Shown one piece after another: positions 1 to 64,000 of a stretch of 64,000 nucleotides of DNA. A model generated the notes under the pieces. It saw nothing but the letters and a program-made list of their open reading frames with translations. It was not told where the DNA came from and made no database searches. Location of the stretch: positions 92,756 to 156,755 of the forward strand of contig CAWALA010000001.1 of assembly GCA_963782655.1 (NCBI GenBank). The letters are read 5' to 3'. Positions within the stretch are counted from its first letter, which is position 1. Each line of letters begins with the position of its first letter. Origin of the DNA: an uncultured beta proteobacterium (GTDB taxonomy: Bacteria; Pseudomonadota; Gammaproteobacteria; Burkholderiales; SG8-39). The translations under genes were made by a program, and so were the position numbers.

Positions 1-2
1 TC

Positions 3-104
3 GCCCAGGCGGCCAAGCTCGCCAAGCGCAACCGCGGCGACTTCCATTCGCTGCTCACGCGCCATGCGCTGGATCCGGCCGTGTTCAAGCCGGACAAGGC
101 CTAG
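3..104 (+). CDS. 3' end of an unidentified protein-coding gene (C-terminal 33 aa ...AQAAKLAKRNRGDFHSLLTRHALDPAVFKPDKA*)
   Basis: Open frame 3 runs from the window edge to TAG at 102-104 with typical GC3 bias. Too short to identify. Confidence 0.25.
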   Translation, partial: AQAAKLAKRNRGDFHSLLTRHALDPAVFKPDKA

Positions 105-1728
105 CTAGGCGTCGAACTCCCGCAGCACCCGGCCGGGCCCGCGCGGCAGCGCCGCGTATTGCCGGCCGTCGTGCACCTGCACGCCGTTCACCCACACGCC
201 GTGCACGCCGAGCGGCTTGCGGATCATGCGCGCACCGCCGCCGGGCAGGTCCTTCACGCGCTCGAGCCCCGACAGACCCACCTTTGCCGGGTCGAACAGG
301 ACCAGGTCGGCGCAATTTCCGGGCGCGATCTCTGCCGCGCTGCGGGATGCGGTACTTGCGCGCCGGATCGGAGGTGAGGCGGCGCACGCCCTCCTCCAGC
401 GTGAAGGTGCCGGTCTCGCGCACCCAGTGCGCGAGGAAGATGCAGGCCGAAGCCCGCATCGCAGAAGTAGATCAGGTGCGCGCCCGCGTCCGACAGCGCC
501 ACCACGCCCGCCGGGTGCTTGAGCAGCGGCGCGACGCCGCGTCGTCGTTCTGGAACAGCTTCGCCACCAGCTGCGTGTCGAGCGGCAGGTCGAAGAAGTA
601 GTCGAGCGGGTCCTTGCCGCTTCGCCAGCCGCGTGATGGGAACGCCGTCCACTTCCACCTGGCTCCAGTCGCCGTAGAACAGGATGCCTTGTTTCGGATT
701 GACGAGGTTCTCGCGGAAGCGCCGTCGGAACTCCGCGATCCCGGTAGATTGCCGCGCGCGCCTCCGGCGCGGCCGCTTTCACCTGATCGAAGGCGTCGTG
801 CGAGTAAAGCAGGTAGGGCTCGCGCAGCGTGAAGTCGAAGGACAGCGGCTGGCAACTGGTGTGGATGTACACCTCGCGGCCGCGCGCGATTGGCCTGCGC
901 GCAGCGCTCGTAGTAGGTCAACGCACGCTCGGGCGCGCCGGTCGTACATGGTGAGCACCGTCACCATGAACGCCGGGCGACCGGTCGCGGCCGAGATCGC
1001 TTCCATGAATTCGGGCGTGGCGCGCGGGCCGGTGGCCATCACGAAGATGCCCCTGCCCTTCAGCTCCCCGGTGAGCGCCTTCAGCTCCTCGTCGGTCGGC
1101 GATGGTCGAGGGCATGGGCTGGCCGCCCCAGCCGCTGTGGTTGGGCGAGAAGGACGAGGCGAAGCCCGCCGCGCCCGCCTCCATTGCCTCGCGCACCAGC
1201 GCGCGCATGCGCGCGAGCTGTTCCGCGGTGGGCTCCATGCGCGTTGAGGCTTCTTCGCCCATCACCGCCGTGCGGATGGTGGAGTGCTGCGCGAGCACCG
1301 CCACATTGCCGTAGGGGCGGATGCGCTCCAGCGCATCCAGGTACTGCGCGAAGCTCTCGAACTCCCAGCGCGTGCCCGTGAGCAGCGCCTCGAGGTCCAT
1401 GCCCTCCACCACCGAGAGATTGCGCACCACGGTTTCGCGCAGCGCCGCGGGGCAAGGCGCGATGCCGAAGCCGCAGTTGCCCATCACCGCGGTGGTGACG
1501 CCGAGCGACACGGAGGGCGACAGCGTCGGGATCCCAGGTGACCTGGGCGTCGTAGTGGGTGTGCACGTCCACGATGCCGGGCATCAGCGCGAGGCCGCCA
1601 GCGTCCACGGTTTGCCGCGCGGGACCAGGGGGGACGATGCGGCCGTCCTTCACCGCCACGTCGGCCGCCCGGCCGGGCTTTCCGGTGCCGTCGTAGACCG
1701 TGGCGCCGCGGATCAGCAGGTCGTTCAT
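105..1728 (-). CDS. N-acyl-D-amino-acid deacylase (D-aminoacylase, amidohydrolase superfamily); reading frame broken at least 3 times
   Basis: N-terminus [16 protein letters not shown]...DVHTHYD (metal-binding HxH) at 1728. The middle piece [11 protein letters not shown]... and the C-terminus ...[10 protein letters not shown]...VWVNG lie in different frames (ORFs 1081-1728, 918-1511, 105-872). Confidence 0.7.
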
Positions 1729-1842
1729 CCCTGAAGTGTAGCGGTCCGTCGCGCCGGGCTGCAGTTCGTCGCAAACCGGTGGAGGGCGCCCGAGCGGGCT
1801 GGAAAACTGGCGCCGTTACTCAACGAACTCAAGGAGTACGAA

Positions 1843-2232
1843 ATGCACCCGAGCTTCACGCCGATCATCCTGGCGCACACCTTCGCCGCCCTCGCCGCGG
1901 TGGCCCTCGGCGCCGCAATGCTCCTCGCCCGCAAGGGAACTTTCACGCACCGCGTCGCCGGCCGCAGCTGGGTCGTGCTGATGCTGGTGGTGGCCATCTC
2001 GAGCTTCTGGATCAAGTCGGGTCCGAGTTACTCGTGGATTCACGGCCTGTCCGTCGCGGTGATCTTCCTGCTCGGCCTGGCCGTGTGGTTCGCGGTCAGC
2101 CGCCGCATCGAGCGGCACCGCCGCCTGATGGTCGGCATCTACGCTGGCGCGCTGGGCGTCGCGGGCATGTTCACCCTCCTGCCCTATCGCCTGCTCGGCC
2201 GGCTCGTCTGGTCAACCGTCGGACTCATCTAG
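1843..2232 (+). CDS. small integral membrane protein (about 4 TM helices), hypothetical
   Basis: 129-aa intact ORF with hydrophobic segments. A Shine-Dalgarno-like AGGAG lies upstream. Confidence 0.5.
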   Translation: MHPSFTPIILAHTFAALAAVALGAAMLLARKGTFTHRVAGRSWVVLMLVVAISSFWIKSGPSYSWIHGLSVAVIFLLGLAVWFAVSRRIERHRRLMVGIYAGALGVAGMFTLLPYRLLGRLVWSTVGLI

Positions 2233-2242
2233 GAGAACTGTC

Positions 2243-2507
2243 ATGAACGAAGACCTGCAGGCGTATCGCCCGCCGCCGCGCGAAAGCGAAACTCGGGCTC
2301 TACATCCACGCCACCGTGTACGTCGTGGTGAACGCTTTCCTCGCGCTGGTGCAGAGCCAGGCCACGCCGCAGTACGCGTGGGCGCTCTGGCCCGCGGCCG
2401 GATGGGGCATCGGCCTCGCCATCCACGCCGCGGTGGTGCTGCTCGCCGCCTCCGGCGTGCGCGAGCGCATGGAGGCCGAGGAACTGCGCAAGCTGGAATC
2501 CCGCTAA
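2243..2507 (+). CDS. 2TM-domain family small membrane protein (one frameshift near 2285)
   Basis: MNEDLQAYRPP... N-terminus, then YVVVNAFLALV...WPAAGWGIGLAIHAAVV in the neighbouring frame. This matches 2TM-domain proteins often found next to LytS-type kinases. Confidence 0.45.
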
Positions 2508-2519
2508 GCTTCGCGCCGT

Positions 2520-3490
2520 ATGCAAGGCTTCCGCTTCGCCCTGCTCGCGGTCGCGGTGTTCAACACCGCGATCGCGCTGCTGCTGTCGCTGGTCGGCTAC
2601 GGCGGCAGCTTCCTCGACAACCTGGTGTTCTCGCACTGCATCGGCTTCTCGGTGCTGTTGCTCGTGCACTTCGGCTGGCGCTGGGTCTGGCCGGTGGCGA
2701 AGCCGCCGCGCGGCCCCTTCCTCGGCCTCATCGCGGCCGCGGTGCTCTTGGGCTGGCTGGGCGGCAGCGCCCTCGCCTCGCTGCTCCTCGGCATTCCCTG
2801 GACCGGCGGGCGCAGCGCAGGGGTGGCGCTGGTGGTCACGGTCCTTGCCGGGTTTACCGGCACGGGCTTCTTCTGGGCGCGCCACCGCGCCGCGGAGATG
2901 CAGCGCCAGGCGGTGGAGGCCCAGTTGAAGATGCTGCAGGCGCAGATCGAGCCGCATTTTCTGTTCAACACGCTCGCCAATCTCGACGCGCTGATCCAGA
3001 CCGACCCCAAGCGCGCGCGAGCCATGCTCGGGCACTTCAACGACTACCTGCGCGCCACGCTCGCCGCGACGCGGCGCGAGAGAAGCACGCTCGCGGACGA
3101 GTTCGCGCTGCTGCGCGGCTACCTCGAGGTGCAGGCGATGCGCATGGGCGGGCGGCTGCGCTTCCGGCTGGAGCTGCCGGATTCACTTGCCCAGGCCGAC
3201 CTGCCGCCCATGCTGCTGCAGCCGCTGGTGGAGAATTCGCTCAAGCATGGGCTGGAGCCCAAGGTGGAAGGCGGCGAGGTGACGGTGCGCGCGCGCGAGG
3301 AAGGCGACCGGCTGGTGCTGGAAGTGGCGGACACCGGGCTGGGCATTGGGCCAATGGTGCTACCGGCGGAACCGGGGTGGGCCTCGCGAACGTGCGCGAG
3401 CGCCTTGCCGCGGCTTACGCAGGGGCGAAACTCGAGGCCGGCAGGAACTCGGCCGGCGGCTACACCGTGACGCTCAGCATTCCGCGATGA
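2520..3490 (+). CDS. LytS/YehU-type sensor histidine kinase (membrane 5-6 TM plus His_kinase and HATPase domains); frameshift near 3350
   Basis: Motifs QIEPHFLFNTLANL (His box) and LLQPLVENSLKHG...GLGIG...GVGLANVRERL. The C-terminal 40 aa are in another frame (end of ORF 2243-3490). Confidence 0.7.
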
Positions 3491-4238
3491 AAGCGATCCT
3501 CGCCGACGATGAGGCGCTGCTGTCGCTCAGCCTGAAGGCGGCGCTGTCGCAGGTCTGGCCCGAGCTCGAGATCGTGGCGGTGGTGCCCAATGGCATCGAG
3601 GCGGTGCAGGCCGCTGAGCGGCTTGCAACCGGATTTCGCTTTCCTCGACATCCAGATGCCGGGCATGAGCGGGCTGGAGGCGGCCGCGGAGATCGCCGAT
3701 CGCATGGGGGATGCCGCTCCCGCGGTCGTGTTCGTCACTGCGTATGACGAGTTTGCCACCAAGGCTTTCGAGCTGGCGGCAGCGGACTACGTGCTCAAGC
3801 CCGTGATCGCAGGGACGGCTTGCCGCCACCGTGGCGCGGCTCAAGGCGAAACAGCACGGACTGTTGGAGTTGGCGCGTCAGCTTCGTGCGCTGGGCACGC
3901 TCGCGCCGAAGTCCGAAGCGCTCAGGCAGGTGCGGGCGGGCGCAGGCAATGCAGTGAAGCTGATCCCGATCGAGGAAGTGTGCTACTTCGAGGCCGCTGA
4001 CAAGTACACCACGGTGGTGACTGCAGGCGGCGAGGACCTGATCCGCACGCCGTTGAAGGATCTTGCCGCGCAGTTGCCCGCCAATTTCCAGCAGGTGCAC
4101 CGCGGCACCATCGTCAACCTGGCGCAGGTGGTTGCCGCCGTGCGGGACGAGACGGGACGGATTTCGCTCAAGCTGCGCAGCCGCAAGGAGATGCTTGCGG
4201 TAAGCCGGGTGTACGCAGACCTGTTCAAGGCGATGTAA
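3487..4238 (+). CDS. LytR/AlgR-family response regulator (REC plus LytTR DNA-binding domain); 2 frameshifts
   Basis: MKAILADDEALL...FLDIQMPGMSGLE... receiver motifs. C-terminal LytTR domain ...VKLIPIEEVCYFEAADKYTTVV...VHRGTIVNL. The start overlaps the kinase stop (ATGA). Confidence 0.7.
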
Positions 4239-4332
4239 CGCGACGTTGCGGTGCTATTGCCGCACTGCAGAAAGACTCCCGGCGCGCGCCGGCGTAGCAT
4301 TACCCGCGCAATCCACCAGGGAGACCAATAAA

Positions 4333-5293
4333 GTGAAGAAAACGCTGCTGCTCGCCGCCGGACTGTTCGCCTCCACGCAAGCCTTTTCGCAAGCCGCCTT
4401 TCCCGCCGCCGCCGCCGAAAGTCAGCCCGGCGGCCGGCGTGATCGACATGCACACGCACACGCACCCGGACGTGTTCGGGCGCAACATCGACGACGTCGA
4501 CCTCGCCAGGATCGCGAAGGCGCGCGGCATGCGCGGCGTCGTGCTCAAGAACCACATCAGCGAGACCGCGAGCCGCGCGGCGCTCGCGATGAAGGAGGTG
4601 CCGGGCATCGAGGTGTTCGGCGGCATCGTGCTGAACAAGGCGGTCGGCGGCATCAACCCGGACGCGGTCGAGTGGATGCACCGCTATCTACGGCAGCCGC
4701 GGCAAGGTGGTGTGGCTGCCGACCTTCGAGTCGGACAAGCACGTGAAGACCTTCGGCAAGCCCGACGCCAAGGGCATCGTCGTCGCGCCCGGGCGGCAAG
4801 GTGACGCCGGAGATGGAGGCGATCCTCAAGATCATCGCGCGCGAGAACCTGCTGCTCGCCACCGGCCACGTGCATCCCGAGGAAGTGCTCGCGGTGGTGA
4901 AGCGCGGCAAGGAGCTGGGCGTGAAGAACATGATCGTCACCCACGGCCTCACCAACGTGCCGGGCCTCACCATGGCGCAGGCGAAGCAAGTCGGTGGAGA
5001 TGGGCGCGGTGATCGAGGTGTGCTTCCTGCAGTTCCAGGCCGGGCCGAACGCGCCCCTCGCCTTCCTCACGCACTGGACGCAGATCAACGCCAAGCACGT
5101 CGCGCAGGCGATCAAGGAGTTCGGCGCGCAGGGGCTGGTGGTCTCCTCCGACCTCGGCCAGAGCGCCAACATGGTGCACCCGGACGGCATCGAGGTCGCC
5201 ATCGGCGCGATGAAGCGCGAGGGCATCTCGGACGCCGACATCGACACGATGATGCGGAAGAACCCGGCGCGGCTGCTGGGGCTGAGCAGCTAG
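4333..5293 (+). CDS. secreted metal-dependent hydrolase-like protein (DxHTH motif, TIM-barrel/PHP-like; family uncertain); about 4 frameshifts
   Basis: GTG start after an AGGGAGA Shine-Dalgarno sequence, signal peptide VKKTLLLAAGLFAS, then IDMHTHTHPDVF..., ATGHVHPEE..., C-terminus ...MRKNPARLLGLSS* spread over 4 frames. Confidence 0.4.
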
Positions 5294-5324
5294 CCCGCGG
5301 CGCAGCGCGCGCGCCGGAAGCGCG

Positions 5325-5843
5325 TCAGTCGCCGAAAATTCTCGCCCAGTCCACCCGCCCCTCGGGCGTGCGCTCCAGGGCGCGCTCCACCATGGCGATG
5401 TGGCCCAGCTCCTCGGCCGCCATTTCCTGCGCCAGGGCGCGCAGCGCCGGATCGTCTGCGTTGGCGCGCACGTCGGCGAAGAACTGGTGCGCGCGGCGCT
5501 CGGCTTCCAGGGCAATCGCCAGCGCCTGCCGGGGGGTCAGCAGCCGGTACACCAATTCGCGCGCCGCGGTCTCCGGCGCGCCCGCATCCAGCCAGGCGTA
5601 CTCGCCGGGTGCGATGTTCGGCACCTCGACGCCCGCGGTCCGCGCCTCCAGGGTGTCCAGGTGCTCGGCCTCGAACACGGCGAGCGTGCGGAACAGTTTC
5701 GCCACGTCTTCGTTGCCGAGATCGTCCATGCGCTGGGCAAAGTCCGCGTAGGTATCGGCCGCTTCGCGCTCGATGGCGATGGCGTGGGCATAGAGTTCCG
5801 CTGGGGTGCGGATCGCAGGCCGGTTCACGGCCCACATGTACAC
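5325..5843 (-). CDS. ferritin-like (rubrerythrin-type) domain protein
   Basis: Intact 172-aa ORF. Paired E..H helices (EAEHLD, EELGHIAMVE) are typical of ferritin-like diiron folds. Confidence 0.55.
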   Translation of the reverse strand: MYMWAVNRPAIRTPAELYAHAIAIEREAADTYADFAQRMDDLGNEDVAKLFRTLAVFEAEHLDTLEARTAGVEVPNIAPGEYAWLDAGAPETAARELVYRLLTPRQALAIALEAERRAHQFFADVRANADDPALRALAQEMAAEELGHIAMVERALERTPEGRVDWARIFGD

Positions 5844-5905
5844 CTTGCCGCGGTCCGCAGCTTGACGCAGGTCAATCCCGTTTCGCGCCTTCCCACCGAC
5901 CGCTG

Positions 5906-6922
5906 CTAGAAACCCTCCAGCACCAGCTTGCCGATCATGTGGCCGTGCTCGATGCGCTGGTGCGCCTGCTTCAGGTTGTCGGCGCAGATCTTGCCCAGGT
6001 TGTCCCGCAGCGTCGTCACCAGCGCGCCGGTCTCCAGCAGCCCGGCGGCGTCCTCCAGCAGATCGTGCTGGGCCTGCATGTCAGGCGTCTGGAACGTGGA
6101 GCGGGTGAACATCCCCTCCCAGGAAAAGCTCGCGCTTTTTTCCTGCAGCAGCGACAGGTCCACCGGCTTCGCCATGCGCACGATGGAGCAGATGCGGCCC
6201 TGCGGCGCGATCAGGCGCGGCAGCACGGAGAACACCTGCTCGGTGTTGTTGCAGCAGAAGATGTAGTCCACCTCGGGCACGCCCAGGGCGGCCATCTGCT
6301 CGGGCAGCGGCTGGCTGTGGTCCACGGCGGCGTCCGCGCCCAGCGCCTGCACCCAGGCGAGCGAATCCGGGCGCGAGGCGCTCGCGATCACCTTGAGGCG
6401 CGCCAGCTTCTTCGCCAGCTGGATGGCGATCGAGCCCACCCCGCCCGCGCCGCCCAGGATCAGCAGGCGCTTGCCCTTGTCGGCGCCGGACTTGGAGATG
6501 GCCATGCGCTCGAACATCGCCTCCCAGGCGGTGATGGTGGTGAGCGGCAGGGCTGCCGCCTCCGGGAAAGACAGGTTGTTGGGCTTGTGCCCGACGATGC
6601 GCTCGTCCACGAGGTGCAGCTGGCTGTTGGCGCCCGGGCGCTGGTTGCTGCCCGCGTAGTACACCTTGTCGCCGGGCTTGAACAACGCCGCCTGCGGCCC
6701 GACGGCCTGCACCAGGCCCGCCGCGTCCCAGCCCAGGATCTTGAGTTCGCTCGAGGGGCGCGAGCCGGCCGCGCGGCGCTTGGTGTCCACCGGGTTCACC
6801 GAGATCGCCTTCACCTCCACCAGCAGGTCGCGCCCGGCGGGCGTCGGCGCCTCGACCTCGACGTCGAGCAGCGACTCGGGATGATCGATCGGCAGGTACT
6901 CGTAGAAGCCCACGGCCTTCAT
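5906..6922 (-). CDS. zinc-binding alcohol dehydrogenase family protein / quinone oxidoreductase (MDR superfamily)
   Basis: Intact 338 aa with Rossmann motif [18 protein letters not shown] and GroES-like N-terminal domain. Confidence 0.8.
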
Positions 6923-6977
6923 GGCCCGCGCATGTTACCTGCTCGACGGTTTTCTCGTCGCCGGTAGAATCGCAGGC

Positions 6978-8628
<1,651 letters not shown>

Positions 8629-8650
8629 ACTGCAGGGGCCACTCTAACAG

Positions 8651-9631
8651 TCAGTCGGCGTCGTCCGCTGCGCCGCCGGCCGATGCAAGGTCCTCCTGCT
8701 TGATCTTCTCGGTGTTGAACTTCGCCGCGCGCTCGCGCATCGTCTTCAGCACTTCTTCCAGCGGCGGCGGGTCGCCCTGGATCCAGCGCAGCGGATTGAT
8801 GCGCGCCACGACGAAGGCGCGCAGGTAGGGACTCACGAAGCCCTTCGCCTTCAGCTTCGTGACCACCTCGGCGACCCGCGCGTCGAGCTCCATCAGCATC
8901 TCGGCGTGCTTCTCGTGCGCCTTCAGCGCCTTGCCGATCGGCTCATCCGAGAACTTCTCCAGCCGCCGCACGATGGAGTTGTAGGCGCCGCCCGCGAATT
9001 TGCCGTTCTTCTCGTAGCAGATCCCCAGCGTGACGAACGAAGCCTCCTCCAGGTAGAAGGAGAAGCCGGACTCGGCACGCTTCGGTCCTCGTCGATCAGC
9101 CCGCGATAGATGCGGATCACTTCGAGCGACTTCTCGCGCAGGTTGTGCGCCTTCTCGGTGTTGAGCGCGAGGATCTGCCAGGCGATCTCGCGCTTGGGCA
9201 CCACCAGCGCGGTGATCGACTTCGCGCCGAGCCGCCGCATCGCCATCAGCCGGTGCTGCCGTTCGGCGTCCAGAAGCCTTCCTTCGGCGCGGTGACGCGA
9301 TGATCGGGATCGAGAAAGATGCCGGTCTTGTCGATGACGTCCGCGAGCTTCTTGTGGTGCATGTCGCGAAAGGTCGCGCTGGAACGGCGTGGGCTCGACT
9401 TTCGCGATGGGCAGGATGCAGGCGAGCAGCGCATCCGCCGCCCAGGGGATCCTTGTAGGTTCCGATGATCTCCCCGCCCTCCTTCACCACGCGCTCGCGC
9501 ACTTGCTCTGCAACGCCCGAGAGCAGGTCCAGCCGGCACTCCGCCGGCGTGAGCCCCCGCGTATCCGCCTTCGCCTTCTTCGCCCGGCGCTTTGCCGGGG
9601 CCCGCTTCAATCCGGATTTGGCTGTGGCCAT
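8651..9631 (-). CDS. ParB N-terminal (ParB/sulfiredoxin-fold) domain protein, standalone; 2 frameshifts in the central part
   Basis: Basic N-terminus, then [18 protein letters not shown]... and ...[33 protein letters not shown] (ParB-like box) in shifted frames. Conserved C-terminus. No parA neighbour. Confidence 0.5.
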
Positions 9632-9654
9632 GCAGGGGATTCTAAGTCGGCTCG

Positions 9655-10396
9655 CTACGCCGGAGGCGCCACATTCACGCCGCGCACGCCGTGCTTCGCG
9701 ATCAGTTGCGCCACCAGCCCGGACGCCTTCGCCTCCTCCGCGAATTCGCGCAGGTAGCGTGCCCCTTGCGCGCGCGCCTTTGGCGTGCCGATCGCCTGCT
9801 GCACGGCGGTGACCTGGCCCTCGAGCAGCCGCGAGCCGGGCACCTTTGCCGAATCCGCGAGCAGTCCGGGCCGCAGGCCCGCCAGCGCTTCCAGCCCTTG
9901 CGACTTGAACAGCTCCAAGGCCGCGGGCAAACCGCCCTCGGCGCGCACCAGCGTGGCGTGCCGAAGGCTGCGCGTGAGGAACAGGTCGTAGGCGCTCTTC
10001 GCGGAAACCGCGACGCGCACCCCCGTGCGATCGACGTCGGCGAGGTCGCGGATCGGCGAACCGGCCTGCACCAGATAGGTCACCGGAATCTCGAGATAAG
10101 CGGGGCTGAACGCGATCTCACTGGCGCGCTGCGGCTCCGCGCCGAGGAACGCGACATCCCAGAGGCCTTTCGTCACCGCGTCGGCGGTTTCCCCCGCCCC
10201 GGCGAAACTGACGTAGACAAGCGGCAACGCCAAGCCGTCGGGCCAGTTCCGCCCCGAGGTCGGGCGCGATACCGCGCGGTGCGCCGTGCGGCGAGCCGGG
10301 ATTCACCAACAGGAAATTGCTGTGATTGATGCCGATGCGCAGCGTACCGGAGGGTGCGAGCTCGGCACGCGCGGCAGAGGAAGGGGTGGTCGCCAT
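9655..10396 (-). CDS. periplasmic transporter substrate-binding protein (family-3-like SBP); one frameshift near 10233
   Basis: N-terminal piece (ORF 10118-10528) ...LRIGINHSNF..., then the 192-aa body with a bilobed SBP-like pattern. Confidence 0.5.
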
Positions 10397-10512
10397 GGAC
10401 CCGATTATGGGCGCATCCGGGCAGCACCCCGGAACCTCAGATGCAGCCCTTTGAAGCGGCAGGCATAATGCCGTCCCATGCCTACCACCCCTGCCTCGCC
10501 AAGGAGAACACC

Positions 10513-11145
10513 ATGAAGAAAACGGCATTGCTGGCCGCCCTGCTCGGGACTGCGTTCCTCGCCACCGCCGCCCAGGCCCAGACGCAGGCCCCGGCGCCGG
10601 CGGCAGTCCAATCCGAGGGTGCCTTTTTCGGCCTTGGCGTGATGGCCGTGAACTCCGAGGTCGGCAACAACATCGCCGACGCCTTCGCCGGTGCCTCGAG
10701 CAATCACCAGTCCACCGGCTTCAAGCTGTACGGCGGCTACATGTGGGGCAACTGGGGCGTGGAGCTTGGCTATTACGACCTGGGCTTGTTCGAGGTCAAG
10801 ATTGGCGCCGCGACCAGCGACAAATTCGAGTCCAAGGCAGGCACGCTCGCCGGCTTCTACGCCGCGCCGTTCGCCGGGAAAGGCGTCATCATCCTGAAGG
10901 CCGGCGCAGCGCACATTTCCTCCGACTACTCCTGCGTGAGCCTTTGCGGCGCGCCCTTCACCAACAGCGAGAAGACCAGCACCAGCCTGCTCACCGCCTT
11001 CGGCGTGGGCTGGCGCCTCACCCCGGGCATCATGCTGCGCGGCGATATCGAGCGCTTCCACGACGTGAAGTACTCCGTAGGCACGTTGGGCGATTTCAAG
11101 GGGCCCATCGATTTGGTCGAGCTCAGCGTGCAGTTCAACTTCTGA
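10513..11145 (+). CDS. outer-membrane beta-barrel protein (OmpA-like N-terminal barrel / PF13505-like)
   Basis: Signal peptide MKKTALLAALLGTAFLATAAQA. Alternating aromatic/hydrophobic strands. C-terminal ...VQFNF (terminal Phe). Confidence 0.6.
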   Translation: MKKTALLAALLGTAFLATAAQAQTQAPAPAAVQSEGAFFGLGVMAVNSEVGNNIADAFAGASSNHQSTGFKLYGGYMWGNWGVELGYYDLGLFEVKIGAATSDKFESKAGTLAGFYAAPFAGKGVIILKAGAAHISSDYSCVSLCGAPFTNSEKTSTSLLTAFGVGWRLTPGIMLRGDIERFHDVKYSVGTLGDFKGPIDLVELSVQFNF

Positions 11146-11953
11146 GCGCCGGCAGGTCGGCGTACGGCGCCTCGCCGCCCTTCGCAGCGACGCTGCGCTG
11201 GATGTCCTCGAGGCTGAAGATGCCGGGCTGCAGGGCATTGAGGTAGCTGAAGCTCTCCGCCACCGAGTGGTCGCGCGCGTAGGAGATCATCTCCTTGGTC
11301 GCCGCAACCGCCACCGGCGCCTTGGCGGCGATGCGCCGCGCCACCGCAAGTGCGCCGGCCACCAGCGCCTCGTGGGAATCGAACAGGCCGTTCACGAAGC
11401 CCAGCCGCTCCGCGCGCTCGGCGCCCAGCCGGTCTCCCGTGTAGCCCAGCTCCCGGATCACGGCCTCGGGCAGTTGCTTGGGCACGCGGTTGAAAGTGCC
11501 GACATCGGCCATCATGCCGAGGTTGATCTCCTGGATCACGAACCAGGCGTCGCGAGTCGCGTAGCGCAGGCAGCAGGCGCTCGCCATGTCCACCCCGCCT
11601 CCGATGCAGCCGCCCTGGATTGCCGCGATCACGGGAAAGCGCGCTGCGGCAAGCGAGTCGAGGCTCGCCTGCAGCCGCTCCAGCTCGCGCCGGAAACGCT
11701 GCCGCGCCTCGGGCGTGGCGGCGCCGATTGCGCCAGCGGACTGGAACATCGCGAGGTCGAGCCCCGCGCAGAAATGCGGACCGGTGGAGGACAGCACCAG
11801 CGCGCGCACCTCGCCGCTGGCGTCGAGCTCGCGCACGATCGCCGGCAGCTCCTCCCAGAAAGCCGCCGTCATGGCGTTGCGCCGCTCCGGGCGCGACATG
11901 CGCAGGTGCGCGACCTTTTCCTGCACCGACACTTCGAAGCATTCGTAGCTCAT
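11135..11953 (-). CDS. enoyl-CoA hydratase/isomerase family protein
   Basis: Intact crotonase-fold motifs ...GPHFCAGLDL... and ...AAIQGGCIGGGVDMA... Confidence 0.8.
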   Translation of the reverse strand: MSYECFEVSVQEKVAHLRMSRPERRNAMTAAFWEELPAIVRELDASGEVRALVLSSTGPHFCAGLDLAMFQSAGAIGAATPEARQRFRRELERLQASLDSLAAARFPVIAAIQGGCIGGGVDMASACCLRYATRDAWFVIQEINLGMMADVGTFNRVPKQLPEAVIRELGYTGDRLGAERAERLGFVNGLFDSHEALVAGALAVARRIAAKAPVAVAATKEMISYARDHSVAESFSYLNALQPGIFSLEDIQRSVAAKGGEAPYADLPALRS

Positions 11954-12006
11954 TGCATCCTCCTTGGCCGCGAGCATAATCCTCCTCGCCAAGATCAGGA
12001 GGCCTC

Positions 12007-12610
12007 GTGAGAATGACTTCGTTGCTGTTCGCGCTCCTTGCCGGCGCGCTCCTTGCCACCCAGGCAAGTGCCCAGGGCGCCTACGCCGGCGCAGGCGTGC
12101 TGCAGGTCTCCACCAACAACGCCGAGGACTTCGCCGCCTTCATCGTCGGCCCGGGCGGCAGCGCCGACGGGTCCGCCAGCGGCTTCAAGGTCTACGCCGG
12201 CTATCAGTGGCCGAGCCCGCTTCGGCATCGAGGCCGGCTACTACGACCTGGGCACCTACGACGTGAAGACCTTCGGCGTCAAAACGGACGAGTTCGCGAC
12301 CACCGCGTTCGTCCTTTCGGGCACCTACGCGATGCCGATCGGCACGAGCGTCGATATCAACTTCAAGCTCGGCATCGCCTTCACCAACGCGGACTACACC
12401 TGCCTCGCGGGCTGCGGTTACCCGTTCATCAGCAGCGGCAGGTCGAGCTCCGCGGGCCTGTTCGGCGCCGGTGTGGGCTGGCGCCTCGCACGCCATTTCG
12501 GCCTGCGCGCTGATTTCGAGTACTTCACCGGGATCGAGCATTCGGTAGCCGGCAACATCGGAATCTACGACTACGCCACGTGGTCGCTGAGCGGCGAGGT
12601 CAGGTTCTGA
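12007..12610 (+). CDS. outer-membrane beta-barrel protein, paralogue of 10513-11145; one frameshift near 12200
   Basis: Signal peptide MRMTSLLFALLAGALLATQASA. GFKVYAGYQW then ...FGIEAGYYDLGTYDV...SGEVRF in the adjacent frame. Same repeat architecture as the upstream paralogue. Confidence 0.55.
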
Positions 12611-12808
12611 CCTGGCCGTCGCCGAGGCAAGTTATTGTTTTGATTGACCGAACGCCGCCGAACCTGTATAAAGGCGGGGCAGGATTCTCAAGCAGCGAAA
12701 TAGCTGGTCCGCTCGCGGCCTCCGGGCCGCGCTCATCAGGTAGTTTTTTCCTTCCTTGATCATTCCGCAGGGCAACCGCCCTTTCCATCAATTTTCAGGG
12801 AAGCAGAC
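12611..12808 (+). promoter_or_regulatory. long (about 200 nt) leader / promoter region upstream of the cold-shock gene
   Basis: Non-coding gap, AT-enriched relative to the window. Long 5' UTRs are characteristic of cspA-family genes. The boundaries are the flanking CDS. Confidence 0.3.
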
Positions 12809-13012
12809 ATGAGCACAGGTACTGTGAAGTGGTTCAACGACGCAAAAGGTTTCGGCTTCATCACCCCCGAGGACGGCAGCAAGGATCTGTTCGTGCATTT
12901 CTCGGCGATCCAGGGCGGCGGGTTCAAGACGCTGAAGGAGAACGACAAGGTGCAATTCGACGTGACCCAGGGCCCCAAGGGCGCCCAGGCGACCAACGTC
13001 CGGCCGGCCTGA
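12809..13012 (+). CDS. cspA: cold-shock protein, CspA family
   Basis: Intact 67 aa [18 protein letters not shown]...DLFVHFSAI with RNP1/RNP2 motifs. Confidence 0.9.
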
Positions 13013-13029
13013 ATCTGGCGGCTGCGCCC

Positions 13030-13057
13030 CGAGCCCGGTGAACCCGGGCTTTTTTGT
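13030..13057 (+). terminator. Rho-independent terminator downstream of the csp gene
   Basis: GCCCGG-tgaac-CCGGGC stem-loop followed by TTTTTTG. Confidence 0.55.
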
Positions 13058-13074
13058 TTCCACGAGGACCGGGC

Positions 13075-13305
13075 ATGGAGAAACGCAAGCAGTGGCGGGA
13101 GCAGGAGCAGCAGGTGATCGAGCGCTGGAATGCAGCCGAGGCGCGCTATCGCGAGGCGCATGCCGAGTTCGTGCGCGAAAGCGCCACGGGCGCCGCGAGC
13201 CCGGAGCTGCAGCAGAAGGTCGAGCGCGCCCGCGCCGACATCGAGGCCGTGAGGCGGCAGGTGGCGCGCCTCAAGGTGGAGTTCACATCGGGAAAGAGAT
13301 ACTGA
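13075..13305 (+). CDS. small hypothetical protein (Glu/Arg-rich, coiled-coil-like)
   Basis: ORF MEKRKQWREQEQQVIERW...; GC3-biased. No recognisable family. Confidence 0.3.
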   Translation: MEKRKQWREQEQQVIERWNAAEARYREAHAEFVRESATGAASPELQQKVERARADIEAVRRQVARLKVEFTSGKRY

Positions 13306-13545
13306 ATGAACACGCGAAATAATCTGTCGCGCGGCCGCGCCGCGCTCTGGACCAAGGACAAGATCGAGCTGCTGTCCACGCCCGACTTGCGCAACCTGCA
13401 CGCCAACGCGGAGCGGCTGCTGGAGACCGAGATCGCCGCGCTGTGCATCGAGGTGCTCGCCACCCGGCCGCGCAGCGGCGTCACCGCGCCGGCCAAGCCG
13501 AAGGCGGCGGCCAAGCCGCGCGCGCGCCAAGGCGAGGGCCGAAAC
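13306..13545 (+). CDS. small hypothetical protein; 3' end uncertain because the ORF runs in-frame into the next gene
   Basis: [40 protein letters not shown].... An alternative-frame stop near 13545 suggests a hidden indel. Confidence 0.2.
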
Positions 13546-13596
13546 GGCCGCCTAGCCGCGCTACACTGCCGCTCGCTCCGCACCGGGGAGGACGGC

Positions 13597-15139
<1,543 letters not shown>

Positions 15140-15141
15140 CG

Positions 15142-15790
15142 ATGTGCGGGCGCTACGTCAGCCCCGAGCAGGCCTCCATCGAGCGTGCCTGGCAGATCCG
15201 GCGCTCCAGCGGCCTCGATTTCCGTACGCCGCTTCAACGTGCAGCCGACCACCGAGGTGCCGGTGCTATCGCTCGAGGACGGCGAGCTTGCGCTCGTCGC
15301 CGCGCGCTGGGGACTCATCCCGCACTGGTGGAAGCAGGACAAGCCGCCCACCTTCACCATCAACGCGCGGCTGGAAGAGGCTGCAGGCAAGCCGATGTGG
15401 CGCGACCCGATGCGCCGCACGCGCTGCCTGCTGCCGGCCGAGGGCTGGTACGAATGGCAGGAACTCGCCGGCGGCAAGCAGCCGCACTTCATCGCGCGCG
15501 CGGATCGCCGGCCGTTCTGCTTCGCAGGCCTGATGTCCACGTGGAACGGCAAGCGCAGCTGCGCGCTCCTCACCAAGGCCGCCGAGGGCCCGGTCGCCGA
15601 AGTTCACGATCGCATGCCGGTGGTGCTGCCCGACGAAGCGCACCCGGGCTGGCTGGATCCCGCGCTGAAGGACGCGACGGAATTCGCCCGCGCGCACGCG
15701 CTCGCGCGCGAATTCACGCACTACCCGGTGAGCAAGCGCGTCAACAACGCGCGCAATGAAGGGCCCGAGCTCATCGAGCCTGCAGGCTGA
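15142..15790 (+). CDS. SOS-response-associated peptidase (SRAP / YedK-type abasic-site processing protein); one frameshift near 15225
   Basis: Starts MCGRY (catalytic Cys2). Then ...[12 protein letters not shown]...EGWYEWQ...HDRMPVVL. Confidence 0.75.
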
Positions 15791-16897
15791 GGAAGAACGC
15801 GTGGATGTCCTCGGCCAGCAGCCCGGGCTGCTCGAGCGCGGCGAAGTGCCCGCCTTTCGGCATCGGCGTCCAGCGCCGTATGTCGGTGTACATCTTCTGC
15901 GCGAGCGAGCGCGGCGGGCTGAGGATCTCCTTCGGGAACTCGGCGTAGCCCATCGGCACGCCAACGGTCTGGCCCTCCGGCACCGGCCAGGGCCCGTGCC
16001 GCCGCGCGTAGTAGGGCCAGAAAGACGAGCCGATCGCGCCGGTGAACCAGTAGAGCGAGATATTCGCGAGCAGCTCGTCACGCGAGATCGCGTTCTCGAT
16101 CACGCCGCCGCAGTCCGACCACGCGCGGAATTTTTCCGCGATCCACGCGGCCAGGCCGGCGGGCGAATCGGTGAGGCCGAAAGCCAGTGTCTGCGGCCGC
16201 GTGCCCTGAATCCACTGGTAGCCGGTGTCCTCGTTCGCGAAATGCCTGAGCTGCTTCAGATACGCCTTCTCCTCGGGCGTGGGCGACTCCAGCTTGGTGT
16301 CGCGGTTCAGCGCAAGAAGATTCAGGTGGATGCCGGCGACGCGCTCCGGGTAGCGGTGCCCGAGCACTGTGCTGATGAACGCGCCCCAATCGCCGCCCTG
16401 CGCGCCGAAACGCGCGTAGCCGAGCTGCTGCATCAGCTCCGCGAAGCACTGCGCGATGTCCTCCACGCCGAAGCGGCGCTGGCCCGGCTTGAACGACAGG
16501 CCGTATCCCGGCAGCGAGGGCGCCACCACGTGGAAATGCGGCGCGAGGAGCGGGACCAGCTTGTGGAACTCGAACACCGAGCCCGGCCAGCCGTGCGACA
16601 GGAGAAGCGGCATCGCCTGCGGGTTCGTGGATTTCACAGTGGACAAAATGCAGCTCGATGCCCGAGACCTGCGGCGGTGAACTGGGGAAAGGCGTTGAGC
16701 CTCGCTTCCCAGGCCCGCCAGTCGAAGCGGCTGCGCCAGTACTCGCACAGCTCCTTCGCGTAGGCGAGGCTCGTGCCCGTGGACCATGGCTCCAGCGGCG
16801 GCTCGTCCGGCCACCGCGTGCGCGCAAGGCGTTCTTTCAATTCGGAAAGTGCGCTCTCGGAAACCTGAAGGCGAAACGGACGCGGGGCTTGCGGCAT
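15771..16897 (-). CDS. epoxide hydrolase (alpha/beta hydrolase with microsomal-EH-type N-terminal domain); 2 frameshifts near 16640-16690
   Basis: N-terminus MPQAPRPFRLQVSESALSELKERLARTRWPDE (EH N-terminal domain). Core HGWPGSVFEF...GGDWGA. Confidence 0.75.
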
Positions 16898-16918
16898 GGC
16901 TCGCGTTAGTATCCGCCC

Positions 16919-17817
16919 ATGCGACAGTACTGGGCAATCGCTGCCCTGCTTGTCCCCATGATCGCATCGGCATTCGACCTGCAAGGCCATCGCGGGGCCC
17001 GCGGCCTCGCCCCCGAGAACACGCTGCCCGCCTTCGCCGCAGCGCTCGCCGTCGGCGTCACGCACGCTGGAGCTGGACACGGGGGTGACGAAGGACGGCG
17101 TGGTGGTGATCCACCACGACCGGCGGCTCAATCCCGAGATCGCGCGGGCTCCAGACGGGCACTGGGTCGAGGCGCCCACGCCGCTCATCCACGCGCTCAC
17201 CTACGAGGAGCTGCAGCGCTTCGACGTCGGTCGCCTGCGCCCGGGGAGCAAGACTGCGCTGCAGTTCCCGGAGCAGCAGCCCGCCGACGGTACGCGCATC
17301 CCGCGCCTCGCGGACCTGTTCGACCTGGTGAAGAAAGCCGGCAACGAGACGCGTGCACTTCAACATCGAGACCAAGCTCTCGCCGCAGGCGCCGGAGGAG
17401 ACGCTGCCGCCGCAGGAGTTCGCGCGCGCGGTGCTCGCCGAGGTGCGCCAGGCGGGCGTGCAGGCGCGCACCAGCATCCAGTCCTTCGACTGGCGCACGC
17501 TGAAGGTGGTGGAGCGCGAAGCGCCCGAGATCGCCACCGTCTACCTCACCGGGCGGCGCGGCGCGGAATCCCAGCCCAAGGCGGTGCACGCGGCGGGCGG
17601 TCGCGTCTGGTCGCCCAACCACGAGGCGATGGACTCCGCGGCGCTGGTGGAAGCGCGCGCGCTCGGCTTGAAGGTGGTGCCCTGGACGGTGAACGAGCCG
17701 GCCGAGATCGAGCGGGTGCTCGACCTGGGCGTCGACGGCCTGATCAGCGACTACCCGGACCGCGCGCGCGCGCAGATCGCGCGCCGCGGCCTGCCGCTCC
17801 CCCAGCCCCTGCGGTGA
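16919..17817 (+). CDS. glycerophosphodiester phosphodiesterase (GDPD, UgpQ-like), secreted; 2 frameshifts
   Basis: Signal peptide. DLQGHRGARGLAPENT (HR catalytic motif) ...IETK...ISDYPDR. Confidence 0.75.
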
Positions 17818-18419
17818 ACGTGGCGCCGGTCACCCTCGCCCTGCTCGCGGCGAACCTGCTGGTGTTCCTGCTGCAACTCGCGGGCGGCCTGCCGCTCGTG
17901 GAGTGGTTCGCGTTGTGGCCGCCCTCGACCTCCGGGCCGCGCAGCGGCCCGCCCTTCGAGCTCTGGCAGCTCCTCACCTACAGCTTCCTGCACGGCAGCG
18001 CGCTGCACCTGATGTTCAACCTGCTCGGCCTCTACACCTTCGGCCGCGACGTGGAACGGCTGTTCGGCTCTGTGTGGTTCCTGCAGTACTACCTGGTGAG
18101 CGTGGTGGTCGCCGCGCTGTCGCATCTCGCGCTGACCGCGTGGCTGGGCGCACCGCCGTATCCCACGGTGGGCGCCTCGGGCGGGATCTATGGCCTGCTG
18201 CTCGCCTACGGCGTGTATTTCCCGCGCCGCACGCTGATCCTGCTGTTCCCGCCGATCCCGCTGCCCGCGCGAGTGTTCGTCGTGCTGTTCGCGGCCCTGG
18301 AGCTGTACTTCGGCGTCACTGGCTCGGTCTCCGGCGTCGCGCATTTCGCGCACCTGGGCGGGATGCTGGGCGGCTATCTGATGATCCGCCTCCGCCGTCG
18401 CCGGAGGGGCCGTTATTAG
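17814..18419 (+). CDS. rhomboid-family intramembrane serine protease
   Basis: Intact. GASGGIYGLL (GxSG) and AHLGG (catalytic His) motifs. 6 TM helices. The GTG start overlaps the upstream stop. Confidence 0.75.
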   Translation: MNVAPVTLALLAANLLVFLLQLAGGLPLVEWFALWPPSTSGPRSGPPFELWQLLTYSFLHGSALHLMFNLLGLYTFGRDVERLFGSVWFLQYYLVSVVVAALSHLALTAWLGAPPYPTVGASGGIYGLLLAYGVYFPRRTLILLFPPIPLPARVFVVLFAALELYFGVTGSVSGVAHFAHLGGMLGGYLMIRLRRRRRGRY

Positions 18420-18433
18420 TGTATAAAGGGGTG

Positions 18434-18814
18434 ATGTCAAAGACCGCCAGCAAAGCCCCCCAGCAAGCCCCCCGCGAGCACCCCGGACGCCAGGCCCGCA
18501 GCCGTTTCAGCGTCGGCAAGTATGAGGTTATCGCGCAGCCCATTCCCGGCTCCGCGCACATGCTGCGCTACACCGTGTTCTTCAAAGGCGTGCGCATCGG
18601 TGCGATGGCCAGCTTCCCCACGGAATCCGATTGCAGGTTCCTCGAGGCCCCGCCCCCGGTGCCGCCGGTGAAGCCGTTCCAGGTGTTTTACCGCCCCGGC
18701 CGCCCGAAAAAGGGCGCCCAACCGCCCAGCGCCGTTGACCGCGGCAACGGCCTCGCGCACGAGGACCTCACCGCAGGCATCCCGCTGCCGGCGATGGAGA
18801 AGTCCGCCGACTGA
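18434..18814 (+). CDS. hypothetical protein
   Basis: 126-aa ORF MSKTASKAPQQAP..., followed 7 bp later by a palindromic hairpin. Confidence 0.35.
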   Translation: MSKTASKAPQQAPREHPGRQARSRFSVGKYEVIAQPIPGSAHMLRYTVFFKGVRIGAMASFPTESDCRFLEAPPPVPPVKPFQVFYRPGRPKKGAQPPSAVDRGNGLAHEDLTAGIPLPAMEKSAD

Positions 18815-18820
18815 AGGTAG

Positions 18821-18846
18821 GAAAATAGGGTCTGTCCCTATTTTTC
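18821..18846. repeat. palindromic repeat unit (GAAAATAGGG-tctgt-CCCTATTTTTC), terminator-like hairpin; member of the GGGACAGACCCC-core repeat family
   Basis: Perfect 9-bp arms. Related copies at 36834, 37134/37167, 42685, 42785, 52797. Confidence 0.6.
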
Positions 18847-18928
18847 GGAAACATTCTGTTGCAATTCTTCGGGGTTTTTGGGCGACTGTAAGGCGGCGAA
18901 GGCGTTGAATCATGGCAGGAGGTACGCC

Positions 18929-20215
18929 ATGAGAAAACTACTCGCTGCCCTGCTCGCCGTGCTGCTCGCGGCCACCGCCGCCCAGGCACAGGAACGCCCC
19001 GCCTACAGCCAGGCCGAGCTCGACCAGATGCTCGCGCCGGTCGCGCTCTATCCGGACGCCCTGCTGTCGCAGGTGCTGATGGCCTCGACCTATCCGCTGG
19101 AAGTCGTGGAAGCCGCGCGCTGGTCGCGCGCCAACCCCGGCCTGCTTGGCGACGAAGCCGTGCGCGCCGCCGCGGACAAGGAATGGGACCCGAGCATCAA
19201 GTCGCTGCTCGCCTTTCCCCACCTGTTGTCGCGCATGGACGAGAAGCTTGACTGGACGCGGCGCCTCGGCGACGCCTTCCTCGCGCAGGAAGCGCAGGTG
19301 ATGGACACGGTGCAGCAGCTGCGCCGGCGCGCGCAGGACTCCGGCCATCTGCTGCCGGACGAGCGCCAGCGGGTGGCCGCGGACGGCTCCACTATCGTCA
19401 TCGAGCCCGCCGATCCGCGCGTGGTCTACGTGCCCTACTACGACCCCTACGTGGTGTACGGGCCGTGGTGGTGGTCGGCTTACCCGCCGGTCATGTGGGC
19501 GCCCTACTACGGCTATGCCGTGGTGCGCCCCGGCTTCTGGTGGGGCGTGGGCGTCGGCATCACCGCCGGTTTCTTCTACGGCGGCATGGACTGGCACCAC
19601 CACCACGTGAACGTGGTGCACGCGAATAGCTACTACGTGCGTCCGCCGGTGGCGCGGTACGGGGTTGCCGGTGGTCCGGCCCATCGCACCCGGACGCTGG
19701 GAGCACAACCCGTCGCACAGGCGCGGCATCGCCTATCGCAGTCCCGAAGTGCAGAAGAAATACGCCGGGGCGGCGCCGCACCGGGATTTCCGCCCGGATC
19801 CGCGAGCTGGCGCAGGCGCGCCGTCCGAGCACCGCGGCGAGCAGCCCGGCGCCCGCCCCCAGACGCAGACCCAACCGGGACGGCCCGCCTCGCCACGGCC
19901 ACAGCCGCGCGCCGAGGACCATCGCCAGGAGCGGCGCGCGCAGGCCATGCCCCCTGCCTTCACCACCAGCGCGACGCCGCGCTTCGAAGCGCGCCAGGAA
20001 CGCAGGCCCGAAGCACGCAGCGAGCCTCGCGCGCAGTCGAGATATGAGCCACGCGCGCAACCGCAATATGCGCCGCACGCGCAACAGCGCTTCGAGCCAC
20101 GCACCCAACCGCGCTTCGAAGCGCCTCAGCGGCAAGCCCCCCGCATGGAGAATCGCGGCGGCGGTGGGGGCGGCGGCTGGCGCGACCAAGGCGGGCCGGG
20201 GCCAAGGGCGGGGCT
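18929..20215 (+). CDS. DUF3300-like secreted protein with low-complexity Pro/Arg/Gln/Gly-rich C-terminal half; at least 1 frameshift, 3' end uncertain
   Basis: Signal peptide MRKLLAALLAVLLAATAAQA. YSQAELDQMLAPVALYPDALLSQVL...YYDPYVVYGPWWW. The C-terminal repeats continue in ORF 19665-21257. Confidence 0.45.
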
Positions 20216-20244
20216 GATTCCCGCCATGCCCTATCATCCGGGCC

Positions 20245-21159
20245 ATGGCAGGGTCCGGATGGTTGTGGATCGCGCTTACCGTCTGGGCCGCTTTCGCGCA
20301 GACGCTGCGCAACACCGCGCAACGCAGCCTCACCGCGTCGCTGGGCACGCTGGGCGCTACGCTGGTGCGTTTCCTCTATGGCCTGCCGTTCGCGCTGGCC
20401 TGGCTCGCCGCCGTCCACTATTGGCGCGCCGAGCCCCTGCCCGCTGCAAGCTGGTCGTTTCTCGGCTGGGTGACCCTGGGCGCCGTGGCGCAGATCGCCG
20501 CGACGGCGTTCCTGCTGCTCGCCATGGAAGCGCGCAGCTTCGCGCTTGGCGTGGCCTACTCCAAGACCGAAGTACTGCAGATCGCGGTGTTCGGCCTTGC
20601 CTTTCTCGGCGACCCGGTTTCGCCCGCCACGGCGCTGGCGGTCGCCTGCGCCACGCTCGGCGTGCTGCTGCTCTCGCCAGCCGACAAGGAGCGGCCGTTC
20701 GCGGCGCTGCTTTCCGGCCTCGCGACGCGGCCGGCGCTCCTCGGCCTCGCCTCCGGCGCCGGCTTCGCGTTCGCCGCGGTGGGCTATCGCGGCGCGGCGC
20801 TCTCGCTGGAGGGCTCTTTCCTGATGCGCGCTGCGACCGCGCTGGCGGCGGCGCAATTCATCCAGACCGTGCTGCTGGGAGGCTGGCTGCTGTGGCGAAA
20901 CCCTGGCGTGTTCGCCGCCACCCTGCGGCTGTGGCGGCCATCGCTGTTCGCGGGATTCATGGGCGCTGCGGCCTCCGCGGGCTGGTTCAGCGCTTTTGCC
21001 CTGCAGCCCGCGGCGCACGTGCGCACCCTGGGGCTGATCGAGCTGGTGTTCAGCTACGCGGTGTCGCTGAAGCTGTTTCGCGAGAAGCTCTCGCGACTGG
21101 AGCTCGCCGGGATGGCGTTTCTCGCGCTGGGGATCGCGGTGATTACGCTGGCGGGCTGA
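20245..21159 (+). CDS. DMT-superfamily (EamA-like) transporter
   Basis: Intact 304 aa, 10 TM, duplicated EamA-like halves. Confidence 0.65.
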   Translation: MAGSGWLWIALTVWAAFAQTLRNTAQRSLTASLGTLGATLVRFLYGLPFALAWLAAVHYWRAEPLPAASWSFLGWVTLGAVAQIAATAFLLLAMEARSFALGVAYSKTEVLQIAVFGLAFLGDPVSPATALAVACATLGVLLLSPADKERPFAALLSGLATRPALLGLASGAGFAFAAVGYRGAALSLEGSFLMRAATALAAAQFIQTVLLGGWLLWRNPGVFAATLRLWRPSLFAGFMGAAASAGWFSAFALQPAAHVRTLGLIELVFSYAVSLKLFREKLSRLELAGMAFLALGIAVITLAG

Positions 21160-22222
21160 CGCCGCGCTCTGCGGCACGGCGCGCGAGCAGCTTGTCGAAC
21201 TCCTCCGCTACCTTGGCGTCGTTGTCGAGCATTTCCTGGGGATCCTTGTCCGCGTAGTGCAGCACGCCGAGGTCGGCGTAAGCCTTCTGCATCCGTGGGC
21301 TCCAAAGCCCGATGTCCTTCACCGTGGGCACGATGCGGCTGAACAAACGCTTCTTGAACCGCGCGTGGCCTTCGGACTGGTCGTGCTGGCGCATCGCTTC
21401 CTTCGGATCAAGGCCGACGCGCTCCCACATTTCCTCCGAATTGAGGCGGTCGCGCAGGTGGTGCGAGCCCTCGATGACGAATTCCTCGCGCTCGCGCCGC
21501 TCGGACTCCGTGAGCTGCGGGTAGTACTCGCGCAGCGCGAGGCGTCCGAACGCCACGTGGCGCGCCTCGTCCTGCATCACGTAGGCGTTGACCGCCTGGC
21601 ACAGCGGGTTCTTGGCGTAGTCGCGGATGCGCTGGAAGGCGACCAGGGCGAGGCCCTCGATCAGCACCTGCATGCCGAGGTAGGTGAAGTCCCAGCGCTT
21701 GTCGGTCAGCGCCTTCTCGAGCAGCACCTGCAGGGGCTTGGAGATCGGGTAGACGAAGCGGAATTTTTCGGTGAGCAGGCGCCGGTAAGCCTCCACGTGG
21801 CGCGCCTCGTCCATCACCTGGGTCGCGGCGTAGAACTTCGATTCGATGGTCGGCACGTCCTGCACGATGCGCGCCGCGCAGATCAGGGCGCCCTGCTCGC
21901 CGTGCAGGAACTGCGACAGGTTGTGCACCTGCGCGTGGTAGCGCAGGTCGGACTTCTGGCGCTCCGACATCTTGTGCCAGAGCGGCGTGCCGTACAGCGG
22001 CAGCACGGTCTCGTCCACCTGCATCGGGTCGTCGGGATCGACGTCGATCGACCAGTCGATGCGCTTCTCGGCGTCCCACTGCTGCTGCTTGCCCTTGGAA
22101 TACAGGCGCAGCAGGTCTTCGCTCTGCGTGTCGTAGTTCCAGGTGAAGGTGGTCTCGCCCGCGCCCTGGAACTTCCAGTGGGTCTCTTCGACGGGGAGGA
22201 TGTACTTGAAGACGGCGGCCAT
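21143..22222 (-). CDS. AurF/CmlI-like diiron oxygenase (ferritin-like superfamily)
   Basis: Intact 359 aa. Two E-x-x-H diiron motifs (VMDEARHVEAY and MQDEARHVAFG) plus upstream E residues. The spacing matches arylamine N-oxygenase-type enzymes. Confidence 0.5.
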   Translation of the reverse strand: MAAVFKYILPVEETHWKFQGAGETTFTWNYDTQSEDLLRLYSKGKQQQWDAEKRIDWSIDVDPDDPMQVDETVLPLYGTPLWHKMSERQKSDLRYHAQVHNLSQFLHGEQGALICAARIVQDVPTIESKFYAATQVMDEARHVEAYRRLLTEKFRFVYPISKPLQVLLEKALTDKRWDFTYLGMQVLIEGLALVAFQRIRDYAKNPLCQAVNAYVMQDEARHVAFGRLALREYYPQLTESERREREEFVIEGSHHLRDRLNSEEMWERVGLDPKEAMRQHDQSEGHARFKKRLFSRIVPTVKDIGLWSPRMQKAYADLGVLHYADKDPQEMLDNDAKVAEEFDKLLARRAAERGVSPPA

Positions 22223-22283
22223 GGTGGCGCCACTATGCCATCGTTCGCGGCCGCGCGTCGAGCGCCGCACCTATAATGCGCCG

Positions 22284-22712
22284 ATGGCGGCGATGCAGCG
22301 CTTCATGCAGGGCTACCAGCGCGCGTGGGAGACACGCGACGACGCGCTGCTGGCGAGCCTGTTCACGCCGGAGGCCGTCTACCACAACACCCCCTTCGAC
22401 GCGCAGCGCGGGCACGCCGCGATCCGCAAGTACTGGGACCGCGTCAAGCTGCAGGCTGACATCGAGCTGTCGTTCGAGGTTCTGGCGGACGGCGCGGACT
22501 CGGGCATCGCCCACTGGCACGTCACCTATCAGGTCACCTCGGAGAAGATGTTCGCGATGTGGGCAGCGGCTTCGGGCACCGGCATCCCGGCACGCAAGCC
22601 GGGCGACCCATTGCCGCGCCTCGTCCTGGATGGCGTCGCGCTCGCGGACTTCGACCAGGCCGGACTGTGCACGCGCTTTCGCATCTGGTGGCACAGCAAG
22701 GTCGCCGACTGA
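22284..22712 (+). CDS. NTF2-like / SnoaL-like fold protein
   Basis: Intact about 142 aa, MAAMQRFMQGYQRAWETRDDALLASLFTPEAVYH... (typical SnoaL N-terminus). Confidence 0.5.
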   Translation: MAAMQRFMQGYQRAWETRDDALLASLFTPEAVYHNTPFDAQRGHAAIRKYWDRVKLQADIELSFEVLADGADSGIAHWHVTYQVTSEKMFAMWAAASGTGIPARKPGDPLPRLVLDGVALADFDQAGLCTRFRIWWHSKVAD

Positions 22713-22718
22713 AGTCTC

Positions 22719-23305
22719 CTCAGTCGTTGCGCCCGCGCACGTCGGCGTACAGCGCCTGCAGCGTTGCCAGGTCGGCTTCGTAGTTTCCGCTCGGCTCGAA
22801 CAGCGGGAAACAGCGTGAGCGACTTGCGTCCGAAGTCGAAAGCGGCGGGCAGGATCGGCACCTTGGCGGCGAGCGCGATGTTGTAGAAGCCGCTGCGCCA
22901 GGGCGTGCCGCGCTTGCGCGTTCCCTGGGGCGCGATGCCGAGCAACACCCTCTCCTCGCGCGCGATCATCTCAGCCGCATCGCCTACCGCGCCCTGCGGC
23001 GTCTCGCGCACTACTGGCGTGCCGCCGAGCCAGCGCATCAGCCAGCCCAGCGGGGGATTGAACAGCGTGTGCTTGCCGAGGAACCGCACGCGCAGGCCGA
23101 GCGCGAACACCACGAGGATGCCGACGATGAAGTCCCAGTTGGAAGTGTGCGGCGCGACGATGGCGACCATCTTCGCCCGGTCGGGAAATTGGCCGGTCAC
23201 ACGCCAGCCGAAGAGACTCAACAGCCCGCGCGCCAAAGCTCTGGAATATGCATTGCCGCGCCGCGGCAGGCTCGGGGGCAGGTCCGGGAAGCGGCCCGCG
23301 CCCAC
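22719..23305 (-). CDS. 1-acyl-sn-glycerol-3-phosphate acyltransferase family (PlsC-like); C-terminal frameshift
   Basis: HTSNWD (HxxxxD acyltransferase motif) ...GIAPQGTR. Confidence 0.65.
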
Positions 23306-23306
23306 G

Positions 23307-24966
<1,660 letters not shown>

Positions 24967-24967
<1 letters not shown>

Positions 24968-27257
24968 CAGCGTGCTTGCAGCGCGCGCCAGACGCGCTCG
25001 GCGGTGAGCGGCATGTCGATCTCCTTCACGCCGAGCGCGTCGATCACGGCGTTGACGATCGCGGGCGTGGCGCCGTGGCAGCCCGCTTCGCCCGCGCCTT
25101 TCGCGCCAAGCGGATTCATCTGCGTGGGCACCGACTCATCGAAGCTTGTCGCCAGGTCCGGGATGTCCGCCGCACGCGGCATGGCGTAGTCCATGAAAGA
25201 GCCCGTGAGGAGTTGCGCCGATTCGTCGTAGACCGACTGCTCGAAGAGCGCCTGCCCGAGCCCTTGCGCGATTCCGCCGTGCACCTGCGATTCCGCGGTG
25301 AGTGGATTGATCACGCGCCCGATGTCATCCACCGCGCAATGGCGTGCTACGCGGACCGTGCCCGTCTCGGGGTCCAGCTCGACTTCGGCCACCTGGCAGC
25401 CGTTCGGCCAGGTCTGGCCTTTCACCGTCTCGGTGTGCTCGCAGACGATGCGCCGCTCCGGCTGCCTGGCCGCGAGCTCGAACAGGCCGATGCCGCGATC
25501 GGTGCCGGCGATGCGAAAGCGTCCCTGGCCGTATTCGAGGTCGCTCGCGGCCACCTCGAGCGCCTGCGCCGCGAGCGGCCGCGCCACTTCGATCAGCGCC
25601 GCCGCGCCGGCGAGCGCCGCGCTGCCTCCGACCTGCAGCCCGCGCGAGCCTCCTGCGCCACCGCCGGTTTTCGGCAGGTCGCTATCGCCTTGCACGACGC
25701 GGATCGCCTGCGGGTCGATGCCGAGCTTCTCGGCAACGAGCTGCGCGTAGGAGGTCCACAGTCCCTGCCCGATCGCCTGGGTGCCGGAGTGCAGCACCAG
25801 AGAGCCATCGGCCGCGGCCGCGACATGCACGGTTTCGTTCAGCTTGGCGCTGCCCGTGATCTCCACGTAGCAGGCAAGTCCGCGTCCGTAGCGCAGGCCC
25901 CGCTTCCCGGCGGCCGCCCGGCGCGCCGCGTACCCATTCCAGTCCGAGGCCGCCTGCGCCCCGCGCAGCATGCGCGCGAAGTCGCCGCAGTCGTAGGTAA
26001 GGCCGGCGGGATTGGCGTAGGGCATGCGCTCGACCGGCACCATGTTCTTCAGCCGCAATTCGATGGCGTCCGCGCCAAGTTCCATCGCCGCGCGCTCCAC
26101 CAGGCGCTCGAGCAGATAGCCCATCTCCGGGCGGCCCGCGCCGCGGTAGGCATCCACTGGCGAAGTGTTGGTGAACATCATCTTCACTTCGTGATCGAGC
26201 ACCGGGATGGCGTACACGCCGGTCGGCGCGCGCGCGCCCGACATCGCCGGCACCGCGGCGCCGAAGCTCGAGATGTAGGCACCGATGTTGGCGAGCGTGC
26301 GGATGCGCAGCGCCGTGAAGCGCTGCGCGTCGTCGATCGCGAGCTCCGCCACGGTGACGTTGTCGCGGCCGTGCACCTCGCAGAGAAAGTGCTCGGAGCG
26401 GTCGGCGAGCCAGCGCAGGGGGCGGCCGAGCTTCTTCGCCGCCCAGGCGAGCGCCGCGTGCTCCGGGTAGGCGTAGCCGCGCGCGCCGAAGCCGCCGCCG
26501 ACGTCCGTACAGACGATGTGCAGCTCGTCTTCCTTGAGATTGAGCGCCTTGGCGAGCTGCGCGCGCACGTTGTGCACGTTCTGCGTAGGGCACCACAGCG
26601 TGGTACGGCCCGACGCGGCGTCGAACTGCGCCGCGAGCGCCCGCGGCTCGAGCGGGTTCGCCACCACGCGCTGGTTGATCACCTTCAGCCGTACGACGTG
26701 CTTCGCCGCCGCGAAGGCCGCCTCGCGCGCCGCCTTGTCGCCCATGTGGTAGTAGGCAGCGACCAGCCCCAGCTTCGCCGCGGCCTCGACGCCCGGCACT
26801 GCCTCGAGCGGCGCCCAGTCGACTTCCACCAGCTCCGCCGCGTCGCGCGCCTGGTTGCGCGTCTCGGCGACCACCATCGCCACTGCGTCGCCGACGAAGC
26901 GCGCTTCGTCGCGCGGTGATCGGCATGCGCGGCGGCGCCACGATGGGCGAGCCGTCCTCGCGCTTGTGCATGCGGGTGAATGGGAATTTCGCCGACGCCG
27001 TCGGCGGCGATGTCCGCGCCCGTGTAGACGGCAAGCACGCCGGGCGCGCCGCGCGCGCCGGAGACGTCGATTCTCGCGATGCGCGCATGCGCATGCGGCG
27101 AGCGAGTGAACGCCACGTGCGCCGCGCCCTCGGGGTGCACGTCGTCGGTGAAGCGCCCCTGGCCCGTGAGCAGGCGCGCGTCCTCGAGCCGGCGCAGCGG
27201 CTTGCCGATCCATTGGCTGGCGCCGGGCTGGCCGGCGGGGAAGGCGGCGTCTGTCAT
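24967..27257 (-). CDS. xanthine dehydrogenase family protein, molybdopterin-binding large subunit (CoxL/aldehyde oxidoreductase type); one frameshift near 26900
   Basis: N-terminus ...IGKPLRRLEDARLLTGQGRFTDD.... Mo-binding motifs GGGFGAR, ...AYRGAGRPE.... No adjacent 2Fe-2S or FAD subunit genes. Confidence 0.8.
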
Positions 27258-27307
27258 GGATGCTTGCGCGAAGCGGCGGATTCTATACTGCGCGGCTGGA
27301 GGCTCCC

Positions 27308-28186
27308 ATGACTGATCCGCAACCCCTCGGTTTCATCGGCACCGGCGTGATGGGGGAACCCATGTGCCGCAACCTCGCGGCCAAGTCGGGGCGACGCGTC
27401 CTCGCGTGGGACCCCTCCCCCGCCCCGCTCGAGCGGCTGCGCGCCGCGGGCGTCGCGATCGCGGCCTCGGCCGCCGAAGTCGCCGCGCAGTCGGCCGTTC
27501 TCTTCCTCTGCCTGCCGGGCGGCGCGCAGCTCCGGTCGCTGTGCGAAAGCGTCCTTCTGCCTGCGGCGCGGCCGGGCCTGACCGTCGTGGACTTCGGCAC
27601 CTCGGGAGTCGGCCTCACGCGCGAACTGGCGAGGCGCTTCGGCGAGCGCGGCGCCGACTACGCCGACGCCCCGATCGCGCGCACGCGGGAAGCGGCGCAG
27701 AAAGGCACGCTCAGCATCACGGTCGGCGCATCGCCGGAAGTTTTCGCGCGCGTCGAGCCGCTGCTGCGCTGCGTGGGCAGCGACATCACCCATTGCGGCG
27801 GCGTCGGCAGCGGGCAGGTGGTCAAGATCCTCAACAACATGGTGCTGTTCCAGACGGTCAACGCGCTCGCGGAAGCACTCGCCCTTGGGCGGCGCGCGGG
27901 CGTGGATCCCGCACTCCTGTTCGACGCCCTGTCGAAAGGCTCGGCGGACAGCTTCGCGCTGCGCAACCACGGCATGAAAGCGATGCTGCCGGGCGCGTAC
28001 CCGGAGCGCGCGTTCTCGGTCGAGTACGCGGCGAAGGACAACGGCTACGCGCTCGAGCTGGGGCAGGAGACCGGCGTGCGGCTGCGCGGTGCTGAGCTGC
28101 TGGCGTGGGTCCTGCAGGAGGCGCGGGAACGCGGCTTTGCCGATGCCTACTGGCCGGTGATCGCCAAGGTCATCGATCGCGCATGA
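27308..28186 (+). CDS. NAD(P)-dependent oxidoreductase, 3-hydroxyisobutyrate / 2-hydroxy-3-oxopropionate reductase family
   Basis: Intact. GFIGTGVMGEPM Rossmann motif. 6PGDH-like C-terminal domain. Confidence 0.75.
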   Translation: MTDPQPLGFIGTGVMGEPMCRNLAAKSGRRVLAWDPSPAPLERLRAAGVAIAASAAEVAAQSAVLFLCLPGGAQLRSLCESVLLPAARPGLTVVDFGTSGVGLTRELARRFGERGADYADAPIARTREAAQKGTLSITVGASPEVFARVEPLLRCVGSDITHCGGVGSGQVVKILNNMVLFQTVNALAEALALGRRAGVDPALLFDALSKGSADSFALRNHGMKAMLPGAYPERAFSVEYAAKDNGYALELGQETGVRLRGAELLAWVLQEARERGFADAYWPVIAKVIDRA

Positions 28187-28188
28187 GC

Positions 28189-28938
28189 CTATTGACGCAT
28201 GCCAACGCCGCACAAGTAGGCGCGATCGATGGCCCCCTCGCCATAGCCCTGTTTCACGCCGCAGCCGAGGCCATAGCCCCGCGCCACGGCCCAGATCGCC
28301 CCGACGGTTGCGTACCGCATCGTGCCGGAGAAAGCCGGATCGGGGTTGGTCTCGACGCTGTAATCGAGCACCAGCTTGAGCCTTTCGAAGATCGTGTACA
28401 TCGCCGCGCCCGATAGCTGGTAGAGGTGCTCGCGCAGGCCCTGCACGTTCGCGAAGTAGCGGTAGCCGGCGTGCGCGTGCAGGCCCAGTGCCCCGGGCTC
28501 GTACGATCCGATCAACAGCGCGCGCAGGTTGACGCGCTCCGTGCTGAGGCCGTCGGCTCCGGTGGGCATGATGATGCCGGGCATGAATGCGACGCTCAAC
28601 TCGTCGCGCTCGTAGAAGCGCCACTTGACGTTGATGAACGCGTCGGCAAAGCCGTCGGTGACGGTCCGGCCCGCCGCACCATCCTCAGTCACACGCATAT
28701 GGGGAACGACGAACTGGAGATCGAGGTTCTCGGCGAGCCCGTAGTTCAGCGCTGCCGAGGTTTCGCTGGCTTCAAAAGTCGCGCCGGGCCGGCTCTCGCG
28801 AGCCTGCTGCACGGTGACTTCGAATTGCATGCCGCCCTTCCCCTGCGTCGCGGTGTCTTCCGTGATGAGCGGCGGCGCCGCGTGCGCCGGAAAGGCCGCA
28901 GCGATTGCGACGAAAACTGCTTCGAGAAGACGCCGCAT
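28189..28938 (-). CDS. outer-membrane beta-barrel transporter-like protein (MetA-pathway/phenol-degradation-like family)
   Basis: Intact 249 aa with signal peptide and amphipathic beta strands. Confidence 0.45.
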   Translation of the reverse strand: MRRLLEAVFVAIAAAFPAHAAPPLITEDTATQGKGGMQFEVTVQQARESRPGATFEASETSAALNYGLAENLDLQFVVPHMRVTEDGAAGRTVTDGFADAFINVKWRFYERDELSVAFMPGIIMPTGADGLSTERVNLRALLIGSYEPGALGLHAHAGYRYFANVQGLREHLYQLSGAAMYTIFERLKLVLDYSVETNPDPAFSGTMRYATVGAIWAVARGYGLGCGVKQGYGEGAIDRAYLCGVGMRQ

Positions 28939-28996
28939 GGCTGGATGCGGCGCAAGTCTAAACTAGTCGCTCCACTTCTACCGACGGAGCCTCGGC

Positions 28997-29293
28997 ATGC
29001 CCTACGCCATCCTCACCACCGACAACCCCGATTCCGGCGCGCTGCGCGCCAAGGTGCGCGACGAGCACCTCAAGTACCTCGACGCCAACATGCACCGGCT
29101 GCTTGCCGCCGGCGCCCTGATCAATGACGACGCCACCGGCGGGCACGGCGGCATCCTGATCGTGGACACCGACGTGCGCAAGGAGGCCGAGGACTTCATC
29201 GCCGGCGACCCCTTCACCAAGGCGGGCCTGTTCCAGCGGGTGACGGTCACCCGCTGGCGCAAGGCCTACTTCAACAAGCAGAAACTGATCTAG
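28997..29293 (+). CDS. YciI family protein
   Basis: Intact 98 aa MPYAILTTDNPDS... Confidence 0.8.
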   Translation: MPYAILTTDNPDSGALRAKVRDEHLKYLDANMHRLLAAGALINDDATGGHGGILIVDTDVRKEAEDFIAGDPFTKAGLFQRVTVTRWRKAYFNKQKLI

Positions 29294-29796
29294 CCGAACA
29301 TCATGCCGCCGCGGCGGTGGCCGCGCCGTTGCATGCGCGCGGCGAGCGTCTTGCGCTGCTCGGGCGTGAGCACTTCGGCGACGTCGGCGAGCGCCTGCGT
29401 GAAGCGCTTCGAGGTCGCATCGGCGGCGCGCATGCTCTCGGCGCGCGCTTTCTCGATGGCGCCGCGGTCGATCTTGTCGGCCGAGAGGAGCTCGACGCTC
29501 TTCAGGCGCGCTTGCCGGGTCTTCTCGCGCAGCGGCTGCAGGTCCTTCGCCGCCTGCTTCGCGATCGGGTCGAGCTTCTGCTTCTGCGCTTCGGTGGCGT
29601 CGATCTCGACGTAGAGGTGCTTGAGCATGCGGTCGAGGTGCTCTTCCATCCGTGCCGGGTCGATCGGGCCGTGACCGCGCCCCCGGCCGTCGGCCAGGGC
29701 GTTCAGGCCGAAGCCGCCGAGTCCGGCGACTGCGGTGGAGGCGGCGGCGAGCTTGAAGAAGCGACGCCGCGGGTTGGCTTGGGTGTTCTGTTTCAT
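29290..29796 (-). CDS. Spy/CpxP-family periplasmic protein (LTxxQ motif)
   Basis: Tat/Sec-like leader RRRFFKLAAASTAVAGLG. Helical repeats with LTPEQRK. Confidence 0.65.
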   Translation of the reverse strand: MKQNTQANPRRRFFKLAAASTAVAGLGGFGLNALADGRGRGHGPIDPARMEEHLDRMLKHLYVEIDATEAQKQKLDPIAKQAAKDLQPLREKTRQARLKSVELLSADKIDRGAIEKARAESMRAADATSKRFTQALADVAEVLTPEQRKTLAARMQRRGHRRGGMMFG

Positions 29797-29883
29797 GGCG
29801 GATCCTTTCCAGATTGGTGGGAATGCGCCGCCAGTGTGTGCGCCAAACGTAAGCCCGTTATGTCCGGATGTAAGAAGATGTAA

Positions 29884-31036
29884 CTAGGGGCCAGGCTCGA
29901 GCCGCGCGAGCAGCGCGCGCGACTCGTCGGTGAGCAGATAGATCAGGCCGTCGGGCCCGGCGCGCACGTCGCGGATGCGGCCAAGCTTCCCCTTGAGCAG
30001 GCGCTCCTCGTGCACGACTTTCTCGCCCTCCAGCTTCAGGCGCACCAGAAGTTCCGCGCGCAGCGCGCCGACAAAGAGGTCACCGCGCCATTTCGGGAAC
30101 CGTTCGCCGGTATAGAAGGCCATGCCGGAGGGCGCGATCGAGGGCACCCACTTGTGGATCGGCTGCTCCATGCCGGGTTTGGCCGTGCCCTCGCCGATTC
30201 TGGTGCCTATCCCGTAGTTGACCCCGTAGGTGATCACCGGCCAGCCGTAGTTCGCGCCGGCGCGGATCACGTTCACCTCGTCGCCGCCCTGCGGCCCGTG
30301 CTCGTGGGTCCACAGCACGCCCGGTCTGCGGGTGCAGCGCCGCCCCCTGCTGGTTGCGATGGCCGAGGGTGAACTTCTCGGGCTTCCAGCCCGCCTTGCC
30401 TACGAAAGGGTTGTCGGCGGGCACGCGGCCGTCGTCGTGCAGGCGGATGACGGAACCGGCATGGTCGTCGGGCCGCTGCGCGCGCTCCTTCTCGCCGCGC
30501 TCGCCGAGCGTGATGTAGAGGTAGCCCTGCCGGTCGAACACGAGGCGAGAGCCGAAATGCTGGCCGCCGCCCCCCTTTGGGCTCTGCCGGAAGAGGGTCT
30601 CGATGTTCTCCAGCCGGTGGCCGGCGAGCCGACCGCGCGCCACTTCGGTGCCCACGCCGTCCGCCCCGCGGGCGGCGTAGGAAACGTAGACCATGCCGTT
30701 CTCCGCGAACTTCGGATGCAGCACCACATCCATCAGCCCGCCTTGCCCGTGCACCGTGACTTCCGGCAGCCCGGCGACCGGCTGCGGGTCGAGCTTGTTG
30801 TCCGTGACCAGGCGCAGCCGCCCGGCTTTCTCCGTGACGAGCATGCGTCCGTCCGGAAGGAAGGCGAGCGACCAGGGCTGCTCCAGACCGCGCACGAGTT
30901 CCACTACGCGAAACGCATGCTCCTCGGATTGGATGGACTGGGCTACGGCAAGCTGCATGGCGAGCGCGCCGGCCAGCAGCACAAGGACGGCTTTCACGAA
31001 TTGATTATGGCCGAAGATCGCCGCCGCTTTCGACAT
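29884..31036 (-). CDS. PQQ-dependent soluble sugar (aldose) dehydrogenase, YliI/Asd-like beta-propeller; one frameshift near 30320
   Basis: Signal peptide. ...GLMDVVLHP...GSRLVFD...HRNQQG...GWPVITYG motifs. Confidence 0.75.
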
Positions 31037-31096
31037 GCGCGACTGGGACGTGATGTCGAACGTGACCAAGTCACGGCTGCACGGCTTTGTGCACCC

Positions 31097-32149
31097 TCAG
31101 CGGAGCACTTCCTCCAGCGGCCGGCGCGGCGTGGGTTGCGCCGGCCGGTCGGCGTAGCCCAGCCTGAACGCCACCAGCGGAATGCCACCCGCGCGGAACA
31201 GCTTGGCAAACCTCACCCTTACCTTGTCGACCTCGAGCAGTTGGCTGATCGGCTGAAGGCTCAGGCCCCGCGCGGCGGCGGCGAGATATAGGCGCTCGAG
31301 GAGCTGCCCGGCTTTCATCAGCCCGGCCGCCGCGACGTTGGCGCCGCTGATGAGACCGAACACGGGCGCGGTCGCGAGCGCCTGGTGGCCGCCCCTGGCA
31401 TCCGCTGCTTTCATGCCGAGCTGGGCGATGGCGAACTGCTGCGCGAGCGACAGCAGCCAAGGGCCGCCGAAATTCCCGCTGCCGATCGACGCGGCGAGCT
31501 CCTCGCGGTACTTCGCGTCCGCGAGCCCGAGCGCCTCGCCCTTTAGCATCAGCCTTTGCGCCGCCTTCTTGATCGCAGTGTTCCCGGTGAGGAGGAGAGT
31601 CAGGTCGCGCTCGACATTGCTCGCCGCGAGATCGCGCAGTGCAGCCGCGGACACGGGCCGGTCCTGGTAGCGGCCATGGTTCGTGCGCCGCTCGATAATC
31701 GCCTTGAACAGGGCAGCCGGACGGAACGCCGAGGCGGCTGGCCGGTCGAGGATTGCGATCTGCGCCACGATGGAGCTGTCGAAGGCGTGCGGCGACAGGG
31801 TCACGTAATGCCCGAAACCGAAATGCTCCAGCGCGATCAGGAAGTTCTCCAGCGCGCAGCCCAGGCTGACGTGCAGCTCCCGCGCGTGCGGATCGGAGAC
31901 CCGCTGCCAGCGCGAGAGATCCGAGTGCAGGCTGACCTGGTCCCGGCTGAGCGTGAAACTCCACGGCTGCGTGTTGCGATTGGATGGGGCGAGAATCGCG
32001 TAGCGCAGCAGAAATCTCAATTTGTCGATGCGGGAGCCGCGCTCGGGGTAGTCCGCCTCGCGCAGCCCCCTGGGATCGGCAGGTGAGCGCGAGCCACGCT
32101 TGTCGGGTCGGGCATCTCCCCCGTCAGGCATCGAGATCCGACCGCTCAT
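31097..32149 (-). CDS. nitroreductase-family protein (Acg-like tandem nitroreductase fold)
   Basis: ...[21 protein letters not shown] (nitroreductase signature). Its ATG overlaps the stomatin stop (ATGA). Confidence 0.55.
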
Positions 32150-32911
32150 GCCTTGGGCTTGCGCAGCGCCTCCAGCAGCGGCCCGAGAACGTCCATCGGC
32201 ACCGGGAACACGATGGTCGAGGATCTTGTCGCCCGCGATCTGCGTGAGCGTCTGCAGGTAGCGCAGCTGCATCGCCTCCGCGCGCTGCGACAGAATGTGC
32301 GCGGCCTCCAGAAGCTTTGTCGACGCCTGCAGCTCGCCCTCGGCGTGGATGATCTTGGCGCGCCGCGCGCGCTCGGCCTCGGCCTGCTGCGCGATGGCGC
32401 GCACCATGGTCTCGTTCAGGTCCACGTGCTTGATCTCGACGGTGGAGACCTTGATGCCCCAGGCGTCGGTCTGCGCGTCGAGCACCTGCTGGATGTCGGC
32501 GTTGAGCTGCTCGCGCTCGGAGAGCAGCTCGTCCAGTTCGTGCTTGCCGAGCACCGAGCGCAGCGTGGTCTGCGAAAGCTGGCTGGTGGCCTCGAGGAAA
32601 TTGGCCACCTGGATGATCGACTTCTGCGGGTCGATGACGCGGAAGTAGACCACCGCGTTCACCTTGACCGAGACGTTGTCGCGCGTGATCACGTCCTGCG
32701 GCGGCACGTCGAACACCACCGTGCGCAGGTCCACCCGAACCATCTGCTGGATACCCGGGATGAGGAAGAACAGGCCGGGACCCTTGACCTTCCAGAAGCG
32801 GCCGAGCTGGAACACCACCGCGCGCTGGTACTCGCGCAGGATGCGCAGCGAGGCCGCCAGCAGGATGACCACCAGGACCAGGAAACCGATGCCGAAATTG
32901 AACATGCTCAC
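32146..32911 (-). CDS. SPFH/Band-7 (stomatin-like) protein; one frameshift near the C-terminus
   Basis: [18 protein letters not shown]...[13 protein letters not shown]...[15 protein letters not shown]-terminus ...[24 protein letters not shown] recovered in the alternate frame. Confidence 0.8.
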
Positions 32912-34253
32912 CCTCCTTTGCCATCCCCGGACCGGGGGTCACCTCGAGCACCAGCCCGTCGATCGCCGCCACGCGCAGCGCCTGCCCGCGCTTGAGCGGC
33001 GCGCTCGTGCGCACGCGCCAGCGCTCGCCGTGCACGCGCGCCCAGCCCTCGCCCTCGATTTCCTCGAGCGCCTCGCCTGGCGCGCCGATGAGTTCTTCGC
33101 GCCCGCTCACCACCGGGCGGCGGCGCGAACGCACCAGCATGCCGAGCACCAGGAACAGGAACGCCGCGCTCGCCGCGGTCACGCCGCCGATCAGCGCGTA
33201 GGGAATCTCGAACTGCGGCACGTCGGTGTCGAGCAGCATCACCGAGCCGACGACGAACGCCGCCAGCCCGCCCACCGCGAGCGCGCCGTGAGAGGTGATC
33301 CAGACTTCGGCCACCATGAAAGCGATGCCCAGCAGCAGCAGCGCGAGGCCCGCGTAGTTCACCGGCAGCAGCTGGAAGGCGTACATCGCGATCAGGATGC
33401 AGATCGCGCCGACCACCCCCGGGAGAATAAGACCCGGGTTGGTGAACTCGAAGATCAGCGCGTAGATGCCCACCAGGATCATCAGATAGGCAACGCTCGG
33501 GTTGGTGATCACGCTCAGCACGCGCGTGCGCCAGTCGGGTTCGATGGCGCTGACCTCGGCGCCGGCGGTGGCGAGGGCGAGCTTCGCGCCCGCCGTCTCG
33601 ACCGTGCGTCCGTCCACTGCCTGCAGCAGCGCGGGCACGCTTTCCGCGACCACGTCGATGACCTTGATTTTCTTTGCCTCGGTGGCCGACAGGCTCACCG
33701 CCTCGCGCACGGCGCGCTCTGCCCAGTTGGCATTGCGCCCGCGTAGCTGCGCCAGGCTGCGGATATACGCGGCGGCGTCGTTGGTGACCTTGCGCATCAT
33801 CGTGTCGCCCAGGGGTGCGGCGCCTTTCTTCGCTTCCTTCCCCGAGGGGTCGGGCTTGCCGCCGTCGGGCGCGCCGCCGATCGCCACCGGCGAAGCGGCG
33901 CCGAGGTTGGTGGCGGGCGCCATCGCCGCAATGTGGCTGGCGTAAAGGATGAAGGTGCCAGCGCTCGCCGCGCGCGCGCCGGAGGGCCCGACCCAGGCGG
34001 CGACCGGCACCTTGGAGGCGAGAATGTCGCGGATGATGTCGCGCATCGAGCTGTCCAGGCCGCCCGGCGTGTCAAGGCGCAGCACGACGAGCGGCGCGCC
34101 CTCCTTCGCCGCGCGCTCGAGGCTGCGGCCGACGAAATCGGCGGTGGCCGGGCCGATGGCGCCCTCGATGGACACGAGCGCAACCGGGGCGGGGGCGGCT
34201 TGCGCCGACGCCAGCCACAATGCCGCGACTAGCAACAGGCGCCGCGCATCCAT
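32908..34253 (-). CDS. NfeD-family membrane-bound serine protease (ClpP-class) with C-terminal OB domain; frameshift at the extreme 3' end
   Basis: Signal peptide. ...[10 protein letters not shown]...AASAGTFI (ClpP-like), TM block, then ...[28 protein letters not shown]. Directly upstream of the stomatin gene with a GTGA overlap. Confidence 0.75.
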
Positions 34254-34308
34254 GGCGAGACTATAAACCCATATTCGTCGCTAGAATCGCGCCTCTCCCT
34301 ACCGATCG

Positions 34309-37300
34309 ATGAAGCCCGAGCATCCCCCGGCCGACGCCATCGTCATTCGCGGCGCGCGCCAGAACAACCTCAAGAACCTGACGCTGTCGCTGCCGGCGAA
34401 CGAGCTGATCGTCGTCACCGGCGTGTCTGGCTCGGGCAAGTCCTCGCTCGTCTTCGACACCCTGTACGCCGAGGGGCAGCGGCGCTACGTCGAGACCTTC
34501 AGCCCCTACGCGCGCCAGTTCCTCGAGCGCATGGACAAGCCGCAGGTGGACGCGATCGAGGGCATCCCGCCGGCGATCGCCATCGACCAGACCAACCCGG
34601 TGCGCACCTCGCGCTCCACGGTCGGCACGATGACCGAGCTGAACGACCACCTGAAGCTGCTCTTCGCGCGCGCGGCGAAGCTGCATTGCCGCAAGTGCGG
34701 CAAGCCGGTGCGGCGCGACACGCCGCGAGTCCATCTATCGAGGCGCTCGCCGCGCAGGCGGACGCGCGCCTGGAGATCACCTTCCCGGTGCCGATCCCGA
34801 AGAACTTCACCGAGAAGGAGGTCGAGGAGCTGCTGCAGCGCCAGGGCTACACGCAGCTGCACTCGCGCTCGAAGACCCTGATCGAGGTGATCCAGGACCG
34901 CGTGCGCCCCGGCACGACCGAGAAGGCGCGCGTGATGGACGCCATCGACTCGGCGCTGCGCTACGGCCAGGGACGCCTCAACGTTTACGCCGAAGATCGG
35001 GGACGATCCCGACTTGTCCGAATCATGGAGAAGCCGAGACCATGAGGTCTGATCCGCACCGCTCTCCGCTTTTCGACCGCTCTGCACTGCGCCGACTGCG
35101 ACATCGCGTACGCGGAGCCCACGCCCGCGGCGTTCTCGTTCAATTCGCCGCTGGGCGCGTGCGAGACCTGCCGCGGCTTCGGGCGCGTGATCGGCGTGGA
35201 CTACGGCCTGGTCATTCCGGACGAATCGAAGACGCTGCGCGAGGGCGCGATCAAGCCCTGGCAGACGCCGAGCTTCAAGGAATGCCAGGGCGACCTGGCG
35301 AAGTACGTGAAGAAGCACGGCGTGCCCATGGACCTGCCCTGGCGCGAGATGAAGGCGGAGCACCGCGCCTGGGTGCTCGAGGGCGACGCGGACTGGGTGA
35401 GCTGGAAGAAGTCCTGGCCCGGCAAGTGGTACGGCGTGGGGCGCTTCTTCAAGTGGCTGGAGAGCAAGGCCTACAAGATGCACATCCGCGTGCTGCTCTC
35501 CAAGTACCGCGCCTACACGGAATGCTCGGCCTGCGGCGGCGCGCGCCTCAAGCCCGACGCGATGCTGTGGAAGATCGAGGGCCGCACGATCCGCGACCTG
35601 ATGCTGATGCCGGTGAGCGAGGTGCAGCGCTTCTTCGCGGCACTGCAGCTGCCCGCGCCGCTGGACGAGGCCACCGACCTGCTGCTCGGCGAGATCCGCA
35701 CGCGCCTTGCGCTACCTGGGCGAGGTGGGCCTGGGCTACCTCACGCTCGACCGCCAGTCGCGCACGCTCTCGGGCGGCGAGGTGCAGCGCATCAACCTCA
35801 CCACGGCGCTCGGCACGTCGCTGGTCAACACGCTGTTCGTGCTGGACGAGCCCTCGATCGGTCTGCACCCGCGCGACATGGGGCGCGTCATCGGCGTGAT
35901 GCGCAGGCTGCGCGACGCCGGCAACTCGCTCGTGGTGGTGGAGCACGATCCGCAGATCATGTTCGCCGCCGACCGCATCCTCGACATGGGCCCGGGCCCG
36001 GCGAGCGCGGCGGCGAGGTGGTGTTCTTCGGCCCGCCGGCCGAACTGCGCAAGGCGCGCACGCTGACCGCCGAGTACCTCTCGGGCCGCAAGCGCGCCGA
36101 AGCGCCGCGCGCGCCGCAGAAGCCGGAGAAGTTCCTGCAAGTGCTGGGCGCCGCCGAGCACAACCTGAAGGACCTCGACGTCTCGATCCCGCTCGAGCGC
36201 CTGGTGTGCGTGACCGGCGTGTCGGGCTCGGGCAAGTCCACGCTGGTGCAGGACGTGCTCTACGCCGCGCTGCTCAAGGCCAAGGGCAAGCCGACCGAGG
36301 CGCCGGGCAGGCACCGCGCGCTGCGCGGCGCGGAAGCGATCGGCGAAGTGGTGATGGTCGACCAGTCGCAGATCGGCAAGACCACGCGCTCCAACCCGGC
36401 GAGCTACGTCGGCGCCTTCGACGCGATCCGCGACCTGTACGCGCAGCGCGCCGGTGTCGAAGGAGCGCAAGTACACCGCCGGCACCTTCAGCTTCAACTC
36501 CGGCAACGGCCGCTGCCCGGCCTGCGGCGGCAACGGCTTCGAGCACGTCGAGATGCAGTTCCTCTCCGACGTGTACCTGCGCTGCCCGGACTGCGACGGC
36601 AAGCGCTACCGCCCCGAAGTTCTGGAAGTGACGGTGCGCGGCAAGAGCATCGCCGAGGCGCTGGAGATGACGGTGTCCGAGGCAGTGGTGTTCTTCAAGG
36701 AAAACGCCGAGGTGCTGGCGCGCCTGCAGCCGCTCGCCGACGTCGGCCTGGACTACCTGCGCCTCGGCCAGCCCGTGCCCACGCTCTCCGGCGGCGAAGC
36801 GCAGCGCCTCAAGCTGGCGGGGCACCTGGCGAGAAAAAATCGGGGACAGACCCCAGTTGTCTCCAAACTGTTCCTGTTCGACGAGCCGACCACCGGCCTG
36901 CACTTCGAGGACATCGCCAAGCTGCTGCGCGCGTTCCGCAAGCTGCTCGCCGCCGGACACTCGCTGGTGGTGATCGAGCACAACCTCGACGTGATCCGCG
37001 CCGCCGACTGGATCCTCGACCTCGGGCCGGAAGGCGGCGACGCCGGCGGCGAGCTGGTCTGCGCAGGAACGCCCGCGAGCCGTGATGCAGCATGCGACGT
37101 CGCACACCGGCAAGGCGCTGCGGGAATACGAGGAAAAAATAGGGACAGACCCCGATTTCGTTGCAGAAAAAGCGGGTCTGTCCCGTATCTTGTCAACTCC
37201 ATCCGGATCCACAACGCGCGCGAGCACAATCTCAAGTCCATCGACGTCGAGATCCCGCGCCAGCGCTTCACCGTGGTCACCGGCGTCTCCGGCTCCGGCA

Positions 37301-39824
37301 AGTCCACCCTCGCCTTCGACATCCTGTTCTCCGAGGGCCAGCGCCGGTACCTCGAGTCGCTCAACGCCTACGCGCGCCAGTTCGTGCAGGTCGCCGCGCG
37401 CCCGGACGTCGACGCCATCTACGGCATCCCGCCCACCGTGGCGATCGAGCAGCGCACCAGCCGCGGCGGCAGGAAGAGCACGGTGGGCACGCTCACCGAG
37501 ATCCACCACTTCCTGCGCCTGCTGTTCGTCAAGCTCGGCACGCAGCACTGCCCCGACTGCGACGTGCCGATCGAGCCGCAGAGCGAGGACGCGATCGCCG
37601 CGCGCCTGATGAAGGAGCACCGCGGCGAGACGGTGGTGATGCTGGCGCCGCTGGTCGTCAACCGCAAGGGCGTCTACACCGATCTCGCCAAGTGGGCCGC
37701 GGCCAAGGGCTACTCGCAGCTGCGAGTGGACGGCAAGCTCCTCCCGCTTCGGCCCTTCCCGCGCCTGGACCGCTTCAAGGAGCACAACATCGAGCTGCCG
37801 GTGGGCTACACCAAGGTCGCACCGCGCAACGAGAAGGAGCTGCGCGAGCGCCTCGCGAAGGCGCTCGAGTTCGGCAAGGGCGTGGTCCACGTGCAGACCG
37901 GCAAGAGCATCCAGGTGTACTCGACCAAGCGCGCCTGCCCCTCGTGCGGCCGCAGCTTCCAGGAACTCGACCCGCGCCTGTTCTCCTACAACTCGCGCCA
38001 CGGCTGGTGCGCGAGCCTGCGTCGGCACCGGCCTGCAGCTGAAGGACGTCGGCTGGGACGCGGAGCGCTCGCGCACCGGCCAGGAAGACCACGTGCTCGA
38101 CTCCTGGATCGAGTGGCTGGAAGTGGACGAGGCCTGCCCCGCGTGCAAGGGCGATCGCCTCAATCCGGAAGCGCTCGCCGTGCGCTGGCGCGGCCGCAAC
38201 ATCGCCGCCTACGGCGGCGAGCCGGTGGAACGCCTCGCCGCGCTGTTCGAGGGCGTGCAAGCTGGAGGGCCGCGAACGCGAGATCGCGCGCGACCTGCTC
38301 GCCGAGCTGCGCAGCCGCCTCGGCTTCCTGAAGGAGGTCGGCCTCTCCTACCTCACGCTCGACCGCTCGGCGCCCACGCTCTCGGGCGGCGAAGCGCAGC
38401 GCATCCGGCTCGCCGCGCAACTGGGCTCCAACCTGCGCGGCGTGTGCTACATCCTCGACGAGCCGACCATCGGCCTGCACCATCGCGACAACCGGATCCT
38501 GCTCGACGTGCTGGAGAAGCTCGAGGCCAAGGGCAACACGCTGGTGGTGGTCGAGCACGACGAGGACACCATCCGCCGCGCGCACCACGTCATCGACCTC
38601 GGCCCCGGCGCCGGCAAGCTCGGCGGCCGCGTCATCGCCGAGGGCACCGCCGAGGAACTGATGCAGTCGCCCGACTCCATCACGGGCAGGTTCCTTGCCA
38701 ACCCGCTGCGCCACCCGCTGCAGCCGCGCCGCCCGGTGAAGAGGGACGCCCCGGCGATCGAGCATCGCCGGCGCCTCGATGCACAACCTGAAGAAGGTGG
38801 ACCTGCGCATCCCGCTCGGCCGCCTGGTCGCGATCACCGGCGTCTCCGGCTCCGGCAAATCGACGCTCGCGCGCGACGTCCTGCATGACAGCCTCAAGGC
38901 CGGCGGCCCGATCGGCTGCAAGGCGATCAAGGGACGCAAGCTCATCGAGCGCGTGCTCGAAGTGGACCAGGCGCCGATCGGCAAGACGCCGCGCTCCTGC
39001 CCCGCGACCTACGTCGGCTTCTGGGATTCGATCCGGCGCCTGTTCGCCGACACGAGCGAGGCGCGCATCCGCGGCTGGAGCGCGAGCCGCTTCTCCTTCA
39101 ACACCAAGGGCGGCCGCTGCGAGAGCTGCGAGGGCCAGGGCATGAAGAAGATCGAGATGAGCTTCCTGCCCGACGTGAAGGTGGCCTGCGAGGCCTGCGG
39201 CGGGCAGCGCTTCAATGCCGAGACGCTCTCGGTGCGCCTGCGCGGCAAGACCGTGGGCGAGGTGCTGGCGATGAGCGTGGACGAGGGCGTGGAGTTCTTC
39301 GCCGCGCATGCGTCGATCCACCACGCGCTGCGCCTGCTGCAGGACGTCGGCCTGGGCTACCTGACGCTCGGCCAGCAGAGCCCGACGCTCTCCGGCGGCG
39401 AGGCACAGCGCATCAAACTGGTTACCGAACTCTCGAAAGTGCGCGGCGTTCTGGGCGCCTTGGGGGTGGGGGTGGGGTTGGCGTTCTACAGATCTCCCGT
39501 CTTCCGCTCGCGGAAGAAGGGAGACCGTTTTCCAAAGCAATCGCACCCTGTACGTGCTCGATGAGCCCACCGTCGGCCTGCACATGGCCGACGTCGAGAA
39601 GCTGATCCGCGTCCTGCACCGCCTGGTCGACGCGGGCAATACCGTCGTGCTCATCGAGCACAACCTCGACGTCATCGCGGAAGCGGACTGGCTCATCGAC
39701 CTCGGCCCCGAGGGCGGCGACGGCGGCGGCAAGCTGGTCTACCAGGGACCTCCCGAGAAGGCTGCGCGCGGGCCATACGGCACAGGCGCTTTCCGCCTTT
39801 CTCGCCGAACGCACCGCCGCGTGA
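34309..39824 (+). CDS. tandem-fused double UvrA-like protein (two complete UvrA ATPase modules, about 1838 codons), uvrA paralogue; at least 8 frameshifts in this assembly
   Basis: Module 1 (34309 to about 37130): [25 protein letters not shown], UvrB-binding-like insert, Zn fingers ([17 protein letters not shown]; CSACGGARL; CPACGGNGF...CPDCDGKRY), LSGGE signatures, C-terminus ...[12 protein letters not shown]. Module 2 (about 37190 to 39824) starts [50 protein letters not shown] with no stop or start codon between the modules, and ends ...[16 protein letters not shown]. Confidence 0.6.
36834..36858. repeat. palindromic repeat unit (AAAAAATCGGGGACAGACCCCAGTT) embedded in-frame in UvrA module 1 between the ABC signature and Walker B
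   Basis: Encodes extra residues ...[13 protein letters not shown]... where canonical UvrA has the short RSTGRT loop. Confidence 0.55.
37134..37191. repeat. two inverted copies of the palindromic repeat (AAAAAATAGGGACAGACCCCGATTT ... AAAAAGCGGGTCTGTCCCGTATCTT) forming the linker between the two UvrA modules
   Basis: GGGACAGACCCC and GGGTCTGTCCC are reverse complements. A roughly 58-bp composite hairpin. Confidence 0.55.
39445..39548. repeat. about 105-bp insertion inside UvrA module 2 (between [17 protein letters not shown] and [12 protein letters not shown]) containing a G4-forming tract and a 14-bp-stem hairpin
   Basis: GGGCGCCTTGGGGGTGGGGGTGGGG (four G-runs) then AGATCTCCCGTCTTCCGC-tcg-CGGAAGAAGGGAGACC. 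Replaces the 6-aa canonical loop with about 36 aa. Confidence 0.5.
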
Positions 39825-39851
39825 GCGCTGCTTCCCCCGCCGCGGCGCCCG

Positions 39852-40720
39852 GTGGCGCTCGCCCTGATGGTCGTCGCGCCCGTGCTGTGGAGCATGGCGG
39901 GCGTGTTGACGCGGCAGATCCAGAGCGCGGGTGCCTTCGAGATGGCGTTCTGGCGCTCGAGCTTCGCCGCCGTCTTCGTCTTCTGCGCGCTGCTCTGGCT
40001 GCAAGGCCGCCGCCCGTGGCAAACGCTGCGCGCCGCGGGCGTGCCCGGACTCGTCTCCGGCGCGATGTGGGCGGTGATGTTCACCGCTGTTCATCGTCGC
40101 GCTCACGCTGACCACCACCGCCAACGTGCTGGTGATGTCCAGCCTGGGGCCGCTGTTCACCGCGCTCCTCGCCGCCTTCTTCCTGCGCGAGCCGATACCG
40201 GCGCGCAGCCTGGCTCGCCATCGTCGCGGCCAGCGTCGGCATGGCGGCGATGTTCGGCGCCGGATTCGAGGCGGGCGAGCCGCGCGCACCTCGCCGGCAT
40301 GGCGCTCGCGCTCACCATTCCCATCGCCGGCGCTGTCAACCTCGTCGTGCTGCGCAAGAGCGCGGCGCACCTCGACCTGATGCCCGCGGTGATGCTCGGC
40401 GCGTTGATCTCCGCTGCGGTGACGCTGCCGTTGGCGCTGCCGTTCCAGGCGAGCGCGCGCGACCTGCTGGTGCTCGCGACGCTCGGCGTGTTCCAGCTCG
40501 GCGTGCCCTGCATGCTGCTGGTGCTCGTCAGCCGCACGCTTCACCGCGCCCGAGATCGCGCTGCTCGCGCTGCTGGAGGTGGTGCTCGGTCCGCTGTGGG
40601 CCTGGCTCGGCGCGGGCGAAGCGCCCGGCACCGCGACGCTCGCCGGCGGCGCCATCGTGCTCGCTGCGCTCGCGGGCAACGAGCTTGCCGCGCTCGCCTC
40701 GCGCCGCCGCGCGGCGTAAT
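39852..40720 (+). CDS. DMT-superfamily (EamA-like) transporter; about 3 frameshifts
   Basis: [23 protein letters not shown]... and later EamA-like segments in ORFs 40126-40380 and 39852-40754, ending ...[10 protein letters not shown]. Confidence 0.5.
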
Positions 40721-40810
40721 CGACGTCGTCGCCAAGCGTCACCCGCCTGTGTGATCCAGCGCACGCTGGCGCGCGGAACTTGCGGCGCGCCGTGCTAGTC
40801 TGAAATAGCC

Positions 40811-41398
40811 ATGAGAGTCCTTTCCCTGCTATTCGCCTTGCTCCTGCCGGTTGCCGCCACGGCGGCGCAGGAACTCGCGCCAGACGCGCTGGTGCGCCAG
40901 GTTACGGCCGATGTGCTCGAATCGATCCAGAACGATGCGGCGCTGCAGGCCGGCGACCGCAAGAAGGCGATCGCGCTCGCCGAGCAGAAGGTGCTGCCGC
41001 ACATCGATTTCACCGAGGCGACACGGCTGGCACTGGGAAGCTGGTGGAAAACCGCGACGCCGGCGCAGCGCGAGAGACTGTCCACGGAGTTCCGCGGCCT
41101 GCTGGTGCGCACCTACGCCAATGCCATCGGCGGGTACAAAGGCCAGACCATGCGCGTGCTGCCGCTGAAACTCGATGCGGGTGCCGACGACGTCATCGTG
41201 CGCAACCAATTCCTGCGCCCCGGCGCACCGCCGCTGCGCGTCGACTACGCGATGTACAAGACGCCCCAGGGCTGGAAGATCTACGACATCGTCGCCGAAG
41301 GCGTGAGCCTGGTGCTCGCCTATCGCACCGAGTTCGACCAGGTGGTGCGCCAATCGGGAATCGACTCGCTCATCCAGCGCATCGCGGAAAAGCAATAG
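40811..41398 (+). CDS. MlaC/Ttg2D-family periplasmic lipid-binding protein
   Basis: Intact 195 aa with signal peptide. ...KVLPHIDFTEATRLALGSWW...YKTPQGWKIYDIVAEGVSLV... (toluene-tolerance Ttg2D signature). Confidence 0.75.
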   Translation: MRVLSLLFALLLPVAATAAQELAPDALVRQVTADVLESIQNDAALQAGDRKKAIALAEQKVLPHIDFTEATRLALGSWWKTATPAQRERLSTEFRGLLVRTYANAIGGYKGQTMRVLPLKLDAGADDVIVRNQFLRPGAPPLRVDYAMYKTPQGWKIYDIVAEGVSLVLAYRTEFDQVVRQSGIDSLIQRIAEKQ

Positions 41399-41460
41399 CG
41401 TCCCGCAGCGCTCTCGTGTATACTGCGCTCCGCAGTACACGTCTCGCGTCATCCGGTTAG

Positions 41461-42780
<1,320 letters not shown>

Positions 42781-42784
42781 GCGC

Positions 42785-42807
42785 GAATCGGGGTCTGACC
42801 CCGATTT
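42785..42807. repeat. palindromic repeat variant (GAATCGGGGTCTGACCCCGATTT) immediately after the helicase stop; terminator-like hairpin
   Basis: 8-bp perfect arms AATCGGGG/CCCCGATT around TCTGA. Confidence 0.55.
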
Positions 42808-42870
42808 GCTACGTCGTCACCCGCGCGCGCACCGGGACCCCGCGGTTGCGGGTGACTGGGCTGTCCGGCG

Positions 42871-43470
42871 CTAGTGGAACTTCGCCGGAGTGGAGAACGG
42901 CTTGCTCGCGTCCACGACGAACATGACCAGCGCATTGAGGTCGGTCGTGCCGCTGCTGAAAACTTCCATCGGCGTGTCGGCCCCGCGCCCGTTCATGGTT
43001 TTGCCGGGCTCGACATGACTCACGCCTCCCGGGGTCTTCTGGCCAAGGCGTCCGGTGAGCACGTAGAAGGCCTCTGAGCCCGGATGCGTGTGCACCGGGG
43101 TCTTCGCGCCGGGCGCTCCGCCCGTATGGTTGACGCGCAGCAGATACTCGGACGCCGCGATCGCGGGAACCGGCCCGATCTCGGCGATCGTGGTGCCTCC
43201 GGCCGTCGAGCCCCCCTTTGCACCGAGCGTGAAGAGCCAGGCTTTCCCGGCAACCTCGGCCGCGAGTGACGTCGGGCCAGTGGCAGCCTGCGCCTCGGCA
43301 AGGGTGGGGTAAGTCTCGACCAGCCAGTACAGCTCTCCAGCCGGCAGCTGCTTCAGCTTCTTCTGCGCCACCGGCTTGATGAAGAATTGGGGCTGTGCGA
43401 GGGCGGCCGGCTGCCACGCGAGGGCCGCAGCCAGCAAGGCCGCGGCCATCCAGATCGGAACCTGCTTCAT
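42871..43470 (-). CDS. secreted cupin-domain protein
   Basis: ATG at 43470 preceded by a GGAGA Shine-Dalgarno sequence. Signal peptide MKQVPIWMAAALLAAALA. ...HTHPGSEAFYVLTG (cupin motif 1). Confidence 0.6.
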   Translation of the reverse strand: MKQVPIWMAAALLAAALAWQPAALAQPQFFIKPVAQKKLKQLPAGELYWLVETYPTLAEAQAATGPTSLAAEVAGKAWLFTLGAKGGSTAGGTTIAEIGPVPAIAASEYLLRVNHTGGAPGAKTPVHTHPGSEAFYVLTGRLGQKTPGGVSHVEPGKTMNGRGADTPMEVFSSGTTDLNALVMFVVDASKPFSTPAKFH

Positions 43471-43612
43471 TGCGGTATCTCCTTTAATGGGAGGGGGTGG
43501 AAATCCGCGGCATAGACGGCGCTTTTTCCTTGCGCACCTGGCTCGAGAGCTACCCGATGAGCAGCCCGCAGTACCTCGAAAGGTTGCAGAGTCTGCTCGC
43601 GAGGGCGGGGCT

Positions 43613-44962
43613 TTAGGGCCACTCGGGTCGATGATGGCCCAGCGGAACGGGCGGTCGAGACCAGCGCGGCGGGGTCTCCGACATCTGCAGCACCGCGCCG
43701 AGGTGCGTGATCCGGCCCGCGGGTGACTCAACCTCCGCGGTAAGACCCTCCGGAATCTCGGCAAGCGGCGCGGCGGCATCCACAGTGCCGCGATCCACGA
43801 TCCATTTCCCGGTGCGCGCGAGCGCCACGCGCACCAGCCAGCTGCCGCCTTCGCGCGCGCGTCGCGCCAGCGCGGCCATGGCGCCGTATGCCATGAGGTA
43901 CCCGCTCACGTAGTCGATCGCGGAGCACGGCAGGAGCTTCGGCGCGCCGGCGTCGCCCTGCGCCAGCGCCATGCCGCTCACCGTCTGCACGATGCTGTCG
44001 AAGCCGCGGCGATTCTTCCAGGGTCCAGTTTGTCCCCAGGCATTCAAGGACACGTAAACGATGCCCGGGCGCAGCTTCACGGCTTGCTCGGGCGAGAAAC
44101 CGCGTCCCGCGAGTGCGCCGGGACGATAAGACTGGGAAAAGACGTCGGCGCTGCTCAACAATCCGCGCAGCGTCTCCACGCCTTGCGCCGACCGGAGGTC
44201 CAGGTGCGCGGCGAGCTTGCCCAGTCCCGTATCGATCTCGATGGCTCCGGAGTCCGGCAGGTGCGCCGCGGTGATCTTGAGCACATCCGCGCCGTGCTCG
44301 GCCAGCGTCTTGGCGCAGGTCGGGCCGGCCAGCACGCGCGTGAGGTCGAGCACGCGCACGCCAGCAAGCGGCCGGTCGCCCTTGGGCAGGGCCTGTGGCG
44401 GCGCATCGCCGATTCTCTCGATCTCGAGCAGCGGCTGGGTCGCCACCGCCGCGGCATGCGGATGCGCCACCCATTCGGCGGCAGACCGCGCGAGGCCCGC
44501 GCAACCGCCGGCAGCGTGGATCGCTTCCTCGAGCGCCTGACCATCCCACGCCTTGCTCGCCTCGTTCGCCTTGGCGCGGTCCTCGCCAGTGCCCAGGACC
44601 TGCAGCGCCGCCGCGCGGTGGTTGGGGAAATTGCAGTGGATACTGACCCAGCGCCCGTCGCGCACCGGGTAGAACCCGCTCATCGGGTCCCAGGGCGCGG
44701 GCGGCGCCTTGCCGTCGATCCTGAGGTAATAGCCGCTGCGCAGCGCAGCGGCCGCTGCGCGCAGGTCCACGGCGACGCGCTGGCGCCTGCCCGTGCGCAG
44801 TGCCCAGAGTTCCGCAGCGGCCAGTCCGACCGCGGCTAGCGCCGCCGCGCCTGCAGTGCCGACACGATAAGGCGTGCGCAGCACCGGCTCGGCGCCCGTG
44901 AACTGCGCGTCGCCCCCCAGTTGCCCGAGCGCGAGCAGTTCGCGCAATGCGGCCTGCGGCAT
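43613..44962 (-). CDS. CoA transferase, family III (CaiB/BaiF)
   Basis: Intact 449 aa. ...GVRVLDLTRVLAGPTCAKTLAEHGADVLKI... Confidence 0.8.
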   Translation of the reverse strand: MPQAALRELLALGQLGGDAQFTGAEPVLRTPYRVGTAGAAALAAVGLAAAELWALRTGRRQRVAVDLRAAAAALRSGYYLRIDGKAPPAPWDPMSGFYPVRDGRWVSIHCNFPNHRAAALQVLGTGEDRAKANEASKAWDGQALEEAIHAAGGCAGLARSAAEWVAHPHAAAVATQPLLEIERIGDAPPQALPKGDRPLAGVRVLDLTRVLAGPTCAKTLAEHGADVLKITAAHLPDSGAIEIDTGLGKLAAHLDLRSAQGVETLRGLLSSADVFSQSYRPGALAGRGFSPEQAVKLRPGIVYVSLNAWGQTGPWKNRRGFDSIVQTVSGMALAQGDAGAPKLLPCSAIDYVSGYLMAYGAMAALARRAREGGSWLVRVALARTGKWIVDRGTVDAAAPLAEIPEGLTAEVESPAGRITHLGAVLQMSETPPRWSRPPVPLGHHRPEWP

Positions 44963-45001
44963 GGCTTACGTTAGCACGCGGTCGGCTAAACTTGCACGAC
45001 C

Positions 45002-47508
45002 ATGCGCGAGCCCACACCCAGGACGATCCACCTCAAGGACTACACCCCGCCCGCGTTTCTCGTCACGCACGTCGAGCTCGACGTGGACATCCGCCAGGAC
45101 GACGCCCTGGTGCGCGCCAAGCTGCAGGTGAAGCGCAATGCCGGTCCGGGTCCGCTGGTGCTGGAGGGCGACGAGCTGGAGCTGGTCTCCGTGTTCGTCA
45201 ACGGCCAGCCCGCGGCGCACAGCGTCGCGCCCGACCGGCTCACCGTTCCCGAAGTGCCCGACGCCTTCATGCTCGAGACCGTGACGCGCATCGTGCCGCA
45301 GAAGAACACCAAGCTCGAGGGCCTCTACGCGACGCAGCACGGCTTCGTCACGCAGTGCGAGGCCGAAGGCTTTCGCCGCATCACCTGGTTCGTGGACCGC
45401 CCGGACAACATGGCGCGCTACGTGGTCACCGTGCACGCCGACAAGGCGAAATTTCCCGGTGCTGCTCTCCAACGGCAACCTGGTCGCCGCGGGCGCCGAG
45501 GCCGGCGGCCGTCACTGGGCGAGGTTCGACGATCCGTTTCCCAAGCCCTCCTACCTCTTCGCGCTGGTCGCGGCGAACCTGGAACTGCTCGAGGATTCCT
45601 TCACCACCCGCTCCGGCAAGAAGGCGAAGCTCGGCGTCTACGTCGAGCCGGGCAAGCTCGACCAGGCCGGCTGGGCGATGGATTGCCTCAAGCGCGCGAT
45701 GCAGTGGGACGAGGAGCGCTTCGGCCTGGAGCTCGACCTCGACCAGTACAAGATCGTCGCGGTCGGCGACTTCAATTCCGGCGCGATGGAGAACAAGGGC
45801 CTCAACATCTTCAACACCAAGTACGTCCTCGCGCGCCCCGACACCGCCACCGACGCCGACTACCAGGCCATCGACTCGGTGGTGGCGCACGAGTACTTCC
45901 ACAACTGGACCGGCGACCGCGTCACCTGCCGCGACTGGTTCCAGCTCTCGCTGAAGGAGGGCCTCACGGTGTTCCGCGACCAGGAGTACAGCGCGGACCT
46001 GTACTCGCGCGCGGTCGAGCGCATCCAGAACGTGCGCATGCTGCGCGCCGGGCAGTTCCCCGAGGACGCCGGGCCGATGGCGCACCCGGTGCGGCCGCAG
46101 TCCTACATGGAGATCCGCAACTTCTACACCATGACGGTGTACGAGAAGGGCGCGGAGGTGGTGCGCATGCAGCACACGCTGCTCGGCGAGGAGAAGTTCC
46201 AGGCCGGCATGCGCCTGTACTTCGAGCGCCACGACGGCCAGGCGGTGACCTGCGACGATTTCGTGCAGGCGATGCAGGACGCGAGCGGCGTGGACCTGGG
46301 CCAGTTCCGGCGCTGGTACGACGTCGCCGGCACGCCGGTGCTCGACTGCTCGGGCGAGCACCGCGACGGCACGTTCACGCTGCGCGTGAAGCAGTCCATG
46401 AATCCGCCGTTCCACATCCCGCTGGCGGTGAAGATCGGGGCGCAAGAGCAAGTGCTGTCGCTCAGGCAGGCAGCAGGAGACCTTCTGCGTTCAAGGTGGC
46501 AGCAGAAGCCCGTGCCGTCCCTGCTGCGCGGCTTCTCGGCGCCGGTGATCCTCAACTACCCGTACACCGAAGGCGATCTGCTGCACCTGCTGGCGCACGA
46601 CGACGACGCCGTTCAACCGCTGGGAGGCGGCGCAGCGGCTCGCCGCCGAGGTCATCCTCGGCAGGCGCGGCGCGCCCTCGCCCGCGTTCCTCGGGCGGCG
46701 CAGCGCGTGCTCGACGACCCGGATCCCGCCTTCGCCGCCGAGGCGCTCGACGCTGCCCTCGGAAACCTTCCTCGCCGAGCAGCTCGAGGTGGTGGATCCC
46801 GATGCGCTGCACGCGTCGCGCAATGCGCTGCGAAGGCGATCGCGCCGGCGCTCAAGGACGCGTTGCGCGCGAAGTACCTGGACCTCAGGATCGACGGGGC
46901 CGTATTCCCCCGATGCCGGTGCAGGTCGGGCGGCGCACGCTGCGCAACCTGTGCCTGGGCTACCTCGCCGAGCTCGGCATGACGCGCGCTCGCCTACGAG
47001 CAGTTCAGGGCTGCGGACAACATGACCGACGCGATGGCGGCGCTCTCCGCGCTCGCCAACGCGCGACTGCCCGGAGCGCCAGCCGGCGCTGGAGGCGTTC
47101 TACGCGAAGTGGCAGGACGAGCCGCTGGTGGTGGACAAGTGGCTCGCGGTGCAGGCCGGCTCGCGGCTGCCCGGCACGCTGGCGCGCGTGCGCGAGCTGC
47201 TCGCGCATCCCGCCTTCGACCTCAAGGTGCCGAACAAGGTGTACGCGCTCATCCGCAGCCTTCAGCGCCAACCACGTGCGCTTCCATGCCGCCGACGGCG
47301 GAGGCTATGCGTTCCTCGCCGACCGCGTGATCGAGCTGAACGGGCTCAACCCGCAGGTGGCGGCGCGCATGGCGCGCGGCTTCGACCGCTGGAAGAGGTT
47401 CGACGCCAGCCGCCAGGCGAAGGCGCGCGCGGCGCTCGAGCGCATCCGCGACGCCCAGGACCTTTCGCGCGACGTGGCCGAGATCGTCGGCAAATCCCTG
47501 GGCTGAAC
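45002..47508 (+). CDS. pepN: aminopeptidase N (M1 family); at least 4 frameshifts
   Basis: ...[12 protein letters not shown]...[36 protein letters not shown] (GAMEN plus HEXXH-18-E). Confidence 0.85.
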
Positions 47509-47515
47509 GCCTCGC

Positions 47516-48743
47516 ATGGACACGAGCGTGGTGGCGGTGTTCGCGGTCGTGTACCTGGGGATGATCCTCGGCGGGCTGCCGTTCCTGCAGCTCGACCGCA
47601 CCGGCGTGGCGCTGCTCGGTGCCATCGCCATCGTGGCCCTGGGCGCGCTAACGCCAGAGGAGGCGGCGCTGTCGATCCACCTGCCGACGCTGCTGCTGCT
47701 GTTCTCGTTCATGGTGATCTCGGCGCAAATGCGCCTGGGCGGCTTCTACACGCGCGTCACGCTGCAGGTCGCCGAGCTGCGGCTCTCGCCGCCGGCGCTG
47801 CTCGCTGCGATGATCGCGGTGGTGGGCACGCTGTCCGCCATGTTCAGCAATGACGTCATCTGCCTCGCCATCGCGCCGGTGCTGGCCGACGCCTGCCTCG
47901 CGCGGCGCCTGGATCCCGTGCCCTACCTGCTCGGGCTCGCCTGCGCGGCGAACGTCGGATCGGCCGCCACGCTGATCGGCAACCCGCAGAACATGCTCAT
48001 CGGACAGGTGCTCGAGTTGTCGTTCCCCGGCTACTTCCTGCGAGGCCGTCGTGCCCGTGCTGCTCGGTCTCGCCGCCACCTGGGGCGTGATCGCCTGGCA
48101 GACGCGCGGCCGCTGGCGCACCGTTCTGGACGACCCGCCGCCCGAGCGGCGCCAGGACACTCGCCGTCTACGACCGCTGGCAGTCCGCGAAGGGCCTCGC
48201 GGTGGCCGGCGCGCTGCTCGCCGTGTTCCTGTTCACCGACCTGCCGCGGGAAGTCGCGGCGCTCACCGGCGCGGGGTTGCTGCTGATGAGCCGCAAGCTG
48301 CACTCGAACAAGATGCTGGGCCTGGTGGACTGGGAGCTCCTGATCCTGTTCATCGGCCTGTTCGTTGTGAACCACGCACTCGCGCAGACCGGCCTCGCCG
48401 AGTCGGCGGTGACAAGCGCTGGCCGATGCGGGCATGCCGCTGTCACAGCCGGGGCCGTTGTTCGTCGCGACGCTCGCTGCTGTCCAACGTGGTCTCCAAC
48501 GTTCCCGCAGTGATGCTGCTGCTGCCCGCGGCCACGGAGACGTTCTCCGGGCCGATGCTCGCGCTGGTCAGCACGCTGGCGGGCAACCTGTTCATCGTCG
48601 GCTCGATCGCCAACATCATCGTGGTGGACGCAGCGCGGCGCCGCGGCATCGCGATAGACTGGCGCAGCCACGCGCGCGCCGGCGTGCCGGTTACGCTGAT
48701 CACGCTGGCGATCACCGCGGCGTGGTTCGCATTGCGACACTGA
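47516..48743 (+). CDS. anion permease of the ArsB/NhaD (IT) superfamily; at least 4 frameshifts
   Basis: Multiple TM segments with duplicated halves, ...GNPQNMLIG... and ...GSIANIIV... motifs typical of ArsB/NhaD-type permeases. Confidence 0.55.
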
Positions 48744-48847
48744 GCGCGCCGGCACAGGTGTCGGGGCGCCGCGACGTCCCGGGCTTACCGCAAGACGCTG
48801 CGCAAATCGTCACAAAGTCGCTCCAGTGAGCCGGGCTACTGCGCAAT

Positions 48848-49609
48848 TTGCCCTTGAGCCCGGCGTACAAGCTGGCATTGTGGGCGCTCTTGAACTCTCC
48901 TGACATCACCTCGCGGCTGGCCACCACCGGCCAGCTCCTCGTTCGCTCGGGGATCGAAATCGGCCGACTCCTGGGCTCGATGCGCGAGGACGGCGATGCC
49001 GTGACCGGAAATCTCCCGTCGCAGATGCTGTTCCTCTCGAAGCTGCTCTACGTAGAGCCGGTGAGCGGATACATGCTGCTCGCACTACTCCGATCACAAG
49101 GCGGCCAACACGGCGGCGCTGGCGGTGCGCTCGCTCACGCTGCGCTGCAACCATCGCGGCGCGCAGTTCGCTTTCGCCGGCGACAAGCCGCGGCAAACGG
49201 CCTACGCAGGCCAACCCTGCATCCAATGCGGGTTGCCTACGGCGATACTGGGGATGCAGCAGCGCCGCGGCCTCGCCCGCGTCCAGGTGCCGGCGCAGGC
49301 GCCGGTGCGCTGCGACCTGCGCATGGGCCTGCAGGCCTTCGCGTCCAGGGTGGTCGACGTCAGCCTCGATGGCATCGGCGCGCTGATCATCCGACCCTAC
49401 GATCCCCCTGTGCGCCGGCACGCTGCTGGAGCACGCGCGCATCTGGCATCCTCAGGTCGAGCCCTTCCATGTCGACCTCGAAGTGCGCCACGTCACCCGC
49501 GCCACCCTGGCCAACGGCCAGCGGGTCAGCCGCATCGGCTGCAAGGTGGTCGGCTCGCGCGAGGTCCTGGAAGAACTCATTCGCCTGTTCATCATCGATC
49601 TGGCCTGAC
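48848..49609 (+). CDS. PilZ-domain protein with YcgR-like N-terminal domain (putative c-di-GMP effector); 2 frameshifts
   Basis: N-terminus ...ITSRLATTGQLLVRSGIEIGRLLG.... PilZ motifs ...RRGLARVQVPA... and D.S..G. (VVDVSLDGIGALI). Confidence 0.5.
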
Positions 49610-49653
49610 CGGGCTGCAGCAGCGGTCGTTGTCGAATAGACTTCCGGGTTCCA

Positions 49654-50310
49654 TGGACAGCACGCTTCACCTGGTCCTCGCGACCGTGGTGTTCCTCGGC
49701 CTGCACGTCCTGCCCAGCACGCCGCTGCGCGCGCTGGCGGTACGGCTGATCGGCGAAGGCCCCTACCTCGGGCTGTTCTCGCTTCTGTCGGCCGCCGGCC
49801 TGGTGTGGATGTCGGTGTCGTACGGCCGCGCGCCGATGGAGGCGCTGTGGCCGGCCCAGCACTTCGTACCGATTTTCGTGCTGCCATTCGCCTTCGTGCT
49901 GCTCGCCTGCGGCCTGCTCGCACGCAATCCGACGGCGACCGGGCAGGCCGGCGTGCTCAAGCACGGCGACGCAGCGCGCGGCATCCTGCGCATCACGCGC
50001 CATCCCGTCATGTGGGCCATCATGCTGTGGGCCGGCGCGCACATGCTCGCAGTCGGCTCGCTGCGCTCCGTGGTGTTCTTCGGCGGCCTGCTGCTGCTTG
50101 CCGCCGCCGGCACCACGCTGCAGGACGCGCGCAAGGCAAAGGCGCTGGGCGAGGACTGGAAGCGCTTTGCCGCCTCGACTTCGAACCTCCCCTTCGCCGC
50201 CATCGCGCAGGGCCGCAACAAGCTGGTGTGGCGGGAGATCGGCTGGTGGCGGCCCGCCGTCGGGCTCGTACTGTGCGGGGTCGTCCTCTACTCTCCACCC
50301 CTGGCTCTTC
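49654..50310 (+). CDS. NnrU-family membrane protein
   Basis: MDSTLHLVLATVVFLGLHVLPSTPLR...ITRHPVMWAIMLWAGAHMLAVG (NnrU signature). The last about 15 aa are frameshifted. Confidence 0.6.
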
Positions 50311-50328
50311 GGCTACCGCGCGTTACTG

Positions 50329-51122
50329 ATGGCGCCGCGCAAGGCGCGCGCGATCGCCGTGGCGCCCGCTGCCGGCGTGGCGGCGGCGAGGCGCGCGACG
50401 CTGCGCGAGGCGCTCGATCAGGTCCTCGCCAACATCCCGGGGACCCTGGCCGGCAAGGACCCGGAATACCTGCACCAGCTGCGCGTGGGAACGCGGCGCC
50501 TGCGCGCGGCGCTGCGCGTCTTCCGCGGCACGATGCAGCGCAAGGACGAGCGTGCGCTGCTGCGCACGTTGCGCAAGATGGCCGACGCCAGCGGCCCGGC
50601 GCGCGATTGGGACGTCAACGCGCCGCGTCTGCCGATGCGGCTGCGCGCCGAGGCCGCACGGCGGCGGCGCGCCGCGCATGCGCAGCTTCGGCGCGTCATC
50701 GGCGCCGTACAGCTCTGGATGCTGCCGCGCGGGCTCGCGGCCACCCGGCCCGCCCTGGACGCGTTCGCCCGCGAGGTGCTCGAGTCGCTGGATCGGAAAG
50801 CCACGCGCAAGGGCCAGGGAATCGATTGGAAGCGCGCGGGACAGCGCCACGCGTTGCGCATCCGCCTGCGCCGGCTGCGCTATACCAGCGAGTTTCTGAG
50901 CGGCGCGTTCCCCGGGCGGGACAGCGAGGCGCTGGTGCACAGCCTCAAGCAGCTGCAGGACCTGCTCGGAGAGCTGAACGACCTGGAGGTGGCGCGCCGG
51001 CTGACGCGGGAGCTCCCGGCAAACGGCGCCCGGCTTCGCCGACGGTGCGCGAGCAAGCGCTCCTGCGGCAATTGCCCGCGCCTGGCGAACGCTTTGCCGC
51101 CGCGCCGCGCTTCTGGCGCTGA
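50329..51122 (+). CDS. CHAD-domain protein; one frameshift near the 3' end
   Basis: ...YLHQLRVGTRRLRAALRVF...RHALRIRLRRLRYTSEF... (conserved-histidine alpha-helical domain pattern). Confidence 0.55.
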
Positions 51123-51148
51123 GCGCCCGGCGCAGGGCGTGGCGGCAG

Positions 51149-52559
51149 CTAGAGCGAACGCAGGAAGTTGAGCAGGTCCTGCTTCTGGCTGTCCCTGCAG
51201 GCCGTCGAATCTGCCGATCACGCCGTTCGCCTCCGAGCCTTCGCTGCGATGCTCGCCGAATCGCCTGCATCAGGTCCGTCGTGCGCCCGTCGTGCAGGAA
51301 GAAGATGCGCTGGCCCGAGGCCCCACAGCGGCGCGGTGCGGAACTCGCGCGGCCCCGCCTGGCCCTGCGAGACGCCGTCGGCCAGCCCGTCGCCCATGTC
51401 GTGCACCAGCAGGTCGGAGTAGAGGTTGACGTCCCGGTTGCGCAGCGCCACCACCGTCGAGTTGCCGGTGCGCAGCGTCGGCGTGTGGCAGAGCGCGCAC
51501 CCGATGCTGTCGAACAGCGTCGCGGCCCCTCGCGATCGATTGCGGCTCCGCCCGGCGTATCCGGGGAAGGCCTCGGCGGCGCGAGGAAGCGCTGGAAGTT
51601 GGCGAAGTTCTGGATCGCCGTGGTGCCGGTGAGAGCGTCGAGGGCGTCAAAGTCTTGCGTGTCGTTGGGAACCGTCGCGAACTGGCATGACGGAGTCTCG
51701 TCCCGCTCCACCTGGAACAGCTCGCTGGTGATGCCCATCTCCACGTTGTACGCCTCGCCGGAGAACAGCAGCAGGGATCTGGTTCTGGGCCTTCCATCCG
51801 AACCGGGCGATCGTGCCGTCATTGCCGTTGTTGTTCGCCTGGCCCGGAGATCGGTGCGGCCGGAGACGCGCGAAATTCGCCCGCCCGCGTATTCCCAGGT
51901 CCCTCTTCCGGCTCGAGCTGGCGGCCTGATTCGCCAGGATCGCCGCGTCCGGGATCTGTTCGATCAGGCCGGCGCCGAATACCGGGGTCGGAATCCGGAA
52001 GATCACGTTGCGGTTCGCTAATCTCCCGCTCGAAGTCCGGCTGCGCGAGTCTGCAGCCCGGCGGCGCCGCACCCGGCCGGCCGGTGATGGTGAACAGCGC
52101 ATGGACGCCGCCGTCCGGCGTACCGTCAGGGTTCCGCACGAACCTCGCTTCGCGAACCGGCCCATTCGCGCCTGATGAACGACGACTGCGGGGAGTTGGC
52201 GCCGGCGTCCTTCGTTGGCGAATGCCACCTGAGGATTCACCGCCGGGCTCGTTCCGCCGGTCGCCGGCTGCGAATGGCAGCCGCCGCAAGCGTCCAGGTT
52301 CATCCTCGGTCCCAAGCCGTCGGCGACGCTCTTCCACTTCCTCGAATTCTTCCTTGCCCAATCTGAAGAACCGGATCTCGTTGTCGGTCAGGCGGGCGAT
52401 GTGCCCCCCGGCGCTCGGACGAGCGCCCGGAGGATCCACGCGCACGCCCGGATCGCGCACGCCATCCCGCAACTGCGAAGAGACGGGGTCAATGGAAAAA
52501 GCGGCCGCAACAGCGAACGCTGTCGTGGAAATGGCAAGCAACATCGATTTCCTGTGCAT
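51149..52559 (-). CDS. di-haem cytochrome c peroxidase-like / DUF1111 family thiol oxidoreductase; at least 4 frameshifts
   Basis: Signal peptide MHRKSMLLAISTTAFAVAAAFS. CGGCH haem site, ...EFRTAPLWGL..., C-terminus ...QKQDLLNFLRSL* recovered across frames. Confidence 0.6.
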
Positions 52560-52796
52560 GACTGGCCTCCTCCCGTTTCCGGGTCTGCCCGTCCGCATGC
52601 ATTACGCGTGCCACTTGGGTGATGCGATAGAAAACATGCGCTTGCACGGAAGCAGTAAATTTTGCGCCGCCAAATCGATGTGCCGCCACGACAAATCGTC
52701 CGCGGGCGACGACACGCTCTGACAAACTCCTGAGGATTCAAGCGCCCCATGCGTAGCCACCGCACGACATCGGCAGACTTGCGTGACGAAGGTCAC

Positions 52797-52826
52797 GGAA
52801 AATCGGGGTCAGAGCGCGATTCTTAT
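52797..52826. repeat. degenerate copy of the palindromic repeat (AAATCGGGGTCAGAGCGCGATTCTT) immediately 3' of the thioesterase gene
   Basis: Arms AATCGCGC/CCCCGATT (2 mismatches) around TCTGA, read on the minus strand. Confidence 0.4.
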
Positions 52827-53215
52827 GCCAGCTTTTTCTGTATGCGCTGGTCGAACTTGGCGACGTTGACCACCACGCGCTCGTGGATGCCGTCGCCGAT
52901 GAGCTCGCGCTCATCGTGCGCCTCCACGCGAAAGTGCACGGTCCTGCCCTCCACACCCACCACCTGGGCGCTTGCCGTCACGCGCATGCCGACGGGCGTG
53001 GCGGCGATGTGACGCACGTTGAGGACAGTGCCGAGACTCTGGTGACCCGGCGGCAGCAGGCGCTCGATCGCGTCGAGGGCCGCCGCCTCGAACAGATTGA
53101 TCATCACTGGCGTGGCCAGCACGTGCACGCGCCCGCTGCCTATGCGCGGCGCAGTGTGCTCCTCGCCGACCACCAGCGTGGCACTGCCCTGCAGACCCGG
53201 CTTGAGCGCCTCCAT
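52823..53215 (-). CDS. hotdog-fold acyl-CoA thioesterase (PaaI/4HBT-like)
   Basis: Intact about 130 aa MEALKPGLQGSATLVVGEEHTAPRIGSG.... Confidence 0.6.
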   Translation of the reverse strand: MEALKPGLQGSATLVVGEEHTAPRIGSGRVHVLATPVMINLFEAAALDAIERLLPPGHQSLGTVLNVRHIAATPVGMRVTASAQVVGVEGRTVHFRVEAHDERELIGDGIHERVVVNVAKFDQRIQKKLA

Positions 53216-53235
53216 GTGCAGGCTATGATAGCCGC

Positions 53236-54493
53236 ATGACCCAGCGTGTCGTGATTCTCGGCTGTGGCTTCGGCGGGCTGTTCGCGGCGCGCGCACTGCG
53301 CAACGCACCCGTCGAGATCACGGTGCTCGACCGCACCAACCACCACCTGTTCCAGCCGCTCCTCTACCAGGTGGCCACCGCCGGGCCTCGCCGCGCCGGC
53401 GGTCGCCGAGCCGATCCGGCGCATCCTCGCCGGCCAGAAGAACACGACCGTGCTGCTACGGCGAAGCGCAGCGCGTGGACCTCGCGGCGACGCAAGGTCG
53501 TCCTGGAGGACGGCGAAGCGCTCGCCTACGACCGGCTGATCCTCGCCACCGGCGCGCGCGACAGCTACTTCGGCCACGACGACTGGGCGCGGCACGCGCC
53601 CGGGCTGAAGACGCTGGAAGACGCGTTCGACATCCGCCGCCGCGTGCTTCTCGCCTTCGAGCACGCCGAGCGCGAAACGGACCCCGCGAAGCGCGCCGCC
53701 TGGCTCACCTTCGTCGTGATCGGCGCGGGCGCCACCGGCGTGGAGATGGCGGGCATGCTCGCCGAGATCGCGCGCCACACGCTGAAAGGGGAGTTCCGCC
53801 GCTTCGATCCGCGCAACGCGCGCGTGGTGCTGGTGGAGGCCACCGACCGCGTGCTGCCGCCCTACACGCCGGACCTCTCCGAGAAAGCCCGCCGGCAGCT
53901 CGAGCGCATCGGCGTCACGGTGTGGCTCGGACGCCGCGTCACCGGCATCGACGAGCGCGGCGTGCAGCTCGGCGGCGAGCGGCTGGAAGCGAGCACGGTG
54001 ATCTGGTGCGCCGGCGTGGCGGGATCGCCGCATCGGGGCCACTCTCGGCGTGCCGCTCGACCGCGCCGGGCGCGTCATCGTGGAGCCGGACCTCTCAGTG
54101 CCCGGTCATCCGGAAGTCCAGGTGGTGGGCGATCTCGCGCTGCTGCCCTCGCACCAGCCGCCCGTGCCGGGCGTGGCGCCCGCCGCCAAGCAGATGGGGC
54201 GCCACGCCGCGCGCAACATCCTCGCCGCCCTTGCCGGCAAGCCGGCGCGCCCGTTCCGCTACCGGGATTACGGCCAGCTCGCCACCATCGGCAGGAGTGC
54301 CGCGGTGGCGATGTTCGGGAGCGTGCACATCTGGGGCTGGCTCGCCTGGGTGGCCTGGCTCACCGCGCACATCTACTTCCTGATCGGATTCAGGAACCGC
54401 CTGGTGGTGCTGATCGACTGGGCGTGGGCCTACTGGACCTTCGAGCGCTCGGCGCGCATCGTCATCGGCACGGGCGGGCGGCCGGAGAGCTGA
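53236..54493 (+). CDS. ndh: type II NADH:quinone oxidoreductase (NDH-2); about 3 frameshifts
   Basis: VVILGCGFGGLFAAR (first FAD/NAD GxGxxG) ...VVIGAGATGVEMAG (second) ...C-terminal membrane-anchoring amphipathic region. Confidence 0.8.
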
Positions 54494-54496
54494 GGG

Positions 54497-54769
54497 CTAG
54501 CGCCCCTTGCGCGACTCGGAGATGAAGAAGCGCGCGCGGGATGCCGTGTCCTCGCACTCGGCGAAATCCTCCACCGCCTGGTTGGCCTTCGCCCGGGTGA
54601 GCAGGCCGAGCGCCTTGCTGTAGCTCACGGTGCCGTCGAAACCCTGCGCCTTGGCGAGGTCCAGGTCCTTCCAGGCGGCGTCGAGAAGCGTACTGCAATG
54701 GTCGCGGCTCCCCGTGGTGCTGCAGGCGGACAGCGCCGCGACCAGGGCAAGCAAGATAAGGGTTCTCAT
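54497..54769 (-). CDS. small lipoprotein, hypothetical
   Basis: MRTLILLALVAALSAC lipobox, 90 aa. Confidence 0.4.
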   Translation of the reverse strand: MRTLILLALVAALSACSTTGSRDHCSTLLDAAWKDLDLAKAQGFDGTVSYSKALGLLTRAKANQAVEDFAECEDTASRARFFISESRKGR

Positions 54770-54814
54770 GCGGCTATGTTACTTCGATCACGCATGCCAT
54801 GACCTGCGCAAGCA

Positions 54815-55630
54815 CTAGCGGCCCCAGAGCCAGGCCGCGCCGCGCACCCCGCTCGCGTCGCCGTGCCTCGGCGGCAGCAGGCGCGTGGCCACCTGGTCCG
54901 AAAACACGTACGGCTGCCAGAGCCTGGGCACGTTCTCGTACAGGCGCGCCACCTTCGAGATGCCGCCGCCGAGCACGATCACGTCCGGGTCGAGGATGTT
55001 GATCACGCCCGCCAGCGCGCGCGCCAGGCGCTCCTCGTAGGCGTCGAGGGCGCTTTCGCCTCCGTCGCGCTCGAGCGCCGGACCTGAAAGGTAGGTTTCG
55101 ATGCAGCCGGACCTGCCGCAGTAGCAGGGGCGAAGCGGAAGGTCGGAGGGTTGCGGCAGGGGCAAAGGGTTGTGGCCCCATTCGCCGGCGATCGCATTCG
55201 GGCCGGTGAGCACCTCGCCGCGCACCACGATTCCGCCGCCCACGCCGGTGCCAAGGATCACGCCGAACACCACGTCTGCCCCCTGCCCCGCGCCGTCCAC
55301 CGCTTCGGAGAGGGCGAAGCAGTTGGCATCGTTCGCGAGCCGGACTTCGCGGCCGATGGCCTTCTCGAGATCCTGCCGCAGCGGCTTGCCGATGAGCCAG
55401 GTGGAGTTCGCGTTCTTCACCAACCCGGTGACCCGGGACAATGCGCCGGGGATGCCTACGCCGACCGTGCCATCGCCCGCCTCGCGCACCAGGCTCGCGA
55501 CGGCGGCGAGCGTGGCCGCGTAGTCGCCACGCGGGGTGGGAATTCTCTTGCGGAAAGCTTCCCTGCCTGCGGCATCGAGGGCGAGGGCTTCGATCTTGGT
55601 GCCGCCGAGGTCTATGCCGATGCGCTGCAT
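54815..55630 (-). CDS. ROK-family sugar kinase (N-acetylglucosamine kinase / fructokinase-like)
   Basis: Intact. IGIDLGGTK...CYCGRSGCIETYLSG (ROK Zn motif). Confidence 0.7.
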   Translation of the reverse strand: MQRIGIDLGGTKIEALALDAAGREAFRKRIPTPRGDYAATLAAVASLVREAGDGTVGVGIPGALSRVTGLVKNANSTWLIGKPLRQDLEKAIGREVRLANDANCFALSEAVDGAGQGADVVFGVILGTGVGGGIVVRGEVLTGPNAIAGEWGHNPLPLPQPSDLPLRPCYCGRSGCIETYLSGPALERDGGESALDAYEERLARALAGVINILDPDVIVLGGGISKVARLYENVPRLWQPYVFSDQVATRLLPPRHGDASGVRGAAWLWGR

Positions 55631-55639
55631 CAGCCGGAA

Positions 55640-56155
55640 CTATATCGTTGCGCTCAGCACCGGCGCCATCGACTCCTGCAAAGACTTGCGCGCCCGGCGC
55701 ACCATGCCCCACACGTTGTTGGGGGTCACCCCGAGCAGGCGCGAGACTTCGCCGGCGTCGCGACCTTCCAGTTCCGAGAGCACAAAGGCCTGGGCCGAGC
55801 GCTCGGGCAGGCGTGCCAGCTGGCGTTGCAAGGCCTCCAGCAGCCTCGAGTGCTCCAAGCCGACCGCCGGGTCGGCTTCCGGCGAGGGAATTTCAGGCGC
55901 TTGCTCCTCGTTCGCCCCGAGGCTTTCCACCGCGCGCTCGGGCGCCCGGTAGCTGTCCACGATGCGGTGCTTGAGGATGCCGGTGAGCCAGGTGCGCGCG
56001 CTGCTCTCGGCGCGAAAGCCCTGCACCGCGCCCAGCGCGGCGACGAACGTGTCCTGCACCAGATCCTCGGCCAGGCCGCTGTCGCCCACGCGCCGCAGCG
56101 CGAAGGCGTAAAGGTAATCGCGGTGCTGGTCGAGATCGCGGGCGGCGAATGGCAT
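55640..56155 (-). CDS. RNA polymerase ECF-type sigma-70 factor
   Basis: Region 2 ...YLYAFALRRVGDSGLAEDLVQDTFV... and region 4 ...LSELEGRDAGEVSRLLGVTPNNVWGMVRRAR. An alternative upstream start at 56176. Confidence 0.75.
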   Translation of the reverse strand: MPFAARDLDQHRDYLYAFALRRVGDSGLAEDLVQDTFVAALGAVQGFRAESSARTWLTGILKHRIVDSYRAPERAVESLGANEEQAPEIPSPEADPAVGLEHSRLLEALQRQLARLPERSAQAFVLSELEGRDAGEVSRLLGVTPNNVWGMVRRARKSLQESMAPVLSATI

Positions 56156-56159
56156 GGTT

Positions 56160-56664
56160 TCAGCCTCCAATGACAAGAACGGCGTTGTGGATCACTTCAG
56201 GGGTCAGGGTGACGTAGCGGCGACGGCGCGACGGCGACCAGGTGACCACGGCGAGGCGCCCGGTTTCATCTGGCAGCTCGGCGAGCGCGCCGCGGCGCAA
56301 CACGACCGCGTCGAACCGCGGCACATCGCGGGGCCCGAGCGCGAACACCGCGCGCAACTGCTGCTCGTACGCCGCGGCGGCGCGCACCGGGTCACTTTGG
56401 TCGGCCACGTCGGCGTGCAGCTGGCCGGGGCGCAGGCCCAGCGAGTCAAAGCGCGCCCTGCTGCGGGCCGGCGTCGGGCAGCAGCCCTCGAACAGCGTGT
56501 CGGCGAGGAACAGCTGGGCTTCGCCCCAGAAGCGCTTCGCCGTGCGACAGCGTGTCGAGCAGTCCCGGTGTCAGCACCGACGGCGACACCGCGATGCGGT
56601 AGCGGCGGCCGCCGGCGACGGCTTGGGCAGGGAGGGCTGGTACGGCTTGCATGGCCCGCATCAT
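56160..56664 (-). CDS. hypothetical protein immediately upstream of (co-directional with) the ECF sigma gene; one frameshift
   Basis: Two ORF pieces (56446-56664, 56160-56408) with GC3 bias. No recognisable anti-sigma motif. Confidence 0.35.
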
Positions 56665-56725
56665 CGGCTTTCCCGGGTGAGGGGAAAATCCGTGGCGCTA
56701 CCACCCCGCTTAGGTAGTACTACTA

Positions 56726-58777
56726 GTGATCGCGCGCGCGAATACTGCTAGCGTTACGCCCATGCTGAAGAAGTGGATCCTGCCGAACGCGCTGGTGGCC
56801 GTGGCTTACGCCGCGGCCTCCGAGCTCGCGCTGAATCTGTTGCGCTATGCGGCCGAGACGGCGGTGGTGTGGTTCGCCTCCGGCGTAGGCATCGCCGCCA
56901 TGCTGCTGCTCGGCACTCGCGCGCTGCCCGGCATCGCGCTCGGCGCCATGCTGTGCGCGATCTTCAGCCAGAAGCCCGCGGGCATGGTGCTGCTGTCCAC
57001 GCTGCTCACCACCGGGCAGATCTGGCTCACCTGGTGGCTGCTGGTGCGCGTGGTCGGGTTCAGCCCAGCCCTGGCGCGGGTGCGCGACATCGTGAAGCTG
57101 GTGTTCATCGGCGCCACCGTGTCGCCGATCCTGAACGGCGTGCGCGCCTTCGCGCAGTACGCCCTGCAAGACGACAAGCTGCCGATGCCGGCGCACGCGC
57201 TGGTCAAGGCGGCGATGCTGGGGGAAATGGCCGGCATCCTGCTGCTGGTGCCCGCGGTGCTCGCCTGGGCACATTCGCGCGGCCAGTGGCTGCGGCCGGG
57301 CGAACGCGCCGAGGCGACGCTGCTCTACGCCGCCACCATTGCCGCGGCGCTCGGCGTGTTCGGCAGCATGCTGCAGCCGATGCTGCTGGTCGCTTCGCTG
57401 CCCTACGCGATGTTCCCGGTGCTGTTCTGGGCAGCGGCGCGTTTCGGCACGCGCGAAACCGCGACGCTGTTCTTCCTCATTGGCGTGATCGCCGTTGCGG
57501 GCACAGGCTTGGGCCGCGGCCCCTTCGGCGAGGCGCACATCCCGTTCGGCGGCGTCTATGGCAATCTCGCCGAGCTGTACCTGTTCCTGCTGGTGCTCGG
57601 CGCGACCTCCCTGATTTTCGCCGGCGGCCGCCAGCAGCTGGTGGCCAGCCAGCGCGCGCTGCGCGAGAGCGAAGAGAAGTACCGCCTGCTGGTGGACCAC
57701 CAGACCGACCTGGTGGCCAAATTCGGCATCGACGGGCGCATCCAGTACGTAAGCCCCTCGCACCGCGAGTTCTACGGCAAGCCGGAGGCGGATTTCATCG
57801 GCCGCACCCTGCCCGAGGCGGTGCGGCTGCACGACGAGGAACGGGGCTGCGTGGCCGACGCCTGGAAGGAAGTGCTGGCCCCGCCCTACCAGACGAGCCA
57901 CGAGCACCGCGTGCTCACGCCGCGCGGCTGGCGCTGGATGGCGGTGCTGGCGCGCGCGGTGCTCGGCGTTGACGCCCGTCCGCAGTTCGTCGTGGCGGTA
58001 GCGCGCGACGTCACCGAGCGGCGCCGCGCCGAGGAGCAGGCGCGCCAGCACCTGCAGCAACTGGCGCACGTGTCGCGCTTGTCTTCGATGGGCGAAATGG
58101 CGAGCGCCATCGCGCACGAGATCAACCAGCCCCTGACCGCGATCGTCAACTACGCCTCCGCATGCCTGCGCCTGCTGCGCTCCGGCAAGGCGCAGCCCGG
58201 CGAGGCGATCGATGTCATGCAGCGCGTCGCCGCCGAGGCCGAGCGCGCCGGCGAGATCGTGCGCAAGATGCGCGGCTTCGTGCGCGGGGAGGAAAGCCAG
58301 ATGGCAATGGTCGAGCCGGGTTTCCTGGCGACCGAGGTCATGCGCCTGGCGGCGGCCGAGGCGCGCCAGAGCGGAGTCGAGCTGAAGTCCGCAGTCGAGC
58401 CCGACCTGCCGGCAGTGCTCGCCGATTCCATCCAGATCCAGCAGGTGCTGCTCAACCTGGTGCGCAATGCCGTGGAAGCGGTGGACAGCGCAGACAGCCA
58501 GCGGCGCGAAGTCAATCTCGTCGTGGGGCGTGCCGCCGACGGCGGTGTGCAGTTCACCGTGCGCGACACCGGCCCGGGCCTGGCGCCCGAGGCGCTGGAC
58601 AAGGTGTTCGAGCCCTTCTACACCACCAAGGCCGACGGCATCGGCATCGGTCTTCCGCTCAGCCGCTCGATCGCGGATGCACACGGCGGGCGCCTGTGGG
58701 CCAGCCCGGAAGCGCAGGGCGCCGCGTTCCACCTGGTGCTGCCTTCGACGCAGGAACTGGAGCATGCCGCTGCCTGA
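56726..58777 (+). CDS. sensor histidine kinase: MASE1 membrane domain, PAS, HisKA/HATPase (FixL-like)
   Basis: Intact 683 aa. ...HVSRLSSMGEMASAIAHEINQPLTAI (H box) ...GPGL...GIGIGL (G boxes). N-terminal 8-TM MASE1-like region. Confidence 0.8.
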   Translation: MIARANTASVTPMLKKWILPNALVAVAYAAASELALNLLRYAAETAVVWFASGVGIAAMLLLGTRALPGIALGAMLCAIFSQKPAGMVLLSTLLTTGQIWLTWWLLVRVVGFSPALARVRDIVKLVFIGATVSPILNGVRAFAQYALQDDKLPMPAHALVKAAMLGEMAGILLLVPAVLAWAHSRGQWLRPGERAEATLLYAATIAAALGVFGSMLQPMLLVASLPYAMFPVLFWAAARFGTRETATLFFLIGVIAVAGTGLGRGPFGEAHIPFGGVYGNLAELYLFLLVLGATSLIFAGGRQQLVASQRALRESEEKYRLLVDHQTDLVAKFGIDGRIQYVSPSHREFYGKPEADFIGRTLPEAVRLHDEERGCVADAWKEVLAPPYQTSHEHRVLTPRGWRWMAVLARAVLGVDARPQFVVAVARDVTERRRAEEQARQHLQQLAHVSRLSSMGEMASAIAHEINQPLTAIVNYASACLRLLRSGKAQPGEAIDVMQRVAAEAERAGEIVRKMRGFVRGEESQMAMVEPGFLATEVMRLAAAEARQSGVELKSAVEPDLPAVLADSIQIQQVLLNLVRNAVEAVDSADSQRREVNLVVGRAADGGVQFTVRDTGPGLAPEALDKVFEPFYTTKADGIGIGLPLSRSIADAHGGRLWASPEAQGAAFHLVLPSTQELEHAAA

Positions 58778-59378
58778 GCCAATGGTGCACGTGGTGGACG
58801 ACGAGTCGGCGATTCGCGATTCGCTCGCCATGCTGTTGCGCTCGGTGGGCGTGAAGAGCCGCGCCTACGCCGGTGCGCACGAGTTCCTCGAGGCCTGGCG
58901 GCCTGCCGCACAGGAGTGCCTGGTGTGCGACGTGCGCATGCCCGGCATGAGCGGCCTGGAGCTGCAGGAAGCGCTGAAGGCGCGCAATGCGCAACTGCCG
59001 GTGGTGCTGATCACCGGCCACGGCGACGTGGCGATGGCGGTGCGTGCGATGAAGGCCGGCGCCAGCGATTTCATCGAGAAGCCGTTCAACGACCAGGTGC
59101 TGCTGGACGCCGTGAACCGCGCGCTCGCGCGCGCGCGCGACGGCCAGGGTACGGGCCGTGCCGAGGTCGAGGTGCGCATCGAGTCCCTCACCCCGCGCGA
59201 GCGCGAAGTGATGCTGCTGGTGGCCGAAGGCCGGCCGAACAAGGTGGTCGCCACCCGGCTTGGCCTGTCAACGCGCACGGTGGAAGTGCACCGCGCCAAG
59301 GTGATGGAGAAGCTGCAGGCGCGCTCGCTGGCGGAACTCGTGCGCATGGCGATCCTCTGCGACCTGATGCGCCCTTAG
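58764..59378 (+). CDS. FixJ/NarL-family response regulator (REC plus LuxR-type HTH)
   Basis: Intact. VHVVDDESAIRDSL...DVRMPGMSGLEL...LTPREREVMLLVAEGRPNKVVATRLGLSTRTVEVHRAKVMEKL. Confidence 0.85.
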   Translation: MPLPEPMVHVVDDESAIRDSLAMLLRSVGVKSRAYAGAHEFLEAWRPAAQECLVCDVRMPGMSGLELQEALKARNAQLPVVLITGHGDVAMAVRAMKAGASDFIEKPFNDQVLLDAVNRALARARDGQGTGRAEVEVRIESLTPREREVMLLVAEGRPNKVVATRLGLSTRTVEVHRAKVMEKLQARSLAELVRMAILCDLMRP

Positions 59379-59398
59379 TGCTTGGTTAGAATGGCGGG

Positions 59399-60241
59399 GT
59401 GCAAGCCGTCGCCGCCACGTTCGCTGCCCTGATGGTCGCCGCCGCGCCCGCCTGGAGCGCAAGTGCCATCCAGGTGCGCGTCGCGGATGCCGACTGGGGC
59501 GACGTCGAGCCGGCACGCATCGCAGCGGTGCTGGAGACCACGGCGCGCGAGCTGGCCGCGCTGTTTCCGGGAGACGCCCCGCTGCGCGTGCTGGTGTCGC
59601 CCACGGGGAGCGCGCCGATGGTCCTGTTCCAGCGCACGCCGCAGGGCGAGCACCATGTGCTGTTGCGCGCGCGCGACGCCAACTGGGCACACTACGCCTA
59701 CGAGTTCGCCCACGAGCTGGGCCACATCCTGACCAATTACGAGCGCCACGCCCGCGATCCCTTTGCCGCCCGCCACCAGTGGTTCGAGGAATCCCTGTGC
59801 GAGATGCTGTCCGTGTACGCCCTGCGGCGGATGGCCGCGCGCGCGCCGGACGAGGCCGGCGCGCCGTACGCGGGTTTTGCCGACATGGTGCTTGGCGAAC
59901 CGCACCGGCGCGCGGCGTACGGCATGGATCTCGCCGCCTGGCTGCAATCCAACGAGGCTGCGCTGCGCGCCGATCCCTACCAGCGCAAGCGCAACGAGGC
60001 GGCGACCATGCGGCTGCTGGAGATCTTCTCGCGCGAATCCCGCATGAAGGCGCTCGCCTACCTCAACCTGGGCGAGGCGCCGGTGCCGCCGACGTTCCGC
60101 GGCTACCTCGAGGAGTGGCGCGACCGCACCCCGGCCCCGCTGCGGCCGCCGGTGCAGGAGGTGTTGGCGGCTTTCGGCTTCGACAAGAACGAAAGGCCAC
60201 CGGCCGCTGTGGCGGCCGGTGGCCTTTCTTTGAGCTACTAG
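59399..60241 (+). CDS. secreted hypothetical protein with HExxH zinc-metallopeptidase-like motif
   Basis: Signal peptide MQAVAATFAALMVAAAPAWSASA. AHYAYEFAHELGHIL. No other family signature recognised. Confidence 0.45.
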   Translation: MQAVAATFAALMVAAAPAWSASAIQVRVADADWGDVEPARIAAVLETTARELAALFPGDAPLRVLVSPTGSAPMVLFQRTPQGEHHVLLRARDANWAHYAYEFAHELGHILTNYERHARDPFAARHQWFEESLCEMLSVYALRRMAARAPDEAGAPYAGFADMVLGEPHRRAAYGMDLAAWLQSNEAALRADPYQRKRNEAATMRLLEIFSRESRMKALAYLNLGEAPVPPTFRGYLEEWRDRTPAPLRPPVQEVLAAFGFDKNERPPAAVAAGGLSLSY

Positions 60242-60248
60242 GCGAAGC

Positions 60249-60501
60249 TTAGTACGGGGTCCAGTACACGTAGGCGGGCTGGGCGATGTCCGTCGCAGCG
60301 CGACCTGCCAGGCCGGCGGTGCCGTTCGCCTTGGCTGCTTCCAGGTCGGGTTGGTCGTTGAACGACGGCGGGATCGAAACTGCCACCGTCGGGCGCGGCT
60401 TCCAGCTTGCCCTGCTCGGGGAAGTCGTTGAAGGACGAGGTCGTCGCGAACACGGGTGCGGCGGCGAGGCTGAACAACGAGGCGATCAGAACACGTTTCA
60501 T
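60249..60501 (-). CDS. small secreted protein (about 84 aa), one frameshift
   Basis: MKRVLIASLFSLAAAPVFA signal peptide. C-terminus ...DIAQPAYVYWTPY* in the alternate frame. Confidence 0.3.
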
Positions 60502-60636
60502 GGCAAGTCTCCTTGGGTCGGGGTTAGGGGTCCGGCGCACCATGCGCCGCACTTGTCACTTAGACGCGGCAAGGAGAAGAAAATGGCTACGGATCAATAC
60601 GTACTCGATTAGGTAGTACCGGTGGCATGACCGGAG

Positions 60637-61716
60637 CTATGCAAGCGCGCCCTTCAGGCCGAGCCCGGACTCCCGGGCGCGCACGATCGCCTGTCCCCGG
60701 TTCTCGACGGCAAGCTTGTCGAAGATGCGGGTGATGTGGTTGCGAACCGTCTTCTCGGCCATCTCGAGATGCGCCGCGATCTGCGCGTTATCCAGGCCCT
60801 GCGCGATGCGCTCGAGAATCTCCATTTCGCGCCCGGTGAGGGCCTGTAGTTCGCTCGGCCGCGCCCGCGCGCCCGTCGACGACGGCAGGAACGCGCGCAA
60901 CTCGGCGAGAAATGCGCCCCACGCGGGCTCGTCCTCGGTGAGCACGTGATTCGCGCTGTCGAGCGACACCAGCTTCGCGCCCGGGATCAGCGTCGCGAGC
61001 AGCCGGCCTTCCGCGAATGGCGCGGCGGGGTCGTCCTTGGGGTGGAGAACCAGGGTCGGGCACTGCACTTTGGGCGCCGAACCGGTGACATCCAACTCGC
61101 CGGCCGCCCGGAGCAGGCGGGCTGCAACCGCGCCAGTGGAAGACTTCTGCTGCAACTCGGCGAGCGATCGAAGTCGCTCCGGCGACCCGGTTGGCTGCAG
61201 GAACACCGGCCAGACCTGACGGAACGCGGCGTTTTCGATTCCCCAGCCCAGCTCGGCCAGCTTGACCAGAAGCTCCCGCGCCTCGCGCTGCCCGGGAGTC
61301 GTCGCGCGCCTGATCGCACCCCTCGCATAGGCGCCGAACAGCACCAGTTGACTCACGCGCTCGGGGTGGCGCGCCGCGTACTCGATCGCGATGGCGCCGC
61401 CGTGGCACATGCCGATGAGCGGAAAGCGCTCCAGCCCGGCGGCATCGACGACCGCTTCGAGGTCTCTCACCCAGGCATCCAGCGACATCTCTGCCGGCTC
61501 CCGATCCGACAGGCCGAAGCCGCGCATGTCATGGCGCAGCAGCGCATGCCGGCTGCTGAATTCCTCGAGATAGGGCTTCCACACGGGGCATTGCCAGTCG
61601 AGCTCGAGATGATTGAGATAGAACACGGAACGCACAAGCGGCGGACCCGATCCGTCGGTGGTGTAGGCGATGCGCGTACCATCCGCGCTGCTGCAGAACC
61701 GGATCTGCTGGGCCAT
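60637..61716 (-). CDS. LuxR-family transcriptional regulator fused to an N-terminal alpha/beta-hydrolase domain
   Basis: Intact 360 aa. Hydrolase nucleophile elbow GMCHGG. C-terminal ...LTGREMEILERIAQGLDNAQIAAHLEMAEKTVRNHITRIFDKL (LuxR HTH). Confidence 0.7.
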   Translation of the reverse strand: MAQQIRFCSSADGTRIAYTTDGSGPPLVRSVFYLNHLELDWQCPVWKPYLEEFSSRHALLRHDMRGFGLSDREPAEMSLDAWVRDLEAVVDAAGLERFPLIGMCHGGAIAIEYAARHPERVSQLVLFGAYARGAIRRATTPGQREARELLVKLAELGWGIENAAFRQVWPVFLQPTGSPERLRSLAELQQKSSTGAVAARLLRAAGELDVTGSAPKVQCPTLVLHPKDDPAAPFAEGRLLATLIPGAKLVSLDSANHVLTEDEPAWGAFLAELRAFLPSSTGARARPSELQALTGREMEILERIAQGLDNAQIAAHLEMAEKTVRNHITRIFDKLAVENRGQAIVRARESGLGLKGALA

Positions 61717-61787
61717 GCCGGGCAGTTCCCCCGTAGGCAAGAGAATGCCCGCACACGATAGCCCCTGCGGCACGCCAGCGCAAACCT

Positions 61788-62075
61788 TCACGCCGCCGCC
61801 GGATTGATCCACAACCGCATCAGGCGCGAGAACGCCGAAATTCGCGGCGCGACGAGGCTCAGGCGGCAACTGTCGAATGTCGTGACCAGGGTTGTCCCCT
61901 TGCCGTTCAGCTCGACCGCCTCGCCCGCCTGCATGACATAGTCGGCGGCGTCCGTGTCTTGCGTGAGCCAGGCACTGCCGTCTTCGACCCTTACCTTCAT
62001 CCCGCGCGCGCCGTCGATGCGGAGATTTCCGCCCTTTTGCAGCGTCACATGCTTGTCGACACCGTTCATGGACAT
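61788..62075 (-). CDS. small DUF2917-like protein
   Basis: Intact 95 aa MSMNGVDKHVTLQKGGNLRIDGARGMKVRVEDGSAWLT.... Confidence 0.4.
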   Translation of the reverse strand: MSMNGVDKHVTLQKGGNLRIDGARGMKVRVEDGSAWLTQDTDAADYVMQAGEAVELNGKGTTLVTTFDSCRLSLVAPRISAFSRLMRLWINPAAA

Positions 62076-62079
62076 CTCC

Positions 62080-62220
62080 TCAGATCAGCGGCCGCGGATT
62101 GCGCGGCGGGGTGGAGTACAGGCTGACCCACCAATCCAGGAATCCCTCATACGCGCGGGCCAGGCTGAAGCCCTGGAACGCCGAAGCGGTGCGGTGCAGG
62201 ACGATCTGGTATGTGCTCAT
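62080..62220 (-). CDS. micro-protein (46 aa) with strong Shine-Dalgarno sequence
   Basis: GGAGG-N5-ATG. MSTYQIVLHRTASAFQGFSLARAYEGFLDWWVSLYSTPPRNPRPLI. Confidence 0.3.
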   Translation of the reverse strand: MSTYQIVLHRTASAFQGFSLARAYEGFLDWWVSLYSTPPRNPRPLI

Positions 62221-62310
62221 GGCGACCTCCGTTATGAAGACGAGCACATGGTGTGGCGACCGGGATACCCGGCGCATGAGGCCGGCGTCCCGGGACGGAC
62301 CGAAAACCGG

Positions 62311-63381
62311 CTAGGAAGCCCGGGACTGCAGTCCCACTCCAGCCTGCCGGGCAAGCACGATGGCCTGCGACCGGTTCTCGACCCCCAGCTTGTCGAAGAT
62401 GTGGGTGATATGGTTGCGCACCGTCTTCTCGGACATGTCGAGGTGCGCGGCGATCTGGGCGTTGTCGAGCCCCTGGGCGATGCGCTCGAGGATTTCGGAC
62501 TCGCGCGGGGTGAGTCCGTCGAAGCGCACCGCCCGGCCGCCTGACGGGGCTATGAAGGTGCGCAGCTCTTGCAGGAACTGGGCGAACGCTGGTTCGTGCC
62601 CCAGAAGGATATGGTTCTCGGTCTCCAGCGTCACCAGGCGCGCGCCGGGGATCAGGCTCGCCAGTTGGCGGCCCTCCTCGAACGGCGAGCGACGGTCGCC
62701 GCGCCCGTGCAGTATCAGCACGGGGCAGGAGACAAGCGCCGCACGCTGTTGCACGTCAATGTTGAAGAAGGCGCGGATGATGCGCACGGCGTTCTCCGGC
62801 GAGGCGGACTTGCGTTGCAGTTCGCTCATCGAGTTAATCTGCTCCATCGTCGCGCCTGGAGCGAATGCCATGGCGAACATCTGCCGGTAAGTCCCGTCCT
62901 CCCGACCCCAGCCCGTCTCGACCAGCTTGAGCTGGGCCTCGAGCTCCGCCACACGCTCGGGCGGCAGTCCGCGCTTCATCCAACCGCGCGCATATCCGCC
63001 CAGCATCGCCAGATGAGTGACCCGCTCCGGGTGCCGCACCGCGTACTCGATCGAGATCGATGCCCCCTGCGAGCAGCCAAGCAACGCGAAGCGATCGAAT
63101 CCTGCGGCACCAACCACCGCCTCCAGGTCGCGTACCCAAGCGTCGAAAGAAAAATCCGCGACATCCCAGTCCGACAGTCCGCACCCGCGCTCGTCCATCC
63201 GTACCAGGGTGAAATCCTTCGAGAGTTCCTCGATCCAGGGCCGCCACAACGGACTTTCCCATTCGTACTCGAGGTGGGTCAGCCAGTGCGGGGCCTTCAC
63301 CAGAACCGGCCCCTTGCCGCTCAGCGCATAGGCGATCCGCGTCCCGTCGAAGCTTCGGCAGAAGCGGACTTGCTGGTTCAT
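62311..63381 (-). CDS. LuxR-family regulator fused to alpha/beta-hydrolase domain, paralogue of 60637-61716
   Basis: Intact 356 aa, GCSQGA nucleophile elbow, near-identical C-terminal HTH ...LTPRESEILERIAQGLDNAQIAAHLDMSEKTVRNHITHIFDKL. Confidence 0.7.
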   Translation of the reverse strand: MNQQVRFCRSFDGTRIAYALSGKGPVLVKAPHWLTHLEYEWESPLWRPWIEELSKDFTLVRMDERGCGLSDWDVADFSFDAWVRDLEAVVGAAGFDRFALLGCSQGASISIEYAVRHPERVTHLAMLGGYARGWMKRGLPPERVAELEAQLKLVETGWGREDGTYRQMFAMAFAPGATMEQINSMSELQRKSASPENAVRIIRAFFNIDVQQRAALVSCPVLILHGRGDRRSPFEEGRQLASLIPGARLVTLETENHILLGHEPAFAQFLQELRTFIAPSGGRAVRFDGLTPRESEILERIAQGLDNAQIAAHLDMSEKTVRNHITHIFDKLGVENRSQAIVLARQAGVGLQSRAS

Positions 63382-63408
63382 GTGCTTACAATAACCCACG
63401 GAGGAAGC

Positions 63409-64000
63409 GTGGACCACAATACAAGCCACGACTACGTCATCGTCGGCGCCGGCAGCGCCGGCTGCCTGCTCGCCAACCGCCTGTCCGCGGATCCCGCGGT
63501 GTCCGTGCTGCTGCTCGAGGCCGGCGGCAAGGACGACTGGTTCTGGATCGACGTCCCCGTCGGCTACCTCTATACGATCGCCAATCCGCGCACCGACTGG
63601 TGCTACAAGACCGCGCCCGACGAGCACCTGGCCAACCGCTCGATCCACTACGCGCGCGGGCGCGTGCTCGGCGGCTGCTCCTCGATCAACGCGATGATCC
63701 ACATGCGCGGGCAGAAGGAGGACTGGGACTACTGGGCGTCGCTCGGCAATCCGGGCTGGTCGTGGAAGGAGATGCTGCCGCTGTTTCAGCAGCTGGAGGA
63801 CTACGAGCACGGGCGCGGTGGATAGCTACGGCTCCGGGGGCGAGGTCCGCGTCGAGGATCCTCGAGTGCATTGGGAGATACTCGATGCCTGGCGCAGTGC
63901 CGCAGCGGAGGAGTGCGGCATCCAGCCCATCCGGACGTTCAACACCGGGGACAACACGGGCTGCGCGTATTTCCAGATGAACCAGAGGAAGGGCGTGCGC
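63409..64000 (+). CDS. GMC-family oxidoreductase (choline/alcohol dehydrogenase-like), 5' part; frameshift near 63825
   Basis: GTG start after a GGAGGAAG Shine-Dalgarno sequence. DYVIVGAGSAGCLLANRLS (FAD GxGxxG) ...GRVLGGCSSINAMI (GMC signature 1). Continues past the window end. Confidence 0.75.

Follow-up and report, generated by a model that had tools for sequence, protein, structure and literature searches.

The DNA analyzed here is a stretch of 64,000 nucleotides from an uncultured beta proteobacterium (hereafter the window). Its forward strand carries a double-length uvrA-like gene, starting with an ATG at 34309 and ending with a TGA at 39822-39824. The initial annotation described an unbroken ORF of about 1838 codons at this position. 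The raw sequence does not contain such an ORF, as it switches frame 12 times and has one TGA in frame; after twelve one-base edits, however, an ORF of 1835 codons was obtained, in which this one TGA still remained. The overall organization of the gene is as follows.

34309..39824, + strand: whole double-length uvrA-like gene, 1835 codons once 12 single-base corrections are made
34309..37129, + strand: module 1 (aa 1-940), comprising two NBDs and three Zn modules plus an insertion domain and a diverged domain of the UvrB-binding type
37130..37200, + strand: interdomain linker of 24 aa, without stop or start codon
37201..39821, + strand: module 2 (aa 964-1835), comprising two NBDs and three Zn modules plus a canonical UvrB-binding domain, without insertion domain

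The two UvrA-like modules lie head-to-tail as initially described, and the two ABC halves, Zn fingers and LSGGE signatures ascribed to each module were recovered from the motif positions and Cys pairs. Walker A motifs were located at 34420, 36216, 37282 and 38839, together with four copies each of the LSGGE and Walker B motifs. Paired CxxC motifs for three Zn modules were present in each UvrA module (CRKC/CADC, CETC/CSAC and CPAC/CPDC in module 1; CPDC/CPSC, CASC/CPAC and CESC/CEAC in module 2). Module 1 is closed by the canonical UvrA C-terminus (37082-37129), and module 2 opens with the canonical UvrA N-terminus (from 37201), both as initially described.

Directly downstream of the uvrA-like gene is a gene encoding an EamA-type transporter. 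No canonical uvrA or uvrB was seen elsewhere in the 64-kb window, and no biosynthetic cluster was seen near the uvrA-like gene. The LexA box CTGT-N8-ACAG was absent from the 64-kb window, sigma-70 consensus and terminator-like sites in the gene region did not exceed chance, and no Rfam family matched within 33800-40200. PADLOC only gave mads_3 and mads_8 as weak generic ABC-type matches (28-89 bits), which do not speak for a defence system.

Genome loci spanning the junction between the two modules numbered more than 589. Eighty of these loci were fetched, and 53 of them were complete, each displaying four NBD motif sets in a single open reading frame with a length of about 1780-2240 codons. 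The complete relatives included isolates of Bordetella, Achromobacter and Roseateles. Walker A, LSGGE, Walker B and H-loop motifs were each found four times in the window protein and in all complete relatives (53/53). Nearly all of the best 150 representatives (50% identity) were 1550-2340 aa in length. On the megaplasmid of R. solanacearum, PGAP annotated a single CDS of 1945 aa as 'uvrA' (QHB61293.1). This protein also contained four Walker A and four LSGGE motifs, and its residues 6-1939 aligned end to end with residues 11-1834 of the window protein (60% identity, 2241 bits). An ORF of up to 1982 aa was detected on the second replicon of C. metallidurans CH34. The existence of relatives with a single collinear ORF indicates that the fusion is genuine, and the 53 single-frame relatives, the 1945-aa PGAP CDS and the best 150 representatives all support the proposed tandem fusion. 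The family is widespread and already annotated as 'excinuclease ABC subunit UvrA', and the window gene is a further member. A class of tandemly duplicated UvrA is reportedly named in Goosen & Moolenaar 2008 and Timmins 2009.

Regional conservation within the family ranged from 0.69 to 0.85 for the NBDs versus 0.14 (mean pairwise identity) for the linker, which was 21-65 aa long, and the two modules were conserved equally. Stand-alone proteins of about 870 aa resembling module 2 were found in isolates of Geobacter (G. sulfurreducens) and Saccharospirillum, therefore module 2 may work outside a fusion as well.

The two modules differed in their accessory domains and loops, which were located as follows.

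34699..35096, + strand: counterpart of the UvrB-binding domain in module 1 (aa 131-262), homologous but diverged
35199..35519, + strand: module 1 insertion (DNA-binding) domain (aa 297-403), matching PF17755 (E 3.2e-13, 50.4 bits)
37564..37932, + strand: predicted UvrB-binding domain of module 2 (aa 1085-1207), with the invariant motif RKG.YTDLA.WA...LRVDG
39442..39538, + strand: about 32 additional codons in the loop that joins signature and Walker B in NBD-II of module 2, with G5/G5/G4 runs and one frameshift inside

Module 1 matched TIGR00630 in a single stretch covering residues 11-924 (992.5 bits, cut-off 729.8), and its residues 6-939 aligned to residues 19-955 of PDB 2r6f. It runs collinear with class I UvrA over the full length and gave Pfam matches to PF17755 and PF17760. 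The region of the insertion domain comprised 129 aa in the window protein and 123-129 aa in 53/53 relatives. At the UvrB-binding position of module 1, the PF17760 match was partial (25.6 bits), and the RKG.Y.DL..RVDG motif was absent. A family profile of this region nevertheless matched M. tuberculosis UvrA 142-280 (E 1.4e-16) and the isolated domain 3fpn_A (E 1.2e-7), and hhalign gave a probability of 96% when the region was compared with the UvrB-binding domain of module 2. The number of invariant columns at this domain position was 11 in module 1 versus 32 in module 2.

Module 2 scored 1022.4 bits against TIGR00630 (cut-off 729.8), in three stretches, and matched PF17760 over the full domain length with 92.2 bits. 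The UvrB-binding domain that was to be sought in each module is canonical in module 2, while its counterpart in module 1 is homologous but diverged, with a partial Pfam match. The insertion domain (PF17755) had no match in module 2, where a 50-aa stub occupies the corresponding position, and class I chains in the PDB matched module 2 with 847 bits, leaving chain residues ~290-412 unmatched. An insertion domain in module 1 and none in module 2 was the pattern common to 53/53 relatives. The gene had been described as two complete modules, which applies to the full-length module 1 but not to module 2, which lacks the insertion domain and is thus an incomplete UvrA.

A large extra insertion had also been assigned to module 2. 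About 32 extra codons are indeed present at about 39442-39538, but they represent an ordinary variant in loop length. This loop of NBD-II is 55 aa in the window protein versus 24-73 aa in the family, which places it among the longest, and the signature-Walker B loop of NBD-II in module 1 ranged from 26 to 61 aa across the family. The hairpin of the module 2 loop folded no better than shuffled sequence (z -1.2). The 53 complete relatives likewise have this asymmetric layout of domains, a linker without conservation and NBD-II loops of variable length.

In alignments to the known UvrA classes, both modules resembled class I more than class II. The PDB scores of the two modules were 816-847 bits with class I chains, 573-605 bits with 2vf7 and 445-500 bits with Ecm16 (7sh1). 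Like the class I UvrA of E. coli, G. stearothermophilus (2r6f), T. maritima (3pih) and M. tuberculosis (3zqj), each module combines an ABC core of two NBDs with three Zn modules and carries a domain at the UvrB-binding position. Unlike class I UvrA, the window protein has two modules per chain instead of being a homodimer, its module 2 is without insertion domain and the UvrB-binding-type domain of its module 1 is diverged. Both modules remained below the cut-off of the NF001503 equivalog (1014.6 and 1041.3 versus 1147). With class II UvrA (D. radiodurans UvrA2 2vf7, DrrC and Ecm16 7sh1), which are extra paralogues, the window protein shares intact ATPase sites. Class IIa UvrA, however, has neither a UvrB-binding domain nor the first Zn finger (PMC9328131), whereas in both window modules the Cys pairs are retained and enclose a domain of 125-129 aa, and the window protein falls outside class II.

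Collinearity with the double-length uvrA of the Ralstonia/CH34 type was shown for the R. solanacearum protein. The window copy differs from this type in being shorter (1835 aa), in having REP-like hairpins in its linker and in being broken by assembly errors. A similar length of ~1800 aa is also found in the double-length UvrA of NF001885 / PRK00635 (1809-position model), the tandem UvrA of Chlamydiae. The window modules scored only 598.2 and 567.7 bits against NF001885 (cut-off 3054), placing them outside this type, and both matched the same first half of the model. The low scores and the shared first half suggest that the fusion arose independently of the Chlamydia type or is only very distantly related to it.

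Taken together, we interpret the locus as one gene for a double-length UvrA paralogue, in which the frame breaks stem from single-base errors in an assembly of low accuracy and whose product is proposed to form a single-chain asymmetric dimer (probability about 0.6). Canonical UvrA acts as a homodimer. In the double-length protein, the tethered modules would pair within one chain and give a hard-wired asymmetric 'dimer', which would clamp DNA and, with the use of ATP, probe it for distortion. Recruitment of UvrB would then proceed via module 2 only, and the double-length protein might serve as an auxiliary damage sensor beside ordinary UvrA. The family is large and occurs in the model bacteria R. 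solanacearum, C. metallidurans, Bordetella and Achromobacter. The roles of protomers and ATPase sites are difficult to separate in the symmetric UvrA homodimer. If the modules do pair within the chain, the family would offer a ready-made asymmetric UvrA dimer, with which roles in the lesion hand-off to UvrB could be assigned to individual protomers and ATPase sites.

Alternatively, the protein might act independently of UvrB like the class II proteins DrrC, Ecm16 and D. radiodurans UvrA2, using ATP to remove DNA-bound toxins or intercalators without starting excision. Known extra paralogues of UvrA act in this manner (PMC9328131), and the window protein probably belongs among such extra copies; the loss of the canonical motif from the UvrB-binding-type domain of module 1 and the EamA-type transporter gene next to the uvrA-like gene would also fit. 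However, we regard this alternative as unlikely. The UvrB-binding domain of module 2 is strongly conserved (PF17760 92 bits, 32 invariant columns), the class I scores of 816-847 bits exceed those for 2vf7 (573-605) and 7sh1 (445-500), and the surroundings of the gene revealed no biosynthetic cluster.

Ordinary nucleotide excision repair is the assumed role of the double-length UvrA of Chlamydia, and the window gene could by analogy encode the sole UvrA of its organism. Each module passes the TIGR00630 cut-off, and no other uvrA was found within 64 kb. Several results make this role improbable, as neither module reached the NF001503 cut-off, both modules fell below the cut-off of the Chlamydia-type model NF001885 (598 and 568 versus 3054) and the Ralstonia gene is located on a megaplasmid and labelled uvrA_2. 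Moreover, in the genome paper of CH34, uvrA1 (Rmet_0313) is placed on the chromosome CHR1 and uvrA2 (Rmet_4549) on CHR2, the replicon that carries the double-length gene. The double-length ORF of CH34 is very probably uvrA2 Rmet_4549, the two being matched by replicon. No description or functional study of the double-length UvrA family, including Rmet_4549, and no experiment on any of its members was found in the literature searched, which together with the R. solanacearum and C. metallidurans CH34 entries agrees with the earlier statement that double UvrA proteins are annotated in proteobacteria but uncharacterised.

The frame switches of the window gene were found near 34726, 34739, 35712, 36000, 36447, 37081, 37167, 38017, 38258, 38763, ~39478 and 39773, and the stop codon that persists after the 12 edits is the following.

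35043..35045, + strand: in-frame TGA at codon 245, within a lineage-specific insertion of ~22 codons in a variable loop of module 1

This TGA is the only in-frame stop of the gene and sits in the module 1 region at the UvrB-binding position. As no frameshift accounts for it, the window copy could be inactive. A true pseudogene, in which the 12 frameshifts and the TGA were real mutations, would explain the raw sequence with its 12 frame changes and in-frame stop, as well as a frameshift density (2.2 per kb) about double the estimate for neighbouring genes (~1 per kb). The position of the TGA within a lineage-specific insertion was counted in favour of this explanation as well. However, frame changes were also observed in the genes for a DEAD helicase and PepN and in those at 48890-49602, 53224-54319 and 23313-24973, and an extra C (mostly) or G is the error type shared by the uvrA-like gene and at least six other window genes. 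Since the neighbouring genes are frameshifted likewise, mostly by an extra C, the breaks are attributed to assembly errors and not to decay of the uvrA-like gene. The source genome is Burkholderiales-like with a G+C content of 69%, and GC3 stayed near 0.95 in each segment of the frame-broken gene (0.93-1.0). Amino-acid identity to relatives was 76-90% per segment without signs of decay, and the catalytic motifs were all intact in the corrected protein. Thus, a pseudogene is highly improbable. Systematic single-base insertions in the contig also mean that frameshift-aware methods are needed for any ORF-based reading of it.

That the locus represents two neighbouring genes, or two loci collapsed by misassembly, has next to no probability: gene callers did split such genes in long-read assemblies (L081, L082 and L083, about 800-1000 aa plus 854-882 aa) and called the window's own ORF at 36454-38331 only as a 625-aa piece (P0002), but the window linker has no stop and, as initially noted, no plausible start codon (in-frame ATG, GTG and TTG are all missing), and the same collinear single ORF is present in independent Illumina MAGs, in isolates and on complete Ralstonia and Cupriavidus replicons. 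The split seen in L081 is a frameshift artefact, as the module 2 N-terminus extends in frame to the upstream side of the called start. L081, L082 and L083 were accordingly rejected as split versions, being frameshift artefacts of long-read contigs, and L084 was rejected as a fragment at a contig end.

Short palindromic motifs were detected in the linker and in one loop of the double-length gene.

37142..37184, + strand: REP-like inverted pair forming a hairpin, GGGACAGACCC at 37142-37152 and GGGTCTGTCCC at 37174-37184
36843..36853, + strand: REP-like motif GGGACAGACCC in the signature-Walker B loop of module 1 NBD-II, encoding ..KNRGQTPVV..

The palindromic repeat pair first noticed in the linker proved to be a perfect 11-nt inverted repeat, with a predicted fold of -29 kcal/mol (z = -5.1). 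The motif GGGWCWGWCCC had 7 copies versus 0.15 expected and was dispersed in the genome, and hairpin z-scores ranged from -2.3 to -5.8. Hairpins at 35020-35070 and 36826-36875 folded no better than shuffled sequence. Palindromic repeat elements, such as Rickettsia palindromic elements and REP elements, can insert in frame into genes. The window element resembles them in being a dispersed short hairpin motif that lies in frame within tolerant loops and the linker. Unlike them, it is very short and has only an 11-nt core with AT-rich flanks.

A broader reading of the whole family, which we put forward tentatively and consider doubtful as a combination, joins these hairpins to the proposed single-chain dimer. 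The family would be a natural asymmetric UvrA 'dimer', in which four live ATPase sites are combined with a single insertion domain and a single canonical UvrB-docking domain and which would sense DNA damage and load a single UvrB. Its tether and surface loops would have acquired REP-like hairpins in frame on repeated occasions. If true, an asymmetric dimer loading a single UvrB would be a so far uncharacterised mode of bacterial damage recognition. The same REP-like motif was also found in the uvrA-like linkers of four relatives (L001, L002, L006 and L011).

Three-frame translation of 34200-40200 revealed clear UvrA sequence on the + strand, running from the ATG at 34309 to the TGA at 39822-39824. 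The coding at 34309-39824 switched frame repeatedly, with no long run in any one frame. According to a GC3 frame plot and a simple coding-frame HMM, the changes were located near 34730, 35710, 36000, 36447, 37075, 37195, 38017, 38258, 38763, 39500 and 39770, and GC3 was ~0.93-1.0 in each segment between them. The closest complete relative (locus L002), used as tblastn query, followed the identical path through the frames. Each junction was inspected, and 12 single-base edits restored a single 1835-codon frame. Ten of these were deletions, nine of an extra C, and two were additions, in the G run at 36000 and the A run at 37167. Because these edits were needed, the single ORF of about 1838 codons proposed in the initial annotation is right only after correction, and no intact ORF exists as deposited. 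One in-frame TGA (35043-35045) was left, located in a ~22-codon lineage-specific insertion of a variable module 1 loop.

Both UvrA-like modules passed the TIGR00630 cut-off of 729.8 (module 1, 992 bits; module 2, 1022 bits), and neither reached the NF001503 equivalog cut-off of 1147. Module 1 (aa 1-940) was collinear with class I UvrA throughout, with residues 6-939 aligning to 19-955 of 2r6f, and contained the insertion domain PF17755. At its UvrB-binding position the PF17760 match was weak and partial. A profile of this region built from 18 family members matched M. tuberculosis UvrA at its UvrB-binding domain (E 1.4e-16), the isolated domain 3fpn_A and the domain of module 2 (hhalign probability 96%). 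The motif RKG.Y.DL...RVDG was invariant in the module 2 domain and absent from the module 1 region in the family profiles. Module 2 (aa 964-1835) displayed a full PF17760 match (92 bits); the insertion domain was not found in it, the stretch from FSYN to the next CxxC being 50 aa versus 129 aa in module 1. Thus, of the two complete modules originally described, module 1 is full-length and class I-like and module 2 is incomplete. The asymmetry in insertion and UvrB-binding domains was common to all 53 complete double-length relatives.

The protein has six Zn modules and four intact ATPase sites. Between the modules, identity was 44% in the C-terminal 565 aa and 32% in the N-terminal 300 aa. In both modules the NBD regions had a mean pairwise identity of 0.69-0.85 across the family, versus 0.14 for the linker. 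Judged from sequence conservation, both modules are under equal purifying selection. The "large insertion" reported in module 2 (~39442-39538) lies in the NBD-II loop that separates the signature from Walker B. Both NBD-I domains have a constant 24 aa at this point, and the NBD-II loop measured 26-61 aa in module 1 and 24-73 aa in module 2 across the family. In the window the module 2 loop has 55 aa, long but inside this range; the fold of the insertion was unremarkable (z = -1.2).

UvrA acts as a dimer. For this reason we propose that the tethered modules 1 and 2 may pair within one chain, forming an asymmetric sensor to which UvrB would dock through module 2 only; as observed, the tether is free and the modules have lost complementary domains. 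Both modules scored 816-847 bits against class I UvrA structures, closer than to class II; scores were lower with D. radiodurans UvrA2 (573-605 bits) and Ecm16 (445-500 bits). A class II-like mode of action that bypasses UvrB is unlikely beside the full UvrB-binding domain of module 2. The double-length UvrA would work beside ordinary UvrA. In Cupriavidus metallidurans CH34, whose genome paper places uvrA1 on the chromosome and uvrA2 on the second replicon, one uninterrupted ORF on the second replicon spans up to 1982 aa. That the double-length protein is the sole UvrA of the cell seems quite improbable.

The frames of neighbouring genes were checked by searching ORFs of related loci against the window. 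The ORFs of relatives matched successive frames in five genes:

41476-42700, DEAD-box helicase, three frameshifts
45002-47500, PepN, at least three frameshifts
48890-49602, gene with two frameshifts
53224-54319, gene with one frameshift
23313-24973, gene with one frameshift

The NfeD, SPFH, MlaC and CoA-transferase genes had unbroken frames. A single extra C or G was present at eight neighbour-gene break sites, mostly outside homopolymers, such as GTG[C]GAG, CCG[C]ATC and ATC[G]AAG (extra base in brackets). The frameshift rate was ~1 per kb in the neighbours versus 2.2 per kb in the double-length gene. Single-base insertions were seen in genes across the contig (e.g. 41830, 41980, 42395, 45455, 46610, 49085, 49400 and 54030), nearly always an extra C, in a few an extra G, and mostly outside homopolymers. 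This pattern suggests a systematic fault in assembly or polishing. The uncorrected 625-aa ORF 36454-38331 is a public protein entry (P0002) from a 252,066-bp contig in NCBI/ENA, therefore the errors belong to the deposited record. Long open frames on this contig are no proof of intact genes because G+C content is high. A true pseudogene is very unlikely, since the same type of lesion also breaks neighbouring genes; the TGA at 35043-35045 stands apart from this argument. The frame breaks of the uvrA gene are most probably contig errors, not decay of the gene.

One genome per species was scanned, and at least 589 loci encoding junction-region relatives were detected. The full junction query was spanned in 79 of the 80 loci kept, and 53 of the 80 held complete genes, each with one stop-free frame of ~1780-2240 codons and four copies each of the Walker A, LSGGE and Walker B motifs. 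These 53 included Bordetella, Achromobacter and Roseateles isolates and many Illumina MAGs. The junction was also covered by 230 plasmid-collection records (134 from Ralstonia megaplasmids). The PGAP annotation of R. solanacearum CFBP 8695 has one 5838-nt CDS (1945 aa) labelled "uvrA, excinuclease ABC subunit UvrA", whose product aligned with residues 11 to 1834 of the corrected protein at 60% identity; in a Ralstonia annotation the gene is called uvrA_2. For the junction ORF, an exhaustive HMMER search returned representatives of 50%-identity clusters, and nearly all of the best 150 were 1550-2340 aa with the junction near residue 700-780. The tandem fusion is genuine and common, as borne out by the single-frame relatives and the Ralstonia CDS, and two separate genes or a misassembly can practically be dismissed. 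The gene joins a known, widely annotated, functionally unstudied family, for which no functional study was found in the literature searched. The initial interpretation is supported overall, with corrections to the ORF and module 2.

The double-length representatives seem to include a second size class of ~1560-1680 aa, the junction-query match often ending at ~residue 365; this class may represent another tandem UvrA variant with domain loss. Split module genes on long-read contigs (L081-L083) were rejected as frameshift artefacts; in L081 the module 2 N-terminus extends upstream past the called start. Stand-alone ~870-aa proteins with their own N-terminal Met (P0112, P0105 and P0113) occurred in isolates of Geobacter sulfurreducens, Geobacter sp. 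DSM 9736 and Saccharospirillum impatiens, with 68-72% identity to module 2 (the part within the junction query). Two MAGs, one of Geobacter (L080) and one of Desulfuromonadales (L037), carried the fused form.

Linker length is 24 aa in the window, within a family range of 21-65 aa. In the window an inverted pair of GGGACAGACCC (37142-37152 and 37174-37184) encodes the linker and folds as a hairpin (-29 kcal/mol, z = -5.1). The degenerate motif GGGWCWGWCCC with AAAAT...ATTTT-type flanks occurred seven times in the window versus 0.15 expected:

13650, motif copy
18828, hairpin-forming, outside genes
36843, inside the module 1 NBD-II loop
37142 and 37174, linker pair
42692 and 42791, hairpin-forming, outside genes

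Linkers of the gene in four relatives held the motif in frame, in differing arrangements (L001 at 943/970, L002 at 4881/4917, L006 at 10688/10733, L011 at 10673); it was not found in those of L003-L005, L007 and L008. These arrangements suggest recurrent insertion or turnover within a linker that tolerates it. Because the motif is dispersed above chance and variably placed in relatives' linkers, the palindromic repeat pair noted initially is a REP-like element, in frame in a tolerant tether.

Divergent NfeD and SPFH genes lie upstream, and an EamA transporter, then MlaC and the DEAD-box helicase, downstream. No repair operon, biosynthetic cluster or LexA box was seen around the gene in the 64-kb window. 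NBD-II pieces (38764-39477 and 36448-37080) gave weak PADLOC matches to mads_3 and mads_8 (28-89 bits), probably generic UvrA or ABC similarity, not a defence system. In the DEAD-box helicase gene (41476-43600), the match to 543-aa relatives stopped at ~residue 420 and was followed by the two REP-like hairpins (42692, 42791) and ~900 nt scoring non-coding; this gene may be truncated or rearranged.

Follow-up and report, generated by a model that had tools for sequence, protein, structure and literature searches.

The window analysed here is a stretch of 64,000 nt from the genome of a 69%-GC betaproteobacterium, and it contains genes for a fused double UvrA and for an RhlE-like DEAD-box RNA helicase, together with seven copies of a short, AT-rich palindrome (Table 1). 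All seven copies had been reported in an initial annotation of the window and each is present within about 2 nt of where it had been placed; the degenerate pattern proposed for them, when searched in the window, returns 7 strand-hits against 0.00 expected. Four of the seven are intragenic and are spread over three protein segments, namely a loop in UvrA module 1, the linker between the two UvrA modules and the basic C-terminal tail of the helicase. In all three, length and sequence are hypervariable from one homologue to the next.

Table 1. Host genes, palindrome copies and an unrelated insert in the window
Feature	Position (nt)	Strand	Remark
Extragenic copy GGAAAATAGGGTCTGTCCCTATTTTTCGG	18818..18848	-	covariance model 44.4 bits
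Fused double UvrA, two complete modules; host gene	34309..39832	+	intact orthologous ORF in L122
UvrA module 1 loop copy, intragenic	36833..36863	+	covariance model 33 bits
UvrA inter-module linker copy AAAAAATAGGGACAGACCCCGATTTCG, intragenic	37132..37162	+	covariance model 31.5 bits
Inverted linker partner, REPIN-like doublet with the 37132 copy	37164..37194	-	20.5 bits, E 0.011
Unrelated 88-nt insert, G-run and hairpin TCTCCCGTCTTCCGC-tc-GCGGAAGAAGGGAGA	39447..39534	+	equivalent loop, UvrA module 2
RhlE-like DEAD-box RNA helicase; host gene	41495..42780	+	Helicase_C
DEAD-box helicase tail copy, intragenic	42682..42712	+	covariance model 44.8 bits
Extragenic TCTGA-loop variant GCGAATCGGGGTCTGACCCCGATTTGC	42781..42811	-	covariance model 26.8 bits
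Decayed sister-subfamily copy, loop GTCAGAG	52797..52826	+	orthologues in L117, L118

The palindromes belong to a repeat family that extends well beyond this window. The initial annotation had allowed that only these few copies might exist; a scan of the collection matched at least 115 loci, some of them in Pseudoduganella and MFD04428 assemblies, and 102 core-containing copies among the matches listed share a consensus of ~27 nt, rAAAAT-R-GGGACAGACCC-Y-ATTTTyc, in flanks that are unrelated to one another and of background composition. This set of 102 consists of high-GC loci and takes in the window's own five copies and two in L116. The consensus is without a GTAG or CGTC tag. A unit is laid out as an A-rich arm, GGG(G), the loop ACAGA, (C)CCC and a T-rich arm, and is far AT-richer than the host genome. 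In the stem alignment 89% of stem cells are paired, with a closing pair of A-U in 32 and of G-C in 31, and stem covariation was 0.211 versus 0.122, a value reached by 0 of 500 shuffles. A covariance model (R1) trained on 78 copies, all of them from genomes other than that of the window, recovered six significant loci in the window (20.5-44.8 bits), and the 12-mer core is matched there six times with at most one mismatch where 0.33 matches are expected. At the gathering threshold, an Rfam scan assigned no family in the window or in the Chloroflexi loci. String searches of the literature with 11-13-mer cores returned unrelated primers only, so that the searchable literature yielded no record of the repeat itself, and a search on REPIN/RAYT and Burkholderiales produced nothing relevant.

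Three copies had been described as lying directly behind stop codons, and the stops are where this requires them to be (TGA 18812-14, TGA 42778-80 and, on the minus strand, TAA 52823-25). The first copy lies 6 nt past the stop of an ORF downstream of a rhomboid gene and ~65 nt ahead of a DUF3300 gene; its fold is -13.9 kcal/mol (z -3.7 against shuffles). The second begins 2-3 nt past the helicase stop, in convergent arrangement with a cupin gene, and folds at -20.5 kcal/mol (z -5.8); it is missing in relatives, as is the whole of window positions 42779-43613. The third, which abuts the stop of a minus-strand FlK/4HBT thioesterase gene, had been called a degenerate copy. A hairpin relic is indeed present at this site, but it does not belong to the main family: the covariance model does not match it and it has no significant fold in the window (z 0). 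We assign it to a sister subfamily, as a decayed member, because the orthologous site in both L117 and L118, located at synteny breakpoints, is a perfect hairpin, GAAAATCGGGGTCAGAGCCCGATTTTC.

Among the intragenic copies, the linker pair (37131-37196) has a fold of -27.8 kcal/mol (z -5.3), the helicase-tail copy folds moderately below its shuffles (z -2.3) and the fold of the UvrA-loop copy is not significant (z -1.6). Folds far below those of shuffled sequence (z -3.7 to -5.8) belong to the linker pair and to the copies at 18818 and 42781, and not to the UvrA-loop copy or the 52797 relic.

The window assembly is rich in indels, and its coding frames switch every few hundred nt throughout. Relative to the intact orthologue in L122, a syntenic relative with 86% identity, the uvrA gene of the window has six isolated extra bases in 3.6 kb, and spurious +1 insertions occur at about one per 500 nt. 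Frames are therefore not readable from the window alone, and any inference that uses them is affected by spurious bases. The double UvrA ORF is broken by single-base insertions, and the helicase gene is also frame-broken, with its C-terminal 140 residues in one frame. Within the window, the copies in the UvrA loop and the DEAD-box tail do keep the frame, as had been claimed. For the linker, the frame proposed initially does not run into module 2 in this assembly because the pair is bracketed by two differences, +1 near 37076 and +2 near 37176, with frame 1 open throughout; in L122 the linker copy is in frame and is read as EKIGSVPVF.

The UvrA-loop copy is located between the ABC signature motif and Walker B, in the C-terminal nucleotide-binding domain of module 1, where the segment exceeds that of solved UvrA by five residues and the loop is hypervariable. 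It encodes 12 residues and has a decayed 3' arm (CCCCAGTTGT). In L122 an element is found in frame at the same loop as well as in the linker; that in the loop is read in another frame, giving GEKIGSDPIFPK there versus a different 12-residue peptide in the window. The more distant relative L121 is without both UvrA elements. The UvrA-loop element has thus been inherited as DNA: two related lineages translate it in different frames, and its arm is decaying. Relative to the unrelated sequence that it replaces, the element adds a net ~+3 to +9 nt.

The inter-module linker varies from 58 to 124 aa. The L122 copy in this segment has the same stems as that of the window and an inverted 5-nt loop. The partner at 37164 overlies a segment that encodes a conserved KEPAGRYLG in relatives, and its L122 counterpart in the alignment is AAGGAGCCCGCGGGCCGCTATCTTGG, with a difference of 2 nt. 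Independent doublets occupy the same UvrA loop or linker in L116, L123 and L124, and both UvrA segments have therefore been colonised independently in other lineages. We considered that the linker copy might be an intergenic REP absorbed when the two uvrA modules fused, and rejected this as the fusion is common to relatives that have no linker element.

In the helicase, the element encodes ENRDRPHFS in the basic tail, 22 codons ahead of the stop, and contributes a net +9 nt in place of unrelated sequence. The window, L117 and L119 carry the element; L118, L120 and L122 lack it. A further helicase fragment (P0239) is 99% identical, with an identical tail. Between the window and L117 the element is more conserved than the gene around it, which pure neutrality would not predict. 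The idea that the tail copy became coding through loss of a stop was also rejected, the C-terminal 11 residues beyond the element being conserved in relatives with and without it.

The initial annotation had further allowed that the intragenic copies might be ordinary coding sequence, shared as peptide by close relatives. With the UvrA-loop element in another frame in L122 and no element in L121, this is not what was found. Neither this possibility nor that of a handful of copies holds, because the family extends further, the orthologues keep the DNA and not the peptide, and the helicase-tail copy is polymorphic.

The location of the family elsewhere was examined for 96 copies among the matches listed, in genomes other than that of the window. 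Fifty-eight of these (~60%) lie within 40 nt past a stop codon, 21 lie between convergent ORFs, and 55 (~57%) have a partner within 70 nt, forming inverted doublets that are REPIN-like. About four of the 96 (~4%) are in frame inside genes (for a penicillin amidase, a CoA-transferase III, an MFS protein and a PAP2 protein), and in the first three a Pfam match runs across the insert. Syntenic loci of close relatives contain few extragenic copies. The initial claim of a palindrome family found both behind genes and in frame inside them is thus borne out by copies elsewhere and by the orthologues. Multi-copy hairpin and doublet forms occur in Burkholderiales, Oxalobacteraceae and Thauera, and further ones in MAGs (GC 0.39-0.74) labelled Acidobacteriota, Propionicimonas, Lentisphaerae, Aminicenantes and Saganbacteria; the 16-nt module AAAAT-N-GGGACAGACCC is also multi-copy in MAGs with a GC of 0.39-0.60 labelled as other phyla.

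Given these observations, the reading that we favor, and hold to be probable, is that the palindromes form a ~27-nt REP-like stem-loop family, multi-copy and mostly post-stop, which has spread duplicatively and of which a few percent of copies have come to lie in frame in genes. In a plausible scenario, the hairpin would be the substrate of a duplicative process by which copies spread, and which by analogy with REP/RAYT systems might involve a single-strand, hairpin-specific transposase. Insertions that break essential folds would be purged, and those in disordered, length-tolerant loops whose net length is a multiple of three would be effectively neutral. Tolerated copies would then persist and drift, and palindrome-driven events, loop inversion or template switching among them, may remodel them. 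The peptides encoded are hydrophilic and Gly/Pro-rich in every frame (GTDP, GQTP, DRP, GSVP and GLS, with flanks of K, N, E, I or F), which probably aids tolerance. At all three intragenic sites the element fills a hypervariable segment of about the same length as the unrelated sequence of relatives, and comparison with these relatives revealed neither a target-site duplication nor a clean empty site; for this reason we can only infer insertion. A tblastn search with an E. coli RAYT query, covering the window and the 115 loci (~0.9 Mb), gave chance matches only; weak matches in L006, L051 and L071 were judged by their ORFs to be chance. RAYTs are single-copy genes, so that their absence from the slices sampled says little. 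ORFs located up to 1.5 kb from copies were clustered all against all; no gene recurred as a neighbour, and the families that emerged were common ones, Bug/TctC-like binding proteins for example.

An alternative that we consider unlikely is that these are functional RNA or transcription elements, with extragenic copies serving as bidirectional intrinsic terminators or stabilisers of mRNA 3' ends and intragenic ones as attenuators or pause sites for UvrA and the helicase. The initial annotation had likened the post-stop copies to terminators, and in position the likeness is good: copies follow stops directly, often between convergent genes, and have an A-tract/hairpin/T-tract architecture, with strong folds for the 18818 copy, the 42781 copy and the linker pair. 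The conservation of the helicase-tail copy between the window and L117 also fits this idea. However, a terminator scan of 36000-54000 flagged neither of the two post-stop copies within that range (42781 and 52797) and returned 7 terminators in total versus 7.9 expected from shuffles. Furthermore: (i) the GC stem is just 3-4 bp, where an intrinsic terminator has at least 5 bp and then an unpaired U-tract, and the T-run is consumed by pairing with the A-arm; (ii) the orientation of the loop relative to transcription is unbiased (10 vs 7); (iii) the UvrA-loop copy has a decayed arm and no significant fold; and (iv) the intragenic copies are missing from close relatives.

We are equally doubtful that palindrome-driven template switching, or short-patch gene conversion from other copies, generates the copies where they stand, such that apparent insertions are conversions of sequence that was already there. 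In favor of this, sequence of similar length has been replaced and clean empty sites are lacking; the 37164 copy aligns base-for-base with the KEPAGRYLG coding sequence of L122 and resembles the reverse complement of the adjacent copy; and, with the asymmetric stems kept, the window and L122 have the 5-nt loop in opposite orientations. Against it, the 27-nt consensus recurs at 102 sampled sites, nearly all of them unlinked and in many genomes, and a consensus shared by unlinked loci calls for a copying mechanism that acts at a distance. Conversion would also require initial homology, which unrelated flanks do not offer.

A more speculative reading, and an improbable one, is that the 16-nt module is the recognition unit of a putative hairpin-specific protein, either a mobiliser or a binder, that has crossed between phyla, with the recurrent, independent colonisation of the same two UvrA segments reflecting a targeting bias or co-option and not mere tolerance. 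If this were true then, in view of the excess of REPs already published for repair genes, one possibility would be that targeting is linked to the replication, transcription or repair of such genes. It is very unlikely that the copies are instead kept, not as selfish DNA, but as putative binding sites of a dimeric DNA-binding protein that would recognise the double-stranded core, GGGGWCWGWCCCC, with its A/T flanks. Such a site could account for the occurrence of all four half-site combinations (ACAGA, TCTGT, TCAGA/TCTGA and ACAGT/ACTGT), for the recurrence of the module under other phylum labels and for the lack of orientation bias; on the other hand, no candidate protein was identified, the A/T arms covary as pairing predicts rather than as base-specific contacts would, and intragenic copies decay. 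Finally, that the intragenic copies are ordinary self-complementary coding sequence or assembly artefacts is scarcely credible: the assembly is error-prone, and one marginal model hit, a palindrome at 13640-13670 (E 0.21) where an aldehyde dehydrogenase gene begins and the sequence resembles an NPAT motif, is probably a chance match of this kind, yet the model, for which extragenic copies of other genomes were the training set, gives the intragenic ones 20-45 bits, assemblies made independently from other samples (L122, L117 and L119) carry the same elements at these sites, and it is the DNA that is conserved, not the peptides.

REP and REPIN elements are mobilised by RAYT transposases in E. 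coli and Pseudomonas, the REP/RAYT work reportedly being that of Nunvar in 2010 and of Bertels and Rainey in 2011. The present family resembles them in being made up of short imperfect palindromes, with inverted doublets that fold into a longer structure and an extragenic location at gene 3' ends; in contrast, a GTAG head was not found, nor a flanked RAYT gene in the loci searched, and the present units are the shorter ones and are much AT-richer than their own genome. The initial annotation had drawn its comparison with Rickettsia palindromic elements (RPEs) and with Correia elements. The former are said to have been described by Ogata and colleagues in 2000, and by Claverie and Ogata in 2003, as selfish DNA inserted in frame in functional genes at surface or permissive sites, work to which PMC3733652 also refers. 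RPEs are restricted to Rickettsia, and RPE-1 is about 100-150 nt long and adds 30-50 residues. In-frame insertion is thus a common feature, whereas the present unit is 27 nt, encodes about 9 residues, is mainly extragenic and resides in a 69%-GC betaproteobacterium. Correia/NEMIS elements of Neisseria and other MITEs are abundant small non-autonomous repeats near genes that can be co-transcribed; they measure 70-300 nt, have an internal segment framed by terminal inverted repeats and are accompanied by target-site duplications (TA in the case of Correia). The repeat described here, unlike these, consists of a single 27-nt hairpin closed by a 5-nt loop, and no duplication is visible at polymorphic sites. 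The comparison is therefore apt insofar as this is an in-frame palindromic family, but the closest analogue is the REP/REPIN-type stem-loop and not the RPE or Correia element.

The closest parallel comes from REPs tagged with GTAG or CGTC, which are 20-40-nt stem-loops located mostly downstream of genes, between convergent or unidirectional ORFs, and often present as inverted dimers (Di Nocera, De Gregorio & Rocco 2013, BMC Genomics 14:522, PMC3733652). A minority lie wholly within ORFs and encode 7-30 residues; hosts include uvrA of Thioalkalivibrio, both uvrA genes of Opitutus terrae (one of them a 1995-aa double UvrA), helicases (O. terrae HrpA in the supplement, RNA helicases in the text) and other repair genes, and these authors likewise invoke flexible linkers and loops (PMC3733652). 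The present family is alike in stem-loop form, post-gene location, dimers and uvrA/helicase hosts; it differs in being untagged, with A/T-only arms and a 3-4-bp GC stem, and no RAYT association was found. According to the conclusions of the same paper, there are also untagged REP-like families in Bordetella, Brucella, M. tuberculosis and cyanobacteria that have no conserved terminal motif and no known transposase (PMC3733652). Our family resembles these in description, and Bordetella also belongs to the Burkholderiales. Intragenic REPs in uvrA and RNA helicase genes have therefore already been published (PMC3733652), and what is new here is the untagged family, which joins that pattern of small palindromes inside uvrA and helicase genes.

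With regard to annotation, AT-rich 27-mers inside 70%-GC genes of this lineage would best be read as REP-like inserts in permissive loops and not as errors, frameshift sites or gene boundaries, and the hypervariable segments of the double UvrA are unsuited to alignment or phylogeny. The comparative series available at one site (filled, in another frame, loop-inverted and empty) could be used to follow how palindromic selfish DNA is tolerated and remodelled.

The loop of UvrA module 2 that is equivalent to the one discussed above also contains an insert, at 39447. It folds at -21.5 kcal/mol (z -3.4) and is single-copy; it is missing in L121 and is 72 nt long and in frame in L122. This insert stands outside the repeat family.

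The A/T-armed hairpins of the window, whose GC content is 65-72%, belong to a multi-copy, covarying hairpin family found in REP-like locations. Every place named in the initial annotation carries a hairpin whose core is GGGACAGACCC(C) or the complement of it, and the degenerate pattern of that annotation gives 7 strand-hits in the window (0.00 expected); the 12-mer core with one mismatch allowed gives 6 matches (0.33 expected). A covariance model of the family, R1, was trained on 78 distinct copies, all from other genomes. Its stem is 10 bp long with 89% of cells paired, stem covariation is 0.211 as compared to 0.122 in shuffles (reached by 0 of 500 shuffles) and the closing pair is split between A-U (32) and G-C (31). 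With filters off, R1 recovered six window loci scoring from 44.8 down to 20.5 bits, and together with the pattern hits this establishes the copies as real. The 52797 copy was undetected in this search; at the orthologous site two relatives have perfect hairpins with another loop, GAAAATCGGGGTCAGAGCCCGATTTTC, so that the window copy is a decayed representative of a sister subfamily. A perfect palindrome at 13640-13670, AAGAGGGTCAGACCCTCTT, encodes EEGQTLF at the beginning of an aldehyde dehydrogenase gene, just 5' of a motif resembling NPAT; because its R1 score is marginal (15.9 bits, E 0.21), it is probably a coincidence.

Hairpin copies and related features in the window and in loci from other genomes or metagenomes (L-numbers)
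Feature	Position	Strand	Context
R1 match	42682-42712	+	helicase tail
R1 match	18818	-	extragenic; 6 nt past a stop, ~65 nt before DUF3300 gene
R1 match	36833-36863	+	UvrA module-1 loop, just before LFLFDEPT
R1 match	37132	+	UvrA linker, first copy of pair 37132-37194
R1 match	42781	-	extragenic; begins 2-3 nt past helicase stop, left edge of ~835-nt extra (cupin) segment
R1 match	37164	-	UvrA linker, second (inverted) copy
GTCAGAG-loop hairpin	52797-52826		extragenic; adjoins thioesterase gene stop, at synteny breakpoint
GTCAGAG-loop hairpin	L117 15235-15257, 16837-16860; L118 6396-6426		
GGGGAC(A/T)GTCCCC variant	L026 406-440; L054 1717-1745, 7667-7745; L106 2318-2400; L119 167-197		
+1 frame-shift examples	36448, 37076, 38016, 38257, 38763, 39770		window uvrA
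Intragenic copy, penicillin amidase	L018 5969		spacer, immediately 5' of SNSW nucleophile; Pfam match spans insert
Intragenic copy, CoA-transferase III			Pfam match spans insert
Intragenic copy, MFS transporter			doublet; Pfam match spans insert
Intragenic copy, PAP2 protein			doublet
AAAAT-N-GGGGACAGACCCC module	L020, L027, L032, L051, L071, L083, L091, L096, L102		MAGs labelled Acidobacteriota, Propionicimonas, Lentisphaerae, Aminicenantes, Saganbacteria, others
Chloroflexi composite element	L011, L045, L060, L095, L112		Anaerolineae/Caldilineaceae MAGs

Beyond the window, AAAAT-N(1,2)-GGGACAGACCC was searched for in 185,579 species genomes and matched at least 115 loci, of which about half, in unrelated genomes of low GC, are matches by chance. 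The remaining loci bear a complementary 3' arm, although the query did not require one, and their hosts are mostly Burkholderiales/Betaproteobacteria MAGs, Pseudoduganella, Telluria, Oxalobacteraceae and Thauera. The consensus of 102 copies is rAAAAT-R-GGGACAGACCC-Y-ATTTTyc, with flanks of background composition and neither GTAG nor CGTC as a terminal tag. Locations were counted for 96 copies in high-GC loci among the matches listed: 58 lie no more than 40 nt downstream of the stop codon of a high-GC3 ORF (21 of them between convergent ORFs), 55 are accompanied, at no more than 70 nt, by a partner copy that is usually inverted and set off by a spacer that lengthens the hairpin, and loop orientation relative to the upstream gene shows no bias (10 vs 7). 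Post-stop location together with pairing is the anatomy of REP/REPIN-type repeats. A related variant with a palindromic core, GGGGAC(A/T)GTCCCC, occurs alongside the ACAGA-loop family in Pseudoduganella and Oxalobacteraceae genomes.

The suggestion that the post-stop copies are terminator-like fits their position, but neither of those in range of a terminator scan of 36000-54000 (42781 and 52797) was flagged and the scan total was not above that of shuffles. The GC stem is just 3-4 bp and the T-run is paired with the A-arm. Hairpins of the GTCAGAG-loop subfamily lie exactly at synteny-block boundaries among the window and two relatives' loci, L117 and L118, and these sites are breakpoints of rearrangement that fall at repeats. 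A window segment of ~835 nt with a minus-strand cupin-like gene (42779-43613) is missing from L117, L118 and L122, which have, after the helicase stop, another GC-rich hairpin (GGCCAC...GTGGTGCC) with the CoA-transferase gene coming directly behind it.

Coding sequence throughout the window, uvrA and the helicase included, changes frame every few hundred bases. When 3.6 kb of uvrA was compared with L122, a syntenic, 86% identical JGI metagenome contig whose uvrA ORF is intact over more than 1200 codons, 11 of 11 gaps were extra window bases, mostly C or G, six of them isolated +1 differences. The source appears to be an insertion-prone assembly that was left unpolished, and gene calls from it will be fragmented. 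Because of these frame errors, in-frame status had to be tested on relatives.

The copy in the UvrA module-1 loop is in frame within the window and, by comparison with solved UvrA structures, falls in the signature-to-Walker-B segment of the C-terminal nucleotide-binding domain, where the window has five residues more than those structures. At this site L122 carries a copy of the family, GAGAAAAGATAGGGTCAGACCCCATTTTTCC, translated in another frame (GEKIGSDPIFPK), and +2 and +1 differences flanking the core bring back the overall frame. In L121, a more distant locus (80% identical), the loop sequence is unrelated and the element absent; in L116 (81% protein identity) an independent inverted doublet occupies the same loop in frame. 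In 120 homologues, LSGGE and DEPT are separated by 31 to 60 residues of unrelated sequence. The helicase-tail copy is likewise in frame in the window, and its tail is matched without a difference by P0239, a gene call of NCBI and ENA. At the same position L117 has an almost identical element and L119 an ACAGT-loop variant; L118, L120 and L122 lack the element and read GGCGGAGCCGCAGCGGCCGCACCGGCC (AEPQRPHRP) there, at a net length difference of only 9 nt. The L119 site is the one occupied by the GGGGAC(A/T)GTCCCC variant. These are hypervariable protein segments, with the element present or absent and sites independently occupied, and the element is inherited as DNA, its reading frame changing and its arms decaying.

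In the UvrA inter-module linker, L122 has just one copy, in frame, where the window has its first. An inversion of the 5-nt loop distinguishes these orthologues (TCTGT in L122 vs ACAGA in the window), and the asymmetric stems are kept (window 37142-37153, TAGGG...CCCCGA vs L122 12078-12108, TTGGG...CCCCGT). Hairpin-loop flips of this kind are known from chloroplast non-coding DNA. The window's second copy aligns with L122 sequence coding KEPAGRYLG, which is common to L122, P0121, P0127 and P0190, and so resembles the product of a local conversion to the complement of the copy beside it. The comparison of window and L122 is thus suggestive of palindrome-driven remodelling (loop inversion and the making of an inverted partner). 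The pair is flanked by +1 (37076) and +2 (37176) differences from L122, of which at least the former is probably an assembly error; net frame is preserved and frame 1 is open throughout, and a conserved 11-residue peptide falls in frame 2. Of the three copies that the initial annotation placed in frame, those of the UvrA loop and helicase tail are so in the window, but at the linker the conserved peptide lies in another frame. The linker element is absent in L121, L123 and L124 have independent inverted doublets of TCAGA-type relatives there, and the SHTG-to-GVSGSGKS distance among homologues is 58 to 124 residues. Comparison with orthologues, proposed earlier as a check, finds the element at UvrA loop and linker in L122, where the loop frame differs from that of the window, and at neither in L121.

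The equivalent loop of UvrA module 2 holds an 88-nt insert (39447-39534) containing a G-run (TTGGGGGTGGGGGTGGGGTTGG) and an unrelated hairpin with a 15-bp stem; it is 72 nt and in frame in L122, lacking in L121, and single-copy across the window, 121 loci and a metagenome scan that found only the orthologue. Between the window hairpin (39493-39524) and that of L122 (9738-9767) the lone mismatch swaps arms (G/A vs T/C) with the central TC unchanged, which could reflect two coupled substitutions or an arm exchange.

In other genomes, 4 of the 96 copies are in frame inside real genes by a relaxed screen, and these, with the intact L122 uvrA ORF, bear out the claim of a palindromic family that also enters genes in frame. 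The penicillin-amidase (Ntn-hydrolase) spacer, a peptide normally excised in autoproteolytic maturation, illustrates a permissive site neatly.

We favor a scenario in which hairpin-mediated duplication would spread the copies and purifying selection would leave only frame-keeping insertions in length-tolerant, disordered segments. No transposase was found by tblastn with an approximate E. coli RAYT query (window and the at least 115 loci) or by clustering of copy-adjacent genes, nor were target-site duplications or clean empty sites found at the compared sites.

The catalogue of GTAG- and CGTC-tagged REPs by Di Nocera, De Gregorio and Rocco (2013; PMC3733652) lists as intragenic hosts uvrA of Thioalkalivibrio, both Opitutus terrae uvrA genes and RNA helicases; Oter_2709 is a 1995-residue double UvrA with one single REP and one dimer. 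Flexible linkers and loops were proposed there as neutral landing sites, and REP-like families without a tag exist (PMC3733652). The window family is like the tagged REPs in every tested respect but two: it has no tag, and the search of the window and the at least 115 loci turned up no RAYT. The likeness drawn earlier to RPEs and Correia elements concerned in-frame intragenic occurrence; size and architecture set the family apart from both, as from other MITEs. The finding is real and its original interpretation essentially correct; the phenomenon is already known, down to host gene classes, and what is new is an untagged member, whose sequence had no match in the literature that could be searched. 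The window and its relatives provide a useful comparative series.

The least ordinary residue of the finding is the recurrence of a 16-nt module as multi-copy elements in MAGs whose labels place them in other phyla and whose GC contents differ widely. Two or three copies of AAAAT-N-GGGGACAGACCCC are found within 30-180 nt of sequence in these MAGs (GC 0.39-0.74); either the family has spread very widely or the contigs are mis-binned. A different composite element, GGGGGGATACCCCCCG-N6-CCCCC-GTCTGTYCC-YAAAATYT-GGGACAGACCC, which had no Rfam match in a scan of its loci, is common to several Chloroflexi genomes; in it AAAAT forms the loop and the 'core' the stem.
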